This document shows positions 1 through 64,000 of a stretch of 64,000 bases of DNA, one piece after another. A program made the translations under genes and the position numbers. Under the pieces are notes generated by a model. The model was not told the origin of the DNA. It was given only the letters and a program-made list of their open reading frames with translations, and made no database searches. The DNA comes from an uncultured Muribaculaceae bacterium (GTDB lineage Bacteria; Bacillota_I; Bacilli_A; RF39; UBA660): contig CAZTRB010000005.1 of the NCBI GenBank assembly GCA_964616485.1, positions 11,592 through 75,591 of the forward strand, in the 5' to 3' direction. Every line of letters starts with the position of its first letter. Position 1 is the first letter of the stretch.

Positions 1-613
1 TTCTATATTTGGATCATAGCAATCATCAGATGTTGCAAAAAATAAGTCTGCTTTTGTAGTCCAAGGAACAACAAAATCGTAAAATCCATCTAATTGTCCT
101 AATCTAGTAAATAATCCCGTAGAAACTTCTAACTCTATTTTCTTCGTATCATTTTCTGTTTTGTAATTTATTATTCCAAGTAAACTCTTAGCAGTATCTA
201 AAGAATCAACTCCATCAAATTCTCTAACTTCTCCCCAAAGCGTTCCTTCATTAAGTACTTGTTTGTTAAAATCAGAATAAGCATAAATAACAAATCCCAT
301 CTCTTCATTAACCAATATAACCTCTTCTTCATTAAACAACTCTGGAATAACACTAGGTTGCTCTACCCTATATACAATTTCAAACCCGTGTATATCACAT
401 CTTTCTAAAAACAGATTCCAAGGCATTGACTCATATGTATCTCCAGCTGCTGTCAATAGTGGTAAGAGCATTTCATAAACCTTTGATTTGGATTTTATAT
501 ACATAAGTTGATCTTCTCTACTCCAATCAGATCTTTTTTTTCCTATTTTTCTTTCAAAAAACTCTTCATTATAAATATTTAGTAAATCTCTTATTTCTTT
601 ATCATCACCCATT
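1..613 (-). CDS. hypothetical cytoplasmic protein, C-terminal part outside window (N-terminus MGDDKEIRDLLNIYNEEFFERK...)
   Basis: Reverse-strand ATG at 611-613 with AGGAGA 6 nt upstream; open frame continues to position 1; not in ORF track because no stop in window; no recognisable family motif. Confidence 0.45.
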
Positions 614-749
614 TTATTCTCCTAAACTTCTCTATTATTCTCTTTAATTTAATATAATAGTATTGATAAAATTACAAAAACGATTAAGAGAATAAATATT
701 GCACTTTTTCTTTATTTTTTTATATATATTATACAACTATTTTAGATTT

Positions 750-784
750 TATAAATAAAAAAGATAGATACTTTAATCTATCTT
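750..784 (-). terminator. intrinsic terminator after 778..1974 gene
   Basis: Hairpin aagatagat-actttaa-tctatctt (761-784, includes stop codon) followed on minus strand by T-run (plus-strand ataaataaaa). Confidence 0.5.
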
Positions 785-1974
785 TGATCAGAACCATTAC
801 CTACTTGCGGTAATAGTTCTTTAGGTCCATCAATACCCGGAACTTTTGAATCCGTCATATTCTTAAGAGTTATTAATTTAGCCACATTAGTAGCCGTTTT
901 TAATCCTTGAATAATACGCTCTTTTTGTTCAGGAGTAATTGGTTCTTGTTTTGCTTCTCCATAAAAAGGATGATAAACATTTCCCGAGATTAAATCTACG
1001 GTTATACCAGCATCATAGTTTAAACCATCATTGTAACTGGTAGATAACCTTAAAACAGCTGAACCTTTTTTTGTTGAAACACTATAATTTATAGATTCTC
1101 TTGCCTCTGGAGCCGATTTATAACTTATACTATACTCTAATATCTTATCATCATCGTAAGATATTCTATTATATCCAACATCTCCATGTCCATTAAAAGC
1201 ATTCATAATCATCTCATCTTCTGAAGTAACGTGGATATCCCACCTAACATTATCACTAAAATCTTTTGGATCTCTTATGTTAGGATTAGCAAAAGGATTT
1301 ATAGCATCACAAAGATCTCTTAAATTAGGATATATTTCTAACGCTGCTTCACTAGTTCCAAAATCTACCATATTATGTTTATTAAGCCATTCATCAATCG
1401 TAATATTTGGTTTTCCTTGTTCAATCAATCTTCTGTAAACTTCAGCCAATAACTCTTCTTGTTTATCAGCATGTATACTTATATTCGGATTATTTAAATT
1501 TTTCCCTTTAAAAAAATCTTCAAATTCGGTAAAAAAGATTATAGGTCCTATTTTTTTATTCATATTATAAGACTCTATATACATACTTTCTAAGTCATCT
1601 TCAATTAATTGATTTCTTTTTGCCTTAATAATATCTGAATACTTATATGGATAAACAGGATAAATTTCTTTATCAACAAATTCTTTGAATTCTTCAAATC
1701 TAGCGCTAGTACAAAACTCATTTGGACTATGACTCTCAAGATCTCTGCCTATTCTAATACCAGATAGAACACTTTTCGGATGTTTAGCGTATATTCTTTG
1801 TGCTAACTCTAATGGTATTTTACCACTAACATTTATATTACCTTCACTATTAAGACTTATGCTTATACCATCCTTAGAATATTCATCTGTTTCTATTCCC
1901 TTATCATTGATAACAGTACCCTTACGTTCTATCTCCAAGACGTCCATTAAAACTTTTAATTCTAATTCACTCAT
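778..1974 (-). CDS. hypothetical protein, 398 aa, no signal peptide or TM
   Basis: Long ORF with typical local codon usage; no motif I can assign; sits next to NERD-domain gene. Confidence 0.55.
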   Translation of the reverse strand: MSELELKVLMDVLEIERKGTVINDKGIETDEYSKDGISISLNSEGNINVSGKIPLELAQRIYAKHPKSVLSGIRIGRDLESHSPNEFCTSARFEEFKEFVDKEIYPVYPYKYSDIIKAKRNQLIEDDLESMYIESYNMNKKIGPIIFFTEFEDFFKGKNLNNPNISIHADKQEELLAEVYRRLIEQGKPNITIDEWLNKHNMVDFGTSEAALEIYPNLRDLCDAINPFANPNIRDPKDFSDNVRWDIHVTSEDEMIMNAFNGHGDVGYNRISYDDDKILEYSISYKSAPEARESINYSVSTKKGSAVLRLSTSYNDGLNYDAGITVDLISGNVYHPFYGEAKQEPITPEQKERIIQGLKTATNVAKLITLKNMTDSKVPGIDGPKELLPQVGNGSDQR

Positions 1975-2063
1975 TTTATTCCCCCTTTATGAATTTGGCA
2001 TTTATTGTATACGACTTAACACTAAAAGTCAAGATTTAGAAAACAAACAAAAATAATTAAATA

Positions 2064-2771
2064 TTATTTTTTTATTTTCAATTTTTCTATATGTTCTTTT
2101 TTTTCTACATTAGTTTTTTTTCCGTATTGTTTCAATTTATTATAAATAGTGTCTATTTCATCAATAGTCAACTCTTTTACATGTTCACTAATTAATATTC
2201 TTTCTTTTAACTCTTGCCTCTGAATAACTACCTTTCTGTCTACGTTTAATTTTTTAAATTCACTTCGTTCACTAAACACTATTAAAGAGTAAATTTTATT
2301 ATTTGGTATCAATTTTTCTAGATATTTAATATGTTTATGATTTTGCCACAGGGGATTATAAAACTTATATTTTTTTCCATATATATTACTTAACCAGTCT
2401 TTTTGGTTATAAGAACCATATATCCATCCACTATAATTCTTACTTTCAATAACATAAATACCAGAAGTGGTAATGTACACTAAATCAATCTCAGTCGTAC
2501 CATCTTCAGTAGGTATATATAAATTTGTTAATATCTTTGAATAAACGGGTATTTTCTCTAACTTAATAAACGTTAATCCTTCACCAAAATAACCTGTATC
2601 AATTAAAAATCTTAATAAGCTTACTCCACTTTCTTTTCTATAATTAGATTTGTAATACATAATTATATAAGGAATTTCTCTAAATAAATTTATTAAAAAT
2701 AATATAAGCAATAACCATCTAAGAGTATATATTAATTCTATAAAATTTTTAATAAGTTCTAATATTATCAT
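2064..2771 (-). CDS. NERD (nuclease-related domain) protein with N-terminal transmembrane segment
   Basis: N-terminal hydrophobic helix then segment GEGLTFIKLEKI...TEIDLVYITTSGIYVIESKNYSGWIYGSYNQKDW...YKFYNPLWQNHKHIKYLEKL typical of NERD domains. Confidence 0.6.
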   Translation of the reverse strand: MIILELIKNFIELIYTLRWLLLILFLINLFREIPYIIMYYKSNYRKESGVSLLRFLIDTGYFGEGLTFIKLEKIPVYSKILTNLYIPTEDGTTEIDLVYITTSGIYVIESKNYSGWIYGSYNQKDWLSNIYGKKYKFYNPLWQNHKHIKYLEKLIPNNKIYSLIVFSERSEFKKLNVDRKVVIQRQELKERILISEHVKELTIDEIDTIYNKLKQYGKKTNVEKKEHIEKLKIKK

Positions 2772-2830
2772 AATATTTTCTCCTAACAGTAAGTTTGAAT
2801 TTTTTAGAAATAATTTCGTTTTAATTTTAT

Positions 2831-2860
2831 AAACAAAAATGAAGAACCTTTCGGTCCTTC
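2831..2860 (-). terminator. recG intrinsic terminator
   Basis: Hairpin gaagaacc-tttc-ggtccttc (2841-2860) with A-run 2831-2840 on plus strand = T-run on minus strand downstream of recG stop. Confidence 0.55.
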
Positions 2861-2998
2861 GTCAGGGGGTTTTTGGTTGAATACACTCTCACATTATTAT
2901 AACCGTAAGAGCGAAACAGCATAATGTATTATCATTATGCATATTTATAATAATATGTATTTAGATAATTGTCAATTAGTTAGTTGATTTTTCCATAA

Positions 2999-4993
2999 TT
3001 AATCGGTATTTATTTCCGATATTAATCTTATTCTTAATTTATCTTTTTCATATTGTTCATCTTTTAAAAATTCTTCTGAATCTTTCTTCGCTTGAACTAA
3101 GATTTTATAGTCTATTCTTAGGTTAGCTATCTTAAAGGCCATATCTCCACTTTGTTTAGTACCGAAAAGATCTCCTGACCCTCTTAGTTTAAAGTCTTCT
3201 TCGCTAATAACGAAACCATCATTTATCGTTTCCATGATCTCTAATCTCTTAGTATCACTATTACTTATTAGTAAGCATTTTGATTCGATAGCGTTTCTTC
3301 CCACTCTTCCTCTTAATTGGTGAAGAGTCGAGAGTCCGAATCTATTGGCATTAAAGATTACCATCATCGTCGCATTTGGAACGTCTACTCCGACTTCGAT
3401 AACTGTCGTACTTATTAAGATATTGATCTTATTTTGTTTAAACTCTGACATGATAAGGTCTTTTTCTTTGGTCTTCATCTTTCCATGAACGATGTCGATA
3501 TTATATTTATTACCGAATACTAAGTTCATCTTATCTCTAAGAGTATAGACATTTAATAGATCTAATTCCTCATTCTCTTCGATTAGAGGTGCTATTACAT
3601 AGATTTGATAGTTCTTCTCTAGTTCATTACTCATCTGTTGATAGACTTCTTTCATCTCTTTTTCTGAATAGACTTTAGTCTTAACAGGTAGTCTTCCTTT
3701 AGGCATCTCTTTTATCGTTGAAACATCCATATCACCGTATACTGTTAATGCAAAAGTTCTCGGTATAGGAGTAGCACTCATATATAAGACGTCTGGCTTA
3801 ATACCTTTGTTTTTCAAGTTTGATCTTTGGTTAACTCCGAAACGATGTTGTTCATCGGTTACGACTAATCCTAGATTCTTGTATTCTACCTCTTCTTGAA
3901 TAAGAGCGTGGGTACCGATAATAATATCGACTTCACCATTCTTTAAATCTTCATAAATTACTTGTTTATCTTTCTTTGAGATAGAACCGATTAATAATTC
4001 TACTTTTAAGTCTTCGCTCTTAAATAACTCTCTTATATTGTTATAATGCTGAATAGCTAGTATTTCTGTCGGTGCCATCAAAGCACTCTGATAACCACAA
4101 AGTTTATTATAATACATAGCCATAATAGCTACTATCGTCTTACCACTACCAACGTCTCCTTGTAATAGACGATTCATTCTTCTCGTACTACTCAAGTCTT
4201 TAATTATCTCATCGATCGCATTTACTTGATCACTTGTTAATTCGAATGGTAACTTCTTAACTAGTGTATTTATATCTTTATCAGTCTTTCTTTCAACACC
4301 GATATTGTTCTTATTATTTTCGGCTTTCAAATAGTTTATCTTAAACATAAACTCGAATAACTCTTCGTATTTAAGTCTCATACTAGCTTCTTTTAACTTA
4401 TCATAATTAGGCGGATTATGAACGATATTAAGAGCCGTCTTTTTATTTAGAAAATCATATTTCTCAATTAAATGCCTTGGTATTCCTTCGGTAATATCTC
4501 TTCCATATTGAATAAGAGCATTATTAATACTATTAGCGATTATCTTTTGTGATAATCCGCTAGTAGTATGATAGACTGACTCAATCTTTTCTTTATCATT
4601 TAACGAACCAAATTTAATATCCGAGGCGTTGATGATATTCTTACTCTTATCATACTTACCTAAGACGATTACTTTCTCTCCGATATTAAGACTCTTCTTT
4701 AAGAATGCTCTTCCAAAGATCGATATACCTACTACGCCATAGACTGTTAGTAATCTAAAGTTTAACTTATTTAGACCACCTCTAAATCTAATGACGATCG
4801 GAACACTCTCGACTTTTCCATCGATAACGATCTTTTGCTCGACATCATCGATCGCTCTTATATCAGTCCTTTTTAAGACTTCATATCTATAAGGATAGTG
4901 GGTTACTAAATCATCTATCGTTAAAATATTTAATTTATTAAACAACTCTTCTGTTTTCGGACCTATTCCTTTTACTCCAGACAACTTATCCAT
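2999..4993 (-). CDS. recG: ATP-dependent DNA helicase RecG
   Basis: Wedge-domain N-terminus MDKLSGVKGIGPKTEE...HYPYRYE; helicase motif I GDVGSGKT and DEQHRFGV; ORF-track start at 5083 is probably an upstream extension, MDKL start chosen by alignment to RecG N-termini. Confidence 0.9.
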   Translation of the reverse strand: MDKLSGVKGIGPKTEELFNKLNILTIDDLVTHYPYRYEVLKRTDIRAIDDVEQKIVIDGKVESVPIVIRFRGGLNKLNFRLLTVYGVVGISIFGRAFLKKSLNIGEKVIVLGKYDKSKNIINASDIKFGSLNDKEKIESVYHTTSGLSQKIIANSINNALIQYGRDITEGIPRHLIEKYDFLNKKTALNIVHNPPNYDKLKEASMRLKYEELFEFMFKINYLKAENNKNNIGVERKTDKDINTLVKKLPFELTSDQVNAIDEIIKDLSSTRRMNRLLQGDVGSGKTIVAIMAMYYNKLCGYQSALMAPTEILAIQHYNNIRELFKSEDLKVELLIGSISKKDKQVIYEDLKNGEVDIIIGTHALIQEEVEYKNLGLVVTDEQHRFGVNQRSNLKNKGIKPDVLYMSATPIPRTFALTVYGDMDVSTIKEMPKGRLPVKTKVYSEKEMKEVYQQMSNELEKNYQIYVIAPLIEENEELDLLNVYTLRDKMNLVFGNKYNIDIVHGKMKTKEKDLIMSEFKQNKINILISTTVIEVGVDVPNATMMVIFNANRFGLSTLHQLRGRVGRNAIESKCLLISNSDTKRLEIMETINDGFVISEEDFKLRGSGDLFGTKQSGDMAFKIANLRIDYKILVQAKKDSEEFLKDEQYEKDKLRIRLISEINTD

Positions 4994-5051
4994 ACTATCA
5001 CTTCCCTGCACTGTATTATAGCACATTTTAGGGAATATAAAAAGTGAAACC

Positions 5052-5495
5052 TTACATTTCGAATAAGGTTTCACTAAATACACATATTAGATCTTCGTCT
5101 AGTTTCAAGGATTTATTATTTATTATCGTAAATGATAATTCTTCGTTTTCATTTAAAGTATCATATTCACTAAAAGAGTTGGTATTTATTAATTTTAAGT
5201 TATCAGAAAATATCTCATATGTTCCTTCTAGCTTAATATGTCCTTCACAAGAACTAATACTGAGTTCATAAGTAAAATCATCTCTAAGTTTTAAATAAGT
5301 GTTCATATCGTCTTTTACTCTATAGTCACCGTGCAGCTTCGTATCTGAAAAAGATCTCTTATTAACTGTATTAACAGCATAAACGTAAACTTCAATAGGT
5401 GTTGGAACGACAATGTATACTAGGATAATACTAAAAACTGCTATAAGTAAAAAAGTAATATTGGCTATTTTATTAAAGTCTCTACTCTCTTTCAT
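5052..5495 (-). CDS. hypothetical membrane-anchored protein (N-terminal TM, 147 aa)
   Basis: AGGAGG RBS 8 nt upstream of ATG at 5495; single N-terminal hydrophobic helix; no family motif. Confidence 0.5.
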   Translation of the reverse strand: MKESRDFNKIANITFLLIAVFSIILVYIVVPTPIEVYVYAVNTVNKRSFSDTKLHGDYRVKDDMNTYLKLRDDFTYELSISSCEGHIKLEGTYEIFSDNLKLINTNSFSEYDTLNENEELSFTIINNKSLKLDEDLICVFSETLFEM

Positions 5496-5601
5496 ATTAA
5501 AAGCCTCCTCTAATTATAGGATAACTAACAACTTTATAAAAGTAAACTAACAAGAGAGTGAAACAATGTTAACTTTACAATAAAATTTCATCTTTTTGTG
5601 C

Positions 5602-5630
5602 TTGACAAACTAAACCCTTTCGATTATTAT
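5602..5630 (+). promoter_or_regulatory. candidate sigma-A promoter (TTGACA-17-TATTAT) with no downstream plus-strand ORF
   Basis: ttgaca at 5602-5607, 17-nt spacer, tattat at 5625-5630. Confidence 0.3.
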
Positions 5631-5636
5631 ATAAAT

Positions 5637-5700
5637 CACCAGTTCGTAATGGCGAATTGGTCGCTAGTATCACACTAGCCAACCCCTTTTTATTCTTTTT
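5637..5700 (+). ncRNA. candidate small RNA or structured element (unclassified)
   Basis: Begins downstream of the orphan promoter; imperfect hairpin aattggtcgctagt-atcaca-ctagccaacc followed by ccttttttattcttttttt; no ORF on either strand. Confidence 0.2.
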
Positions 5701-5742
5701 TGTGAAGGGCCTTTCTCAGGGGGAAGGCTCTTCCTATTTTAT

Positions 5743-5782
5743 AAGAAAAACAGAGTAACATAAGTTACTCTGTTATTTTTTT
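5743..5782. terminator. bidirectional intrinsic terminator at end of PFOR gene
   Basis: Perfect 9-bp stem cagagtaac-ataa-gttactctg (5751-5772) flanked by A-run (5743-5750) and T-run (5773-5782); stem overlaps PFOR stop codon. Confidence 0.65.
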
Positions 5783-8700
5783 GTCTTCTTTTAAAGACTC
5801 ATAATGTTCGTATACTCTAATAGCTTCTCTCTTATTTATATCATAGAAGTCATCTTTCTTTTCAGGATTGACTTTATTAAGAGCTGCATACCTATTCTCT
5901 CCGTCTAAGAACTCTTCATATTTATCGAAGTCGGCTTTACTATCTAGAGAAAACTCTTCAGTCGTTGGGTTATATCTAAATATTGGGAAGTAACCTGATT
6001 CAGTTGCTTTCTTCTCTTCTTCGATACTAGTTCCCATTCCGGCTTTTATTCCTTGAACGATACATGGTGAATAAGCGATAATAAGTGAAGGTCCTTTGTG
6101 GTTCTTCGCTTCGTTGAAAGCCTTGATCGTCTGCATCATATTGGCACCTAGTGAAACTGTTGCAACATAGACATGAGGATAAGTCATAGCCATCTTAGCT
6201 AGATTCTTCTTGTGTGTCTCTTTACCCGAAGCAGCGAACTTAGCGATACCACCATACTTACTAGATTTAGACGCTTGTCCTCCAGTATTAGAATACATCT
6301 CGGTATCTAATACTAAGATATTAACGTCTTCATTACTTGCTAAGACGTGATCTAGACCGTTGTAACCGATGTCATAAGCCCAACCATCTCCTCCGATTAT
6401 CCAGAATGATTTGGTCTTGATAAAGTCTTTCTCTTCTAATAACTCTGGGATATTAAGACTGTCTACTATTTCATAAAGTCTCTTACTGTTTTCTAGATTA
6501 GTATCTTCTAGGTAAGAATTTACTACTTCTAAGTCATTATCATTTATCTTAGATAGGTTATCTCTTAAGATCATCTTAATCTTATCTTTGTGAATTACTT
6601 CAGATACTCTCATACCGAAACCAAACTCAGCATTGTCTTCAAACAATGAGTTAGCCCATGGTACTGAATAAGGAGTACTCGGTACGCTTCCACCATAAAT
6701 TGAAGAACATCCTGTAGCGTTAGCTATTACTAACTCTTCTCCGAATAATTGTGTTAACAATTTTATATATGGAGTCTCTCCACATCCAGCACAAGCGCCA
6801 GAATACTCGAATTTTGGTGTAGCGAACTGACTTCCCTTAACGGTATTAAGAGTCATCACTTGTTTTTCTGTAACGACGTTAAATAAATAATCCGTCTCTC
6901 TTAAAGTCTCTTCATCATTTATCTGTTCGATAGCCGTCATAACTAGAGCTTTCTCACCCTTCTTACCTGGACAAATGTTAACACATAGACCACAACCAGT
7001 ACACTGCTCGATATTAACACCGATTGCATATTTTAAGTTTTGATCTTTTATATTAGCATCGATTAATTTAGCTTTTAATGATTCTGGTGCATTCTCTACT
7101 TCCTCTTCATTAAGTAGGAAAGGTCTGATTACTCCATGAGGACAAACGAAAGCACACATATTACACATAATACAATTCTCTTCATTATAGACAGGTACTG
7201 TATCGGTAATATTTCTCTTCTCTTCTTTTGATCTTCCACCGACAAAACTACCATCGACAATTTTCTCAAATTCACTAACGGGAATAGAGTATCCTCTACG
7301 CTCATTTATAAGGTCAAAGATCGACTTTCCAACGAATGAAGATTTATTATCTTCGATGTCATCAAAACCAGAGAAATCGACTATTGTAAGTGTTTCTAAA
7401 GCTCTATCTATTGCCCGATTATTCTTCTCGATTACTTCAGTTCCTTTATTTTTAAATAAAGTCTCTAAGGCTTTTTTAATCTCTTTAAAAGCGATTTCAA
7501 AATCAATTAATTTACTTACTTTAAAGATAGCCGTAGCCATAATCGTATTAATCTTATTTCCAAGACCCACTTCATTAGATATCTTATTAGCATTAAGAGA
7601 ATAAACTTTAATATTCCTATTCTTAATAATAGCTCTATCTTTATTACTTAAAGCCTTAAATAATTCTTTATCATCTTTAAAAGTATTGACGATAAAAGTG
7701 CCGTTCTCGACAATATCATCTAACATATCAAACTTAGATAAATAACTATCTTTAGTACACACTACTAGACAAGGTTTGTTAACATAATATGTCGACTTAA
7801 TCGGCTTACTTGCAAAACGCATGTGACTCTTAGTAACACTACCAGACTTCTTCGAATCATACTCGAAGTAACCTTGAACATAAGAATCCGTATTATTACC
7901 GACAATCTTGATTATGTCTTTCGAAACACTGACCATTCCATCAGATCCAAAACCATAGATAACCACTTCTTTAGTCTCATTATCTACTGTTAAAGTGATC
8001 GGATCTAGACTCAAGTTAGTTAAGTCATCTTTTATACCGATCGTAAACCCATTAAACTTATCTTTTCTATCTAAGAACTTATAGACGGCATTTATCAGGC
8101 TAGGATCAGTATCTTTACTAGAAAGACCATATCTTCCTCCGACTACTTTAATGTTCTTACCTGTTTCCCTAATTACATTAGATATATCTAAATATAAAGG
8201 TTCGCTAGTCCCATGTTCTTTAGTACGACTTAAGACTGCTATATCAGTAACTGTATCTGGTAAAACATCTAATAAATATTTACTGCTAAACGGACGATAT
8301 AAGTGTACTTCGATTAGTCCAATCTTCTCACCCTTTAAACTATTGATAGTCTCTTTAATCGTCTCACAAATAGAACCCATAGCAACGATAATCTTCGTCG
8401 CGTCTTTTGCTCCATAATAATTAAACGGCTTATAGTCTCTTCCCGTAATAGCATTAATCTTTTTCATATACTCATTAACGATATCGGGAAGATTATCATA
8501 ATACTTATTTCTAGCTTCCGATAACTGGAAATAAATATCATCATTAGTATTAGTTCCTCTCGTTAAGTTATTAATACTTAAAGCTCTAGACCTAAACTCT
8601 TTTAAAGCGTCTTCATTTATTAATTCCTTTACTTTTTGAAAATCGATCACTTCTATCTTTTGTAACTCATGACTAGTCCTGAAACCATCAAAAGTATTTA

Positions 8701-9196
8701 TAAAAGGAACTTTACCTTCCATCGTAGAAAGATAACTAACGTTACTTAAATCCATTACTTCTTGAACAGAAGAGGATTGTAATATAGCAAACCCCGTCGT
8801 TCTAGCAGCATAGATATCTTGATGATCTCCTAAAATAGAAAGCGAATGACTCGCTAAAGAACGAGAAGCTACATTTATAACACAAGGAAATAACTGCCCT
8901 GCAATCTTATACATATTAGGAATCATCAACAAGAGTCCTTGAGAAGCCGTAAATGTCGTAGCTAAGATACCATTTTGAAGAGCACCATGAACCATAGCGA
9001 TAGCACCGGCTTCACTCTCCATCTCGACTACTTTTATTTTCGATCCCCAATAATTCTTCTTCCCTTCAGCACTCCAACTATCGACATTCTCAGCCATAGG
9101 TGATGCGGGTGTTATCGGATATATACCGGCTAGTTCAGAAAAATTATAAGCGACTAAACTACACGCTTCATTACCATCCATTATCTTATACATCAA
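5765..9196 (-). CDS. nifJ: pyruvate:ferredoxin (flavodoxin) oxidoreductase, single-chain PFOR
   Basis: N-terminus MDGNEACSLVAYNFSELAGIYPITPASPMAE; two CxxCxxCxxxCP ferredoxin motifs (CIMCNMCAFVCP, CTGCGLCVNICP); TPP-binding GDGW region; 1143 aa. Confidence 0.92.
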   Translation of the reverse strand: MMYKIMDGNEACSLVAYNFSELAGIYPITPASPMAENVDSWSAEGKKNYWGSKIKVVEMESEAGAIAMVHGALQNGILATTFTASQGLLLMIPNMYKIAGQLFPCVINVASRSLASHSLSILGDHQDIYAARTTGFAILQSSSVQEVMDLSNVSYLSTMEGKVPFINTFDGFRTSHELQKIEVIDFQKVKELINEDALKEFRSRALSINNLTRGTNTNDDIYFQLSEARNKYYDNLPDIVNEYMKKINAITGRDYKPFNYYGAKDATKIIVAMGSICETIKETINSLKGEKIGLIEVHLYRPFSSKYLLDVLPDTVTDIAVLSRTKEHGTSEPLYLDISNVIRETGKNIKVVGGRYGLSSKDTDPSLINAVYKFLDRKDKFNGFTIGIKDDLTNLSLDPITLTVDNETKEVVIYGFGSDGMVSVSKDIIKIVGNNTDSYVQGYFEYDSKKSGSVTKSHMRFASKPIKSTYYVNKPCLVVCTKDSYLSKFDMLDDIVENGTFIVNTFKDDKELFKALSNKDRAIIKNRNIKVYSLNANKISNEVGLGNKINTIMATAIFKVSKLIDFEIAFKEIKKALETLFKNKGTEVIEKNNRAIDRALETLTIVDFSGFDDIEDNKSSFVGKSIFDLINERRGYSIPVSEFEKIVDGSFVGGRSKEEKRNITDTVPVYNEENCIMCNMCAFVCPHGVIRPFLLNEEEVENAPESLKAKLIDANIKDQNLKYAIGVNIEQCTGCGLCVNICPGKKGEKALVMTAIEQINDEETLRETDYLFNVVTEKQVMTLNTVKGSQFATPKFEYSGACAGCGETPYIKLLTQLFGEELVIANATGCSSIYGGSVPSTPYSVPWANSLFEDNAEFGFGMRVSEVIHKDKIKMILRDNLSKINDNDLEVVNSYLEDTNLENSKRLYEIVDSLNIPELLEEKDFIKTKSFWIIGGDGWAYDIGYNGLDHVLASNEDVNILVLDTEMYSNTGGQASKSSKYGGIAKFAASGKETHKKNLAKMAMTYPHVYVATVSLGANMMQTIKAFNEAKNHKGPSLIIAYSPCIVQGIKAGMGTSIEEEKKATESGYFPIFRYNPTTEEFSLDSKADFDKYEEFLDGENRYAALNKVNPEKKDDFYDINKREAIRVYEHYESLKEDKKITE

Positions 9197-10142
9197 TATT
9201 TCTCCTTTTTAATCCCTTACTCATCTCTTTAATAATGTATATAGGTCTTTTCTTTATCTCTGAATATACCTTCGATAAATAGGCTCCTATTATTCCTAAT
9301 GAGAATAGTTGAACTCCTCCGACGAAGAAGATTAACCAAAATACTAATAACACACTACTTATAGAGACATCTATTATTAAGTTTACCACAATTATAACGA
9401 ATAAGACAAACGCTACGAGAGAAAATAATAGACTCATTACAAAAGGAATCATCAAAGGAACTGTTGAAAAACCAATTATTCCCTCGAAAGCATACACTAA
9501 GAGATTCCAAAAACTCCACTTAGTATTACCTGCCACTCTCTCGACATTCTTATACTCTAACCACTTAGTCTTAAATCCAACGAAAGTAAACAGACCTTTA
9601 GAATAACGATTATACTCTCTCATCGTCAAGATTGAATCGACTACTTGTCTTCTCATCAATCTAAAGTCTCTAGCTCCATCGACCATCTCTGTCTTAGAAA
9701 TTTTATTTATCAACTTATAAAATCTTCTAGCAAAGAAACTCCTAATAGGTGGTTCTCCTTTTCTAGTCGTCCTCCTACAAGCTACGACATCGTAGTCCTC
9801 CTCTTTAATAAGACGATACATCTCTTCTAAAAGACTAGGTGGATCTTGTAAATCAGCATCAAGCGTCGCTACATAATCTCCAGTCGCATGTTCTAATCCC
9901 GCTAAAACAGCACCTTCTTTACCAAAGTTTCTAGAAAGAGAAATATACTCTACTCTCTTATCTTTCTTCTTTAATTCTTTAATATATTCTAAAGTATTAT
10001 CTTTAGAACAATCATTGACAAAGACAAATTCAAAATTAACTTTCTTTAAGTTTTCTGCTATCCTAGTTACTTCTTCATAAAAGTAAGGAAGCGACTCCTC
10101 TTCATTATAACAAGGAACGACTAACGATATTTTTTCTCTCAT
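9186..10142 (-). CDS. family 2 glycosyltransferase, GtrB/CsbB-like polyprenyl-phosphate sugar synthase with C-terminal TM helices
   Basis: LVVPCYNEEESL...NDCSKDNT...DADLQDPP (DxD region) and two C-terminal TM helices, typical of bactoprenol-P glycosyltransferases. Confidence 0.85.
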   Translation of the reverse strand: MREKISLVVPCYNEEESLPYFYEEVTRIAENLKKVNFEFVFVNDCSKDNTLEYIKELKKKDKRVEYISLSRNFGKEGAVLAGLEHATGDYVATLDADLQDPPSLLEEMYRLIKEEDYDVVACRRTTRKGEPPIRSFFARRFYKLINKISKTEMVDGARDFRLMRRQVVDSILTMREYNRYSKGLFTFVGFKTKWLEYKNVERVAGNTKWSFWNLLVYAFEGIIGFSTVPLMIPFVMSLLFSLVAFVLFVIIVVNLIIDVSISSVLLVFWLIFFVGGVQLFSLGIIGAYLSKVYSEIKKRPIYIIKEMSKGLKRRNIDV

Positions 10143-10143
10143 A

Positions 10144-11592
10144 CTATTCTTTAATCCTTCTTTCTATTTTTTCAAAGATTCCCATATACCTAACATAAGC
10201 GTCTTTTTCCAAAGGAATCTCATAATACTTTTTAAGTTCTTTTAACTCTTCACTATTTATCGGGTTAAACTTATAGACTAGTTTTAAAGGGTTAGCTTTT
10301 ATCTCGATAGTATTTTGATTAGATTCTAACTGTTCTTTAATGTATTCTCCCCTAGTCTTCTCAAAATAAGATATTAACAAGAAAGAAGAGATATAATAAA
10401 TTACTAACAAGCTCGTTAATAAGACGACTCTCTTACTAACATTAAATTCTTTATTACTAACAAATATTGCTAAGGAACTAATTAAAAATAAAGTAAAGGC
10501 ATAATTATTACCAAAGTCCCACTCCTGTGATATAAGACTAAAAAGACTAACTGCAATCGAGAAGATAAATAAGACATTTATTAATCTCTTACTCTTTAAA
10601 TCTTTACTATAATAGTGAAGACTTCTAATCAATAAATAAAAATATAATAAGTAATAAAAAGCATAATACCAATTCTCTACTGCAAAGAAACCGTTATAAC
10701 GATTAATTACTAAAGTTAAAGATACTGGCGAATAGAAAGAGAAATTATAAATAAAAGAAAAATACAAGATGATATTAAATAAGACGATAAGTATTCTAGA
10801 GTAAATCCCTTTAAGTCTTTCCCCTAAATAAAAGTTAATCGGTATCGTCGACAATATTATTAATAATATATTTCTAGAAAAAGTATTTTCGATAAAATCG
10901 GGAATACTATTAAAGACATAGTTTATATCGAGAATAAAAATACTCTCTTTAAAGAAACTAAAGACGAATAATAAAGTCAAGAGATGAAAGATTACTACTA
11001 AGAGATACTTTTTATTATAATTACATATTAAGTAAAATATATTTGCTATAACAAAAGAAATAGCGATGAAGATAGACGAGGTAATAACATAACTACCGAG
11101 AAGTATCATCATGACATAATCACGATAGTTTCTCTCTTTATCTCTTATACTAAATAGACTATAGAAATATATAAAACCTAGTAATATCGGTATCGTATAA
11201 CTAAAAGCACCACTTACAGAGACGTAATTATAAGCAAACATATCGACGCTGACTAAAAGCATTAATAAAAATGTTATCACATACATAAACTTGTTCTTTA
11301 CTATTCCTAATAGAGTGTTGGTCCTAAAGACAAACATCGAAGTAACTATCGCTATTATCAGATTAAACCAAACTTTATTATAAGAGAATATATTAATAAA
11401 AAAACCACTTATTACTCTTCCGTCTAAAATAGAAGAATTTTCTAAATTATAAGCGATCCCCTCTTTACCTAAAGAAAAAAAAGCCCAATCTATTCCACCT
11501 AATGGAGATAAAAAAGCCACTATCAAAAAGAAGAAAAAGACATATGTCGTTAACTTATATTTATAATCTATCGTTTTAATTCTATCATTCAT
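10144..11592 (-). CDS. polytopic membrane protein (~12 TM), candidate GT-C-type glycosyltransferase or oligosaccharyltransferase partner of the GtrB-like enzyme
   Basis: 482 aa almost entirely hydrophobic helices with short loops, immediately upstream of and 2 nt from the GtrB-like gene; family not assignable by eye. Confidence 0.45.
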   Translation of the reverse strand: MNDRIKTIDYKYKLTTYVFFFFLIVAFLSPLGGIDWAFFSLGKEGIAYNLENSSILDGRVISGFFINIFSYNKVWFNLIIAIVTSMFVFRTNTLLGIVKNKFMYVITFLLMLLVSVDMFAYNYVSVSGAFSYTIPILLGFIYFYSLFSIRDKERNYRDYVMMILLGSYVITSSIFIAISFVIANIFYLICNYNKKYLLVVIFHLLTLLFVFSFFKESIFILDINYVFNSIPDFIENTFSRNILLIILSTIPINFYLGERLKGIYSRILIVLFNIILYFSFIYNFSFYSPVSLTLVINRYNGFFAVENWYYAFYYLLYFYLLIRSLHYYSKDLKSKRLINVLFIFSIAVSLFSLISQEWDFGNNYAFTLFLISSLAIFVSNKEFNVSKRVVLLTSLLVIYYISSFLLISYFEKTRGEYIKEQLESNQNTIEIKANPLKLVYKFNPINSEELKELKKYYEIPLEKDAYVRYMGIFEKIERRIKE

Positions 11593-11600
11593 AAAGTCTC

Positions 11601-12092
11601 CTATAACTTATCTATGTAATCCTCTATTAATTTTACCATATTTTTAGTATTACTCTCATACTTTTTAGGTTTAAAAGTCTTAGCTTTTTCTAAAGTCTTA
11701 GAAAGTTTATTAAGATCTTTAAGAGGAAGTATATATTTCTTAGAACTTAATTGTTCGATAATCTCTAATTGATGATCGTTATCATGCTCTTTAAACTTCT
11801 TTAGTCTAGGAGCAGCTATTACAACTTTATTATATTCTAATCCCTGTAAGATAGAACCTACTCCACCATGAGTAATTAATAAACTACAATCTTTAATCAT
11901 CTTAGCAAACTCTTCACGAGAAATAAAATCAAAGATTTTCATATTAGGACTCTCATACTTAGTATGACCTGCTTGGACAATTACTTCTTCTTTAATAGTT
12001 CCTTTCTTTATCTCTCTATCTATTTGCTCTAATAAACGTTTAAACTCTTTATCTTGAGTTCCAAGAGTAACTAATATCATTAGTAAATCCAC
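11601..12092 (-). CDS. Alg13-like glycosyltransferase catalytic subunit (GT28 C-terminal domain, Cps14G/EpsF-like)
   Basis: LVTLGTQDKEFKRL...LITHGGVGSILQGLEYNKVVIAAPR matches the GT28 C-terminal fold; overlaps the Alg14-like gene by 13 nt. Confidence 0.75.
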   Translation of the reverse strand: MDLLMILVTLGTQDKEFKRLLEQIDREIKKGTIKEEVIVQAGHTKYESPNMKIFDFISREEFAKMIKDCSLLITHGGVGSILQGLEYNKVVIAAPRLKKFKEHDNDHQLEIIEQLSSKKYILPLKDLNKLSKTLEKAKTFKPKKYESNTKNMVKLIEDYIDKL

Positions 12093-12550
12093 CCCCCATA
12101 AACCGCTTTAGGATAAAGTTTTAACATACTCTCCCATTGAACGATAAATAAATCGGCAAAGAGATAGATTAACCTTCCCGTAATCGTCTTACTCTTACTA
12201 TTAGCAAGCGTCTCGATATAAATAATCTTACTACCGAATATTTTACCGACACAACACATTGGTCCTGCCGTATGAGCACCAGTAGTTATGATTACTTTAG
12301 GTCTAATCTTAAAGTAAAGAAAGAGACTCTTAAAAGAATTATATATTAACTTAAAGGGATAAGTTAATAAATGAGCCTTAGTTCCATAGACTAAATACTT
12401 TACTTTTCCCGGATATTTATCTTTTAAAGTCATATTAGATTTAGTCTTTTCTGTTATTATATAGTGATCATATTTCTCAAACATCGAAGACAACTTCATC
12501 ATCTCAGATAAATGACCACCAGTAGAAGATATAAATAAAACCTTTTTCAT
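12080..12550 (-). CDS. Alg14-like glycosyltransferase accessory subunit (Cps14F/PssD-like)
   Basis: MKKVLFISSTGGHLSEM...IITTGAHTAGPMC...IIYIETLANSKSKTITGRL typical of Alg14-like proteins. Confidence 0.75.
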   Translation of the reverse strand: MKKVLFISSTGGHLSEMMKLSSMFEKYDHYIITEKTKSNMTLKDKYPGKVKYLVYGTKAHLLTYPFKLIYNSFKSLFLYFKIRPKVIITTGAHTAGPMCCVGKIFGSKIIYIETLANSKSKTITGRLIYLFADLFIVQWESMLKLYPKAVYGGWIY

Positions 12551-12557
12551 AAACCAC

Positions 12558-13772
12558 CTATTTTAGTATTTTAAACCAATCTTTCTCTATATTTTTAGCT
12601 AAGTACTTTTGAGATATTTTAAGATTCTCTTTACTTAGTTTTTCTCTATACTTATTATCTTTTAAAATAAGAACGATTTTTTCTTTTAAAAGGCTTAAGT
12701 CTCTATTAGGTATCAAAACATCACTATTATCTTCTAAGACTTCACATATTCCCTTAGCACTATCGAAACCAATAACAGGAAGTCCATAACTAGCAGCTTC
12801 GATTACGACTAAACCGAAAGACTCCGAGAATGATGTAGTTACGAAAAGAGAACTATCTAACATATACTTTTCTATCTTATCTTTAGATAAAAATCCGAGT
12901 AATTCGACATTATCATTTAAAGATAATTTCTTAATTTGTTTCTCTAAATTACTTCTTTCAGACCCATCACCGATTAGGTAAAGCTTAATATTAGGTATAT
13001 TTTCTCTAACCAAAGATAATACTTCTAAAAGGTCAGAGTGTCCTTTTTCTAGAGATAATCTTCCGACATTGATTATGTTATTTGTCTTTAATAGAGATTT
13101 TTTCTTCGGCAATTCGTCTAAGACATTGGGTATATAAAGACACTCTACATTCGTCTTATCTTTATAAAAGTCTCTGAGTTCTCTAGATACTAAGATAAAA
13201 TAAGAAAATCCTTTAATAGAAGATACTAACTTTCTAACATATTTTTTATCGTTATTATGATAGTTGTGATCGGTAACAATTTTTACAATATGTCTATTAC
13301 CATAAGTAGATACTAATCTATTATGGAAGGTCCTAGTAGTAATTACATACTTGCTATTTATTTTAATAATAGCATTAATATTTAAAAGACTTTTTTTAAA
13401 TAAGAGAACAAGAGCTATATATGCTTGTTTTAATATACCAAAGATATTCTTATTAGTTAATTCTTTTTTAAACTCTTCTCTATTAGGTTTAGAATCAATT
13501 AAATATTTTATCTTAATCTTCTTATCAAAATAAAACGCGGGTTGTTCTAGCAACTTATAAGTAGTTATAATCTCTATCTCAAACTTTTTATCTAGCATCT
13601 TACAAAGAGAAGACAAGTACTTTTCGATACCACCATATCCTAAATGAAGAGCTAATATCGTTATCTTATTTTCTTTTAGTTTTCTCTTGTTATATTTTAA
13701 AATTAAAAACACTAAAAATAAGATAATAACAAAAGACAATAATACTAATAACAGTTGCAATATATCACACAC
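12558..13772 (-). CDS. family 4 glycosyltransferase (GT-B, glycosyl transferase group 1) with N-terminal TM
   Basis: C-terminal GT-B motif NVGRLSLEKGHSDLLEV...TSFSESFGLVVIEAASYGLPVIG (E-x7-E region). Confidence 0.8.
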   Translation of the reverse strand: MCDILQLLLVLLSFVIILFLVFLILKYNKRKLKENKITILALHLGYGGIEKYLSSLCKMLDKKFEIEIITTYKLLEQPAFYFDKKIKIKYLIDSKPNREEFKKELTNKNIFGILKQAYIALVLLFKKSLLNINAIIKINSKYVITTRTFHNRLVSTYGNRHIVKIVTDHNYHNNDKKYVRKLVSSIKGFSYFILVSRELRDFYKDKTNVECLYIPNVLDELPKKKSLLKTNNIINVGRLSLEKGHSDLLEVLSLVRENIPNIKLYLIGDGSERSNLEKQIKKLSLNDNVELLGFLSKDKIEKYMLDSSLFVTTSFSESFGLVVIEAASYGLPVIGFDSAKGICEVLEDNSDVLIPNRDLSLLKEKIVLILKDNKYREKLSKENLKISQKYLAKNIEKDWFKILK

Positions 13773-13813
13773 TTTCTAAGTATAGTTTATCACTTTTAGA
13801 AGAATAATAAAAT

Positions 13814-13847
13814 AGCAAGAAAAAAGATATCTTTTTCAAGATATCTT
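13814..13847 (-). terminator. intrinsic terminator after the giant pilin-like gene
   Basis: Two copies of the self-complementary decamer aagatatctt (13824-13833, 13838-13847) form a 10-bp stem with loop tttc; T-run on minus strand (plus agcaagaaaa); stem includes stop codon. Confidence 0.55.
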
Positions 13848-16800
13848 ATCCCCAATTTTCACAACCACAAGCTGCTGTTCTACAAGAATTATTTCCTCCT
13901 ACACAAGTACTATAAGTGTATAGACAATTATTCCATCCACATGCACTATGTTGACAATAATAGTATCCGGCACATCCACAGCAATCATTATAACAGGTTG
14001 CAGCTTCCTCACCAGAAACACAACATGTTGTCGAAGTTTTATACCATGTTTGGCCACCCGAACTAGGTTTGCTACTTGCACACTTAGTTCCGCACCCATA
14101 ACCTCCTGTGTTTTGGTAACATTCATAGATATTTCCTTTAGTTTTACAATATGTTCCGCAACAAGAGTAACTAGTACATCTTTTATTTCCAGTACATCCG
14201 CATCCGGCAGTATAACAAGAATTATATCCTCCAACACAAACGGACGGGTTACCTGTTAAACAAGAATTCCATCCACAATTAGCATGTTGACAACTCTTAT
14301 TGGTAACACAACTCGATGTTATAGAACAAGTTCCTGTATTACCCGCTCCATCTGTAACCGTGTATGTCTTTGTACCTTTAACATTTGAATCATTATATGT
14401 AGCTGGAGATACTCCACTTGCATTATCAGAAGTTGTAACTTTTACGGTTATTCCATTAGCTCCATTCGCTGTTTTAACAGCAGTACAAGTAGGATTAACT
14501 GTATCTCTTTTTATCGTAAATACATTAGATGCAGCAGATGCATTACCTGCATTGTCAATTGATCTTACATAGAAATTCCAATTCCCATCCCAGTTTATCG
14601 TCCATGGATTTGACATTGCTGTCCAATTTGCAGCATCATGACTATACTGATAACTAGCAATTCCAGAACCAGTTCCGTCCGAAGATGATGCAGTTATTAC
14701 AACATTAGATTTTGTCCAAGTGCCTGAAGTATAAGAACCTAGATTGATCGTTGGTTTTGAAGGTTTTGTTGCATCTCTCTTTATTGTTACGACATTTGAA
14801 TTATCACTTATGTTACCAGATTTATCTATAGCCCTTACATAAACGTTCGTAGATATATCTGAACTAATTGTCCATGGATTCGACATCGTCGTCCATCCCG
14901 ACGTCCCATTAGTACTATATTCATATCTATCTAAGTTAGTATCCGATGAACTCGCTGTTATGACAATATTTTGATTTGACCATGTATTAGATGTATATGT
15001 AGTACCATCTGCTTTTTTCAAGGTTAAAGTTGGTTTCGACGGTTTCGTCGCATCTCTTTTAACATTAAAGACGTTTGACACATCACTTATATTACCAGCA
15101 CCATCAGTAGACCTTACATAGTAATTACTTTCGACATCTGTACTAATTGTCCATGGATTTGCCATATTTGTCCATCCTGAAGTTCCATTAACACTATATT
15201 CATATTTACTTATTCCTGAAATATTATCAGTTGAACTTGCCGTTACGACTACATTGCCAGAGGTCCATGTCCCTGAAGTATAAGAACCTAAATTGATCGT
15301 CGGTTTCGATGGTTTAGTAGCATCCCTTTTGATAACTACGGCATTAGATACATCACTAACATTTCCTGAGGAATCGATTGCTCTTACATAGATGTTTGTC
15401 GAAGTATCCCAGTTAATCGTCCATGGATTTGTCATAGCCATCCATCCCGATGTTCCGGTCGTACTATATTGATATCCAGCTAAGTTATCATCAGTTGAAC
15501 TTGCTGTAATGATTATATTTTGATTTGACCATGTATTAGATGTATAAGTAGAATTGTCTGCTTTCTTCATTGTCAATGTTGGTTTTGATGGTTTCGTCGC
15601 ATCTCTTCTAACAATAAATGGATTTGAATTATCACTTACGTTACCAGCACCATCAGTCGATCTGACATAGTAAGTTTTATCGGTATCGAAGTTTATCGTC
15701 CATGGATTTGACATCGTCGTCCATCCTGAAGTTCCATTGTTACTATATTCGTATTTGCTTATTCCCGAAATATTATCAGTTGAACTTGCCGTTACGACGA
15801 CATTACCAGAAGTCCATGTACCAGAAGTATACGAACCTAGATTAATCGTCGGCTTCGATGGTTTAGTACCATCTATTTTTACCGTTTGGTTGTTCGGACA
15901 AGTAACACAGTTTCCTGCTCTATCACAAACCTCGCCCGGTCCAGCCGTCGTCGTATTTATATCACTAGTATAAGGTTTAGTAATTGTCGTATTTACACAA
16001 CCACTACCACTATCACTACAAGTACCAATTATATTTACAGTCGTCTTACTCCATGCAGAACTTCCACCACTACTTACACAAGTTGGTTTCGTCGTATCGA
16101 TCGTATCGACGACTACCGCTTTATTAGTAACATGTCCAGCTTGGTCCTTAACCCACACATAATATGTACCATTATCAGAAGCTATATTTGGAACACCAAT
16201 TCCAAAACTAGTTCTTGCCGATATAGCGGTAAATGTCGGTTGTGTCGTCGAACTCTTATTTATACCGTAACCGATTATTCCTGAATTAGTATCTGTTCCG
16301 GTAAATACTATCGTTCCGTTAAGTCCGTCTTGACCAGTATCGATTATCGTCGAGTACGCTACATCCCAACTTACTGAAGTACCAGAACCCGTCAAGTAAA
16401 CGTGTCCGAAAGTCGAGAACGTTCCCGAACTACCCGCTTTTTGAATATAGATATATTCTGCCCAATCTCCAGTTCCAGCTTGTGGAGTGATCCAGTAGAC
16501 GCTTGAACCTGTACCGGTAGAATTAGAAGCTCTTTGAATAGTATACCCAACTGGTATCTTTGCAATTATTCTATGAGCATATACAGCATTAGCTCTCGAA
16601 GTTACAGTTTGAACATAACCTCCTAATCCAGGAGAACTGACACCATTTGTCGTTATTCTCATAACGTATGAACCATATGGGTTAGATTGAGCTACTCTAG
16701 CGTGAGTAACAGTACCATTTCCACTATTATTATATACGCTAAAGTTATTTGTCCCAGAAGCAAACGTCGGATCTTTGAATAACGGAGTCCCTGATATTGC

Positions 16801-18897
16801 TTCTGATATAACCGGAGCATTTTTATCTATTCTTACGATTTGGTCAGCCTGGCAAGTAGTACAGTTTCCTGCATTATCACAAACTTGTCCAGGTGATTCA
16901 TTAGTCGAATTTATATTAGAAGTATATGTTTTCGTTACCGTCGAATTCACACAACCACTATCAGCGTCATTACACGTTCCAGTAATCGTGACATTCGTCG
17001 TTTTCCATGTAGCGCTTCCACCACTATTTATACATGTTGGTGGTTCGTTATCGGCAGTTATCGTTTGGTGATACCATCCGCCACTATTTGGCGATTGAGT
17101 TATGACGTTACCAGCATTATCAACTAGTCTCGTATAAACGGTATATACTCCTCCAGGTAAACTAACAACGTGTTTATTTTGTCCAGTAATAGATGTAATG
17201 CCACCTACAGCAACACCGTTTCTTTCCATCTTGACTTGGAACTCTTTAATACCACTCAAATTATCAGCAACCGTAATTGTCAACGTTTGATTAGCACTAT
17301 ATACTCCCGTTAATAAGCTATAACTTGCAGTAGGAGCCGTCTTGTCGATTCTAGAAATCGTTACTGATGAAGGATCAGATGATAAACCGACAACGTTTCT
17401 CGTACGAACTTGAGCATTCGTTACATTTGACGAATAAATATTATAATTTGTCGATTGCCAAGAAGCGCCATCATTAAACGAATACTCAGTCGTTCTAACT
17501 AATCCAGCTCTTGGAATCAAGTTAACTTTTACATTGTTCTTAGTCCAGATACCTGGAGAAGCAGCGACTAAATCAATTCTAGAAACATTGTAAGATACAC
17601 CACTTAGTGCTCCTAAAACTAATCTAAAGTTAGAGTATTGTCCAACCGAAGGTAAAATAAACTCTATGTCTCTAGTACCTTGAATCATTAATGCTGATAC
17701 TGAGAGTTCATTCCCATTTTGATCTTTAAAGTAGACTCTACCCGTCGTCGTCGTTGGAATATTAGTATTTAAAGTCACAGTTAATTTCTTAATACCATTA
17801 AATGTCGGATACGAAGCAGTACCAAACGTTATAACTGGGTTTGTCGTAGTCGTCGTTAGTATTGTACCCGCTAAATTTAACCCCGAAAGAGTATATTCAT
17901 ATTGGTTAGGGAACAATTGATATGCATACTCAACATCAAATTCTGGTTTTGGAACACCCACTCTTACGTCGATTGAACAAATCCCCTCATTACCCGCTTC
18001 GTCTTTAACATAACCTACGACTGTCGTAAGTCCCATATCTAATTTAAGACTATCTTTTTTATTATAATCAATATTCTTTATACTAGTACCAAGTCCATAA
18101 GTTAAAAGTCCACTATCAGCATCATCTTTAGTATCGAACTTAACATAAACGTCTCCCGAATACCACCCTAACGCTTCTAAGTTTCCGCCATCTCTAATAA
18201 GTGTACAAGTTGGAGGAGTCTTATCGACATATACTTTTACCGGACAACTAGTTTGATTTCCACTCTTATCAACTATATTAATAAAACTCTCAGTAGTAGT
18301 CGTACCAAATGTCTTAGAGAATCTAGCTAAACGACAACCACTAGTTTGGTCACTACAACCAACACTAATTGTTCTATTTTCCTTAGTCCATGTAGTAGAT
18401 TCACCTATGACACTACCACATACCGGATTATCATTATCAGATTCATACTTAGAACAAGCCGAACCTTCAGTAGAATAATTTTCACAATACAAACACGCTC
18501 TATATTCGTAGTCACCACTAACTTTGCTTACCTCAACATAACTAAGTAAACTATTACAAAATCCATCTGTTTCCGGATCTTTTAATTCATCAGAGTAACC
18601 TTTTTCAATAACATCACTCAAATAGACAATAGATCTATCTCCATCGCCTGGTAAATTACAAGTGTAATCATTATTAGCAATACAATCAACAACCATGTTA
18701 TTCGTAGCTGTTTGCATATTCTTTTCATAAGCTAAATAAGTATTATCCTTACTACTTCCAATATAATTAGAAATAGCCGGAACTGTAATGATTGCCAATA
18801 TAGCAATTATCACGATAACGGCGATTACTTCTATTAAAGTAAACCCTTTCTTTTTCTTGGCTTTTTCCAAAATTTTACTAACAGTTTTCTTTCGCAT
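13846..18897 (-). CDS. giant (1683 aa) modular type IV pilin-like / pseudopilin-like surface protein: class III prepilin signal, Cys-containing modules, 5 tandem Ig-like repeats, Cys-rich C-terminal module
   Basis: MRKKTVSKILEKAKKKKG then FTLIEVIAVIVIIAILAIITVPA (prepilin peptidase site G/F, Glu at +5, hydrophobic alpha1 helix); AAGGAG RBS 8 nt upstream of ATG 18895-18897; promoter TTGACT-17-TAAAAT at 18932-18960 lies inside the ORF-track N-terminal extension, so start at 18897 preferred. Confidence 0.8.
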   Translation of the reverse strand: MRKKTVSKILEKAKKKKGFTLIEVIAVIVIIAILAIITVPAISNYIGSSKDNTYLAYEKNMQTATNNMVVDCIANNDYTCNLPGDGDRSIVYLSDVIEKGYSDELKDPETDGFCNSLLSYVEVSKVSGDYEYRACLYCENYSTEGSACSKYESDNDNPVCGSVIGESTTWTKENRTISVGCSDQTSGCRLARFSKTFGTTTTESFINIVDKSGNQTSCPVKVYVDKTPPTCTLIRDGGNLEALGWYSGDVYVKFDTKDDADSGLLTYGLGTSIKNIDYNKKDSLKLDMGLTTVVGYVKDEAGNEGICSIDVRVGVPKPEFDVEYAYQLFPNQYEYTLSGLNLAGTILTTTTTNPVITFGTASYPTFNGIKKLTVTLNTNIPTTTTGRVYFKDQNGNELSVSALMIQGTRDIEFILPSVGQYSNFRLVLGALSGVSYNVSRIDLVAASPGIWTKNNVKVNLIPRAGLVRTTEYSFNDGASWQSTNYNIYSSNVTNAQVRTRNVVGLSSDPSSVTISRIDKTAPTASYSLLTGVYSANQTLTITVADNLSGIKEFQVKMERNGVAVGGITSITGQNKHVVSLPGGVYTVYTRLVDNAGNVITQSPNSGGWYHQTITADNEPPTCINSGGSATWKTTNVTITGTCNDADSGCVNSTVTKTYTSNINSTNESPGQVCDNAGNCTTCQADQIVRIDKNAPVISEAISGTPLFKDPTFASGTNNFSVYNNSGNGTVTHARVAQSNPYGSYVMRITTNGVSSPGLGGYVQTVTSRANAVYAHRIIAKIPVGYTIQRASNSTGTGSSVYWITPQAGTGDWAEYIYIQKAGSSGTFSTFGHVYLTGSGTSVSWDVAYSTIIDTGQDGLNGTIVFTGTDTNSGIIGYGINKSSTTQPTFTAISARTSFGIGVPNIASDNGTYYVWVKDQAGHVTNKAVVVDTIDTTKPTCVSSGGSSAWSKTTVNIIGTCSDSGSGCVNTTITKPYTSDINTTTAGPGEVCDRAGNCVTCPNNQTVKIDGTKPSKPTINLGSYTSGTWTSGNVVVTASSTDNISGISKYEYSNNGTSGWTTMSNPWTINFDTDKTYYVRSTDGAGNVSDNSNPFIVRRDATKPSKPTLTMKKADNSTYTSNTWSNQNIIITASSTDDNLAGYQYSTTGTSGWMAMTNPWTINWDTSTNIYVRAIDSSGNVSDVSNAVVIKRDATKPSKPTINLGSYTSGTWTSGNVVVTASSTDNISGISKYEYSVNGTSGWTNMANPWTISTDVESNYYVRSTDGAGNISDVSNVFNVKRDATKPSKPTLTLKKADGTTYTSNTWSNQNIVITASSSDTNLDRYEYSTNGTSGWTTMSNPWTISSDISTNVYVRAIDKSGNISDNSNVVTIKRDATKPSKPTINLGSYTSGTWTKSNVVITASSSDGTGSGIASYQYSHDAANWTAMSNPWTINWDGNWNFYVRSIDNAGNASAASNVFTIKRDTVNPTCTAVKTANGANGITVKVTTSDNASGVSPATYNDSNVKGTKTYTVTDGAGNTGTCSITSSCVTNKSCQHANCGWNSCLTGNPSVCVGGYNSCYTAGCGCTGNKRCTSYSCCGTYCKTKGNIYECYQNTGGYGCGTKCASSKPSSGGQTWYKTSTTCCVSGEEAATCYNDCCGCAGYYYCQHSACGWNNCLYTYSTCVGGNNSCRTAACGCENWG
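13849..14328 (-). other. Cys-rich C-terminal module (~160 aa, >30 Cys) with internal duplication
   Basis: CQHANCGWNSCLTGNPSVCVGGYNSCYTAGCGC ... CQHSACGWNNCLYTYSTCVGGNNSCRTAACGC; CC and CGC clusters. Confidence 0.7.
14506..15873 (-). repeat. five in-frame tandem coding repeats (~273 bp, 90-92 aa each) alternating two subtypes
   Basis: Protein units D[AG]TKPSKPT...TASS[ST]D...GTSGW...NPWTI...YVR[AS][IT]D.[AS]GN[VI]SD..N....[IV][KR]R repeated 5 times; DNA-level recurrence of gtccatggatttgacat near 14594, 14876, 15420, 15705. Confidence 0.85.
15862..16089 (-). repeat. 6-Cys module copy 2 (PTCVSSGGSSAWSKTTVNIIGTCSDSGSGCVNTTITKPYTSDINTTTAGPGEVCDRAGNCVTC)
   Basis: Same Cys spacing as copy 1; sits directly before the tandem Ig-like repeats. 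Confidence 0.7.
16813..17040 (-). repeat. 6-Cys module copy 1 (PTCINSGGSATWKTTNVTITGTCNDADSGCVNSTVTKTYTSNINSTNESPGQVCDNAGNCTTC)
   Basis: ~75-aa module repeated again at 15862-16089 with recognisable DNA similarity. Confidence 0.7.
18826..18897 (-). other. class III (prepilin-type) signal peptide and N-terminal pilin helix
   Basis: Basic 18-aa leader ending in Gly followed by FTLIE and 20 hydrophobic residues. Confidence 0.8.
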
Positions 18898-18931
18898 AAT
18901 AAAGCTCCTTGTATTATCTTTTATATATAAC

Positions 18932-18960
18932 ATTTTAATATCTTTATACATAATAGTCAA
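18932..18960 (-). promoter_or_regulatory. candidate promoter of giant pilin-like gene (TTGACT-17-TAAAAT)
   Basis: Minus-strand ttgact (plus agtcaa 18955-18960), 17-nt spacer, taaaat (plus atttta 18932-18937); about 30 nt upstream of RBS/ATG. Confidence 0.4.
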
Positions 18961-19043
18961 GAAAGATTTAGTCGTTAAATCTTTTAGTTTTTTGTAAAAA
19001 GTTGTCTAATTCCTTATAAATTATGTAAAACTTTCCTAGCAAG

Positions 19044-19072
19044 TAGACACTATATACAATATATTATATAAT
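19044..19072 (+). promoter_or_regulatory. candidate divergent promoter of dockerin-GH73 operon (TAGACA-17-TATAAT)
   Basis: tagaca 19044-19049, 17-nt spacer, tataat 19067-19072, then GGAGGTG RBS before ATG 19106. Confidence 0.4.
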
Positions 19073-19105
19073 TATATTACTAATAATGGCATGGAGGTGT
19101 AACAA

Positions 19106-21121
19106 ATGAAGAGATTTTTATTCGTGATTCTTTTGATATTGCTTCTTTTTAATAGTGGAACAGCACATGCAGAAATTATTAAGACTGGTCGGGCTATAGC
19201 CGATGTTGGGCTTAGAATTAGAGCTACTCCCTCTACTAGCGGAACACAATTAGGAACGATACCCTATGGAACGATAGTTAGAATCATCGGTGAAGCGAAT
19301 GGTTCGGGATGTAACGATCCTTGGTTTCAAGTAATTTACTCTACTGGTAATAGTAATATAAACGGTTATTCTTGTTCTACTTATATAACGGAAATTACGG
19401 AGTATGATACTGAAGAGAATACGCCTACAACACCACCAGTAAATAGCGAGGACTTCGAAGCCTACTTAACTTCACAAGGATTCCCAGAAAGCTACAAAGT
19501 CAAACTAAGAATTTTACACGAACAACATCCTAATTGGATATTTGTCGGTATAAAAGTAAGAGAGTCTTGGCAAACGTCTTTAAATCTTCAAGGCGAAGAT
19601 GGAAGAAGTACATTAAATGTTAATGCGGCAAGAAAGGCTTTGGGGCAAGAGGGATATTTATCGACTGCAGCGGGACACTATAACTATGAGACTGACACTT
19701 TTATTCCTAAAGATGGTACTTATTGGTTTCAAGCTAACTCAGATGCTATTGGATATTACCTTGACCCAAGAAACTTCATGGACGAGAAAAATGTTTTCAT
19801 GTTCGAAAGTCTTTTACAAAACGATGCTATTCATACTAAATCAGTAGTCGACGGGATCTTGTCGAGTGACTTCATGAAACAATATTCTAATCATTTCATG
19901 AAAGGTGCAAGAGACTACAACGTTTCTGCTACGCACTTAGCATCACTATCTAGACAAGAAGTAGGAATTACTAACGGTAACATTGTTACTAACGGAAAAG
20001 CCGGAGTATTATCAGACGGAGTTAACTATAACGGTTACTATAACTTTTTTAATATCGGAGCATCATCATCGGGAGATCCGAAGTTAAAATCGTTACAAAG
20101 CGCTAAAGCTCGCGGCTGGAATTCACCTGAGAAATCAATCGTTGGTGGAGCGGCTTTTATATCTAGTGGTTATATTAATGCCGGACAATACACGGCTTAT
20201 CTTCAAAAGTTTAACGTCGATCCTAATGCTACTAAAGGAATATGGCATCAGTATATGACTAACATAGCGGCATTATCTTCGCCGGCAATTACGACATATA
20301 ACTCATATAATAATCTCGGTTTCATAAACCATTCATTTATATTCTCGATTCCAATATTTACTAATATGCCAGAAAGCACTTCGTTACCTCCCTTAGGTAA
20401 CCCAAATAACTGGCTAAAAGAAATAAAGATAAATGGTATCGCTTTATCTAGTTTCTACGGTGGTACCACTAATTACACCATCGATATTCCTTACGAGGAA
20501 GAGATTACAGTAGAGGCTAAAAAAGTAAATAGTAACGCTACTGTATCAGGAACTGGAACAAAAGCCTTAACGGAAGACAAAACCACTTTAACGATTAAAG
20601 TCACTGCTCAAAACGGAAGCGTTAAAAACTATACGGTAACAGTTAATCGTGGGATAAAAGACGATCCTAACTTAGAGATAGATCTTCTATTAAAAGATGT
20701 CTTAACTGATAGCAAATACAAATACGATAGTAAAAATCTTTGGGGAATAACTCTAGGAACTAGCGTTAAGAGTCTTACTAGTAAAATAAAAGGAAAATAT
20801 AAAACAGTAAGTGTAAATATAAAAAATAAAGACGGCAATACTAAAACAGACGGTGTCATAGTTACAGGAGATAAAGTAACGATAACGACTAAACAAGAAT
20901 CTACTACTATCGAAGTAATAATCTTTGGTGATACTAATGGAGACGGATACATCTCGGCAATCGACATCTTAAGCGCTCAAAAACATATCCTTGGATATAC
21001 TACTCTTTTAGGAACTAGTTTCAAAGCGGCAGACATAAATAAAGACGGTGTCATATCAGCTTATGACTTACTACAATTTCAAAAACACGTCTTAGGTTAT
21101 ACTAATATAAGCCAATCATAG
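19106..21121 (+). CDS. secreted peptidoglycan hydrolase: signal peptide, SH3b, GH73 N-acetylglucosaminidase domain, cadherin-like beta-sandwich domain, C-terminal type-I dockerin
   Basis: Signal peptide MKRFLFVILLILLLFNSGTAHA; SH3b GRAIADVGLRIRATPSTSGTQLGTIPYGTIVRII; glucosaminidase-like core aa ~230-400; cadherin-like NNWLKEIKINGIALS...TIKVTAQNGSVKNYTVTVNR; dockerin FGDTNGDGYISAIDILSAQKHILGYT...AADINKDGVISAYDLLQFQKHVLGYT. Confidence 0.8.
   Translation: MKRFLFVILLILLLFNSGTAHAEIIKTGRAIADVGLRIRATPSTSGTQLGTIPYGTIVRIIGEANGSGCNDPWFQVIYSTGNSNINGYSCSTYITEITEYDTEENTPTTPPVNSEDFEAYLTSQGFPESYKVKLRILHEQHPNWIFVGIKVRESWQTSLNLQGEDGRSTLNVNAARKALGQEGYLSTAAGHYNYETDTFIPKDGTYWFQANSDAIGYYLDPRNFMDEKNVFMFESLLQNDAIHTKSVVDGILSSDFMKQYSNHFMKGARDYNVSATHLASLSRQEVGITNGNIVTNGKAGVLSDGVNYNGYYNFFNIGASSSGDPKLKSLQSAKARGWNSPEKSIVGGAAFISSGYINAGQYTAYLQKFNVDPNATKGIWHQYMTNIAALSSPAITTYNSYNNLGFINHSFIFSIPIFTNMPESTSLPPLGNPNNWLKEIKINGIALSSFYGGTTNYTIDIPYEEEITVEAKKVNSNATVSGTGTKALTEDKTTLTIKVTAQNGSVKNYTVTVNRGIKDDPNLEIDLLLKDVLTDSKYKYDSKNLWGITLGTSVKSLTSKIKGKYKTVSVNIKNKDGNTKTDGVIVTGDKVTITTKQESTTIEVIIFGDTNGDGYISAIDILSAQKHILGYTTLLGTSFKAADINKDGVISAYDLLQFQKHVLGYTNISQS
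20924..21103 (+). other. type-I dockerin module (two Ca-binding F-hand repeats)
   Basis: Duplicated D.N.DG.I.A.D...(K)H.LG segments matching dockerin consensus GDVNGDGKVNSTD...LKRYILK. Confidence 0.8.
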
Positions 21122-21130
21122 GAGGACTTT

Positions 21131-22546
21131 ATGAAAAAAATCTTTAAACCATTTACAATGGTTTTCCTTTTTACAGTGATGTTTTTGTTTAATAATAACG
21201 TCTTGGCAGCTAACTTAAATGTCTCGATAACCTCGAGTACTAGTAGAGCGGTAGTTGGTAACAATATTACTTATACGGTTAGAGTGTCTTCTAATGCTAA
21301 ATTTGGTAATATTCATTATAGATTAGAATATGACACTTCTAAGTTAACTCATGTAAGTGGAACACTAAATAATTTTGATTTAAATGTTATCGATAAATAT
21401 TCTGCTACTTACACTTTTACTTTTAGAGCAAAAGCAAGTGGTAATGCTAGAGTAACGTTCGTAATCAACGAAGCCTTAGAATTAAATAACAATTCTTTTA
21501 ATTATAATACTAGAACCAATAAAGATATAACGATCATAACTCAACAACAATTAGAAGCTAGCTATAGTAAAAACAACTACCTATCATCTTTAAAAATAGA
21601 TAATTTTGAAATGACACCGGCTTTTAATAAAGATACTTTAGAATACTCGATAGAATTAGAAAACGATGTTAAATCAATAAATATTAGCGGTACTAAAGCA
21701 GATTCAACAGCATCAGTCGAAGGTTTGGGTGCACATGAATTAATAGAAGGACCAAATAAAATAAATATAAAAGTTACTGCCCAAAACGGTGCCTCTAGAA
21801 CATATACGATAAATGCAACGGTAAAAGAATTAAATCCCATTATCGTAACTGTCGACGGCAAAGAATATAATGTCGTTAGAAAAAAAGACCTAATAAAAAA
21901 ACCTAATAGCAAATACGAAGAGACGATTATACAAATAAATGAAGAAGATGTCCCAGCTTTCATAAACGAGACGACTAAAGTAACATTAATCGGGCTTAGA
22001 GATGAAGAGGACAACATTTCTTTATTTAGTGTTAAAAATGATACGTATATTCCTTACCAAGAATTCGCTTTTAGTAGTATAATATTTACGGAAGAAAATT
22101 TAGACGATCTTCCTAAAGGTTATACTAAAACTAAATTAAAACTCGAAGAAGTAGAAATAGACGCTTATCAAGATAACTCTAACTTAAATTTCTACCTAAT
22201 AAAAGGAGTGAACATTGAAACGGGAATAACTTCCCTATATCAATATGATAGTAAAGAAAACACTCTTCAAATATATAATGATTCATTAGCTAAACAAAAT
22301 AAGGAATTAACTAATAAGAATAATATTTATCTTTATACTATAATTGGTCTAATAGCACTCATAGCTATATCTTCCGGAACGATATTAGTAAAGACTTTAA
22401 AAAATGAAAAACCTAAAATAAAAAAAGAAGAGAAGACCGACAAAAAAGTCAAAGAAAAAGTAGAGGAACCGAAAGAACCTATCATAGAAGAAGAGAGTCT
22501 AACAAAACAAATAAAGAAAATGAAAAAAAATAAAAAACAATCTTAA
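21131..22546 (+). CDS. type-I membrane protein with signal peptide, cohesin-like N-terminal module, cadherin-like domain, C-terminal TM helix and Lys/Glu-rich cytoplasmic tail
   Basis: Signal MKKIFKPFTMVFLFTVMFLFNNNVLA; NLNVSITSSTSRAVVGNNITYTVRVSSNAKFGNIHYRLEYDTSKLTHVSG resembles cohesin (..YDp.vLe.vsv..G); cadherin-like YLSSLKIDNFEMTPAFNKDTLEYS...INIKVTAQNGASRTYTINATV; TM IYLYTIIGLIALIAISSGTILV; 10-nt gap to upstream dockerin gene. Confidence 0.55.
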   Translation: MKKIFKPFTMVFLFTVMFLFNNNVLAANLNVSITSSTSRAVVGNNITYTVRVSSNAKFGNIHYRLEYDTSKLTHVSGTLNNFDLNVIDKYSATYTFTFRAKASGNARVTFVINEALELNNNSFNYNTRTNKDITIITQQQLEASYSKNNYLSSLKIDNFEMTPAFNKDTLEYSIELENDVKSINISGTKADSTASVEGLGAHELIEGPNKINIKVTAQNGASRTYTINATVKELNPIIVTVDGKEYNVVRKKDLIKKPNSKYEETIIQINEEDVPAFINETTKVTLIGLRDEEDNISLFSVKNDTYIPYQEFAFSSIIFTEENLDDLPKGYTKTKLKLEEVEIDAYQDNSNLNFYLIKGVNIETGITSLYQYDSKENTLQIYNDSLAKQNKELTNKNNIYLYTIIGLIALIAISSGTILVKTLKNEKPKIKKEEKTDKKVKEKVEEPKEPIIEEESLTKQIKKMKKNKKQS

Positions 22547-22561
22547 TATACTGGAGGAATT

Positions 22562-24667
22562 ATGAAAAAGAAAAAGATCAAATACCAAAATATATTCACA
22601 ATACTTTGTATCTTAAGCAGCTTATATCTAATCCAATCTATCTACTTATTTTCACAAATAGAAACAGTTATTAGATACTCTGTAATTGGTATTTTAGTTC
22701 TTTTCGACTTCTTTATATTAATTAAGATGTTTTTCTTAAAGACTAAAAAAACTATTATATATATTATAGTCTTAGTCTTTTTTAGTGGAATATATATATT
22801 CTTAGGATACAATTTAAATAGAATATACTCTTATTTTACTAACTTAAATAAGACGATTACTTATTCGACTAGTTTAGTTACCTTAAAAAGTACTAAAGAT
22901 GTCGATCTAATAACACTTAAGAATGCTAATATAGGTCTTATCGATGATCCGACTTCTGAAGATGGACACATCTTAGCACAAGAGATAATAAAGAAAGAGA
23001 GTTTATCTAAAAACAATAATATTATCTATAGGCATTCATATACTGAACTTATATTAGATTTATATGATAAAGACTTAGACTATATTTTTCTTCCTAGTTC
23101 TTATGTCGATATCTTTAGTACGATCGAAGGTCTTGAAGATATAGAAGATAAAATTAAGACTATTCTAACGACAGAGATGGAAAAGACTAAAGAAGAGGCA
23201 CAACTATTAGGAGATCCTAAGAATATAGATGAACCATTCACGATGTTATTAATAGGTATTGATTCAACGGCTGATGGTATTCAAAATGCCGACTCATTTA
23301 ATGGAGATTCTCTTATGGTACTTACTTTTAATCCTAAGACGATGACTGCTACGATGTTAAGTATACCTAGAGATACGTATGTTCCAATAGCATGCTTTCC
23401 AAATAAAATAGAAAATAAGATAACTCATTCTGCTTCTCGTGGTACAAGTTGTGTTATAAATACTATTCAAAACTTATTGGATATAAAAATAGACTATTAT
23501 ATGAAGATTAACTTTACTGGTCTAGTCGAACTAGTCGATGCCGTCGGTGGAGTCGAAGTCGATGTTCCTTATAGTTTTTGTGAACAAAATAGTAAGAGAA
23601 AATTCGGTAATAGTACTATCTATGTAAAAGAAGGTTTAAGGACACTTAATGGTGAAGAGGCCTTAGCATTATCTAGAAATAGAAAGAATAATTATGAATA
23701 TTGTTCTAAAGAATGGACTAAGGGAAATAGAAGTGACTTTGTAAGAGCAGAGAACCAACAAAAAGTAGTTCAAGGAATATTAAATAAAGTAAAAGGTTAT
23801 ACTTCTATTAACAAAATAGAAGAGTTATTAAAAATAGTCTCTAAAAACTTAGATACTAATATGAGTGAGAAGACGATTTTCTCATTCTATAATATTGCAA
23901 AGGATGTCATGATATCATCGTCTAATTCTGATATACTATCTATTCAAAGATTAGAGATAGTCGGATGGGGACAAACGATATACGATGAGACATCTAAGTT
24001 ACAGTTGTGGAATTATGTTCCAAATAAGAGAAGTACCGAAGATGTAAAAGAAGCTATTAAAATAAATTTAGGACTGAAAAAACATGAGTTAATCAAGACT
24101 TTCACTTATTCTTGGAAAGAAGAATATACTCAAAAGATTCCAGGTAAAGGGCCTTATAGTATATATACTACTTATGACTTGCTAAAAGACTTTACTAACA
24201 TGAATATAACGGATGTCGAGCTATGGGCTGAAAAAAACGACATTACTTTAGTCATAGAAGAAGTAGAAAAGGTCGGTTACAAAAATGGTACAGTCGTTAA
24301 TCAAGAGTATCCAGTTAATAAGAGATTAGATTTAATACCCGATAGAACATTAAAAATAGAAGTAGTCAAGAATAAAGATACTAAAATAGACTGTTTAAAA
24401 GACGAGGAAAACATTATTTGTCTAATACCTGACTTTATCGGTAAAACTAAGAAAGACGTAGCTCTTTGGGGAAATAAGTTCTCTAATCTAGTAGATGTTA
24501 AATATGTAGAAGTGGAGTCTGAAGAAGAAGAGAATACGATAATAGATCAAACGATTAAAGGTATTACGATAAAAGAATTACTTGAGAATAAAGAGAGTAT
24601 CACTTTTACTATCGTTAAGAAAAAAGAAATAATACCACCTATCGAAGAAGAAATGGAAGAAGAATAA
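22562..24667 (+). CDS. LytR-CpsA-Psr (LCP) family cell-wall glycopolymer transferase with extended C-terminal region (701 aa)
   Basis: N-terminal TM helices; LCP core LLIGIDSTADG...GDSLMVLTFNPKTMTATMLSIPRDTYVPIAC...HSASRG...YYMKINFTGLVELVDAVGGVEVDVPYSF; ~280-aa C-terminal extension. Confidence 0.8.
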   Translation: MKKKKIKYQNIFTILCILSSLYLIQSIYLFSQIETVIRYSVIGILVLFDFFILIKMFFLKTKKTIIYIIVLVFFSGIYIFLGYNLNRIYSYFTNLNKTITYSTSLVTLKSTKDVDLITLKNANIGLIDDPTSEDGHILAQEIIKKESLSKNNNIIYRHSYTELILDLYDKDLDYIFLPSSYVDIFSTIEGLEDIEDKIKTILTTEMEKTKEEAQLLGDPKNIDEPFTMLLIGIDSTADGIQNADSFNGDSLMVLTFNPKTMTATMLSIPRDTYVPIACFPNKIENKITHSASRGTSCVINTIQNLLDIKIDYYMKINFTGLVELVDAVGGVEVDVPYSFCEQNSKRKFGNSTIYVKEGLRTLNGEEALALSRNRKNNYEYCSKEWTKGNRSDFVRAENQQKVVQGILNKVKGYTSINKIEELLKIVSKNLDTNMSEKTIFSFYNIAKDVMISSSNSDILSIQRLEIVGWGQTIYDETSKLQLWNYVPNKRSTEDVKEAIKINLGLKKHELIKTFTYSWKEEYTQKIPGKGPYSIYTTYDLLKDFTNMNITDVELWAEKNDITLVIEEVEKVGYKNGTVVNQEYPVNKRLDLIPDRTLKIEVVKNKDTKIDCLKDEENIICLIPDFIGKTKKDVALWGNKFSNLVDVKYVEVESEEEENTIIDQTIKGITIKELLENKESITFTIVKKKEIIPPIEEEMEEE

Positions 24668-24729
24668 ATTTTTAGCAACTATAGAGAGCTAGAGATAGAT
24701 TCTCTTTTGTTTGTCATTAAAATATTACT

Positions 24730-24758
24730 TTGACAATTAATATACTATATAGTATAAT
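24730..24758 (+). promoter_or_regulatory. consensus sigma-A promoter for rnj (TTGACA-17-TATAAT)
   Basis: ttgaca 24730-24735, 17-nt spacer, tataat 24753-24758, then AGGAG RBS. Confidence 0.6.
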
Positions 24759-24796
24759 CACCTAGTTAGTTCTTTAAAAATATGAAAGGAGAAATT

Positions 24797-26470
24797 ATGA
24801 ATAAAGAAACAAACGATACTAAAATTATTATTTTAGGAGGTTTGGGAGAAGTCGGTAAGAACATGTATTGTGTAATGCATGGTGACGACATTATTATTAT
24901 TGATTCGGGTATCAGTTTTCCAGATGCAGGAATTTTGGGAATTGATTATATATTACCAGATTTTACTTTTTTAAAGCAAAATCAAGATAAGATTAAAGCC
25001 TTGATAATAACTCATGGTCACGAGGACCATATAGGAGCTATTCCTTTTTTGGTGCAATCAATAGATATACCAGCGATATATGCCCCTAACCAAGCTAAAG
25101 AGTTAATAAGTATGAAGCTACAAGATCGTAACGTTAGATATGATAATCTATTCGTCTACGATGACAAGACAATTTTAAAATTTAATAAGCTAGAAGTAGA
25201 GTTTTTTATAACGACTCACTCGATTCCCGATTCACATGGAGTCTTGATAAAGACACCTGATGGAAACATCGTAACGACTGGAGACTTTAAGTTCGACTTT
25301 ACTCCGATAGGTCCGATGGCTGATTTACACAAAATGGCAAGAATCGGAGAAAACGGAGTTGATGTTCTATTAAGTGACTCAACAAACGCATTAAATGAAG
25401 GTATAAGTATAAGTGAGACGAAAGTAGACAATGCTCTAAATGATATTTTTGATAAATATACACAACAGAGAATAATAATAGCCACTTTCGCTTCAAACAT
25501 CTATCGTCTTAAACACATTATCGAGACATGTTACAATCACGGAAGAAAAATATGTGTCTTCGGTAGAAGTATGGAGAATAATATCAAGATATCGATAAGT
25601 GGTGGTTATATAAACCATTCTGATATCTTAGTCACACCAGAAGAAGCTAATTCGTTAAAGCCTGGTGAAGTAACTATACTATCTACCGGTTCACAAGGAG
25701 AACCTTTGGCTGCTCTTTCGAGAATATCTAACGGTACTCATAAGCAAATTAAGCTTAGACCAGACGATGTCGTAGTATTGTCATCTTCACCGATACCGGG
25801 CAATGCTCAAGCTATCGGGAATACGATAAACAAATTATATTTACAAGGAGTAAAAGTATATACTAATAATACTTCTAATGAAATCCATACATCGGGTCAT
25901 GCCAATATGGAAGAGCTAAAACTGATGATTAGGTTGATGAAACCAAAATATCTAGTGCCTTTCCACGGTGACTATCGCATGTTAAAGAGTCATGCCAACT
26001 TAGGAATAGAGTGTGGGGTACCAAAAGAAAATACCTTCGTCTTAAAAAACGGAGATGTCTTGGTATTAAAAGATCGTGTTCTAACTAAAGGAACGCCAGT
26101 AATAGCCAGTGATATCTATGTCGATGGTAGTCGCTTAGAAGAAGTAAACAGTGCTGTTCTAAGAGATCGTAAAGTAATGGCAAGTGATGGTATACTAGTA
26201 GTCATTGCTAATATCGATATGAAAAACAAGAGTCTGCTTATTAAACCTAACGTTACTACTAGAGGTTTTGTCCTAGTAAATGAGAATGAGACTTTATTAA
26301 AACAAATTGTAAATAAAGCCGAAGAAATAATCTTAAATAAGTTAGAAGATCAAGCATCTAGTTTCATGGATATTAAAAATCAAATAACGGCTGATTTATT
26401 CCCTTATGTATACGAATTAACGGGAAGAAAGCCGATCATATTGCCAGTAATTTTAGATATTAAGAAATAA
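24797..26470 (+). CDS. rnj: ribonuclease J (metallo-beta-lactamase/beta-CASP RNase)
   Basis: ILGGLGEVGKNMY...IITHGHEDHIGAIPFL (HxHxDH motif); start at second ATG, which has AGGAG spacing. Confidence 0.9.
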   Translation: MNKETNDTKIIILGGLGEVGKNMYCVMHGDDIIIIDSGISFPDAGILGIDYILPDFTFLKQNQDKIKALIITHGHEDHIGAIPFLVQSIDIPAIYAPNQAKELISMKLQDRNVRYDNLFVYDDKTILKFNKLEVEFFITTHSIPDSHGVLIKTPDGNIVTTGDFKFDFTPIGPMADLHKMARIGENGVDVLLSDSTNALNEGISISETKVDNALNDIFDKYTQQRIIIATFASNIYRLKHIIETCYNHGRKICVFGRSMENNIKISISGGYINHSDILVTPEEANSLKPGEVTILSTGSQGEPLAALSRISNGTHKQIKLRPDDVVVLSSSPIPGNAQAIGNTINKLYLQGVKVYTNNTSNEIHTSGHANMEELKLMIRLMKPKYLVPFHGDYRMLKSHANLGIECGVPKENTFVLKNGDVLVLKDRVLTKGTPVIASDIYVDGSRLEEVNSAVLRDRKVMASDGILVVIANIDMKNKSLLIKPNVTTRGFVLVNENETLLKQIVNKAEEIILNKLEDQASSFMDIKNQITADLFPYVYELTGRKPIILPVILDIKK

Positions 26471-26495
26471 AAAAACAGTTTCCTGTTTTTTTTTT
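26471..26495. terminator. bidirectional terminator between rnj and rny
   Basis: aaacag-tttcc-ctgttt stem flanked by A-run and T-run. Confidence 0.6.
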
Positions 26496-26496
26496 A

Positions 26497-28047
26497 CTAT
26501 TTTGCTTCTTCTTGAGCTCTAGTTTCTCTTATAACTGTTACTTTAATAGTACCCGGATATTGCATAGTAGACTCAATCTTTTCTTTAACCTCTCGCGCAA
26601 TCTTGTGAGACGTTAAGTCGTCGATCTCTTCTGGTTTAACTATTACTCTAAGTTCTCTACCCGCTTGAACAGCAAAGGTCTTATCGATACCACTCATATC
26701 TTTAGTAATCGCTTCTAGTTGACCTAGACGTTTAATATAGTTTTCTAAAGAATCGTTTCTAGCTCCTGGACGCGATGCCGATAGAGCATCTGCTATAGCT
26801 ACTATTACCGAGATAATCGATGTAGCTTCTCTATCGCCATGGTGAGACTCGATCGAATTAATAACCGCTTCATGTTCATTAAACTTTTTAGCAAGCTCAA
26901 TTCCAATCTCAACGTGACTTCCTTCAGCTTCGTGATCAATCGCTTTACCAATATCATGTAACAACCCAGCTCTCTTAGCAAGCATTTGATTCTCACCAAG
27001 TTCTGCCGCTATTAAACCTGCTAGATGTGCAACTTCTTTAGAGTGATCTAAGGCATTTTGACCATAACTAGATCTAAAATGTAATTTACCTATTATCTCT
27101 ACTAGTTGAGCATCGACTTTAGTAATACCAAGTTCGAATAAGGCATCATTACCATGCTCGATTACTTTTTGTTTCATCTCTTTACTTACTTTATCATAAA
27201 TCTCTTCGATTCTAGTCGGATGAATACGACCATCTTTAAGTAGAGTCTCTAACATTACTCTAGCAGTCTCTCTTCTTAAAGGATCAAAACTTGAAAGGAC
27301 TACCGCTTCCGGAGTATCATCGATTATTAAATCTACTCCCGTTATAGCTTCAATAGTACGAATATTTCTTCCCTCTCGTCCTATAATTCTTCCTTTTAAT
27401 TCATCATCTGGAAGAGCGACGACAGTAACAGTCTGATCATTCGCTATATCAGCAGCATATCTTTGCATAGACATCGTAAGTAAGTTTTTAGCCTTCTTAT
27501 CTACTTCTAATTTAGCTTCGTCTTCTCTTTCTTTAATATACAAAGAAATCTCTTTATTCATCGTCTCTTCGACAATTTTCATGACTTCTTTTCTAGCCTG
27601 ATCTCGATTTAACTTTGCTACATTCATAAGTTGTTCTAATTGTTCTTGTTTCATTTCTTCTATTTTTGCGTATTCTGACTGAATATCTTTTTGAGATTCT
27701 AAAATTTTATTTTCTTTTTCCTCTAAAGAAAGTTCTCTTTTTTGGAACAATTCATCACGCTTATCTAGGTTACCCTCTCTTGCATGTAACCTATCTTCAG
27801 CCGCTTTAATTTCGTCTTTCTTTTCTTTAAAACCTTTTTCCGCTTCTAGTTTAGTCTTGTGAAGTTCTTCTTTTAACTCAAATAAAGAATCACGTTTATT
27901 TCTTTCCGCTTCTTTTTTAGCATTCTCAATAATCTCGTCGGCATTTTTAGCGGCTTTTTTCACTTTATTGTTAATAAAGTAATATCCCGCAAAAAAACCA
28001 GTAAATATTCCAGCAAGAACTAGCAAAACAGAGATTAGTGTTTCCAT
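26497..28047 (-). CDS. rny: ribonuclease Y (N-terminal TM, KH domain, HD domain)
   Basis: [26 protein letters not shown]; [28 protein letters not shown]; [10 protein letters not shown]...; GGAGG RBS before METL. Confidence 0.92.
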
Positions 28048-28116
28048 AATTTCCTCCATTTTCTAATTCAATATAATTTAACAGTTAATATTACATAAGT
28101 AAATATTACTATCTCT

Positions 28117-28145
28117 ATTGTATGTTTTTTTAATGATATTGTCAA
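28117..28145 (-). promoter_or_regulatory. candidate rny promoter (TTGACA-17-TACAAT on minus strand)
   Basis: minus-strand ttgacaatatcattaaaaaaacatacaat. Confidence 0.45.
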
Positions 28146-28156
28146 AGTAAATTTTG

Positions 28157-28191
28157 AAACAAATAAAAAGAGAAATTTATTTTTTCTCTTT
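28157..28191 (-). terminator. recA intrinsic terminator
   Basis: aaagagaaa-tttattt-tttctcttt stem (28167-28191, includes recA stop) followed by T-rich tract on minus strand. Confidence 0.55.
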
Positions 28192-29190
28192 CTTTACACT
28201 AATACCATAAAATTCTCTAGTCTTAGTCTCAATCTCATCGAATAAATCTCTTCTCTCTTTAAGTAGGATTTTCACATTTTCTTTTCCTTGACCTAGTTTT
28301 TCACCGTTATAAGAGAACCAAGCTCCACCTTTTTCCACGATGTTTGCACTGACGGCTAGATCGATTAACTCTCCTTCTTTAGAAACCCCTTCTCCATACA
28401 TAATATCGACTGCTGCGACTTTGAATGGTGGAGCCACCTTGTTTTTAACGACTTTAACATTCGTCTTATTACCGATAATAGCGTCTCCTATCTTTATTTG
28501 TTCGCTTCTCCTAATCTCTAAACGAATCGTCGAATAGAATTTTAAAGCTCTACCACCAGGAGTCGTCTCTGGGTTACCAAACATGATTCCTACTTTTTCA
28601 CGCAATTGATTTATAAAGACAGCAATAGTGTTTGTTTTATTGATAACACCTGATAACTTTCTTAGAGCTTGACTCATAAGCCTAGCTTGTAATCCGACAT
28701 GTGAATCACCCATTTCACCAGCAATCTCTGCTTGTGGAACGAGTGCAGCCACCGAGTCGATAACGACGATACTAACGGCTTCACTTCTAACTAAAGCCTC
28801 ACATATTTCTAAAGCTTGTTCACCAGTATCTGGTTGAGCTAATAATAAATCGTTAATATTAACTCCTAAGTTTTTAGCATACGTCGGATCAAGAGCATGC
28901 TCAGCATCGATAAACGCCGCCTTACCACCTTGCTTTTGAACCTCGGCTATTGCATGTAATGCAAATGTCGTCTTACCACTTGATTCCGGACCATATATCT
29001 CGATAATCCTTCCTTTAGGATAACCACCGACACCTAATGCTATATCTAACGAAAGGGAACCACTTGGTACGGTATCGACTTCCATATGTCTGCTTTCTCC
29101 AAGCTTCATTATCGCACCTTTACCAAATTGTTTTTCTATATCTAATAATACTTGTTCTAATGTTTTTTCCTTGTCTGTACTTTTGTTCAT
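28177..29190 (-). CDS. recA: recombinase RecA
   Basis: [16 protein letters not shown] Walker [14 protein letters not shown], full-length collinearity with RecA. Confidence 0.97.
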
Positions 29191-29257
29191 AAATTACCTC
29201 CACTTATTACTCACAAAATTATAATACAATAGATTAAATAAAAAAGCAACTGTTTTT

Positions 29258-29271
29258 CGAACAATTGTTTG
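29258..29271. promoter_or_regulatory. candidate LexA (Cheo/SOS) box upstream of recA
   Basis: CGAACAATTGTTTG resembles Gram-positive SOS box CGAAC-N4-GTTCG (one half-site mismatch); ~8 bp upstream of putative -35 TTGCTT-17-TATTAT of recA. Confidence 0.4.
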
Positions 29272-29329
29272 TATTTAATGTTTTGTTGACACTTTGTATT
29301 AAAAAAATAAAATTTCTATAAAAGAAATT

Positions 29330-29938
29330 CTATTTTTCACGATCTTTATTAACAAAAATTATCTTTTTATTAATACTATAGTATTCAAACATAGACGTTA
29401 TAGATAATACTGTAGCAAAATATAATAAGAATTCAGCGGCTCTTATACCGATAAGTTCAAATGGTAAATTACCGAAAAATACTAACGAAATACCGATCAT
29501 TAACATTACTGTCTTCAATTTCCCGCTTCCTATTGCCGCTACTACCTTACCCTTAGCCGCAGCTTCCATCTTAATCGCATTAACGATTATATCTCTTAAT
29601 ACGATGACTATCGGTATTATAGCATCTATCTCATTTAATGAAGCTAAAATAATTAAAACTGAGTTAACTAAGATCTTATCAGCGATAGCATCTAACATCT
29701 TTCCCGTGTTAGTAATCAAACCTTTTTTTCTAGCGATATAACCGTCATAAAAATCAGTAAAAGACGCTATTAAAAAGATTACTCCACTAATAAGATATTT
29801 AGAATCTAAAACGACACTATCTGTTATCTTAATTATAGGAAAAACTATTCCTACTTCGTAAAATGGAAAAAGTAAGAGGATAATTAAAACAACAGCTAAT
29901 ACTATACGGGATAATGTTAATTTAATTGGTAAATTCAT
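29330..29938 (-). CDS. pgsA: CDP-diacylglycerol--glycerol-3-phosphate 3-phosphatidyltransferase
   Basis: CDP-alcohol phosphatidyltransferase motif DGYIARKKGLITNTGKMLDAIADK; multiple TM. Confidence 0.9.
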   Translation of the reverse strand: MNLPIKLTLSRIVLAVVLIILLLFPFYEVGIVFPIIKITDSVVLDSKYLISGVIFLIASFTDFYDGYIARKKGLITNTGKMLDAIADKILVNSVLIILASLNEIDAIIPIVIVLRDIIVNAIKMEAAAKGKVVAAIGSGKLKTVMLMIGISLVFFGNLPFELIGIRAAEFLLYFATVLSITSMFEYYSINKKIIFVNKDREK

Positions 29939-30416
29939 AATATAAACTCGCCCCCTTCTCGCTAAGAAGCTCTTCCGTTATCTTTCCTTTTTTAGGAAGT
30001 TTAATTAAGATTATTAAATATATTAATATTAAAAAAAATACTATAACACCCAAAGAAAAATAGACATATTTCTTATTTATTTTCTTTGCTTTTACCAATG
30101 TATATGGAGATACGACTTTCTTTTCTTTAGTATCTTTCTTTTGTGCTTCTAATATATCATCTAAAGATATTTTAGAAGTATGTTCAAATAAGAAATCATT
30201 AAACTCATCCAAGACATCTTCAGAATCAAGCCCCAGATATTTAGCATAGTAAGCAACAATTTCTTTCATCGATAAGACATCTTTAAAAGCTCTTACATTA
30301 CCGGCTTCTAAACTCTCTAGATCAAAACTATCTATCTTTAAATCATCAGCGGCTTCTTCGACACTAACACCGTTTCTCTCTCTCGTTTCTCTTAAATATT
30401 CACCAAGTTCTTTCAA
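29922..30416 (-). CDS. RodZ/YmfM-like membrane-anchored HTH (XRE-family) protein
   Basis: N-terminal HTH LGEYLRETRERNGVSVEEAADDLKI then single TM YFSLGVIVFFLILIYLIILI; conserved position upstream of pgsA as in Bacilli. Confidence 0.65.
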   Translation of the reverse strand: MKELGEYLRETRERNGVSVEEAADDLKIDSFDLESLEAGNVRAFKDVLSMKEIVAYYAKYLGLDSEDVLDEFNDFLFEHTSKISLDDILEAQKKDTKEKKVVSPYTLVKAKKINKKYVYFSLGVIVFFLILIYLIILIKLPKKGKITEELLSEKGASLYYEFTN

Positions 30417-30436
30417 CTGATCACCTCAATAAAAAA

Positions 30437-30788
30437 AATAATATTAATAAGCCATGTTCTGTTCCTATTTCTAGGCGACAAACATTTATCTACCGAATTA
30501 CTTCAGTCCTTAACTCCGTTTGATTCCTTCGTTAAAGTTCCTCTACCGAAATTTGAGTTTCTCGCTTGCGGGGTTTATCACGTTCCACTTCCATCGTTTC
30601 CAACTTGTTCGTCACTATGACACTTTATAGCTAATCTAGTCATATCCGAAGACTTAGACTATTTCGCCGCCGTTAGTTACCTACCTAGAGTTATTTTTTC
30701 CTCTAGCACAAACACTACAGACATCTCAGCCTGTGCGAGCATGGACTTTCCTCTATATTATTAAAAATACAGCGTTTGTCTTAATATT
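30437..30788 (-). ncRNA. rnpB: RNase P RNA, type B (Firmicutes)
   Basis: Reverse complement reads AGAGGAAAGTCCATGCTCGCACAGGCTGAGATG...GTGGAACG(T)GATAAACCCC...GCAAGCGAGAAACTCAAATTTCGGTAGAGGAAC...ACAGAACATGGCTTA, near-identical in conserved P4/P15/P18 regions to Bacillus subtilis RNase P RNA; ORF-free, GC-elevated 350-nt gap; gpsB-rnpB synteny as in B. subtilis. Confidence 0.92.
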
Positions 30789-31137
30789 ATTCATCTTTTC
30801 CATAAACAATTTTTTCAAGTTGTGATAACCTTCTAATGACATCAAGATTAGATAGATTCTTATTAGTATCGTCACACTCTGCTTCTTTAGCAATTTCTAG
30901 ACTAACTTTCAAATTTCTTATCTCTTGTTTTAAAGACATTATTTCATCGAGCAAAGACTCTTTCTCTTTCTCATAATCTTTTAACACCTTAAAAAATTGT
31001 TCATAATCTCCGATAATAAGATCTAAGTATTGATCAACTTCTTTTAATCGATACCCTCTAGTATCGATTTTAAATTCTTTTTCTAATATATCTTTCGAAG
31101 ACAGATTAAATTGTTCTTGATACATACTTTTCACCAA
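30787..31137 (-). CDS. gpsB: cell-cycle protein GpsB (DivIVA-domain)
   Basis: KDILEKEFKIDTRGYRLKEVDQYLDLIIGDYEQF DivIVA-like N-domain; C-terminal LDVIRRLSQLEKIVYGK GpsB tail. Confidence 0.8.
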   Translation of the reverse strand: MVKSMYQEQFNLSSKDILEKEFKIDTRGYRLKEVDQYLDLIIGDYEQFFKVLKDYEKEKESLLDEIMSLKQEIRNLKVSLEIAKEAECDDTNKNLSNLDVIRRLSQLEKIVYGKDE

Positions 31138-31291
31138 TCCCTTACGTTAACATTATCTAATATAATACGTTTTTTGTCAATGAAACATATTAGCTAATAT
31201 AAGGTTTATCATTATTTTTCTAATATAGTAGAATTTTTCTATAAAATATAGTATAATTTATGAGTATAATTATGTTATACAAGGAGATTAA

Positions 31292-31864
31292 ATGAATTAT
31301 CCAAAAGGCGTAAAAGTAATAGAAAATAAAAACTATAGATACGATAATAGAGGTATGATCTTAGAAGAAGACATAAACCTCTCTAATCAATATTATATAA
31401 ATAAGAAGATAGCCTATATATATAAGAGACCCACTCCAATACAAGCTACTAAGACGGAATATCGGAACAATAAAAAGATTATTAAAGAGGCTTTTTTTAA
31501 GGAGTCCTCTACTACCGATTATAACGGTCTTTATAAAGGAATATATATAGATTTTGAGGCTAAGGAGACGAGAAGTAAGACTTCTTTTCCATTAAGTAAC
31601 ATTCATAACCATCAAATAGAACATTTAACAAATGTCTTAGATAATGGTGGGTTGGCTTTCTTTATAATTAGATTTACTACTTTGGATAAGACTTTTTTAT
31701 TAACAGCAAAAGACTTTATAGAATATTTTCAGACTAGTAAAAGAAAATCTATTCCTTTAGATTATTTTAATGAAAGAGCATATCTTATCAAAGAGGGCTA
31801 CAATATTAGATTAGACTATATTAAAATAGTAGATATACTATTGGGAGGTACAAATGAGTGCTAA
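31292..31864 (+). CDS. recU: Holliday junction resolvase RecU
   Basis: GMILEEDINLSNQYY...YKGIYIDFEAKET...HQIEHL core; upstream of ponA as in Bacilli. Confidence 0.85.
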   Translation: MNYPKGVKVIENKNYRYDNRGMILEEDINLSNQYYINKKIAYIYKRPTPIQATKTEYRNNKKIIKEAFFKESSTTDYNGLYKGIYIDFEAKETRSKTSFPLSNIHNHQIEHLTNVLDNGGLAFFIIRFTTLDKTFLLTAKDFIEYFQTSKRKSIPLDYFNERAYLIKEGYNIRLDYIKIVDILLGGTNEC

Positions 31865-34652
31865 AAAGAGAAACAATAAAAAGAAATTATCGATAAAAAG
31901 AAATGTTAGGGATTTGATAATATTTACAATAATCGCTACTATTTTAGGATTAGTATTTATGAACTTAGTTTTTACTCTTCTTATGTTAGTAGGTATTTTC
32001 ATAATATTAAAACTATCTATATACTTAAGTAAAAAGAAAAAGAAGAAATCTTTTAGAATAATCTTAAATACTTTGGTTGCTATTATCTTAATTGGTTCAA
32101 TTGCAGTAGTCATCGGTGGTGCGTGGTTCTTAAATCGCGTCGTTAAAAATTCGCCAGAATTTAATGAAGAGGTATTATCGATGTCACAAACGACAAAGAT
32201 ATTCGATATGAATGGTGTTGAAATTACCGAATTAGGTACGGAAAAAAGAGAGATAATAAAGTTCGAAGACATGAGCGAAGTCTTAATAGACGCTCTAGTC
32301 GCTACTGAGGATTCTAGATTCTTTCAACATAACGGATTTGATGCTCCTCGTTTCTTAGCCGCTTCTGTCAAACAAATTTTAGGACAAAAAGATGCCGGTG
32401 GTGCTTCGACTATTACGATGCAAGTAGCTAAAAACAGTTATAACAAAGATAGATCTAATGTAGCATCTGGTACTGAAGGTATCGAACGTAAATTTAGTGA
32501 TATTTACTTAGCCGTATTTAAAATAGAAAAAAACTATTCTAAACAAGAGATCTTAGAGTTCTATATAAACAACCACTTCTTGGCAAACAATGCTTATGGA
32601 GTAGAACAAGCTAGTAAAATATATTTTAATAAGAAAGCTAGTCAATTAACGTTGTCTGAAGCGGCTCTTATAGTAGGAATGTTCCAAGCACCTAGTGCTA
32701 CTGATCCTTTTAAGTATCCAGAAACGGCTACTAAAAGAAGAGCCGAAGTATTATATTTAATGCAGACTCACGGATACATAACTAAAGAAGAAAGAGATAT
32801 TGCAAATGCAATACCCGTAAAATCACTTTTATTTTCGACAGCCGAAGAACAAAAATTTTATTCTTATTTAAATACTGTCGTTGAAGAAGCAATCAAGAAG
32901 TATGACGTTAATCCACATACTAGTTCTTTATTAGTATATACGAATATGAATAGATCATATCAAACTATAATCGATGATGTCTTTAGTGGAGCTACCTTTA
33001 ACTGGGAAAACCCTGTCGTTCAAGCGGGAGTCACACTTATGGACGTAAATACTGGTAAAATATTAGCTATCGGAGCCGGTAGAAACCAAACGGGTAATAG
33101 AAACCATAACTATGCTACTAGTTCAAAAAGACAAATCGGATCTGTAGCAAAACCGTTATTCGACTATGGTCCTGGTTTTGAATATAACAACTGGTCTACT
33201 TATACATTGTTCGATGATTCACGTTATTATTACTCGACTGGACAAGAATTAAGAAACTCAGATCGTGGTTATATGGGAACGATTACACTTAGAACCGCTC
33301 TTGCACAATCAAGAAATATACCAGCATTAAAAGCCTTCCAACAAGTAAATAAAAAACAAGTCTTTGACTTCGTCGATTCTCTTGGTGTAAGCATGGAACC
33401 TGACGCTTATAAGTCTAAATATCTACATGAAGCATATTCGATTGGTGCTTACACTGGATCTAATCCATTAGAGATGGCTGGAGCTTTTGCAGCTTTTGCT
33501 AACGGAGGGTTCTATTACGAACCGTATACTATTAACAAGATTGTCTTTAGAGATACGGGAGAAGTTCTAACAAACGAGTCTACGAAACAAAAAGTCATGA
33601 GTAGTTCAACTGCTTTCATGATGAACGACGTCTTAAAGACTGCAGTTAATAGTGGGCTAAGTGGTGCTGCTAAAATAAACGGTGTTAACATCGCTGCAAA
33701 GACGGGGACGACGAACCATACACCAGCTACATTACAAACTTTCGGATTACCAGGTAGTGCTTTAAACGATGCTTGGGTAGTCGGTTATGATACTAAGTTA
33801 GTCCTTTCTATCTGGTACGGATACGAACCTATAAGTCGACAATATTATACGACTAGTAATTCCGCTTATGTACAAAGAAAAGCACTATTCTCGGCTATTG
33901 GAGGAAAGATATTCCAAAGAGATGGATCGGACTTTCCAATGCCAAACACTGTCGTAAAAGTAGCTATCGAGATGGGAACTAACCCTGCTAAATTAGCTAG
34001 TCAATATACCCCTTCCGATAAAATAGTCTATGAATATTTTAAGAAAGGAACAGAGCCCACCGAAGAGTCGACAGTATACAAGAAGATGAATGCTCCTAGC
34101 AATCTCTCCTTGAGTTATGAACCTTCTACTAAAAACTTAATCTTAAATTGGAACTCAGCAGGTAACAAAGCAGATGACGATCTCGGTCTCGGTGCGCTAG
34201 GATATAAGATATATAAGAATGATGCTTATATAGACTTTACAACGAGTACTTCCTATACGATTAAAAACACTAGTAACCCAAATGGTATCTATTCAATTAG
34301 AGCCGGTTACCAACATAGTGATCAAAACAATAGTGGTGCTATATCTAAAGAGTTCTCTTTAGATAATATGAGTACTTATGATGCCACTTTAAACGTTCCA
34401 GCTAATAAGACTTATAGAGTAGGAGATTCTTTAGAAGCATATGATTTAAATCCAGGTGCTGGCGACGTAAAACTTCTTAAAGATGGAGTAGTTACCGTTG
34501 GAACTGTAGCAATATCAATTAAAAATAAAGACGGAGACACCGTCTCTGGTATCGATACAATAGATGTTGACAAATATACGATAACATATGTAGTAAGCTA
34601 TAAGAGTGCTTATACAAAAACATTAACGAGAACCGTTACTATAGATCCATAA
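31854..34652 (+). CDS. ponA: class A penicillin-binding protein 1A (transglycosylase + transpeptidase) with C-terminal extension
   Basis: GT51 motifs EDSRFFQHNGFD, ITMQVAKN; transpeptidase SVAKP (SxxK), SRN, KTGT; ~250-aa Ser/Thr-rich C-terminal extension. Confidence 0.92.
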   Translation: MSAKKRNNKKKLSIKRNVRDLIIFTIIATILGLVFMNLVFTLLMLVGIFIILKLSIYLSKKKKKKSFRIILNTLVAIILIGSIAVVIGGAWFLNRVVKNSPEFNEEVLSMSQTTKIFDMNGVEITELGTEKREIIKFEDMSEVLIDALVATEDSRFFQHNGFDAPRFLAASVKQILGQKDAGGASTITMQVAKNSYNKDRSNVASGTEGIERKFSDIYLAVFKIEKNYSKQEILEFYINNHFLANNAYGVEQASKIYFNKKASQLTLSEAALIVGMFQAPSATDPFKYPETATKRRAEVLYLMQTHGYITKEERDIANAIPVKSLLFSTAEEQKFYSYLNTVVEEAIKKYDVNPHTSSLLVYTNMNRSYQTIIDDVFSGATFNWENPVVQAGVTLMDVNTGKILAIGAGRNQTGNRNHNYATSSKRQIGSVAKPLFDYGPGFEYNNWSTYTLFDDSRYYYSTGQELRNSDRGYMGTITLRTALAQSRNIPALKAFQQVNKKQVFDFVDSLGVSMEPDAYKSKYLHEAYSIGAYTGSNPLEMAGAFAAFANGGFYYEPYTINKIVFRDTGEVLTNESTKQKVMSSSTAFMMNDVLKTAVNSGLSGAAKINGVNIAAKTGTTNHTPATLQTFGLPGSALNDAWVVGYDTKLVLSIWYGYEPISRQYYTTSNSAYVQRKALFSAIGGKIFQRDGSDFPMPNTVVKVAIEMGTNPAKLASQYTPSDKIVYEYFKKGTEPTEESTVYKKMNAPSNLSLSYEPSTKNLILNWNSAGNKADDDLGLGALGYKIYKNDAYIDFTTSTSYTIKNTSNPNGIYSIRAGYQHSDQNNSGAISKEFSLDNMSTYDATLNVPANKTYRVGDSLEAYDLNPGAGDVKLLKDGVVTVGTVAISIKNKDGDTVSGIDTIDVDKYTITYVVSYKSAYTKTLTRTVTIDP

Positions 34653-34657
34653 ATTAA

Positions 34658-34682
34658 AGTAGAGAATACTCTACTTTTTTTA
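34658..34682. terminator. terminator between ponA and nth
   Basis: agtagag-aata-ctctact stem followed by T7. Confidence 0.6.
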
Positions 34683-34694
34683 ATAAAAAAAAGC

Positions 34695-35333
34695 CTATTT
34701 AAGACTTTGTTTATAATACTTGCATATCTCTTGTAATTTACAAGAAGAACATTCTGGTTTTATAGCTTTACAATTATATCTTCCAAATAAGACTAATTGA
34801 TGATGAAGCTTACACCAGTTTTTCTTTGCAAATTTTTTCATTAACTTCTGTTCGATAACTTCTACCGAATCTTCTTCTTTGACTAAGTTTAATCTCTTAC
34901 TAACTCTAGCTACATGAGTATCAACAGCAATTGCTGGATAATCAAATAGATTACTTAAAACGACATTAGCAGTCTTTCTTCCTACTCCAGGAAGAACTTC
35001 TAAGTCTTCTCTGTTATTAGGAACAACACTACTATGTTTATCTATTAATATTTTAGCGATATCTTTGATGAAAATACTCTTCTTATTAAAAGTACCTATC
35101 GGTTTAATTATATTAGCAATATCTTCTACTGAACCTTCACTTAACTTAAATAAAGTGTCATATTTAGAAAAAAGTTCTGGAGTAACACTATTTACCCTCT
35201 TATCCGTCGTCTGAGCACTAAGAACTACTGCAATTAACAACTCATAGTCTTTATTATAATTAAGTTCACATCTAGGATTAGGATACTTTTCATCTAAATA
35301 ATCTTCTATTTTTTTAATTTTCACGCTCTTCAT
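34695..35333 (-). CDS. nth: endonuclease III
   Basis: HhH-GPD LPGVGRKTANVV, catalytic AVDTHV, 4Fe-4S cluster CKAIKPECSSCKLQEIC; start set at MKSVKIKK by alignment (ORF track extends to 35360). Confidence 0.9.
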   Translation of the reverse strand: MKSVKIKKIEDYLDEKYPNPRCELNYNKDYELLIAVVLSAQTTDKRVNSVTPELFSKYDTLFKLSEGSVEDIANIIKPIGTFNKKSIFIKDIAKILIDKHSSVVPNNREDLEVLPGVGRKTANVVLSNLFDYPAIAVDTHVARVSKRLNLVKEEDSVEVIEQKLMKKFAKKNWCKLHHQLVLFGRYNCKAIKPECSSCKLQEICKYYKQSLK

Positions 35334-35979
35334 CCATCCAGTCATAATCGAAGATATCAATCTTTTCTACCTCTTTTTTATTTTGATACTCTTTCTTGTT
35401 CTTTACTACATCTTCTCTAGTCTTAATACCTTTCTTACCCCACTCATAAAGAATCTTGTCGATATAACGAAGTTCTGGAACACCATTAAATACCGCTTCT
35501 TTAACAGCTTCTTTGACCATCTCTTCACTATAATTCATATCTTGCCATGCTTTTACTATCTCATATTGCATAGGCGATAAGGGCTTACCTAATTCACTCT
35601 CTAATAAACTATAAACGTTATATTCCTTAGTAATTTCATTATTAATATCCTCTATAAAGTAAGTCGCTATCTTTTCAAAGAAACGATCGAGAGATATATA
35701 CTCTTCAGTGACATTTTTCTCATTTTTAACGACTTTAATATTAATTAAATCCTTTTCTTTTAACAAAGAAACATATCTTAAGACTTCTTTAGGAGTAGTA
35801 CCAAAGTCTGCAGAGAACTTATTAATATCGAATAATAATTCCGTACTTAAACCATTTAAATACATCAAAAAGATAAATGTCTCTGAATCGATACCTAACT
35901 TTTTATAAAACTTATATAAATTAAGCGGTATAACGACATTCTTTCCTTTCATAATATCCAAGATCTTTTCTTGTTTCAT
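35314..35979 (-). CDS. dnaD: DnaD-domain replication initiation/membrane attachment protein
   Basis: C-terminal DnaD/DnaB domain YEIVKAWQDMNYSEEMVKEAVKEAVFNGVPELRYIDKILYEWGKKGIKTRED; dnaD-nth synteny. Confidence 0.75.
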   Translation of the reverse strand: MKQEKILDIMKGKNVVIPLNLYKFYKKLGIDSETFIFLMYLNGLSTELLFDINKFSADFGTTPKEVLRYVSLLKEKDLINIKVVKNEKNVTEEYISLDRFFEKIATYFIEDINNEITKEYNVYSLLESELGKPLSPMQYEIVKAWQDMNYSEEMVKEAVKEAVFNGVPELRYIDKILYEWGKKGIKTREDVVKNKKEYQNKKEVEKIDIFDYDWMDEEREN

Positions 35980-35987
35980 AAATCCCC

Positions 35988-37067
35988 CTAATAGTTTTTC
36001 TTAATATAGTCAATTATTACTCTATTGTCATTTTCTAAATTACCCTTTAATATTTTATCTTCAATATCTGTGAATATCATCGCTATTTTTAATTTGGAAT
36101 CGACCACTTCTAAGATCTCATTTCCTTTGATGTTAATATCTCTTTTAGAATATATAGGTAAAGAGCTATATTTCTCCGTTATAGCAAGACGATCTTTACC
36201 TAAGATATCTGCCGCTACTTGATTAATATAAAGACCATACTTATATAGTGTCTTTCTACTTATACCAGTCTTAACGACACTCTTAATATTTTTAATAATC
36301 TCTTTCTCATGCTTAGTAAAATTATATCTATCGGAGACATCGATCGATGACCATGCTCCTAAAAGATCGCTTTTAAAGACTATTTTCTCTAGATTATATA
36401 GTTCCAATTCCTTATCTAAACCTAATTCTAAAAGAAGAGATACTCCATAAGAAGCGTTCGGATTAGAAAATATTTTATCTAACTCTTGTCTCTTTCTCTC
36501 ATAAGATAAACCTACTAAATTTTGTTTAGTATCTATTATAGCTTTTTTTACTTCATCACACAACTTAAAATTTAGTGAAGTAGCAAATCTCACAGCCCTT
36601 AATATTCTAAGAGAGTCTTGCTCAAACTTATCATAAGCATTACCCACCGTCTTTATAATCTTGTTGTCGATGTCTTCCATACCATTTAGAAGATCTAGTA
36701 TACTTCCTTTGCTATCGATACATAGAGTATTTATCGTAAAGTCTCTTCTTTTTAAGTCCTCTACTAAATCATCGATATATTCTATCTCGACAGGTATTCT
36801 ATTATTATGATATTTTATCTCTCTACGGAAGGTCGTTATCTCAAATCTTTTACCATGAGAATAAACGGTAATTGCACCATAATTTTCATTTGGTAACAAT
36901 CCTTCTTCAAAAATCTTTAACAACTCCTGTGGTTTAGCATTAGTCGTTATATCGACGTCTAAAGAAGACATACCTAAAATATAATCTCTTACGAATCCTC
37001 CTACTATGTAAGCCTGAAAACCTGAACTCTCTAATTTTTTTAATAATTTTAATGAAGTCTTTAACAT
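35988..37067 (-). CDS. cca: CCA-adding tRNA nucleotidyltransferase
   Basis: GGFVRDYILGMSSLDVDITT polymerase-beta nucleotidyltransferase motif; 359 aa. Confidence 0.85.
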   Translation of the reverse strand: MLKTSLKLLKKLESSGFQAYIVGGFVRDYILGMSSLDVDITTNAKPQELLKIFEEGLLPNENYGAITVYSHGKRFEITTFRREIKYHNNRIPVEIEYIDDLVEDLKRRDFTINTLCIDSKGSILDLLNGMEDIDNKIIKTVGNAYDKFEQDSLRILRAVRFATSLNFKLCDEVKKAIIDTKQNLVGLSYERKRQELDKIFSNPNASYGVSLLLELGLDKELELYNLEKIVFKSDLLGAWSSIDVSDRYNFTKHEKEIIKNIKSVVKTGISRKTLYKYGLYINQVAADILGKDRLAITEKYSSLPIYSKRDINIKGNEILEVVDSKLKIAMIFTDIEDKILKGNLENDNRVIIDYIKKNY

Positions 37068-37080
37068 CGCATCTCCTCTG

Positions 37081-37560
37081 TTAATAATTATTATCTAAAT
37101 AAGTTATAATCTCTTTAATATCTTTTTCAAATAAAGTACCGAAAGCTAAGTCGATATACCATTCTTTCGTTTCTTTAATATATTTATCGATAAAATTTTT
37201 ATTAGCAAGGACAACCTCTTTAAGATTACAAAGACGATCCGCTAATTTAACGGTCTTGGCAGCTTCATTTAAAGAGATTCTCTCTATATAGTTAGACATA
37301 TCATAATTATCTTCTTTAGTAAGTAAAACGACTATATTAGCTATCTCAACACTCGTTAAAGAAGATAACTCTTCATAAGTAGTATCCGTATCTTCTAAAA
37401 GATCATGACATAGAGCAATGACCTGATATTTTTCATCAAAGCCTTTTTCTTTTAAAAGAAGAGATACAGAAAAAGGATGTAAATAATAAGGTGTCCCTTG
37501 AATTCTCTTTTGATCGGCATGTTTTAGTTTAACGAATTCTCTTATATTATCTATATTCAT
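37081..37560 (-). CDS. small HD-domain protein, RelA/SpoT-type hydrolase fold (possible small alarmone hydrolase)
   Basis: HPFSVSLLL...IALCHDLLEDTDTTYEEL (HD...HDxxED) in a 159-aa protein. Confidence 0.55.
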   Translation of the reverse strand: MNIDNIREFVKLKHADQKRIQGTPYYLHPFSVSLLLKEKGFDEKYQVIALCHDLLEDTDTTYEELSSLTSVEIANIVVLLTKEDNYDMSNYIERISLNEAAKTVKLADRLCNLKEVVLANKNFIDKYIKETKEWYIDLAFGTLFEKDIKEIITYLDNNY

Positions 37561-37607
37561 ATAGCCCTCTATTAATATTATATCATGTATTATAATGACA
37601 GCAAAAC

Positions 37608-37642
37608 ACTAAAACAAAAAAAAAGAAAAGTAAACCTTTTCT
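37608..37642 (-). terminator. hup intrinsic terminator
   Basis: gaaaag-taaac-cttttc stem then T-run of 8+ on minus strand. Confidence 0.6.
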
Positions 37643-37648
37643 TTCTTA

Positions 37649-37921
37649 CTAGTTAACTGCTTCTTTTAATGCTGTACCAGCTTTAAAAGTAACGGCTTTT
37701 CTCGCAGCAATTTTAACTTTTGCTCCTGTTTGTGGGTTACGTCCCTCTCTTGCTTTTCTATGTGAAACTCCGAAAGTTCCAAATCCAGCAACTGGTACCT
37801 TGTTCCCCTTTGCTAATGCATTAGAAATAGTATTAAATACTGCGTCTAAAGCACGTGTTGCATCAGCTTTTGTAAGTCCCGTTTCTTTTGCAACTGCTTC
37901 TACTAAATCTGCCTTTTTCAT
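37649..37921 (-). CDS. hup: DNA-binding protein HU
   Basis: MKKADLVEAVAKETGLTKADATRALDAVF...GFGTFGVSHRKAREGRNPQTGAKVKIAA; GC-richer codons typical of a highly expressed gene. Confidence 0.97.
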   Translation of the reverse strand: MKKADLVEAVAKETGLTKADATRALDAVFNTISNALAKGNKVPVAGFGTFGVSHRKAREGRNPQTGAKVKIAARKAVTFKAGTALKEAVN

Positions 37922-38018
37922 TATATTACCTCCTCCTTTTAAGCATAATATGCTTACATATACAAAATATCACAAATTATTTGTAAAATCAACATATTAT
38001 ACGTATTTTTCAATATAT

Positions 38019-39059
38019 TTACATAATTAACGCTTTTTCATTCAAAACATAGCGATAAGCCTTATTTTCATGGATAATAATAAACGTACTTTCTCTTTTC
38101 CTCTTACTCTCAAAAAACAAGATAGGTATCCTTAATTCATCTTCGATATCGATTAGATCTTTAACGTTAGTTATATCCATTACATTAAATTTACTTAAGT
38201 CTGGTTTTTTAGCCACTTCAGCGATAACATTGGCATAAGTAGTTAAGATCCTATCTCTTTCTTTAGTGTAAGGGTCAGCGTTTTTAAGGTGTAGTACTCT
38301 CTTTAAATAATAGAAGAATAAGACAAATGACACCATTACTAAGAATATTCCAATAGTAAGACCGTACTGATTAACGATGTTATCTTTACTAAAAACATTT
38401 TTATTCTCATTGAAAGATCCCGTTTTATCGACACTTACTACCGTATCCAAAAGAGGAATTTTAGCTGTCATAGTGTGAAGATCAGCGACTTTCTTAGCCG
38501 TTTCTTTAGTCGTAATAAGATTGTTTATTTCAAAGACAACTTTTATATAAGCCTCTGTTAAGATAGAACTTTCTTTTCTAAACTCCAAAGCTTCTTCTTG
38601 ATATTCTTTATAATCGATAGTCGTTTTATAATCAAAGAACACGACTCCTGTCTCTTGTTTTATGACTTTATTTTTAGGAAACAAAACGTCTTCTCTCTTC
38701 CATAATTCTTCCGTTTGAAGGCCGTCTTTATAAGTGTTAACTAAAAACAAAGATATAGAATATTCCGCTTCAGAATCAATTAGATTAATAGACGTAAGGT
38801 CATAAGTAAATTTTAAATCGATATAGTCGATATATTTAGCTAGAATCTTATTCTTATTAATATATTCATCTTTATATAAAAAGTTATCTTTTAGTCTAAA
38901 ATTATACTCGATATCACCGAAAGATTTATAATCGACAACGATATTATTTTTGTTATTTTCTATACTCGTACTATCATAAGTTATAATTGATCCGGCAAAA
39001 AAGAGTAATACCCCTAGTAATAATAATACTATACTTTCCTTTTCTTTAGTTCTTTTCAT
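38019..39059 (-). CDS. bitopic membrane protein (N-terminal TM, ~220-aa extracytoplasmic domain, second TM, ~100-aa cytoplasmic tail), last gene of der-hup island
   Basis: TM1 IVLLLLGVLLFFAGSII, TM2 GLTIGIFLVMVSFVLFFYYL; 14-nt gap to SipW-like gene; no assignable motif. Confidence 0.5.
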   Translation of the reverse strand: MKRTKEKESIVLLLLGVLLFFAGSIITYDSTSIENNKNNIVVDYKSFGDIEYNFRLKDNFLYKDEYINKNKILAKYIDYIDLKFTYDLTSINLIDSEAEYSISLFLVNTYKDGLQTEELWKREDVLFPKNKVIKQETGVVFFDYKTTIDYKEYQEEALEFRKESSILTEAYIKVVFEINNLITTKETAKKVADLHTMTAKIPLLDTVVSVDKTGSFNENKNVFSKDNIVNQYGLTIGIFLVMVSFVLFFYYLKRVLHLKNADPYTKERDRILTTYANVIAEVAKKPDLSKFNVMDITNVKDLIDIEDELRIPILFFESKRKRESTFIIIHENKAYRYVLNEKALIM

Positions 39060-39073
39060 CTTGACCTCCTATT

Positions 39074-40213
39074 TTAATTATTTAAAAGTTCATTAAACCA
39101 TACTGTAGGATATCCAAAATATGGTAGAGAAACATTATATTTTGCAACTATGTCTTCCGGATAAACTCTCCAGTTATCTTCTGACGAATTATTATCTCCT
39201 TTTGTTATGAGATAATCTATATCACCATTAGATAATCTACTTATATAATTAATCCTGTGAACGACATAGGTATTATCGTATCTATAATAGATTATATCAT
39301 ATTGAACTAAATTATTAATATCTTTATCACTTAATTTTTCTAAAATTAATAAATCTCCTCTTTTAAAAGTATCTTTCATACTATCGGATAAAACGGCCAT
39401 CGGATAATAATTAAATACTCTTAAGATAAACATTATTAATACCGATACGACGATGGCAAGAATAGTTATACCACCATTCTTTTCATCGATAAACCTTCTC
39501 GTTCTAGAATCGCTATTATTAACCAAGGTACTTATATTAAAATAGACGAACATCGGTAGCAACAAACCGAATAGAGTCGTTACAATCCAGGGATGGCTAG
39601 GTAAAATAGGTAAGATGATTAGTAATAGTCTCGTCCATACCAAGTAGATTATAGTCGTCTTATACTTCATATTTCTTTGTAAATAAGTCATGACATAACT
39701 AGTTATAATAAGCGGAAGGACTAATGAAGAAAACATCTTAAAAAGATAACTAAACTCACTTACAGAGAAAATATATAAGACATTCATACTACTGAAAGCC
39801 AATAAAAATGAAATGATACTATTATTAATTAAAGTATCTTTGGAGTTGGTAATTAACTTATATCTTATATACTCGTTTACCGTTATCGTTCCAATAGTAG
39901 TAAAAACAACTTTTAAAAGAGTAATTAAAGACCTATTATATATCGATTTCTCATAACCAAAGAAAAGACCAGACATAAAATATATTAAAGAATATATTAT
40001 TAAGATTATTATTATGTTTTGAGTCTTATCGTAGTTATCTTTGCTCTTAGTATATTTAGTATCGAATAAAAAGAAGAAAGTAACTGCTATTATCGATAAA
40101 ATTATCATATTCATTATTCCTGCATACACAGAGAAGATAGAAGTAACTAGATAATTTTGAAATATTATATATAAAAACAGTATTATATATGTTAAATATA
40201 TTTTCTTCATCAT
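39074..40213 (-). CDS. SipW-type (ER/archaeal-type S26B) signal peptidase I fused to a Cys-free ~8-TM N-terminal domain
   Basis: C-terminal peptidase MAVLSDSMKDTFKRGDLLILEK (Ser box; SipW VVLSGSMEPEFNTGDLILV) and ITKGDNNSSEDNW (GDNN box); ~280 aa of TM helices with no Cys precede it; AGGAGG RBS before MMKK. Confidence 0.6.
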   Translation of the reverse strand: MMKKIYLTYIILFLYIIFQNYLVTSIFSVYAGIMNMIILSIIAVTFFFLFDTKYTKSKDNYDKTQNIIIILIIYSLIYFMSGLFFGYEKSIYNRSLITLLKVVFTTIGTITVNEYIRYKLITNSKDTLINNSIISFLLAFSSMNVLYIFSVSEFSYLFKMFSSLVLPLIITSYVMTYLQRNMKYKTTIIYLVWTRLLLIILPILPSHPWIVTTLFGLLLPMFVYFNISTLVNNSDSRTRRFIDEKNGGITILAIVVSVLIMFILRVFNYYPMAVLSDSMKDTFKRGDLLILEKLSDKDINNLVQYDIIYYRYDNTYVVHRINYISRLSNGDIDYLITKGDNNSSEDNWRVYPEDIVAKYNVSLPYFGYPTVWFNELLNN

Positions 40214-40310
40214 GGTCCTCCTATTATAAATATTATATACTACAACAAAGAAAAAAAACAACTTTTACAGTCTTTTGTACTGTTTAATTGTTTTTTTGTA
40301 AACTTATCTT

Positions 40311-40826
40311 TTAACGAACTACATAGTCAAGTGTCAGCCTCAAGTCTTTTGTTAAGTCTTCAGCGGTAACTTCTTCAGTCATATCTGGATTATAATAAGC
40401 TATAACTTCAAATAATTTGCTTTGTCCGACTTGTAATACTTCACCGGCTTCTATTCCGTTTATTGTATAAATAATAAATCCTTCTCCATAGTCTTTAGGA
40501 TTTAATTCAATGGCATTTAATTTAGCATCTAGGTTTCCTTGATTTCTAACATTAACAACATATTTAACGGTATCACCAGGATCGACAAAAGTAGCGCTAA
40601 ATATAGCGGTCTTAGAATCTAAAACGGTCGATTCTAAACTTTTTCCACTTCCCTCAGTCTCTGTGCTATTAATTGCCGTTATCGCGACGTCAAAGTCAGG
40701 GTTAACGATCGTAGCACTTCCTTTTATTTCTAACTGCGTAGATAAAAGAGCATACCCTACTGACACAAAAACAAGTGCAACTAGTAAAGCTCCAATCATC
40801 GTATTTTTCTTATCTTTATTGCTCAT
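40311..40826 (-). CDS. secreted/anchored protein, possible TasA/camelysin-like SipW substrate (alternatively an effector immunity protein)
   Basis: Signal/anchor MSNKDKKNTMIGALLVALVFVSVGYALLSTQLEIKGSA; VDPGDTVKYVVNVRNQGNLDAKL resembles TasA LKPGDKLTKDFQFENNGSLAIK; position directly upstream of SipW-like peptidase. Confidence 0.4.
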   Translation of the reverse strand: MSNKDKKNTMIGALLVALVFVSVGYALLSTQLEIKGSATIVNPDFDVAITAINSTETEGSGKSLESTVLDSKTAIFSATFVDPGDTVKYVVNVRNQGNLDAKLNAIELNPKDYGEGFIIYTINGIEAGEVLQVGQSKLFEVIAYYNPDMTEEVTAEDLTKDLRLTLDYVVR

Positions 40827-40880
40827 ATAATCCTCCTATAATAAATTTTAATATATATGGCTTTTATTGTCAATTATTCG

Positions 40881-41948
40881 CTATGAATCTACTACTTTTA
40901 ATTTAAGACGAATCATACTCTTAACCTGATTAAATTGTTCAGTAGAATGAAACATTGTCTGTGAAATTGTCGTTGAACCTACTTTATCACCAGTTACGAC
41001 CCATTCGTAATAGTTTGTTCTTAAGAATGTACTAGGGTCTTTTCTATTTACATAAGGTTCAGAAACAGCTGTCGCATAGTTTTGCCAACCTTTAGCACCA
41101 TCAGCCGTCGTCCTTTGAAGCTGTTTTATTTTACCAGCACTAACTGGAAGTTTTACGATTATTCTAATAGTCTCTCCCTTTTTTACGACTATTTCATCAT
41201 CTCTTTTATATTCTTTTCCGTTATACCAAAGAGTAGGAGTTTGGGCTACTTTACCTATTTTAGGTGAGATATAATAATCATCATTATCAATATCTCCGAC
41301 AAAAGCCCTAGCTTCTTCATCGAGACTAAGATTAGTACTAGTTATTTGACTATTGACTATCTTTTTAACTTCTTCTTCCTTTATTTTAATCTCTTCTATT
41401 TTAGTAGTAGTAACTCCTTTAATAGAGGCTATCTCTTTATCAATACTCTCTTTTAAAATCGTCAAAGTTCTAAAGTCACTATCGACATTCGTCGTTAATT
41501 CATCTTTAGTAGATTGATAAGTCTTATAAGCACTAGTTAAAGTAGTCGTCTCTTCATTATTACTATCTAACTCGTATTTAGGTGAAGGTTCTCTTAGTTT
41601 ATCAAGAGTCTCTTTATTTTTCTCATACTGTAAATCTAAATCTTTAAAAGTCTCTAACATCGATACTAGATTGTTTACTATGCGTTCTGAAACTGGAATC
41701 AATGCTTGTTCGACATTTTTATTAAGATTTTTAATAGCTTCTATTATCTGTGGTAAAAACTCGGACTTTAAATACTCTTGTCCCGCTTCTTTCCAATTCT
41801 CACCGCTCATCGAATCTAATAGATTTGTGTCTATATCAACTATTTTAGTAACATCTTCAAGCACCCTTTTCGCTTTGTTAACAAGTTCTTTTTCACTTTT
41901 GAGTTTTTCATAATAATTATCGTAAGGATTAATATAAAAAATTGCCAT
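40881..41948 (-). CDS. LXG-like N-terminal domain protein with unassigned beta-rich C-terminal domain (T7SSb effector-like)
   Basis: No signal peptide; IVDIDTNLLDSMSGENWKEAGQEYLKSEF parallels LXG segment IVDLDNAFQGKGADAIKAFF at the same position (~aa 35-60); long predicted helical N-half; preceded by two WXG100-like genes. Confidence 0.5.
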   Translation of the reverse strand: MAIFYINPYDNYYEKLKSEKELVNKAKRVLEDVTKIVDIDTNLLDSMSGENWKEAGQEYLKSEFLPQIIEAIKNLNKNVEQALIPVSERIVNNLVSMLETFKDLDLQYEKNKETLDKLREPSPKYELDSNNEETTTLTSAYKTYQSTKDELTTNVDSDFRTLTILKESIDKEIASIKGVTTTKIEEIKIKEEEVKKIVNSQITSTNLSLDEEARAFVGDIDNDDYYISPKIGKVAQTPTLWYNGKEYKRDDEIVVKKGETIRIIVKLPVSAGKIKQLQRTTADGAKGWQNYATAVSEPYVNRKDPSTFLRTNYYEWVVTGDKVGSTTISQTMFHSTEQFNQVKSMIRLKLKVVDS

Positions 41949-41964
41949 TTAATCACATCCTTTA

Positions 41965-42288
41965 TTAATTTATATCTAATTTGCTAGTATTGTCTTCTAA
42001 AAATTGAATTCGATTTCTTTCATCGGTATTATAAGCTTCGATTGCTTCTTCTAAAAACAAAATCAAACTCTCTAATTCTTTTATTTCTAAAGGAAAGTTT
42101 TCACTTATCTTTAAATACTTGTCATACATAATTTGTTGAGTCTTACCAACCCAAACATCAGTTTCTCCATTTATTTGCTTTAGATTATGATCTAATTCAT
42201 CGAATTTACTTTCAAGACTAAACTTTTTTTGTTTTAAAAGAGCTACTACTTTTTCAAGTTCTTTAGTATTAATATCTAAATTCATCAT
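41965..42288 (-). CDS. WXG100-family small helical protein (EsxA/Lap-like)
   Basis: 107 aa; central DVWVGKTQQIMYDKYLKISENFPLEIKELESLILFLEEAI aligns with EsxA [32 protein letters not shown]. Confidence 0.6.
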   Translation of the reverse strand: MMNLDINTKELEKVVALLKQKKFSLESKFDELDHNLKQINGETDVWVGKTQQIMYDKYLKISENFPLEIKELESLILFLEEAIEAYNTDERNRIQFLEDNTSKLDIN

Positions 42289-42587
42289 AGCTTATCACCG
42301 TCTTTTCTCATTTCAGCAACAAACTCATTATTTCTCTTAGTGTATACCCCCATACAATAGTCTATCTTTTCATAGATTCTTTTCAACCTATGATTCTCAT
42401 ATTTACTTTTTGAAATAAATCCACGATACTTATCACAAAAAGCATCACTATCGACGCCTTTCCAATTTTGTTCGATTATCGGAAGTAAGTCTTCTATTTC
42501 TTTAATTACTTTTTCTATCTCTTCATACTTAGTCTCAATAGATAACGAAACACTATCCATTTCTTGAAATTTAACTTTTAGTTTCAT
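42285..42587 (-). CDS. WXG100-like small protein (second helper)
   Basis: 100 aa; IEQNWKGVDSDAFCDKYRGF contains W-x-G followed by AF as in WXG100 proteins; 4-nt overlap with next gene. Confidence 0.45.
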   Translation of the reverse strand: MKLKVKFQEMDSVSLSIETKYEEIEKVIKEIEDLLPIIEQNWKGVDSDAFCDKYRGFISKSKYENHRLKRIYEKIDYCMGVYTKRNNEFVAEMRKDGDKL

Positions 42588-42588
42588 A

Positions 42589-43482
42589 TTAAACTCCTTG
42601 CTTCAATACATCGATATATATTTCGTTAGTCAATAGGGTTTCAACGGTAATATCTAACTTTTTAGCGATGTTATTGATATAGTTTTTATATATACTCATC
42701 TCTTTATTAGTTAAGCCATCCGGTATTTCAGGAGCATAATAAAGAGAGTGAAAAGTTTTAAACAAAAGAGTCTTATTTTTATCCTCGATTAATAGTTCGG
42801 AAAAAGTAATATTACTTGATTCTGCTACTTTTTCTAGATGTTCTTTAGTTATTAAAAAAGTCAGGCTTTGTTCAAAAATATTAAAATCTTTGTTTTTTGC
42901 TAACAATTCTAAAAGTTGTTTTTGAATGACAAAATTATCTTCTGTAGAAAAAACTAAATTTGGTGCGAATCTTTTTAAGTAGAAGATTAAGGCCTTAGTG
43001 TTTTGGCCTCCAAATAAAAGACGATTTAAATTAAATGGGTCTTTTTCGTTAACGTTTTGAACTAGCAAACTTTGTCCAAACGAATCGAAATCAGCAAGGT
43101 CCGTAATCTGGCTATTAGGAAGCATGCTTGGTCCACCTACAGTCTCTCCAATTACACCACTAAATCCACCACCTCCAGTATAGCCACTATAACCACTACC
43201 ATTATTAGTATCATCTTCGACAATCTTACCAAGATTCTCTTCACTAGTTATCATGTCTTCACTATGTCCTCTAAGTCTTCTAATTAATTGTGTTTTATTT
43301 GTAGCAAGACTATCTACGTCTTTTTTAATATCTTCGGCAACAGTCGATAGTTCTAATTCTTTAAATACAGCAAAATCAGTAGCCACCGAAGTAGCGACTG
43401 CTTCCAAAAGGGCCGAAGTCTCTGATAACTTACTAATTACTTCTTCTAATTCTGCAGAGTTATAAATTATTTCATTTGTCAT
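42589..43482 (-). CDS. hypothetical bipartite protein: helical N-domain, Gly-rich linker, ~170-aa C-domain
   Basis: No signal/TM; GSGYSGYTGGGGFSGVIGETVGGP linker; begins 18 nt after der stop with AGGTG RBS. Confidence 0.5.
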   Translation of the reverse strand: MTNEIIYNSAELEEVISKLSETSALLEAVATSVATDFAVFKELELSTVAEDIKKDVDSLATNKTQLIRRLRGHSEDMITSEENLGKIVEDDTNNGSGYSGYTGGGGFSGVIGETVGGPSMLPNSQITDLADFDSFGQSLLVQNVNEKDPFNLNRLLFGGQNTKALIFYLKRFAPNLVFSTEDNFVIQKQLLELLAKNKDFNIFEQSLTFLITKEHLEKVAESSNITFSELLIEDKNKTLLFKTFHSLYYAPEIPDGLTNKEMSIYKNYINNIAKKLDITVETLLTNEIYIDVLKQGV

Positions 43483-43500
43483 ATAATCACCTACTTATTA

Positions 43501-44805
43501 TTAATCACTTCTATTTTTAAACTGTAATACTATCGGAGTACCACTTAATTCAAAATTTTCTCTTAATTTATTTTCTAAATATCTCTCGTATGAAAAGTGA
43601 ACGAGATTTTTATTATTAACATGAAATGTATATTTAGGAGGTTTCTTTCCCGTTTGATTGACAAAATATATCTTAAGTCTCTTACCTTTATAAGATGGTG
43701 GTGGATTTAATGTGTATGCTTCAATCATAACTTCAGATAAAAGACTACTCGCTATTTCTCTACTTATATTTTCTTTTACTTTAAGTATCTCAGGCATAAT
43801 AGTATGAATTCTCTTTTTAGTTAAAGCCGATGTAAATACGATCGGTACATAACTTAAAAATTGAAACTCTGATCTTACTTTCTTAGTATATTCTCTTATA
43901 TCCATATCTTTAACAGTATCCCATTTGTTAACGACGATTATTAATCCTTTACCACTTTCCAAGACATATCCGGCAATATGTTTATCATGCTCGATAATTC
44001 CTTCTTCCGCATTAATTACTAAGAGACAAATATCGCTACGATCAATCGCCTTCATACTTCTAAGAGCACTATACTTCTCAATATTTTCAAATATTCGTCC
44101 CTTTTTTCTTAATCCAGCTGTGTCGATAGCTACAAACTCTTCATCGTTATATCTGAACACCGTATCAACGGCATCTCTAGTCGTTCCAGGAACATCACTA
44201 ACAATTAAACGGTCTTCATTTAAAAGAGCATTTATAATACTACTCTTACCGACATTGGGCCTTCCAACGACGGAAAACTTTAAACGATTATCTTCTATTG
44301 AATAATCTCTCTTCGGTAAATGCGATACTATTTCATCGAAAAGTTCGATGAAACCGATATTATGCTCTCCACTTACTTGAACATAACTATCGAATCCAAG
44401 CTCATAAAAATCATAGATATTATCGATACTCTTTTTACTATCTACCTTGTTAATAACGACTATTACTTCCTTGTTACTTTTTCTTAACATATCTCTTACT
44501 AAATAGTCGTTACTAGTCAAGCCCTCTTTACCATCGACGATAAATAACACGACATCGGCTTGTTCGATAGCAATTTCCGCTTGCATTTTTATTACGTCAT
44601 TAAATTTTATCTCTTCACTATCGATACCACCGGTATCAATAACATTGAACTTATAATCTCCGTAAGTAGTATCACTATATATCCTGTCTCTAGTAACTCC
44701 AGGAGTATCTTCGATAATAGATATTCTTGAACCGACCATACGATTGAAGATTGTGCTTTTTCCAACATTAGGCGTTCCGACTAATGCGATAATTGGAAGG
44801 TTCAT
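43501..44805 (-). CDS. der: ribosome biogenesis GTPase Der (EngA), tandem GTPase domains + KH-like domain
   Basis: Two G-domains: GTPNVGKST...DTPG and GRPNVGKSS...DTAG. Confidence 0.96.
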   Translation of the reverse strand: MNLPIIALVGTPNVGKSTIFNRMVGSRISIIEDTPGVTRDRIYSDTTYGDYKFNVIDTGGIDSEEIKFNDVIKMQAEIAIEQADVVLFIVDGKEGLTSNDYLVRDMLRKSNKEVIVVINKVDSKKSIDNIYDFYELGFDSYVQVSGEHNIGFIELFDEIVSHLPKRDYSIEDNRLKFSVVGRPNVGKSSIINALLNEDRLIVSDVPGTTRDAVDTVFRYNDEEFVAIDTAGLRKKGRIFENIEKYSALRSMKAIDRSDICLLVINAEEGIIEHDKHIAGYVLESGKGLIIVVNKWDTVKDMDIREYTKKVRSEFQFLSYVPIVFTSALTKKRIHTIMPEILKVKENISREIASSLLSEVMIEAYTLNPPPSYKGKRLKIYFVNQTGKKPPKYTFHVNNKNLVHFSYERYLENKLRENFELSGTPIVLQFKNRSD

Positions 44806-44871
44806 ATAATCACCTCGATTTTCTTAATTATAGCAAATTTTCTCATCTTTGTTAACAAAAAAAGAAATAAA

Positions 44872-45462
44872 CTATTTCTCTTTTACTATTTGTTCTATTT
44901 GATTGACAATCTCTTCGCGTCCTAATTTAGTAACACTTGAAAAAAGAACGATATTGTCTCCGACAATTATATCTAAAGTATCTTTAAGTTGTTTTAAATT
45001 CTTCTCTTTTTCTCTAGAACTAACTTTATCTGTCTTTGTAGCAACGATCGTTACCGGTATTTGATAATGCTTTAAATAATTATACATTAAGACATCATCA
45101 CTACTAGGTTTATGACGAAAATCGACTAATAGAAAGACTCTCTTTAACTCGTCTCTTTTCTCCAAATACTCTTCTACCATAAGACCAAACTTCTTAATTT
45201 CCTCTTTACTAGTATCAGCATAACCGTAACCGGGCACATCGACTAAATAAAAGCTATTATCGACATTAAAGAAATTTAAAGTACTAGTCTTTCCAGGCTT
45301 AGAAGAAATACGAGCCATGTTTCTTCTATTGACAATCGTATTTAAGAAACTACTCTTACCGACATTACTGCGTCCTAACATAATGAATTCTTTCATGCCA
45401 TCTTCCGGATATTGACTTCTTCTAACGGCACTTATAAATAAATCGACATTATTAAAATTCAT
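44872..45462 (-). CDS. engB: ribosome biogenesis GTP-binding protein EngB/YsxC
   Basis: ISAVRRSQYPEDGMKEFIMLGRSNVGKSSFLN...DVPGYGYA; start set at MNFNN by alignment to YsxC. Confidence 0.9.
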   Translation of the reverse strand: MNFNNVDLFISAVRRSQYPEDGMKEFIMLGRSNVGKSSFLNTIVNRRNMARISSKPGKTSTLNFFNVDNSFYLVDVPGYGYADTSKEEIKKFGLMVEEYLEKRDELKRVFLLVDFRHKPSSDDVLMYNYLKHYQIPVTIVATKTDKVSSREKEKNLKQLKDTLDIIVGDNIVLFSSVTKLGREEIVNQIEQIVKEK

Positions 45463-46426
45463 CTCTCTCACCTTGACTTTCAATATACTCTTTACAAGTA
45501 TTGTCTAAATCTCTAATAAAAGGCATGACTTCATCCATACTAGAAAGTCTAGCACCAGAAGCAAATTGATGACCTCCACCCCTATATTTTTCAGCTACAG
45601 TATTTATTATCGGACCACGTGATCTAATATTAAACTTGATTATATTATTTTTAATATCTTCTGATACCGTAACCCATACCAAGATTTCTTCGATATTATT
45701 AAAGTTATTTATTAAGTTTCCAGCACTACTAGCATCTACTCCATACTCGGTCATTATATCGTTAGTAATGATTGTATAAGCAAGCTTATTGTCAGTAACA
45801 ATCATGTTTTGAGATATATAACCTTGTAATTTTATCTCATTTAAAGGCCTTAAATATAACTTTTGATATAAGTCTTCGACATCTAAGTGATACTTCTCAA
45901 TAAGCTCGGCAACAATTCTCAAAGTATTGTGATTACTATTGAAAAGGAATCTGTTAGTGTCCGATATTATACCTAAAAACAAATACTTAGCTACCTCTTC
46001 ATCAAGTTGTAAGTTGTTTTCTTTTATAAAACGATAGACTAATTCTGAGGCACTACTTGCCGTAGTATCTACATACTCTAAAGGGCCGAAAACATCGATT
46101 GCTGGATGATGGTCTATCTTGCATATCTCTTTATACAAATCGACATTAGAAGCTTCAATTCTCTTCATATCGGGCGTATCGACGACGATAAGTAAAGCTT
46201 CTTTATCTTTAGGATCAAACTTATCTAATTTAGGAAAATAGTTATACTTAGCACTCTTAGCTCCGACTGCATATATTTCTTTATCTTTAAAGGCTAACTT
46301 TAAAGATTCTTTTAAAGCTAGTTGTGCTCCCAAGGCATCGGGATCAACTCCGATATGCCTAGCGATTACTATTATCTTATATTCTTTTACTTTTTTATAT
46401 ATTTTTTTTAACATTGGTACATCCAT
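45452..46426 (-). CDS. nrnA: DHH/DHHA1 phosphoesterase NrnA (bifunctional oligoribonuclease / pAp phosphatase)
   Basis: IIVIARHIGVDPDALGAQLAL (DHH motif I), DHHP motif IV, C-terminal GGGH. Confidence 0.8.
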   Translation of the reverse strand: MDVPMLKKIYKKVKEYKIIVIARHIGVDPDALGAQLALKESLKLAFKDKEIYAVGAKSAKYNYFPKLDKFDPKDKEALLIVVDTPDMKRIEASNVDLYKEICKIDHHPAIDVFGPLEYVDTTASSASELVYRFIKENNLQLDEEVAKYLFLGIISDTNRFLFNSNHNTLRIVAELIEKYHLDVEDLYQKLYLRPLNEIKLQGYISQNMIVTDNKLAYTIITNDIMTEYGVDASSAGNLINNFNNIEEILVWVTVSEDIKNNIIKFNIRSRGPIINTVAEKYRGGGHQFASGARLSSMDEVMPFIRDLDNTCKEYIESQGERDEF

Positions 46427-46427
46427 T

Positions 46428-47609
46428 CTATTTGTTAATTATTTCCACCGTATCTCTTGCAATCATTAACTCTTCGTCCGTCGGTACAGTATATACTAAG
46501 ACACTAGAGTCTTCACTACTAATTTTAGCAAAAGTACCACGAGCTTTATTAGCTTCATTGTCTATCTTAATTCCAAGACAATTTAGTTTCTCGATTATTT
46601 CTGCACGAGATTCAGGACTTCGCTCACCTATTCCCGCCGTAAAGCAAATAGCGTCTACTTTACCTAACTGAACATAATACTGAGCTATATATTTAACGAT
46701 CGAGTTAACGAACATCTCTTGAGCGAGAATACAGTTTTCATCTCCTCTTTTAATACCTTCTTCGATATCGCGAGAATCACTACTTACGCGGCTTACTCCT
46801 AAAAGACCAGATTTCTTATTTAAGTCATTCATTACCTCGGTAGCACTCTTTCCTTCTTTTTCCATAACATAAGGAATAATAGATACGTCGATATCACCAC
46901 TTCTTGTTCCCATTACGACACCGGCATGAGGAGTAAATCCCATCGAAGTATCGATACATTTACCGTCTCTAACAGCAGTTATACTAGAACCGTTACCTAA
47001 GTGACAAGAGATAATATTAATATCTTCTCTTCCTAATTCTTCCATCATACGAAGAGTAATAAACCTGTGAGAAGTACCGTGAGCCCCATATTTTCTAACC
47101 GAATAATCTTCATACCAAGTATGTGGTACCGGATACAAGTATCTCTCTCTTGTCATCGTTTGATGAAACGCTGTATCAAAAACAGCTACCATCGGAGTCT
47201 TTGGTAAAACTTCTCTAAAAGCCTCGATACACGTGACATTTGCCGGATTATGAAGTGGAGCAAATTCATTGAAACTAATTATATCTGCTAATACTTCATC
47301 AGTTATCATGATCGAAGAGACATACTTGTCTTTACCATGAACGACACGATGACCAACTCCCTCTATCTCTTCATAATTAGAGATTACTTGGAGTTCTATT
47401 AATTTATCTAATAAGAGTTTAACGGCTACTGCATGATTTTCTAATTCATTTTCAACAACGATCTTATCACCCTTATACTTTAGAGCATAACGTCCTCCCT
47501 CAATTCCTATTCTTTCAAATAGTCCTGATATTAAAACTTCTTCACTATTAATATCAAATAAAGAAAATTTTAAAGAACTACTTCCTGCATTAATCGACAT
47601 TATTTTCAT
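46428..47609 (-). CDS. ackA: acetate kinase
   Basis: MKIMSINAGSSSLKFSLFD N-terminus, HLGNGSS, full-length collinearity. Confidence 0.95.
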   Translation of the reverse strand: MKIMSINAGSSSLKFSLFDINSEEVLISGLFERIGIEGGRYALKYKGDKIVVENELENHAVAVKLLLDKLIELQVISNYEEIEGVGHRVVHGKDKYVSSIMITDEVLADIISFNEFAPLHNPANVTCIEAFREVLPKTPMVAVFDTAFHQTMTRERYLYPVPHTWYEDYSVRKYGAHGTSHRFITLRMMEELGREDINIISCHLGNGSSITAVRDGKCIDTSMGFTPHAGVVMGTRSGDIDVSIIPYVMEKEGKSATEVMNDLNKKSGLLGVSRVSSDSRDIEEGIKRGDENCILAQEMFVNSIVKYIAQYYVQLGKVDAICFTAGIGERSPESRAEIIEKLNCLGIKIDNEANKARGTFAKISSEDSSVLVYTVPTDEELMIARDTVEIINK

Positions 47610-47665
47610 AAATTTACCTCTTTCAATAAGACTATTTTAACAAAGATTACCTTATTTGTGAACAC

Positions 47666-48853
47666 TTACAACAAATATTCAAAATTATCTTCTTCTTTTT
47701 CGGTAATGGTAATAGTCTCTATCTTACTTATCGTCTCATCAATCTTCGTTTCATAATCGATCTTTTTCTCTTCTTCTAGACACTCACTTAAGTAAGGATG
47801 AATAACGGGATGCTCTGGTACAAAGATCGTACAACAGTCTTCGAAAGGAAGAATGCTCGTATTATATGTATCTATTTCCTCAGCTATCTTAATTATATCT
47901 AATTTATCCATGCAAGCGACGGGTCTTATAACGGGCATATTAGTAACTTCGTTTATAACCGACATACTCCTAAGAGTCTGACTAGCTACTTGACCTATTG
48001 ATTCACCATTTATTAACACTTGGCACTTTCTTCTCTTAGCATATTTATCAGCTATCCTATACATCATACGACGCATGATCGTAATCATATAATCTTTACT
48101 CATATTTTGATAAATCGCTTCTTGTATATCGGTAAAAGGAACGATATGTAATTTAATTTCTTTGGTATAAGCAGCTAATTTTCTAGTAAGAGTAATGACT
48201 TTCTTTCTAGCATCTAAACTAGTATGAGGAAGTGCTTCAAAATATAACATCTCGGCATTAATTCCTCTTCTCATCGAAAGATAAGCGGCTACTGGCGAAT
48301 CGATACCACCACTTAACATGACTAACCCCTTACCCATACTATTAAGTGGATAACCACCTAAACCATTATAACTATCTGTATATATATAGACATATTCATT
48401 TCTAATCTCGATACTTACTAATAATTCTGGATTAGTAACATTAACCTTTTTATCTTTAGTATTCTTAAGTATAAGCCCACCCATTTGTCTAGAAAACTCA
48501 AGACTAGAGACGGGAAAAGTCTTATCACTACGTTTCGTTTCTACTTTAAACGTAGAAAAACTTTTATCTTTGATTATAGATAAAAGTGTCTTTTCGATAG
48601 TTTCAATATCTTTACTTATCTTATAAGCTAAAACATACTTATGAATTCCAAAAGTCTTATTAATTACTTTTAAAATCTCTTCTTTATCTTTAATATCAAA
48701 CTCTATATACATACGAGCAAGATCTTTTCTTATTTTAACATTATAATTAAGTAGTTTTTCATCTAAATCTCTATAAAGTAGACCTATAAAGAAATTACGA
48801 TTATTCTTTTTAGTATTAAGTTCACCATACTTAATCATTATAACTAGATTCAT
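47666..48853 (-). CDS. thiI: tRNA 4-thiouridine(8) synthase ThiI
   Basis: THUMP N-half, PP-loop SGGIDSPVAAY; ATG at 48853 has AAAGAGG RBS (ORF-track start is GTG 6 nt upstream). Confidence 0.9.
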   Translation of the reverse strand: MNLVIMIKYGELNTKKNNRNFFIGLLYRDLDEKLLNYNVKIRKDLARMYIEFDIKDKEEILKVINKTFGIHKYVLAYKISKDIETIEKTLLSIIKDKSFSTFKVETKRSDKTFPVSSLEFSRQMGGLILKNTKDKKVNVTNPELLVSIEIRNEYVYIYTDSYNGLGGYPLNSMGKGLVMLSGGIDSPVAAYLSMRRGINAEMLYFEALPHTSLDARKKVITLTRKLAAYTKEIKLHIVPFTDIQEAIYQNMSKDYMITIMRRMMYRIADKYAKRRKCQVLINGESIGQVASQTLRSMSVINEVTNMPVIRPVACMDKLDIIKIAEEIDTYNTSILPFEDCCTIFVPEHPVIHPYLSECLEEEKKIDYETKIDETISKIETITITEKEEDNFEYLL

Positions 48854-48867
48854 AAGCACCTCTTTTG

Positions 48868-49482
48868 TTATTTTACTTCGGTAATATAGAGTTTTTCCTC
48901 TACATGGACAATGACTAAATCTACTTTAGTTGGATAAGATAAATTTTCGACATAAGTTATATCTACTGTCGTTTTAAAACACTTATCATCCTTTAAATCG
49001 TCTTTGATATAAGAACACTTACCTTCAACTAATTTAGAAGTAGCTTCTTTTACTATTGGAAGCTTTTGCTTTCTATCTCCATAAACATTATTCTCAACAT
49101 ATTTATAGATCGTATCTTTAGCTGCTAAAGAGAAATTATCTTTTGCCGGAACATAGATAAACTCTATTCCACCAATATCTGAATTAGTTACTTTGCTGTT
49201 TAAATCGTAAAAATCTGCTGCAAATAATTCACTTATAATCAAGGCATAATCTTCTTCGACAATAGTTTCATTATTTAAGACTTCTTTTAATTTCTCAAAT
49301 TTTTCTTTATATAAATCAGTCTTATTTTCGTATAAGACATAACCATATTTCTCAATAGTCTCTAAGACCTTAACTTCTTCTATTACTTCTGGAGAAGATT
49401 TGAAAAAATAATACCATACTCCTACAAAAGCGACTAATAAGACGATTAAAAATACTAAAAACCACATTACTTTTCTCTTCAT
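48868..49482 (-). CDS. hypothetical membrane-anchored extracytoplasmic protein (204 aa)
   Basis: N-terminal TM MWFLVFLIVLLVAFVGVWYYFF; no assignable motif. Confidence 0.5.
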   Translation of the reverse strand: MKRKVMWFLVFLIVLLVAFVGVWYYFFKSSPEVIEEVKVLETIEKYGYVLYENKTDLYKEKFEKLKEVLNNETIVEEDYALIISELFAADFYDLNSKVTNSDIGGIEFIYVPAKDNFSLAAKDTIYKYVENNVYGDRKQKLPIVKEATSKLVEGKCSYIKDDLKDDKCFKTTVDITYVENLSYPTKVDLVIVHVEEKLYITEVK

Positions 49483-49483
49483 A

Positions 49484-51568
49484 TTAACTCCCTTTAATAA
49501 TATCTTCTTCGTTTACTACCGTTAATCTAGAATTCTTTATCAAGTCATATATTAGAATGTCATTAGATACTCTTAGTAACTTATCTACAAATTCCGTATT
49601 CTTAACGACTTCTTCTTGATTGACAATAGCGTTACCAAATACATAAGTCTCTTTTTTTCTACTGTTATAATACATATCTTTATTTAACCAACTACCATTT
49701 GGAAAAGGTACGAGGTTATTCTCCTTAACGCTGAATATATCTCTACCCAATGCATAATTATTATAAAAACCAAACATGTTTCCTAAAGTCGGCATTACGT
49801 TATACATAGCCATCGGATAACTAATTACTTCTGGTTTAACATCAGAGTCTTTAGACCATATTATTAATGGGACTCTCTTGATAAGTTCATAATCATACTC
49901 ATTGAAAGGTACATAATCAGGATCTTCTTCATCTAAAACAGCATCGTTTTCTTTATCATAGTTATAGAAACGTACATAGTTATCAAATGGTAATTTAGCA
50001 TCGTGATCACCATAGAGTACAATGACTGTGTTTTCTAACAATCCTTTGTCTTCTAATTCTTCTAATAATACTCCTAAAGCATAATCGGCATAATGAGCAG
50101 ACTTAATATAATTACCAAACTTAGTTCCTTCCATATAAGGATAAACGATCTCTTCAGTCTCACCAATTTCCTCATTATAAACTAATTCTTTTATATCGAC
50201 GGCAAACTCACCGTATTTATCTACTTGATTAAAAGGAGTATGATTGGTAAGCATGATAAGTGTCGCATAATAATTATCGTGCTCTTTCGCTATCTCTTCT
50301 ATTTTTAATACCGATTGTTTAAAGAAAGAAACATCGGATAAACCAAGGCCGATTATTTCATCGATCTCGTAATCAGTCTTTCCATATAAACGGTCATACC
50401 CCAAACTTTTATGCATAACTCTTCTGTTCCAATAGTCAGCATTATTACCATGCATCGAAAAGGCATAATATTCTTTTTCTTTTAATAATTTTGGTATAGA
50501 AATATACTCTTTATCGGCATAATTGCCAAAAGCCGTACCGACATTAGCCGGCATTAACGAAGTGTTAAAAGTAAACTCCGTATCACTACTATTACCTACG
50601 TTAACATGGGCAAAAAAGTTATCGAAATAAAGCCCAGAAGACGCTAATTTGTTTAAATTAGGAGTTACTTCTTCGCCATTAAATTTTAATCCGATTAAGA
50701 AAGATTGAAGACTTTCACCGTGTATAGATATTATATTCTTACCCTCATATACATTGGTATATTTATTACTCTTTTCTTTTATTGGAGTTTCAAAATATTC
50801 ATTAAAGTTTTTAAGGGCATTATCAAATCCAAAAAGAGAAGCAAATTTAGGTTCAAGGCTTTTCACCATATCATTTAAATGATATGGAAAGATACCAAAT
50901 CTCATAACGATGTTTTCCCTATTCCACTGTCTCATTAAAGTACCATAATCATTATCTCTTAATTGTAATAAGAAAAATATCGTAGAAAAAACTGCAAAAG
51001 CAAAAGTAGCTTTAGCTAATTTTTTAGAAGTCTTTAAAAACCCCGTATTTTTATAATAATCGTTTTTTAAATAATGACGATGAAAATAATATAAAATTAT
51101 CGGTGCTAATAGATATAGAAGATCTTTGATTTCAAAGACATTTTCTATAACGGCATCTCCGACAGCAACGATAAACTTCATCGTCGAAAGTTGAGATATA
51201 GAAGCGAAAGAAGTATAGTTCGTATAATAAGAAGAGTTAATTAAACAAATAAGAGATAAGATAAAAGTAATTGAAAACATATAAGTAAACTTATATTTAT
51301 CTTTTAATAGATAAGAGATTGAACCGATCAATAATATAAAGGAAAAGTCTCCTAATAGAGGAGAATAGTCTAATAGATTATCAATCGAATTTATCGTTAA
51401 ATATCTAAGTAACCAAGCATTAAAAACATTTAAAAAAACAAACAATACAAATAATTTATTGTTCTTTAAATATGTTACAAAAGAATTTTTAAAATTTAAA
51501 AGACTTCCTTTCGGATTATTTTTAAATGTATTATAATTTTTTTTAATCTTTCTAAATAACTTCTTCAT
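49484..51568 (-). CDS. ltaS: LtaS-family polyglycerolphosphate (lipoteichoic acid) synthase / sulfatase-like membrane enzyme
   Basis: Five N-terminal TM helices then extracellular alkaline-phosphatase-superfamily domain (IHGESLQSF, FSMHGNNADYWNR, LTNHTPF, YGDHD). Confidence 0.8.
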   Translation of the reverse strand: MKKLFRKIKKNYNTFKNNPKGSLLNFKNSFVTYLKNNKLFVLFVFLNVFNAWLLRYLTINSIDNLLDYSPLLGDFSFILLIGSISYLLKDKYKFTYMFSITFILSLICLINSSYYTNYTSFASISQLSTMKFIVAVGDAVIENVFEIKDLLYLLAPIILYYFHRHYLKNDYYKNTGFLKTSKKLAKATFAFAVFSTIFFLLQLRDNDYGTLMRQWNRENIVMRFGIFPYHLNDMVKSLEPKFASLFGFDNALKNFNEYFETPIKEKSNKYTNVYEGKNIISIHGESLQSFLIGLKFNGEEVTPNLNKLASSGLYFDNFFAHVNVGNSSDTEFTFNTSLMPANVGTAFGNYADKEYISIPKLLKEKEYYAFSMHGNNADYWNRRVMHKSLGYDRLYGKTDYEIDEIIGLGLSDVSFFKQSVLKIEEIAKEHDNYYATLIMLTNHTPFNQVDKYGEFAVDIKELVYNEEIGETEEIVYPYMEGTKFGNYIKSAHYADYALGVLLEELEDKGLLENTVIVLYGDHDAKLPFDNYVRFYNYDKENDAVLDEEDPDYVPFNEYDYELIKRVPLIIWSKDSDVKPEVISYPMAMYNVMPTLGNMFGFYNNYALGRDIFSVKENNLVPFPNGSWLNKDMYYNSRKKETYVFGNAIVNQEEVVKNTEFVDKLLRVSNDILIYDLIKNSRLTVVNEEDIIKGS

Positions 51569-51613
51569 CCGTATACCTCGCGATTATATTATAGCAAAAA
51601 CAAACACTTCTTT

Positions 51614-52450
51614 CTAGTTTTTATTTCTCTCTTCTTTGTTTTTTAAATGGTTATATGAGTTTAAAATCATTCCTAAAACAAAGATATAAGATAAGACATA
51701 AAGCCATAGCATTAAGAATAAGAGACTAGACATGCTACCATAGAAAGTCTCATATCCAGTGTAAAAATCAATATAATATGAGTATAAAAAAGTACTTATT
51801 ACCCACATAATAGAAGTAAATAAAGTCCCAGCATTTAACTCTTTACTATTTAATCTAATACTAGGAGCGATATAATATAAAAATTTGACTGCTAAATAAA
51901 TAAAGAGAAAAGAGATTGGGTATTTAAATAAATTAAATACTAAATAATAAATACTATCAGTTATATTCGTATTAGTTACGATTGATCCGATTATTCTAAA
52001 TATTAAGTTACCAAAAGCAGGCACCAACAATAAGAAAACGAATAGTATAATAAGAACGATAAACATGAAAAAAGACTTTATCTTTTTCTTTAAATAGTTT
52101 TTATCGTCGACTTTATATATAGAATTAGAGGCAATTATTATCGAGTATGTCCCATTAGATGCTAACAAAACGGTCGGTATTAAAACTATCCATAAACTTA
52201 GACTCGAAATATCACTCTTAGATACTCCTATGATTAGATTAGCGACATTAGTAGGTAAGTTATTATGAATAATAGTCGTCATACTCTCCGAAGAGATACT
52301 AAATTTTGTCAAAACAGCACCGAGTAACACCAGTAAAGGGACTAACATCATCATTAAATAAAAAGCCAGGTGAGCAGGTAAAACACTCATCTCTGGCCTT
52401 TTTATAAGATTATATATTTCCTTGAAAAAGGCTGTTACTTTTCTCTTCAT
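51614..52450 (-). CDS. YihY/BrkB-family polytopic membrane protein
   Basis: LPAHLAFYLMMMLVPLLVLL and six TM helices characteristic of YihY/virulence factor BrkB family. Confidence 0.7.
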   Translation of the reverse strand: MKRKVTAFFKEIYNLIKRPEMSVLPAHLAFYLMMMLVPLLVLLGAVLTKFSISSESMTTIIHNNLPTNVANLIIGVSKSDISSLSLWIVLIPTVLLASNGTYSIIIASNSIYKVDDKNYLKKKIKSFFMFIVLIILFVFLLLVPAFGNLIFRIIGSIVTNTNITDSIYYLVFNLFKYPISFLFIYLAVKFLYYIAPSIRLNSKELNAGTLFTSIMWVISTFLYSYYIDFYTGYETFYGSMSSLLFLMLWLYVLSYIFVLGMILNSYNHLKNKEERNKN

Positions 52451-52462
52451 TTTAAGACCTTC

Positions 52463-54514
52463 TTACTTATATTCCTCTTTATCTTTACGCATTTCTAAAG
52501 TAGCTTCATTTATAGCATCATCAATCGTCTTTATCTCATCGATAATCATACTAAAACCAATAGCAGCACCAAATCCATAAGGAAGAGTCTTTAACTCTTT
52601 AGAAATCTTTTTAGCATAAGTAGTAACTTGTTGTTCACTGTATCCGACCAAATAAATTAAGAATTCATTTCCATCAGTTCTTATAATCTCAGTCTTTTCA
52701 AGCTGAGTATTAACTAAAATACTAGCAGCACCAATAATAAGCTTATCACCTTGATCATAACCATAATTGTCATTTACATATTTAACATTATTTAAGTCGA
52801 TTACGATTATACCTTGTGGATACTTATCACTATCATTCCATAGTTTTTTACTAAAGTTTAAGTAATTTCTATTCTTAAGAGAAGTTAACATATCAGTATA
52901 TTTACGACGCTCTTCTTTCTTAACATATTTTTTCTCTTTAAAACTTCTTAATATTAGAATAACGACTAAGATAGCTATGATAGGAATGATTAAGATAACA
53001 AAAAGTATTACATATAATTCTTCAAAAGAACTCTTTTCTAAAAGTGTTAGATTAAGACTGCTTAGACCTTCGTTACGATAATTATAATAAGAGTTAGTAC
53101 TTATTATATAGTCGAATATTTTATGTAAGACTTTATTGCTATCATCATTTTTAACCATAAAATTATAGTCTTTAGTAATCGTCGATTCAAATAAAATCTC
53201 ATAATCAGAAAACTTATTATTTTTGTAATAGTTATATACTTCTTTATCGACGACGACTAAGTTACCATTAGAACTCTTAAGTAGACTGTCTAGAGTTTGT
53301 GCTGGTACGAGAGCAGCTTTGCTACTATCTTTAAAATAATTATAAATAGCATTGTTTTCTAATAAGTATACTTTTCTACCTTTAGTCGACTCAAAAGTAT
53401 TAACGACAAACTTATCTTTAGCTTTTCCTAAGACGACATATTTCTCGATAAACGGAGAAATAGTAGGTACGTAATTACTATGTTCAAAATCATAGTAATT
53501 AAAGTAAATATCAACTTCCCCCTTATTAATAGCTTCTTTTAAAGCTTCAAGGGTATCGTATTTATTAAAAGTTATTACCTTATCACTCATTAATCTTTGC
53601 ATCCTACCAATGTATTCAGCAGCTATTCCCGACAATTCCTTCTTGTCTTTTACTTCGTAAGGATAGTTTTCTACATAACCATAAATATAGTTTTTAGTTA
53701 AAAATTCTGTCTTTTCCTTATCGTTTATATTAGCGGCATTAATATAATAATCTAAAAGCATCTTATTATATACCGAGACGTAATTGTTCTTCTTCCAAGT
53801 CTTAAAATATTTAGTAACGATCTCGTTCATTCTCGAATCATTCTCTTTATCACTTAAAGAGAGAACGATACTTCTACTAAAATCGGTAAATATGTATTTA
53901 ATATGAAAATCTTCTTTTAAAATAGTCTCATTCAGATACATCGTATTAGGAATAATAATCATATCGATAGCGTCTTTTTCATAATCTTCAAAAAGTTTAT
54001 CGGCTTCTTCATAAGTCTTATATTTGACTTGACCATAACTCTTTAAATAATAAATTATCTCATCAGAATCGTTAGCTAAAATTCCAAAAGTCTTACTTCC
54101 CACCTCATTAATTGAGTCATATCTACCTTTTTCTTTACCAATCAAAGCATAGACTTCTTCTTGTAAGAATAAGTCTTTTTCACTTAATACTTCTTTATTA
54201 GTTAAAATTCTAAATCTATAGCCTTTAGAATCGATAACACTTTCTTTTAAAAAAGGAACAACATTAAATTCAAAACCAGTATCTTTACTAAAATCATCGA
54301 TAAATCTTCTAAAAACACCGCCGTTACCAAAAACAGGATAATCACTAAGAATACTAAAATCGACGACTGTCGCTTGATTCTCCTTAATCCATTTATTATC
54401 CGCTACCGTAAACGAATTTTGGTCTTCCTTATTAAAATAATAATATAACGATAAGAATGTCACTATCGCTATTATTAAAGGTATTATAAATAACCATTTC
54501 TTCTTAATTTTCAT
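52463..54514 (-). CDS. membrane sensor with large extracytoplasmic domain and degenerate GGDEF domain (DGNEF)
   Basis: TM1 aa 8-25, ~465-aa extracytoplasmic region, TM2 LYVILFVILIIPIIAILVVILIL, then GGDEF fold LTSLKNRNYL...IDLNNVKYVNDNYGYDQGDKLI...IIRTDGNEFLIYL where canonical R-x-GG[DE]EF reads R-T-DGNEF. Confidence 0.75.
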   Translation of the reverse strand: MKIKKKWLFIIPLIIAIVTFLSLYYYFNKEDQNSFTVADNKWIKENQATVVDFSILSDYPVFGNGGVFRRFIDDFSKDTGFEFNVVPFLKESVIDSKGYRFRILTNKEVLSEKDLFLQEEVYALIGKEKGRYDSINEVGSKTFGILANDSDEIIYYLKSYGQVKYKTYEEADKLFEDYEKDAIDMIIIPNTMYLNETILKEDFHIKYIFTDFSRSIVLSLSDKENDSRMNEIVTKYFKTWKKNNYVSVYNKMLLDYYINAANINDKEKTEFLTKNYIYGYVENYPYEVKDKKELSGIAAEYIGRMQRLMSDKVITFNKYDTLEALKEAINKGEVDIYFNYYDFEHSNYVPTISPFIEKYVVLGKAKDKFVVNTFESTKGRKVYLLENNAIYNYFKDSSKAALVPAQTLDSLLKSSNGNLVVVDKEVYNYYKNNKFSDYEILFESTITKDYNFMVKNDDSNKVLHKIFDYIISTNSYYNYRNEGLSSLNLTLLEKSSFEELYVILFVILIIPIIAILVVILILRSFKEKKYVKKEERRKYTDMLTSLKNRNYLNFSKKLWNDSDKYPQGIIVIDLNNVKYVNDNYGYDQGDKLIIGAASILVNTQLEKTEIIRTDGNEFLIYLVGYSEQQVTTYAKKISKELKTLPYGFGAAIGFSMIIDEIKTIDDAINEATLEMRKDKEEYK

Positions 54515-54525
54515 AATTCACCACT

Positions 54526-55269
54526 TTATTGAACATTCGTCCAAACAAACTTTGTCGCTCCTCTTCTTAAATAACCGATCATTGGAAATCTACTACCTTG
54601 TCGGCTTTTTATAGTATCGACACTAGCATCTATATCGCTAGCTTTCTTCGTGACTTTAAGACTACAAGTACCTTCGGTAGTTCCGTCTTTAACGAAACCA
54701 TATATCGTATGAGTACCATCTTCTTTTAAATCATACGTTTGTTTTTGATTATAGACTACTTCTTTTGCACTAGATAATCCATAAGATAATCCGGTTACAC
54801 GAGATAAGTCATTAACGAACCTAATCTCTATCTTATCGACAAAGTTACCATCTTCATCCATTTTACCCGTGGCCATTATCGTACAGTTATAGTCTTTATT
54901 CAAGAAAAACTCGATATCATAAAACTTTTTTTGTTCATCATTTAATACTTCCGTTACTTTAGAAGCCAAAGCCTTACCTGGCGCCATATCTGCAGAATCT
55001 TTAATCGTGACTATTACTTTTACTATTTTCCCACTAACATACGGTTTAGTAACTCTTACGACAATATCTTCTTTCTCAATTTCTGTCTTAATACTATCTA
55101 ATTGTTCTTTTGATATAAGCACACTCTCGATTCCATCAAGTCGCTCACCATAAACTGGCATCCCACTACTTCCGATAAATAAATTATATATAAAGTAGCC
55201 AAAAGCAATGACTACTATGTAAACTAAAATAATAAATACTGTTAATTTATGTTTTTTTATAAAATTCAT
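54526..55269 (-). CDS. hypothetical membrane-anchored protein (247 aa)
   Basis: N-terminal TM LTVFIILVYIVVIAFGYFIYNLFI; no assignable motif. Confidence 0.5.
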   Translation of the reverse strand: MNFIKKHKLTVFIILVYIVVIAFGYFIYNLFIGSSGMPVYGERLDGIESVLISKEQLDSIKTEIEKEDIVVRVTKPYVSGKIVKVIVTIKDSADMAPGKALASKVTEVLNDEQKKFYDIEFFLNKDYNCTIMATGKMDEDGNFVDKIEIRFVNDLSRVTGLSYGLSSAKEVVYNQKQTYDLKEDGTHTIYGFVKDGTTEGTCSLKVTKKASDIDASVDTIKSRQGSRFPMIGYLRRGATKFVWTNVQ

Positions 55270-55351
55270 ACTTCACACTCCAGTACACTAATTATATACC
55301 AATTTAAGTCAATAATCAAATCTAAGAAGAAAAAAAAGCAATATTTTTTTA

Positions 55352-56767
55352 CTACTTTTCTAACTCTTCTTTTATTTTTGCCATCAACGTCGCTGGGTTA
55401 ACATTTCCCTTTGTTTCTTTCATGATTTGACCCATTATATATTTAAGCGCTCTCTCATTACCACTCTTGTAATCGATGACACTTTGTTCATTGGCCAACA
55501 ACACTTCTTTAATCATATTATCGACGACATCATTGTCTATTTCTCTTACACCGTGATCATCTAATATTTTATCAACAGAATCTGTTGATAAAAGTAATTC
55601 GTCCAATATATCTTTAAATAATTTACTATTTATCTTACCACTATCTAAGTAATCGACCGTTTGTTTAAATTTTTCTCTCGTTAAATTTGTCTTTTCGATA
55701 GTCATATCGTTTTTATTTAAAAATGCTGCAATATCTCCTAAAAGAAGATTACTAGCAATGACAAGATTGATGTCTTCGTCTAAAAACTGATTTAAATAGT
55801 CAGAGACAACTCTATTTTGAAGAATCTTGGCACTATTAATTTCACTTATTCCAAAAGCCAAATATTTTTCTCTTCTCTCTTCTAATGACATAGGCATCTC
55901 TTTTTTCGTCTTAGCAATATATTCATCAGTTAAGATGACGAAAGGAATATCCGGTTCTGGGAAATAACGATAATCATTACCCGTCTCTTTTTTACGCATA
56001 AGTATCGTCGTATCAGTCTTATCATCGTATCTTCTCGTCTCTTCTGTTAAGACTTCACCTTTTTCTAATAAGGAAGACTGTCTCTTTTCTTCATACTCGA
56101 TAGCTAATCCGACATTACTAATCGAACCAATATTCTTTATCTCTATTTTAGTTCCTAACTTTTCAGTCTTACTAATCGAGACATTACAATCACATCTCAT
56201 GCTTCCTTCTTCGATTTTACAATTGGAAACATCGGCATATATTAAAAGATTTCTAAGTTTATCGACATATTTAACAGCTTCTTCTGCCGAGGAAATATCG
56301 GCTTCAGTAACTATTTCTACTAAAGGAACTCCAGATCTGTTGAAATCTAATAAAGATCTATTATCGGAATGAATACTCTTGCTAGTATCTTCTTCTATGT
56401 GAATATCATGAATCCTTATTTTCTTTAAACCGTTATCCGTGTCTATTTCGACATAACCATCTACTCCGATAGGTGTTCTGTTTTGTGTAATTTGATAACT
56501 CTTCGGATTATCGGGATAAAAGTAATTCTTTCTATCGAAATGCATTCTCTTATTTATCTTACAATTAAGTACTAAAGCCGCTCTTAAAGCGAGAGCAACG
56601 GCTTCTTTATTTACTAAAGGCAACGTTCCAGGATAACCCCAATCGATAAGAGTAGTACTAGTATTAGCCATTTTCCCATAATTGTTAGCACTAGCCGAGA
56701 ACATCTTCGTCTTTGTCTTTAATTCGACGTGTACTTCGATACCTACAGTCGTCTTATAACTACTCAT
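55352..56767 (-). CDS. gatB: Asp/Glu-tRNA(Asn/Gln) amidotransferase subunit B
   Basis: TTVGIEVHVELKTKTKMF N-terminus, full-length GatB collinearity; start at MSSYKT by alignment. Confidence 0.95.
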   Translation of the reverse strand: MSSYKTTVGIEVHVELKTKTKMFSASANNYGKMANTSTTLIDWGYPGTLPLVNKEAVALALRAALVLNCKINKRMHFDRKNYFYPDNPKSYQITQNRTPIGVDGYVEIDTDNGLKKIRIHDIHIEEDTSKSIHSDNRSLLDFNRSGVPLVEIVTEADISSAEEAVKYVDKLRNLLIYADVSNCKIEEGSMRCDCNVSISKTEKLGTKIEIKNIGSISNVGLAIEYEEKRQSSLLEKGEVLTEETRRYDDKTDTTILMRKKETGNDYRYFPEPDIPFVILTDEYIAKTKKEMPMSLEERREKYLAFGISEINSAKILQNRVVSDYLNQFLDEDINLVIASNLLLGDIAAFLNKNDMTIEKTNLTREKFKQTVDYLDSGKINSKLFKDILDELLLSTDSVDKILDDHGVREIDNDVVDNMIKEVLLANEQSVIDYKSGNERALKYIMGQIMKETKGNVNPATLMAKIKEELEK

Positions 56768-58214
56768 TAGAAGCACCTCCTTTAGGATTTAAATCTAACT
56801 TTAGTTCTTTCTCGATAAAAGATGCCAATTTATAAATGGTCGCTTCATCGAAATCTTTTCCTATTATTTGCATTCCAATTGGAAGATTTTCTATGAAACC
56901 AATAGGAAGATTTAATGCAGGTATTCCCGCCATGTTAGCCGGCATAACTAAAACATCATCAAGAAACGACTTATTAGGGTCTTTCTGTTCAGAATCTATA
57001 TCATAAGCAGTAGTCGTCGTAGTCGGACCAATTATCAAATCATAATCTTTAAAGATATTTAAAAAATTCTTTCTAATATCATCTCTTATCTTTAAAGCTT
57101 TATCATAATATTTTCTAGCATTATCTCCACTCAATACTAAAGAACCAATCATAATTCTTCTCTTTACTTCATCTCCAAATCCTTCTCCTCTAGTCTTAGC
57201 ATAAAGCTCTTCTAAATCAGAAGGGTTATTATGAGAATAGCCGTATTTAATACCATCAAATCTGGCTAGATTACTGCTAGCTTCTCCCATAGCAATAATC
57301 TGATAAAGAGTGACGATCTCTTTTAAATGTTCAATCTCGACAAAGTCGATAAGACATCCTTTTTCTCTTAAAAGACTAACGATATCATTAAATTTATCGA
57401 GCACGTTTTTATCGACTATATCAGTAACAAAATAACTAGGAATAGCGATTTTCATTCCCTTTATATCTTCACCTATTAATCTAGTGAAATCATCTAAATT
57501 ATCTGAACTAGTCATATCGTTTTCGTCTAATCCCGCTATTACATTTAAAAAAGCCGCATTGTCATAGACATTTTTACTAAAGTGACCTATTTGATCTAAA
57601 CTAGAAGCAAATGCTACCAACCCATATCTAGATACCCTTCCATAAGTAGGTTTAATTCCGACTAAACCGCAGTAACTAGCTGGTTGTCTAATCGAACCTC
57701 CCGTGTCACTTCCTAATGAGAGTGGAACTATTCCAGCACCTACACAAGAAGCGGAACCACCACTACTACCACCAGTTATCTTCTTAATATTCCAAGGGTT
57801 TTTAGGTTCTTTAAAATAACTCGTCTTACTAGTAGAACCCATAGCAAACTCATCCATATTAGTCTTACCGATAATGATCATATTATTTTCTTTTATCTTT
57901 TTAACGACTGTCGCATCATAAATCGGTACGAAGTTTTCTAACATCTTCGAAGCACAAGTAGTTCTTAGATTCTCTGTACAAATATTATCTTTTATAGCGA
58001 TAGGTATACCGAAAAAAAGTGTGTCTACTTCTTTATTTTCTAGTTCAATAGCACGTTTTAAAGCCTCTTCCTTATTTAAAGTTATAAAACTATTCAAGAT
58101 AGCATTATCTTCAATGTTTTTAAAAGCTTCTTCGACTAAGTCTTTAGGAGTAATGATTTTTTCTCTTAACAATTTATTTATCTCTCTTATTTCAAGATTT
58201 AAATACTTACTCAC
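56760..58214 (-). CDS. gatA: Asp/Glu-tRNA(Asn/Gln) amidotransferase subunit A (amidase)
   Basis: Amidase signature GGSSGGSASCVGAG..SLGSDTGGSIRQPAS. Confidence 0.95.
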   Translation of the reverse strand: MSKYLNLEIREINKLLREKIITPKDLVEEAFKNIEDNAILNSFITLNKEEALKRAIELENKEVDTLFFGIPIAIKDNICTENLRTTCASKMLENFVPIYDATVVKKIKENNMIIIGKTNMDEFAMGSTSKTSYFKEPKNPWNIKKITGGSSGGSASCVGAGIVPLSLGSDTGGSIRQPASYCGLVGIKPTYGRVSRYGLVAFASSLDQIGHFSKNVYDNAAFLNVIAGLDENDMTSSDNLDDFTRLIGEDIKGMKIAIPSYFVTDIVDKNVLDKFNDIVSLLREKGCLIDFVEIEHLKEIVTLYQIIAMGEASSNLARFDGIKYGYSHNNPSDLEELYAKTRGEGFGDEVKRRIMIGSLVLSGDNARKYYDKALKIRDDIRKNFLNIFKDYDLIIGPTTTTTAYDIDSEQKDPNKSFLDDVLVMPANMAGIPALNLPIGFIENLPIGMQIIGKDFDEATIYKLASFIEKELKLDLNPKGGASNE

Positions 58215-58509
58215 TTAACATCACCGGAACTTCCACAAAGTTACCACTAGCTCTAGGTACACTAATAATTACCTTTTTATAATCCAGCATATCTTTTACT
58301 TCATCTTCTCTCAAAGTAGAATCTTTAGAAAAAGGGCTAATCAATATATCTTCATCAGTCGCTTTAATATCTTCTATTTTAGAGACACTATCCATTATCA
58401 TCTTTAACTGAACTCTAAATTTTTCTATCTCTTCTTCAGTTAAATATATTTTAGCTAAGTTAGCTACTCTTAAAACTTCTTCTCTCGATAATTTTTCCAA
58501 AAAAATCAC
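58207..58509 (-). CDS. gatC: Asp/Glu-tRNA(Asn/Gln) amidotransferase subunit C
   Basis: 100 aa; VLRVANLAKIYLTEEEIEKF; 8-nt overlap with gatA. Confidence 0.88.
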   Translation of the reverse strand: MIFLEKLSREEVLRVANLAKIYLTEEEIEKFRVQLKMIMDSVSKIEDIKATDEDILISPFSKDSTLREDEVKDMLDYKKVIISVPRASGNFVEVPVMLSE

Positions 58510-58542
58510 TCGCTTTCATTTAAATAATATATCATAAAATCT

Positions 58543-58570
58543 AACAAATAAAAAGAGAGTAGTCTCTCTT
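58543..58570 (-). terminator. intrinsic terminator after 58585..59001 gene
   Basis: aagagag-tagt-ctctctt stem followed on minus strand by TTTTATTTG. Confidence 0.55.
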
Positions 58571-58584
58571 TCGAATAGTTATTA

Positions 58585-59001
58585 CTAATTATTAGCATCA
58601 GAATATAAATTTATAAACCTATTAACATTTTCCCTATGCTTTTTAATAGCCATGTTCCTTTTCGTTACTTTAAAAGCTATCTTCTCAGATGTTTTTAAAG
58701 TAATCATAATTTTCTTATACCAAAAAAGACCTCCACTTTTAAAAGTAACGCTTTCTATATTATCATCGCTTATAAATTGAATCTTATCTGGTTCTGGCCT
58801 ACCACTAAATTGATTAAGAGGTATTATACCAATCCCTTTTTCCATTTTATTAATTAACATAGATTTTAACTTAGCGTTTGCAAAAACACCTAAAAGCAGG
58901 TGCTGAGTAGCAGTCGGCAAAATCATTCCTAAAAAGTAAATATTATCATTACCCCAAAAATTAGCATCTCTAAAAGCCTTTTCTATTTTTCCATCGTTCA
59001 T
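58585..59001 (-). CDS. hypothetical small protein (138 aa), possible bacterial PH-like domain
   Basis: No signal/TM; no assignable motif. Confidence 0.45.
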   Translation of the reverse strand: MNDGKIEKAFRDANFWGNDNIYFLGMILPTATQHLLLGVFANAKLKSMLINKMEKGIGIIPLNQFSGRPEPDKIQFISDDNIESVTFKSGGLFWYKKIMITLKTSEKIAFKVTKRNMAIKKHRENVNRFINLYSDANN

Positions 59002-59145
59002 ATATAACCTCTTTCTCTTTTAATTAATAATAGCACATGTTTAGTTTATTTAAATAGTAATTAACATTTTTTACATCTTTTAAATAACATATATGTTGTT
59101 AAAATATCGATATTGTTGTATATTTAATCTATACTAGGAGGTATT

Positions 59146-60228
59146 ATGAATAGAAAAATAAAAGTAGTCCAATATGGTGTTGGTAAAATGTCGCAATATA
59201 CGATGCGTTATGCTATCGAAAAAGGTTGTGAAATAGTCGGAGCAGTCGATTTAAATCCAGAAATTGTTGGAAAAGATATTTCTGTTATTTTAGGTGGTAA
59301 CGCTACTGGAGTATTAGTATCTTCGATTGCAGATGCAGAGAAAATGCTTTTAGAAACGAGACCCGATGTTTGCTTAGTAACTACTATGAGTCTACTAAAT
59401 GATGTCTATTCTGCTCTTGAATTATGTGCTAAGTTAGGAATAAACGCTATTACTATTTGTGAAGAGACTTTCTTCTCGCTTAACTCTAATCCTATTTCTA
59501 CTAAAGCGATAAATGCTATTGCTACAGAAACGGGAGCAACGATATTAGGTACCGGTTACCAAGACGTTTATTGGGCTTATCTAGTATCTACCATTGCTGG
59601 TTCTACTCAAAGAATATCTAAAATCAAAGGGTCTTCTTCATATAATGTAGAAGAGTATGGAATAGCTTTAGCTAAGGCTCATGGAGCTGGATTAACGATA
59701 GATGAGTTTAATAAGACGATAGCGGCAGCCGATGATATAAGTGAAGAAGAGAGACAACAATTAATCGATAAATGTGAATTTCTTCCATCTTATATGTGGA
59801 ATGTAAATGGTTGGTTAGCTTCTAAATTAGGACTTAAAGTAATCTCACAAACACAAAAATGTGTTCCACAGATTGCAGAAGAAGACATAGAATCTAGTAC
59901 TTTAGGTTTAACTATTTCTAAAGGAAATGCTACTGGTATGAGTGCCGTCGTTATAACAGAGACGGAAGAAGGAATAACGATCGAATCAGAATGTATCGGT
60001 AAAGTTTATGGAGACGAAGATTTCGATAAAAATGAATGGACTGTCTACGGTGAACCAGACACGACTTTTGTCGTAAATAGACCATCTACTGTAGAGTTAA
60101 CTTGTGCTACGATGATTAACAGAATACCAGACGTAATAGATGCTCCCGGAGGATTTATAACTTCTGATAAACTAAGAGAGCCAACATATAAGTCAAAAGC
60201 TTTAAATGAATATGTTGAAAACTATTAA
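59146..60228 (+). CDS. NAD(P)-dependent oxidoreductase of the DapB-N-like amine dehydrogenase family (2,4-diaminopentanoate dehydrogenase-like)
   Basis: Rossmann N-terminus IKVVQYGVGKMSQY, IVGAVDLNPEIVGKD, ILGTGYQD, NRIPDVIDAPGGFI resemble IVGVCD..VGKD / VLGTGINPG / NMIPHVINAEPG of diaminopentanoate dehydrogenases. Confidence 0.5.
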   Translation: MNRKIKVVQYGVGKMSQYTMRYAIEKGCEIVGAVDLNPEIVGKDISVILGGNATGVLVSSIADAEKMLLETRPDVCLVTTMSLLNDVYSALELCAKLGINAITICEETFFSLNSNPISTKAINAIATETGATILGTGYQDVYWAYLVSTIAGSTQRISKIKGSSSYNVEEYGIALAKAHGAGLTIDEFNKTIAAADDISEEERQQLIDKCEFLPSYMWNVNGWLASKLGLKVISQTQKCVPQIAEEDIESSTLGLTISKGNATGMSAVVITETEEGITIESECIGKVYGDEDFDKNEWTVYGEPDTTFVVNRPSTVELTCATMINRIPDVIDAPGGFITSDKLREPTYKSKALNEYVENY

Positions 60229-60235
60229 GTATTAA

Positions 60236-60259
60236 AAAAACACACATAAGTGTGTTTTT
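60236..60259. terminator. bidirectional terminator between amine-dehydrogenase-like gene and fhs
   Basis: aaacacac-ataa-gtgtgttt perfect 8-bp stem with flanking A/T runs. Confidence 0.65.
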
Positions 60260-61877
60260 AAATGCCTATAATTTCTCCTGAGTTATCTAAATAAATTTTC
60301 TCGTAATTAGGCGTTTTAGATAGGCCGGGCATGGTTAAGATTTCACCTAAGAAAACCGTTATAAAACCCGCACCAGTACGTAGTTCTATATCTCTTACTA
60401 AGACATCAAAGTCTTTAGGATAACCCAACTTTTTAGGATCATCACTTATAGAATATTGAGTCTTAGCAATACATATAGGTAATTCGTCTTCTTTGATATT
60501 ATTAATGTATTCGATTTTCCTTAAAGCTTTCTCACTATATGAAATAGAACTCGCTCTATAAATTTCTTTACATACTTTTTCTATCTTAGTAGTTATAGAT
60601 TCTGAAAAATCATATAGGGGTTTAAAATCATTTTCTAAATCACTTATCTCAACTATTTTATTAGCAAGAGCAACGGTCGATAATCCTCCCTTTAAATAAG
60701 CTTCACTGGTAGCAAATTTGACTAATTTATCGTTACAATAATTTTTTACTACACCTATCTCTTCATCGGTATCATCTGAGAATTCGTTTAGACAAACGAT
60801 AACATTAGAAGTAAATTTTTTCATATTTTCGATATGGACTCCTAGATTAGGTAACCCAGCTATTAACGATTCTCTCTCGTCTTCTAAGTTACCATTGTGT
60901 TTTAAAGCTCTAATGGTAGCGACGATAACGATACAATCTGGTTTTAAGTTAGCTTTTTGGCACTTGATATTTAAAAACTTTTCTGCACCGAGGTCAGCTC
61001 CAAATCCCGCTTCCGTTATAACATAATCAGCGAGTTGTAACGCTAAATTAGTAGACACTATCGAACTACAACCATGAGATACGTTAGCAAAAGGGCCACC
61101 ATGAACTAAGACAGGATTATTTTCTAATGTCTGTACTAAATTAGGATTAAAAGCATCTTTTAAAAGAGCCATTAGGGAACCACTAATATTTAAATCTCTT
61201 ACATATAAAGGATTACCATTTAAATCTTTAGCAATAAAAATGTTTTCTAAATTAGTCTTTAAATCATCGTAGTCGGTAGACAAACAAAAGATACTCATGA
61301 CTTCACTCGCTGCCGTAATATCGAAAGAAGTCTCATATGAAACTTTACTATTTATCGTCAAATCTCTTAAAGACCTATCATTTACATCGAGACATCTTTT
61401 AAATACTATCTCGTTTGGATCTATATTTAATTTATTACCATGAAATACGATATTATCGATAGCGGCAGAAATAAGGTTGTTAGCACTAGTTATAGCATGA
61501 AAATCTCCGGTAAAGTGAAGATTAATATCTTCTCTAGGAATCAATTGACTATAACCGTCTCCTGTCGCTCCGCCTTTAATACCAAAGATAGGTCCTAAAG
61601 ACGGTTCTCGAAGAGCGCCGATTGCATCTTTACCTAGGTGTTTAAAAGCATCGACTAAACCTATAGCAACGGTAGTCTTTCCTTCTCCATAAGGAGTAGG
61701 ATTTATTCCCGTTACTAAGATAAGTTTACCTTTTTTTCTCTTCATGACATCATTAAAATAAATCTTTGCTTTATCTTTACCATAATAACTTAATAAGTTA
61801 TCATCTAAATCTAACTTTTCAGCTATTTCTCTAATCTCTTTTTTAACCACTCTTTTAGCAATCTCTTCACTATTCAT
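60258..61877 (-). CDS. fhs: formate--tetrahydrofolate ligase
   Basis: TPYGEGKTTVAIGL, PSLGPIFGIKGGATGDGYSQ, full-length collinearity. Confidence 0.96.
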   Translation of the reverse strand: MNSEEIAKRVVKKEIREIAEKLDLDDNLLSYYGKDKAKIYFNDVMKRKKGKLILVTGINPTPYGEGKTTVAIGLVDAFKHLGKDAIGALREPSLGPIFGIKGGATGDGYSQLIPREDINLHFTGDFHAITSANNLISAAIDNIVFHGNKLNIDPNEIVFKRCLDVNDRSLRDLTINSKVSYETSFDITAASEVMSIFCLSTDYDDLKTNLENIFIAKDLNGNPLYVRDLNISGSLMALLKDAFNPNLVQTLENNPVLVHGGPFANVSHGCSSIVSTNLALQLADYVITEAGFGADLGAEKFLNIKCQKANLKPDCIVIVATIRALKHNGNLEDERESLIAGLPNLGVHIENMKKFTSNVIVCLNEFSDDTDEEIGVVKNYCNDKLVKFATSEAYLKGGLSTVALANKIVEISDLENDFKPLYDFSESITTKIEKVCKEIYRASSISYSEKALRKIEYINNIKEDELPICIAKTQYSISDDPKKLGYPKDFDVLVRDIELRTGAGFITVFLGEILTMPGLSKTPNYEKIYLDNSGEIIGI

Positions 61878-61912
61878 ATTATCACCTACCTTGATTATAC
61901 TATATTTTTAGA

Positions 61913-63751
61913 CTATTTATTTAATTTATTTATTACCGAAACAATTGCATCGACACTTAGGTTTTCACTTTCATATAACTCTTCGATACTACCTTGCTCA
62001 ATAAATTTATCTTTATATCCTAGTGAGACTATCTTTTTAGAGAAACCTATCTCATTTAAATACATTTGTACTTTAGAACCTAAACCACCATTTAACAAAT
62101 TATCTTCAATCGTAATTATGTTATACTTTTTGTCTTTTAGATACATTAACAGTTCCTTGTCCACCGGCTTTACAAAAGTAACACTTACCACCATGACATT
62201 CTTTCTACTCTTTTCTACTGCCTCTAATGCTTTTTGAGACATCTTTCCAACAGCTAAAACAGCTGTTTTTTCTCCTTCTCTAAGCACTTCCCATTTACCA
62301 AGTTCCACCTTTTTTAATTTATCCATAGCAAAATAGTCCTTTCCTCTAGGATATCTAATCGCTATCGGAAAACCTTGTTTTAGCGACCATTTTAAAATAG
62401 TCTCTAAATCAGTCGCATGCTTAGGAGCTATAATTACTAAGTTAGGTATCATCGATAAATAAGATAAATCGAATATTCCTTGATGTGTCTCACCGTCGTC
62501 TCCGACTATTCCCGCACGATCAATAGCAAATATTACCGGTAATTTTTGCATACTAACATCGTGAATAACTTGATCTATTCCTCTTTGTAAGAAAGTCGAA
62601 TAAATAGCTAATACAGGACGCATACCCTCGTTTGCTAAGCCGGCTGCTAAAGTAACTGAGTGTTCTTCGCATATACCCACGTCAAAACTTCTCTCTGGAT
62701 AATCTTTAAAAAATTTGCTTAGTCCCACTCCTTCTTTCATAGCTGCCGTTATAACGACTATCTTCGGATCTTTTTTAGCTAAATTTAATAACGCTTTACC
62801 AAATTCTTCCGAATATGTTGCACCTACTTGCTTAAGTACTCCTAGATTCTTATCAAAAGACTTTACTCCATGATATGATTCCGGATCAATCAAAGCCTTC
62901 TCATAACCTTTTCCTTTAGTAGTAACGACATGTAAAAGAACTGGTTCATCTTTATTCTTTATCCTATTCAATACTTTTATTAAGAGATTTATATCGTGGC
63001 CATCGATCGGTCCGACATATGTAAGTCCCATAGCTTCAAAGTATTTAGAAGGTACTAAGAAACCTTTAACACGATGTTTAACTGCCGATGTAACTCGAAT
63101 AAACTTATCTCCTAAATATGTTCCATCGACACTATGTTTAACTTTGTTTTTTAGATTAATATATTTTTTGTTTATACTAATTCTACTCAAATAACTAGAT
63201 AAACCACCGACGTTAGAAGATATACTCATTCCGTTATCATTTAATATTACAAGCATTTTGGTCTTTCTATAACCTAAATCATTTATAGCTTCAAGACTCA
63301 TTCCATTGCTAATAGCGGCATCTCCAACTAAAGAAATGACATTAAAATCCTCTTTCTTTAAGTCTCTTGCCCTAGCAATACCAAGAGAAGCCGAGATAGA
63401 AGTACTACTATGACCAGTTTCAAAAAAATCATATTTACTCTCGCTCCTATAAGGGAAACCCCTTAATCCTTTATACATTCTAAGTCGATCAAACTGTTCT
63501 TTTCTTCCCGTTAAAATCTTATAAACATAACTTTGATGACCAACATCAAAGATTATCTTATCCTTATCAAAATCAAAGACTGAAACAAGAGCGATAGTAA
63601 GCTCTACTACTCCTAAATTAGAAGCTAAATGACCTCCCGTCTTAGAGACTTTATCAATCAAAAACTCTCTAATTTCATTAGCTAATTTTTTCTTCTCTTT
63701 TATATTTAATTTCTTTACATCATCTATACTATTAACTTTGTCTAAAACCAC
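61913..63751 (-). CDS. dxs: 1-deoxy-D-xylulose-5-phosphate synthase
   Basis: GGHLASNLGVVELTIAL...DVGHQSYVYKILTGR TPP-binding N-terminus; transketolase-like central and C-terminal domains. Confidence 0.96.
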   Translation of the reverse strand: MVLDKVNSIDDVKKLNIKEKKKLANEIREFLIDKVSKTGGHLASNLGVVELTIALVSVFDFDKDKIIFDVGHQSYVYKILTGRKEQFDRLRMYKGLRGFPYRSESKYDFFETGHSSTSISASLGIARARDLKKEDFNVISLVGDAAISNGMSLEAINDLGYRKTKMLVILNDNGMSISSNVGGLSSYLSRISINKKYINLKNKVKHSVDGTYLGDKFIRVTSAVKHRVKGFLVPSKYFEAMGLTYVGPIDGHDINLLIKVLNRIKNKDEPVLLHVVTTKGKGYEKALIDPESYHGVKSFDKNLGVLKQVGATYSEEFGKALLNLAKKDPKIVVITAAMKEGVGLSKFFKDYPERSFDVGICEEHSVTLAAGLANEGMRPVLAIYSTFLQRGIDQVIHDVSMQKLPVIFAIDRAGIVGDDGETHQGIFDLSYLSMIPNLVIIAPKHATDLETILKWSLKQGFPIAIRYPRGKDYFAMDKLKKVELGKWEVLREGEKTAVLAVGKMSQKALEAVEKSRKNVMVVSVTFVKPVDKELLMYLKDKKYNIITIEDNLLNGGLGSKVQMYLNEIGFSKKIVSLGYKDKFIEQGSIEELYESENLSVDAIVSVINKLNK

Positions 63752-63759
63752 TGTTTACC

Positions 63760-64000
63760 TCACTTAAATAACATATACTGAACTTTCTCTTTCAACACAT
63801 GAATATATTTCATTTCACCCTTTAACTCTCTAGTATAATACTTATTACCGCTTATATCGACACTTACAACTTGATTAGAAGACGGCAATACGTCTTTAGT
63901 AGTATATAGCCATCTATAAAACGAAGATAATTCGATATCCATATTATTTAATATATAAGTAAATAATAAATCAGGACCCAAGTACTTGATATATTCATAC
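63760..64000 (-). CDS. hypothetical protein, N-terminal part outside window (C-terminus ...YEYIKYLGPDLLFTYILNN...KVQYMLFK)
   Basis: Reading frame continues open to position 64000 (ORF-track M is a TTG inside a longer frame); 8-nt gap to dxs. Confidence 0.4.
   Translation of the reverse strand, partial: YEYIKYLGPDLLFTYILNNMDIELSSFYRWLYTTKDVLPSSNQVVSVDISGNKYYTRELKGEMKYIHVLKEKVQYMLFK

Follow-up and report, generated by a model that had tools for sequence, protein, structure and literature searches.

Gene content and conservation of the locus

The window, meaning the whole 64-kb stretch of DNA that was analyzed, contains four adjoining minus-strand genes between positions 40881 and 43482, which encode p297, p100, p107, and p355 (Table 1). 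These genes are tightly packed: 1 bp separates p297 from p100, the p100 and p107 genes overlap by 4 bp, and 16 bp lie between p107 and p355. A gap of 18 bp separates p297 from der. An earlier note on this DNA had described a unit of three genes, p100, p107, and p355, and each of these open reading frames was found on the minus strand at the position given there. The unit as a whole had been drawn too narrowly, as the upstream gene for a 297-aa protein is always a member. The conserved cassette thus consists of four genes in the order p297-like, WXG-A (p100), WXG-B (p107), and N-domain protein (p355).

This gene order is shared by 7 cassettes, which represent 5 different genomic contexts: window/L002/L003, L010 (two cassettes), L013, and L022. 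The sites are genomically unrelated to one another. A scan of metagenome contigs yielded 1 locus, and a scan of species-representative genomes yielded 2, neither of them from the organism of the window. Cassettes that lack the neighboring p171 module were found beside infC, typA/spoU, or pilC/pilD. In other loci, the genes downstream of the p355-like genes were unrelated or encoded on the opposite strand, and no conserved small gene was present at this position in any of the loci. In relatives, the cassette locus sits between SpoVIF and SpoIVA, neighbors that the window organism does not have at this location; the cassette has these sporulation neighbors because the der-spoIVA-hbs synteny is conserved.

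Table 1. Features of the four-gene cassette and of the adjacent p171 module, in window coordinates
Feature	Position	Strand	Description
p297	42589..43482	-	First gene of the four-gene cassette; proposed third partner or co-substrate
p100	42285..42587	-	100 aa; WXG100-like partner A; WKG at residues 42-44
p107	41965..42288	-	107 aa; WXG100-like partner B, YwqH-like; WVG at residues 46-48
p355	40881..41948	-	
p355 N-domain (residues 1-~184)	41397..41948	-	Long helical LXG-like targeting domain (putative); invariant W52
p355 C-domain (residues ~222-355)	40881..41285	-	Ig-like beta-sandwich (predicted); uncurated family
p171	40311..40826	-	Independent, putatively secreted/anchored beta-sandwich protein; first gene of its module, outside the cassette
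Polytopic signal peptidase I (SipW/archaeal type)	39074..40261	-	p171 module; ~8 predicted TMs before the S26 domain
DUF5305 protein	38019..39059	-	p171 module; two TMs; putative SPase I accessory subunit

The first gene of the cassette encodes a protein with an N-terminal helical hairpin of ~90 aa, a Gly/Ser-rich linker, and a helical C-domain of ~170 aa, in which neither a signal peptide nor a TM segment was predicted. Aligned orthologs of p297 hold the same slot in the cassettes of L002, L003, L010 (twice), and L013. The first gene of the L022 cassette encodes 256 aa and was judged by eye, unaligned, to share the GLFSDG motif in the N-terminal hairpin of p297. A scan of 6 homologs against Pfam and NCBIfam assigned no family (best match DUF5344, E = 0.07), and an hhalign comparison of p297 with the WXG-A family was negative. 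In L012, a relative of p297 is fused to Peptidase_C39_2.

Two divergent WXG100 proteins

The products of the second and third genes are divergent WXG100 proteins. In line with the earlier note, they are WXG100-family helical hairpins, and their genes lie directly upstream of that for a protein without a signal peptide. The strings quoted in the note were all present: NWKGVDSDAF belongs to p100, VWVGKTQQ to p107, and DSMSGENWKEAGQEYLKSEF to p355 (residues 45-64). Both are predicted to form the helix-turn-helix hairpin of ~100 residues by which WXG100 proteins are recognized. WXG100 (PF06013) was the top or second Pfam match in all 12 copies scanned, which represent the 6 cassettes other than L022; the motif counts below cover all 7 cassettes (14 copies). 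Four of the 12 scanned copies exceeded the WXG100 gathering score of 27.3 bits (27.5, 28.5, 28.0, and 35.5), while the two copies in the window remained below it, at 24.0 bits for p100 and 15.5 bits for p107. The alignments of p100 and p107 cover positions 2-62 and 2-81, respectively, of the 86 positions in the Pfam profile. For p100, the match to WXG100 had an E-value of 4.9e-5, and that to TIGR03930 one of 7e-6; its orthologs scored 22.3-28.5 bits on WXG100, with three above the gathering score. p107 matched YwqH-like (E = 1e-3) and WXG100 (E = 0.02) in Pfam and ESAT6_2 (E = 1e-4) in NCBIfam, and its orthologs reached up to 35.5 bits on WXG100, alongside weak LXG and YwqH-like matches.

The W-x-G signatures, which the earlier note had pointed out, are not mere chance matches, as WxG occupies the same central position in 13 of the 14 copies (7/7 p100 orthologs, at position ~42, and 6/7 p107 orthologs). 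Moreover, hhalign paired the WXG-A and WXG-B families with an E-value of 4e-5 and with their WxG motifs aligned. In 13/14 copies, helix 2 is followed by YxxxD/E, a motif known to serve export in ESX and Lap1-type substrates. Among the p100 orthologs, the Tyr is invariant (Y82, or Y78 in the shorter L013 copy) and is followed by an Asp at +4 in 6/7; the exception is p100 of the window itself, which carries an Asn and thus reads YxxxN rather than YxxxD. All 7 p107 orthologs contain YxxxD/E (YNTDE at residues 86-90 of p107), and 5 end in an LD(V/I)N tail (LDIN in p107).

The N-terminal domain of p355

The AlphaFold2 (AF2) model of p355 (mean pLDDT 85) bore out the helical N-terminal half and beta-rich C-terminus that had been expected from the sequence. 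Specifically, helices are modeled at residues 22-47, 56-117, and 139-~183, with a turn containing W52 after the first and a short beta-hairpin after the second. No signal peptide or TM segment was predicted in p355.

The assignment of this domain to the LXG family did not hold. Its first-turn motif is not L-x-G but is built around an invariant Trp, as W-K-E-A-G in p355 and as a true WxG (WKG, WSG, or WEG) in some homologs. W52 was the sole invariant column both among 32 and among 52 diverse N-domain homologs. Pfam LXG matched none of the 52 relatives (E <= 1e-3), nor did it match p355 itself (E <= 1). An NCBIfam scan of the domain returned coiled-coil noise only, hhalign comparisons with both WXG partner families were negative, and a PDB sequence search with the p355 profile gave only coiled-coil or chance matches. 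Similarly, no LXG complex was present among the top matches of a Foldseek search of p355 against the PDB. Judged by profile comparison, the N-domain is a separate, uncurated family that lies outside the LXG and WXG profiles. Of the two findings that the earlier note had named as counting against its reading, no LXG/WXG profile match and no T7SSb core in the genome, the first was obtained.

A word-indexed homolog search with the N-domain profile recovered 5 proteins. In nearly all of ~90 cluster representatives, the domain forms the N-terminus of a protein without TM segments; in the exceptions, P0022 (residues 288-476) and P0135, it is internal. Since it is nearly always N-terminal and fused to varied cargo, the N-domain probably acts as a trafficking module. 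The cargo was Peptidase_C39_2 in 19/52 homologs, and one member had a Peptidase_C70 match. A domain that resembles NlpC/P60 by eye, without a Pfam match, is also fused to it, and P0149, an N-domain protein of 5353 aa, ends in ADPrib_exo_Tox. Both domains of p355 are modularly shuffled between proteins.

The C-terminal domain of p355

The C-domain was modeled by AF2 as a beta-sandwich at residues 225-355 with pLDDT > 90, and Foldseek related it to the Ig-like domains of SbsC, ZirS, ICP, Rib, Big_2, and Hoc. Scans of 24 domains against Pfam and a PDB sequence profile search gave no matches. The earlier note had seen no nuclease, deaminase, or ART family by eye; in these searches, the domain matched neither a toxin fold nor a Pfam family. 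Its suspected toxin-like character was not borne out, as the domain is a generic Ig-like sandwich that also terminates Sec/TM-anchored surface proteins containing Big_2 and Bact_surface_Ig-like repeats. This location at the distal end of anchored Ig-repeat proteins argues for an extracellular role.

Across 60 C-domains, R279, W316, Q330, T331, and K343 were invariant or nearly so. Of the loose R...STT...EQ pattern that had been noticed previously, R279 and S329-Q330-T331 represent invariant positions (60/60 or 57/60 domains), and the EQ is not conserved. An ADP-ribosyltransferase was considered and rejected for this domain, which has 130 residues, an Ig fold, no ExE, and an EQ that is not conserved. 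The invariant polar residues could equally mark an enzymatic or an inhibitory site. Chagasin/ICP-like protease inhibitors appeared at ranks 11, 28, and 47 of the Foldseek search, and this candidate reading has some appeal, given the papain-like peptidases found in sister proteins.

The p171 module is independent of the cassette

Downstream of p355, three genes on the same strand encode p171, a polytopic signal peptidase I (SPase I), and a DUF5305 protein. The SPase I was identified with TIGR02228 (68.7 bits, cut-off 51.85) and Peptidase_S26 (32.1 bits), and the DUF5305 protein with PF17231 (48.5 bits, cut-off 29); the TM segments of the latter span residues 9-27 and 234-252. p171 was modeled with a pLDDT of 81.5 and an N-terminal helix at residues 3-32, which includes a single TM-like segment (10-28). 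A promoter-like TTGACA-17-TAAAAT site lies upstream of its gene at 40873-40845. The complete module occurs without the cassette in the fully syntenic relatives L020 and L021, and a lone p171-like gene was found in L018 and L019.

The 171-aa protein had been put forward as a candidate immunity protein for p355. Its signal/anchor helix, its own promoter-like site, and its SPase I and DUF5305 partners argue against this role, as does the existence of modules without cassettes and of cassettes without modules. No conserved immunity gene thus lies immediately downstream of p355, as would be expected of a polymorphic toxin. The p171 module is rather a unit of its own.

Polytopic signal peptidases of this kind have been described as dedicated to, and adjoining, genes of the TasA superfamily (AbpX; bioRxiv 10.64898/2026.01.04.697558). 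The best PDB match of p171 in Foldseek was an archaeal AAP adhesive pilin (E = 0.013), and TasA, AbpA, and AbpX were not returned by this search. A PDB sequence search with the p171 profile was negative, and hhalign of p171 against TasA aligned a local motif alone (PGD...N.G; E = 2e-3, 13% probability). No similarity was detected by hhalign between p171 and the C-domain of p355.

A putative type VII secretion substrate cassette

Taken together, we consider it fairly likely that the four genes at positions 40881-43482 form a cassette for a type VII secretion substrate, with an Ig-like, probably non-toxic cargo. The analysis establishes the gene order and how it is conserved, the motifs and WXG100 membership of the partners, the folds of the domains, the shuffling of both p355 domains, and the separateness of the p171 module. 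We infer that its products form a complex, that this complex is exported by a type VII secretion system (T7SS), and that p355 has a ligand-binding role outside the cell. In the cytoplasm, the hairpins of p100 and p107 would attach lengthwise to the long helices in the N-domain of p355, probably joined by the N-terminal hairpin of p297. The result would be an elongated helical bundle, in which the YxxxD/E motifs and the conserved C-terminal tail may serve as a composite export signal, to be recognized by an EssC-type ATPase whose gene would lie at another genomic site. The Ig-like C-domain would then be the cargo and, once outside, most likely a binding module, for instance for a cell-envelope or glycan ligand, which it may contact through its invariant Arg/Trp/Gln-Thr/Lys site. 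An antibacterial toxin is improbable for this cargo, as is the involvement of an immunity protein.

We infer, and do not demonstrate, the dependence on a T7SS, as an EssC-type core was not found in the ~84 kb examined. Within the 64-kb window and extensions of ~10 kb on each side, no EssC, EsaA, EssB, or YukD-type genes were found. Likewise, no T7SS core was detected around the other cassettes in flanks of up to 10 kb, as far as the contigs reach; several loci end within 0.1-2.5 kb of the cassette. The cassette could accordingly operate without a T7SS, with its four helical proteins forming an intracellular or envelope complex, for example in cell-wall remodeling or sporulation, or using a novel export route in a lineage without EssC. 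The lack of a core gene in all regions examined would fit this, as would the failure of the N-domain and p297 families to match any T7SS profile, the cell-wall character of the cargo (C39/NlpC-like peptidases) and of the neighbors (VanY and SleB-like genes beside the second subfamily), and the position of the relatives' locus between SpoVIF and SpoIVA. To our knowledge, however, WXG100 proteins with YxxxD/E occur only as components or substrates of a T7SS, and orphan substrate modules at a distance from the core locus are common. As only ~84 kb of the genome was covered and the sporulation neighbors reflect der-spoIVA-hbs synteny, we regard a T7SS-independent cassette as rather unlikely.

A second alternative would join the cassette to the p171 module as one operon of seven genes, in which p355 provides an Ig-like tip, anchor, or cross-linking subunit of a TasA/AbpX-like filament. 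All seven genes are on one strand with gaps of at most 54 bp, the block is whole in L002 (and broken after the p171-like gene in L003), and p355 and p171 both contribute a beta-sandwich; moreover, in reported TasA-superfamily loci, genes for tip or minor subunits accompany those for SPase I and DUF5305. Yet the two modules are distributed independently, each occurring alone in some loci, a promoter-like site separates them, and hhalign found no relation between the two sandwiches. Given that p355 also has no signal peptide, which SPase I would require, and that a TasA-like fold was not recovered for p171, such a fiber accessory is very unlikely.

Highly improbable, finally, is an antibacterial polymorphic toxin with p171 as its immunity protein: although at least one giant N-domain homolog carries a true toxin domain (ADPrib_exo_Tox), both domains of p355 are shuffled in the fashion of polymorphic toxins, and R279, W316, Q330, T331, and K343 form a strictly invariant polar set, the 130-aa C-domain finds its matches solely among Ig domains of a structural or adhesive kind and also ends housekeeping-looking surface proteins, p171 has a signal/anchor helix and groups with SPase I and DUF5305, and p171-like genes occur without p355, as p355-like genes do with neither p171 nor another conserved gene downstream.

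The type VII substrate cassette that we favor would be of interest for several reasons. T7SSb substrates known so far are mostly LXG antibacterial toxins. The locus defines a family of ~90 cluster representatives with a targeting domain that is missed by all curated LXG and WXG profiles. This domain travels with three dedicated partners, and its cargo is mostly an envelope-acting-peptidase-like or binding domain rather than a toxin. If export is confirmed, the recognizable repertoire of T7SS substrates would widen in a little-studied group of Bacilli that is likely gut-associated, a profile for detecting similar substrates would be at hand, and the T7SS may help these organisms to decorate their surface or to adhere. 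A broader proposal, which we hold to be unlikely, is that these uncultured low-GC Bacilli export non-toxic cargo for their own surface, such as this Ig-like module and cell-wall-type peptidases, through a WXG100-partnered LXG-like domain, or else that the lineage lacks EssC and uses an undescribed route; with such cargo, type VII-style secretion would serve housekeeping or adhesion. In addition, a false toxin-immunity annotation of p355 and p171 is removed, and an adjacent putative fiber module, consisting of a secreted beta-sandwich protein, a polytopic SPase I, and a DUF5305 protein, is recognized in this bacterial group.

Comparison with known systems

The p171 module resembles the TasA/SipW, AbpX, and Tafi loci, in which a multi-TM SPase I and DUF5305 likewise come after a small beta-sandwich protein with a signal peptide, and p171 shares the local PGD...N.G motif with TasA. 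It differs from the TasA superfamily in that its fold search returned no TasA, AbpA, or AbpX and in that a single long helix is predicted for the N-terminus of p171.

For the cassette, small partners beside a signal-less protein with a long helical N-domain and a separate C-terminal cargo have been described for LXG toxins and their Lap (LXG-associated alpha-helical) partners (PMC11217815, PMC10653861). One to three small WXG100-related partners flank published T7SS substrates (PMC11217815, PMC10653861, PMC10801868). The closest examples, from T7SSb, are Tel/Lap of Streptococcus intermedius, EsaD with EsxB/C/D of Staphylococcus aureus, and ywqH-ywqI-ywqJ of Bacillus subtilis. As in these systems, two to three genes for small helical hairpins lie just upstream of a signal-less protein, one partner is weakly YwqH-like and LXG-matching, and the partners contain YxxxD/E-type motifs. 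p355 similarly has a helical N-domain of ~180-200 aa before an exchangeable cargo, with an AF2-predicted design in which a first helix leads through a turn with a Trp into very long helices. Unlike LXG domains, its N-domain gives no match to PF04740, and where these have LxG it carries an invariant Trp, as WxxxG or WxG. In addition, a first gene of ~300 aa with its own C-domain is obligatory, no immunity gene follows the cassette, and no T7SS core was observed nearby. The cargo is mostly a C39-like peptidase or Ig-like, and not a nuclease, NADase, or lipid II-targeting toxin.

With the WXG100 proteins EsxA/EsxB and ESAT-6/CFP-10, p100 and p107 share a length of ~100 aa, a helix-turn-helix, a central WxG, YxxxD/E behind helix 2, and the arrangement as an adjacent, related pair. 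In contrast to core WXG100 proteins, they score below the Pfam threshold and are encoded beside a large partner, like Laps, rather than in an EsxA-like core locus. The C-domain of p355, in turn, has the fold of Big_2, Rib, SbsC, and phage Hoc, and follows Big_2/Bact_surface_Ig-like repeats elsewhere. It differs from known bacterial Ig domains in lacking a Pfam Ig match and in having an invariant R/W/SQT/K signature of its own, and from other surface Ig domains in being attached to a secretion-type helical domain instead of a Sec signal.

Locus layout and the four-gene cassette

The genes considered here form a tight minus-strand run bounded by der and the HU gene (see table), in a window with a GC content of ~30% whose remaining genes are housekeeping genes of a low-GC Bacillota organism. 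Every sequence string cited in the earlier note was found at this locus.

Coordinates of the genes at the locus and of other proteins in the window
Feature	Position	Strand	Length	Spacing to next gene listed
der	43501-44805			18 bp
Cassette (p297 to p355)	40881-43482	-
p297	42589-43482	-	297 aa	1 bp
p100 (WXG-A)	42285-42587	-	100 aa	overlap of 4 bp
p107 (WXG-B)	41965-42288	-	107 aa	16 bp
p355	40881-41948	-	355 aa	54 bp
p171 module	38019-40826	-
p171	40311-40826	-	171 aa	49 bp
Signal peptidase I	39074-40261	-	395 aa (as listed ORF)	14 bp
DUF5305 protein	38019-39059	-	346 aa
HU gene	37649-37921
Prepilin-like protein	13846-18960	-	1704 aa
Two secreted proteins	19106-22546	+	671 aa, 471 aa

The order p297-like gene, WXG-A, WXG-B, and a gene for a protein with the helical N-domain of p355 recurs at loci L002, L003, L010, L013, and L022 on public contigs, of which L002 and L003 represent the window's own locus. 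In L010, the cassette occurs twice in tandem, adjoining infC, and in L013 it adjoins typA and a SpoU methylase gene. The real unit is one of four genes, p297 included. The L022 cassette (L022:2516-8372) lies directly downstream of pilC (T2SSF) and the prepilin peptidase gene pilD (A24).

The p297 homologues are built alike, from a helical hairpin at the N-terminus, a linker rich in Gly and Ser, and a C-domain that is also helical, and were assigned to no family in Pfam or NCBIfam. At another locus (L012:1-801), a p297-like protein with a C-terminal Peptidase_C39_2 fusion is encoded directly upstream of a protein with both p355 domains, so the first cassette gene can carry cargo as well.

Among the other window proteins, the 1,704-aa protein resembles type IV prepilins at its N-terminus (KKGFTLIEVIAVIVIIAILAII), contains many repeats of ~95 aa, and is rich in Cys in its C-terminal region. 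Of the two neighbouring secreted proteins, the 671-aa one carries a duplicated, dockerin-like calcium-binding repeat at its end (DTNGDGYISAIDIL ... DINKDGVISAYDLL), and the 471-aa one that follows has a C-terminal TM anchor.

The small partner genes are WXG100-like

The two small genes had been proposed as WXG100-like helpers, which is borne out by their Pfam ranks and by conservation of the WxG and YxxxD/E motifs. The window copies all scored under the curated cut-offs of Pfam and NCBIfam: p100 matched WXG100 (E = 4.9e-5) and TIGR03930 (E = 7e-6), and p107 matched YwqH-like (E = 1e-3), ESAT6_2 (E = 1e-4), and WXG100 (E = 0.02). When the window and five further cassettes were scanned, WXG100 ranked first or second in all 12 proteins, and 4 of the 12 exceeded its gathering score of 27.3 (27.5, 28.5, 28.0, and 35.5 bits). 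The two families are mutually related, aligning WxG over WxG (hhalign E = 4e-5).

ESX substrates use YxxxD/E as their export motif; in Lap1-type partners the motif is FxxxD. With L022 added to the six scanned cassettes, family A has WxG at position ~42 in 7/7 copies and an invariant Tyr past helix 2, followed at +4 by Asp (6/7) or, in the window copy, Asn. Family B has WxG at ~46 (6/7), Glu or Asp at the corresponding +4 position (7/7), and an LD(V/I)N C-terminal end (5/7).

The N-domain of p355 is LXG-like in design

An AlphaFold2 model of p355 (input alignment of 20 sequences; mean pLDDT 85) contains a helix at 22-47, W52 in a turn, a 62-residue helix at 56-117, a short beta-hairpin, a third long helix starting at 139, and, past a disordered linker (184-214), a C-terminal beta-sandwich at 225-355 (pLDDT >90). 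A scan of the whole protein found no hydrophobic segment. Among 1.84 billion cluster representatives, a profile search identified 207 relatives, which showed three architectures once the profile was split by domain: N-domain plus C-domain; N-domain, nearly always N-terminal, plus other C-termini without a TM segment; and C-domain at the extreme C-terminus, behind a TM/signal segment or other helical heads.

W52 is the sole invariant N-domain column (alignments of 32 and 52 members), in a turn that is WxExG for the most part, with WKG, WSG, or WEG in other members. Membership in the LXG family, as proposed earlier, is contradicted by the profiles: the Pfam LXG profile hit none of the 52 members, nor p355 itself, NCBIfam gave SMC/Rad50-type coiled-coil noise and one weak WXG100 match, and hhalign against the two WXG partner families was negative. 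A PDB sequence search with p355 returned coiled coils only. The N-domain is LXG-like by design and, judged by these profiles, not an LXG family member.

Its cargo varies. Peptidase_C39_2 is present in 19 of the 52 members, a papain-like Peptidase_C70 match in one, and one C-terminus resembles NlpC/P60 by eye (DCIGFVRWAYYQG ... HIAMVVG), without a Pfam match. The 5,353-aa protein P0149 starts with the N-domain (YWEGEA turn) and also includes a papain-like region; its C-terminal end is an ADP-ribosyltransferase exoenzyme domain (PF03496; 25.7 bits, gathering score 23.4). Such swapping is what one would expect of a secretion-targeting head.

A second subfamily of p355 (L008:7472-10801, L009:5652-8792), with relatives in a 'Candidatus Coprovivens' MAG and in one that is unclassified, shows WEG clearly and lacks WXG partner genes on the upstream side; its genes are preceded by those for a VanY carboxypeptidase with two TM segments and a coiled coil, a 236-aa protein resembling lipoproteins, and a SleB-like hydrolase of the cell wall.

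The C-domain is a predicted Ig-like module

The C-domain sequence matched nothing in Pfam or the PDB. Foldseek hits in the PDB, with TM-scores (target-length normalisation) of 0.3-0.55, were SbsC domains of S-layers, ZirS, Rib, chagasin-type inhibitors, and antibody-like domains; among viral models, the hits were Big_2 and Hoc-like domains. Across 60 diverse copies, R279, W316, Q330, and T331 are invariant and K343, G258, S329, and P298 nearly so, which points to a defined functional site. The ADP-ribosyltransferase-like pattern noted at first reading does not hold.

The C-domain also caps N-terminally anchored proteins of Big_2 and Bact_surface_Ig-like repeats, and in the cluster representatives P0018 and P0058 it takes VanY's place on the two-TM coiled-coil scaffold of the L008/L009 gene. 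This Ig-like fold and its use on anchored surface proteins speak against a toxin: as modelled, the domain is an Ig-like module without recognisable toxin features, and the simplest reading of its role is putative extracellular binding.

The downstream p171 module is independent

p171 combines a single hydrophobic helix at its N-terminus with a predicted beta-sandwich, and the 54-bp gap ahead of it contains a promoter-like TTGACA-17-TAAAAT. It is followed by genes for a signal peptidase I with ~8 TM segments and a DUF5305 protein. The signal peptidase ORF begins at TTG; the public call at the identical locus L001 is 378 aa, and the true start is probably ~17 codons downstream.

Syntenic relatives have an otherwise identical order (LtaS, thiI, ackA, der, SpoVIF, then SpoIVA, HU, cca). 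In L020 and L021, the p171/signal peptidase/DUF5305 trio is flanked by SpoVIF and SpoIVA, with no WXG cassette, and other relatives have p171 alone; neither SpoVIF nor SpoIVA is present here in the window organism. From this synteny, the cassette appears to be a later insertion upstream of a module that was already resident. The hydrophobic helix, promoter-like site, partner genes, and cassette-free relatives all argue against p171 as an immunity gene; it is part of an independent secreted-protein/signal-peptidase module.

Assignment of p171 as a fibre subunit is provisional. Foldseek against the PDB did not recover TasA, AbpA, or AbpX, the best hit being an archaeal adhesive pilin (E = 0.013), and hhalign to an approximate TasA sequence aligned the PGD...N.G motif alone.

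Export and comparison with known systems

Neither a gene for an EssC-type ATPase nor any other gene of the T7SS core was found in the 64-kb window, in ~10 kb past either end, or in the flanks of the other cassettes, some of which span only 0.1-2.5 kb. This absence is weak evidence, since orphan substrate modules are common; as the regions covered hold no core gene, T7SS export of the p355 cassette is something we infer. The earlier observation is confirmed, and its picture of a T7SS-style effector with WXG100-like helpers stands in part, without LXG membership, toxin cargo, or immunity gene: the cargo is most likely a binding module of Ig-like fold and probably not a toxin.

In its gene content, the p171 module resembles the AbpX and Tafi types of TasA-superfamily fibre locus, for which a signal peptidase I and DUF5305 accessory set has been described. 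Candidate T7SS substrates flanked by small WXG100-related genes have been reported from several T7SS subtypes (PMC11217815). The LXG-type substrate EsaD is reported to have three helical partners, EsxB, EsxC, and EsxD (PMC10653861), a precedent for the proposed combination of p355 with p297, p100, and p107 as three helical partners.
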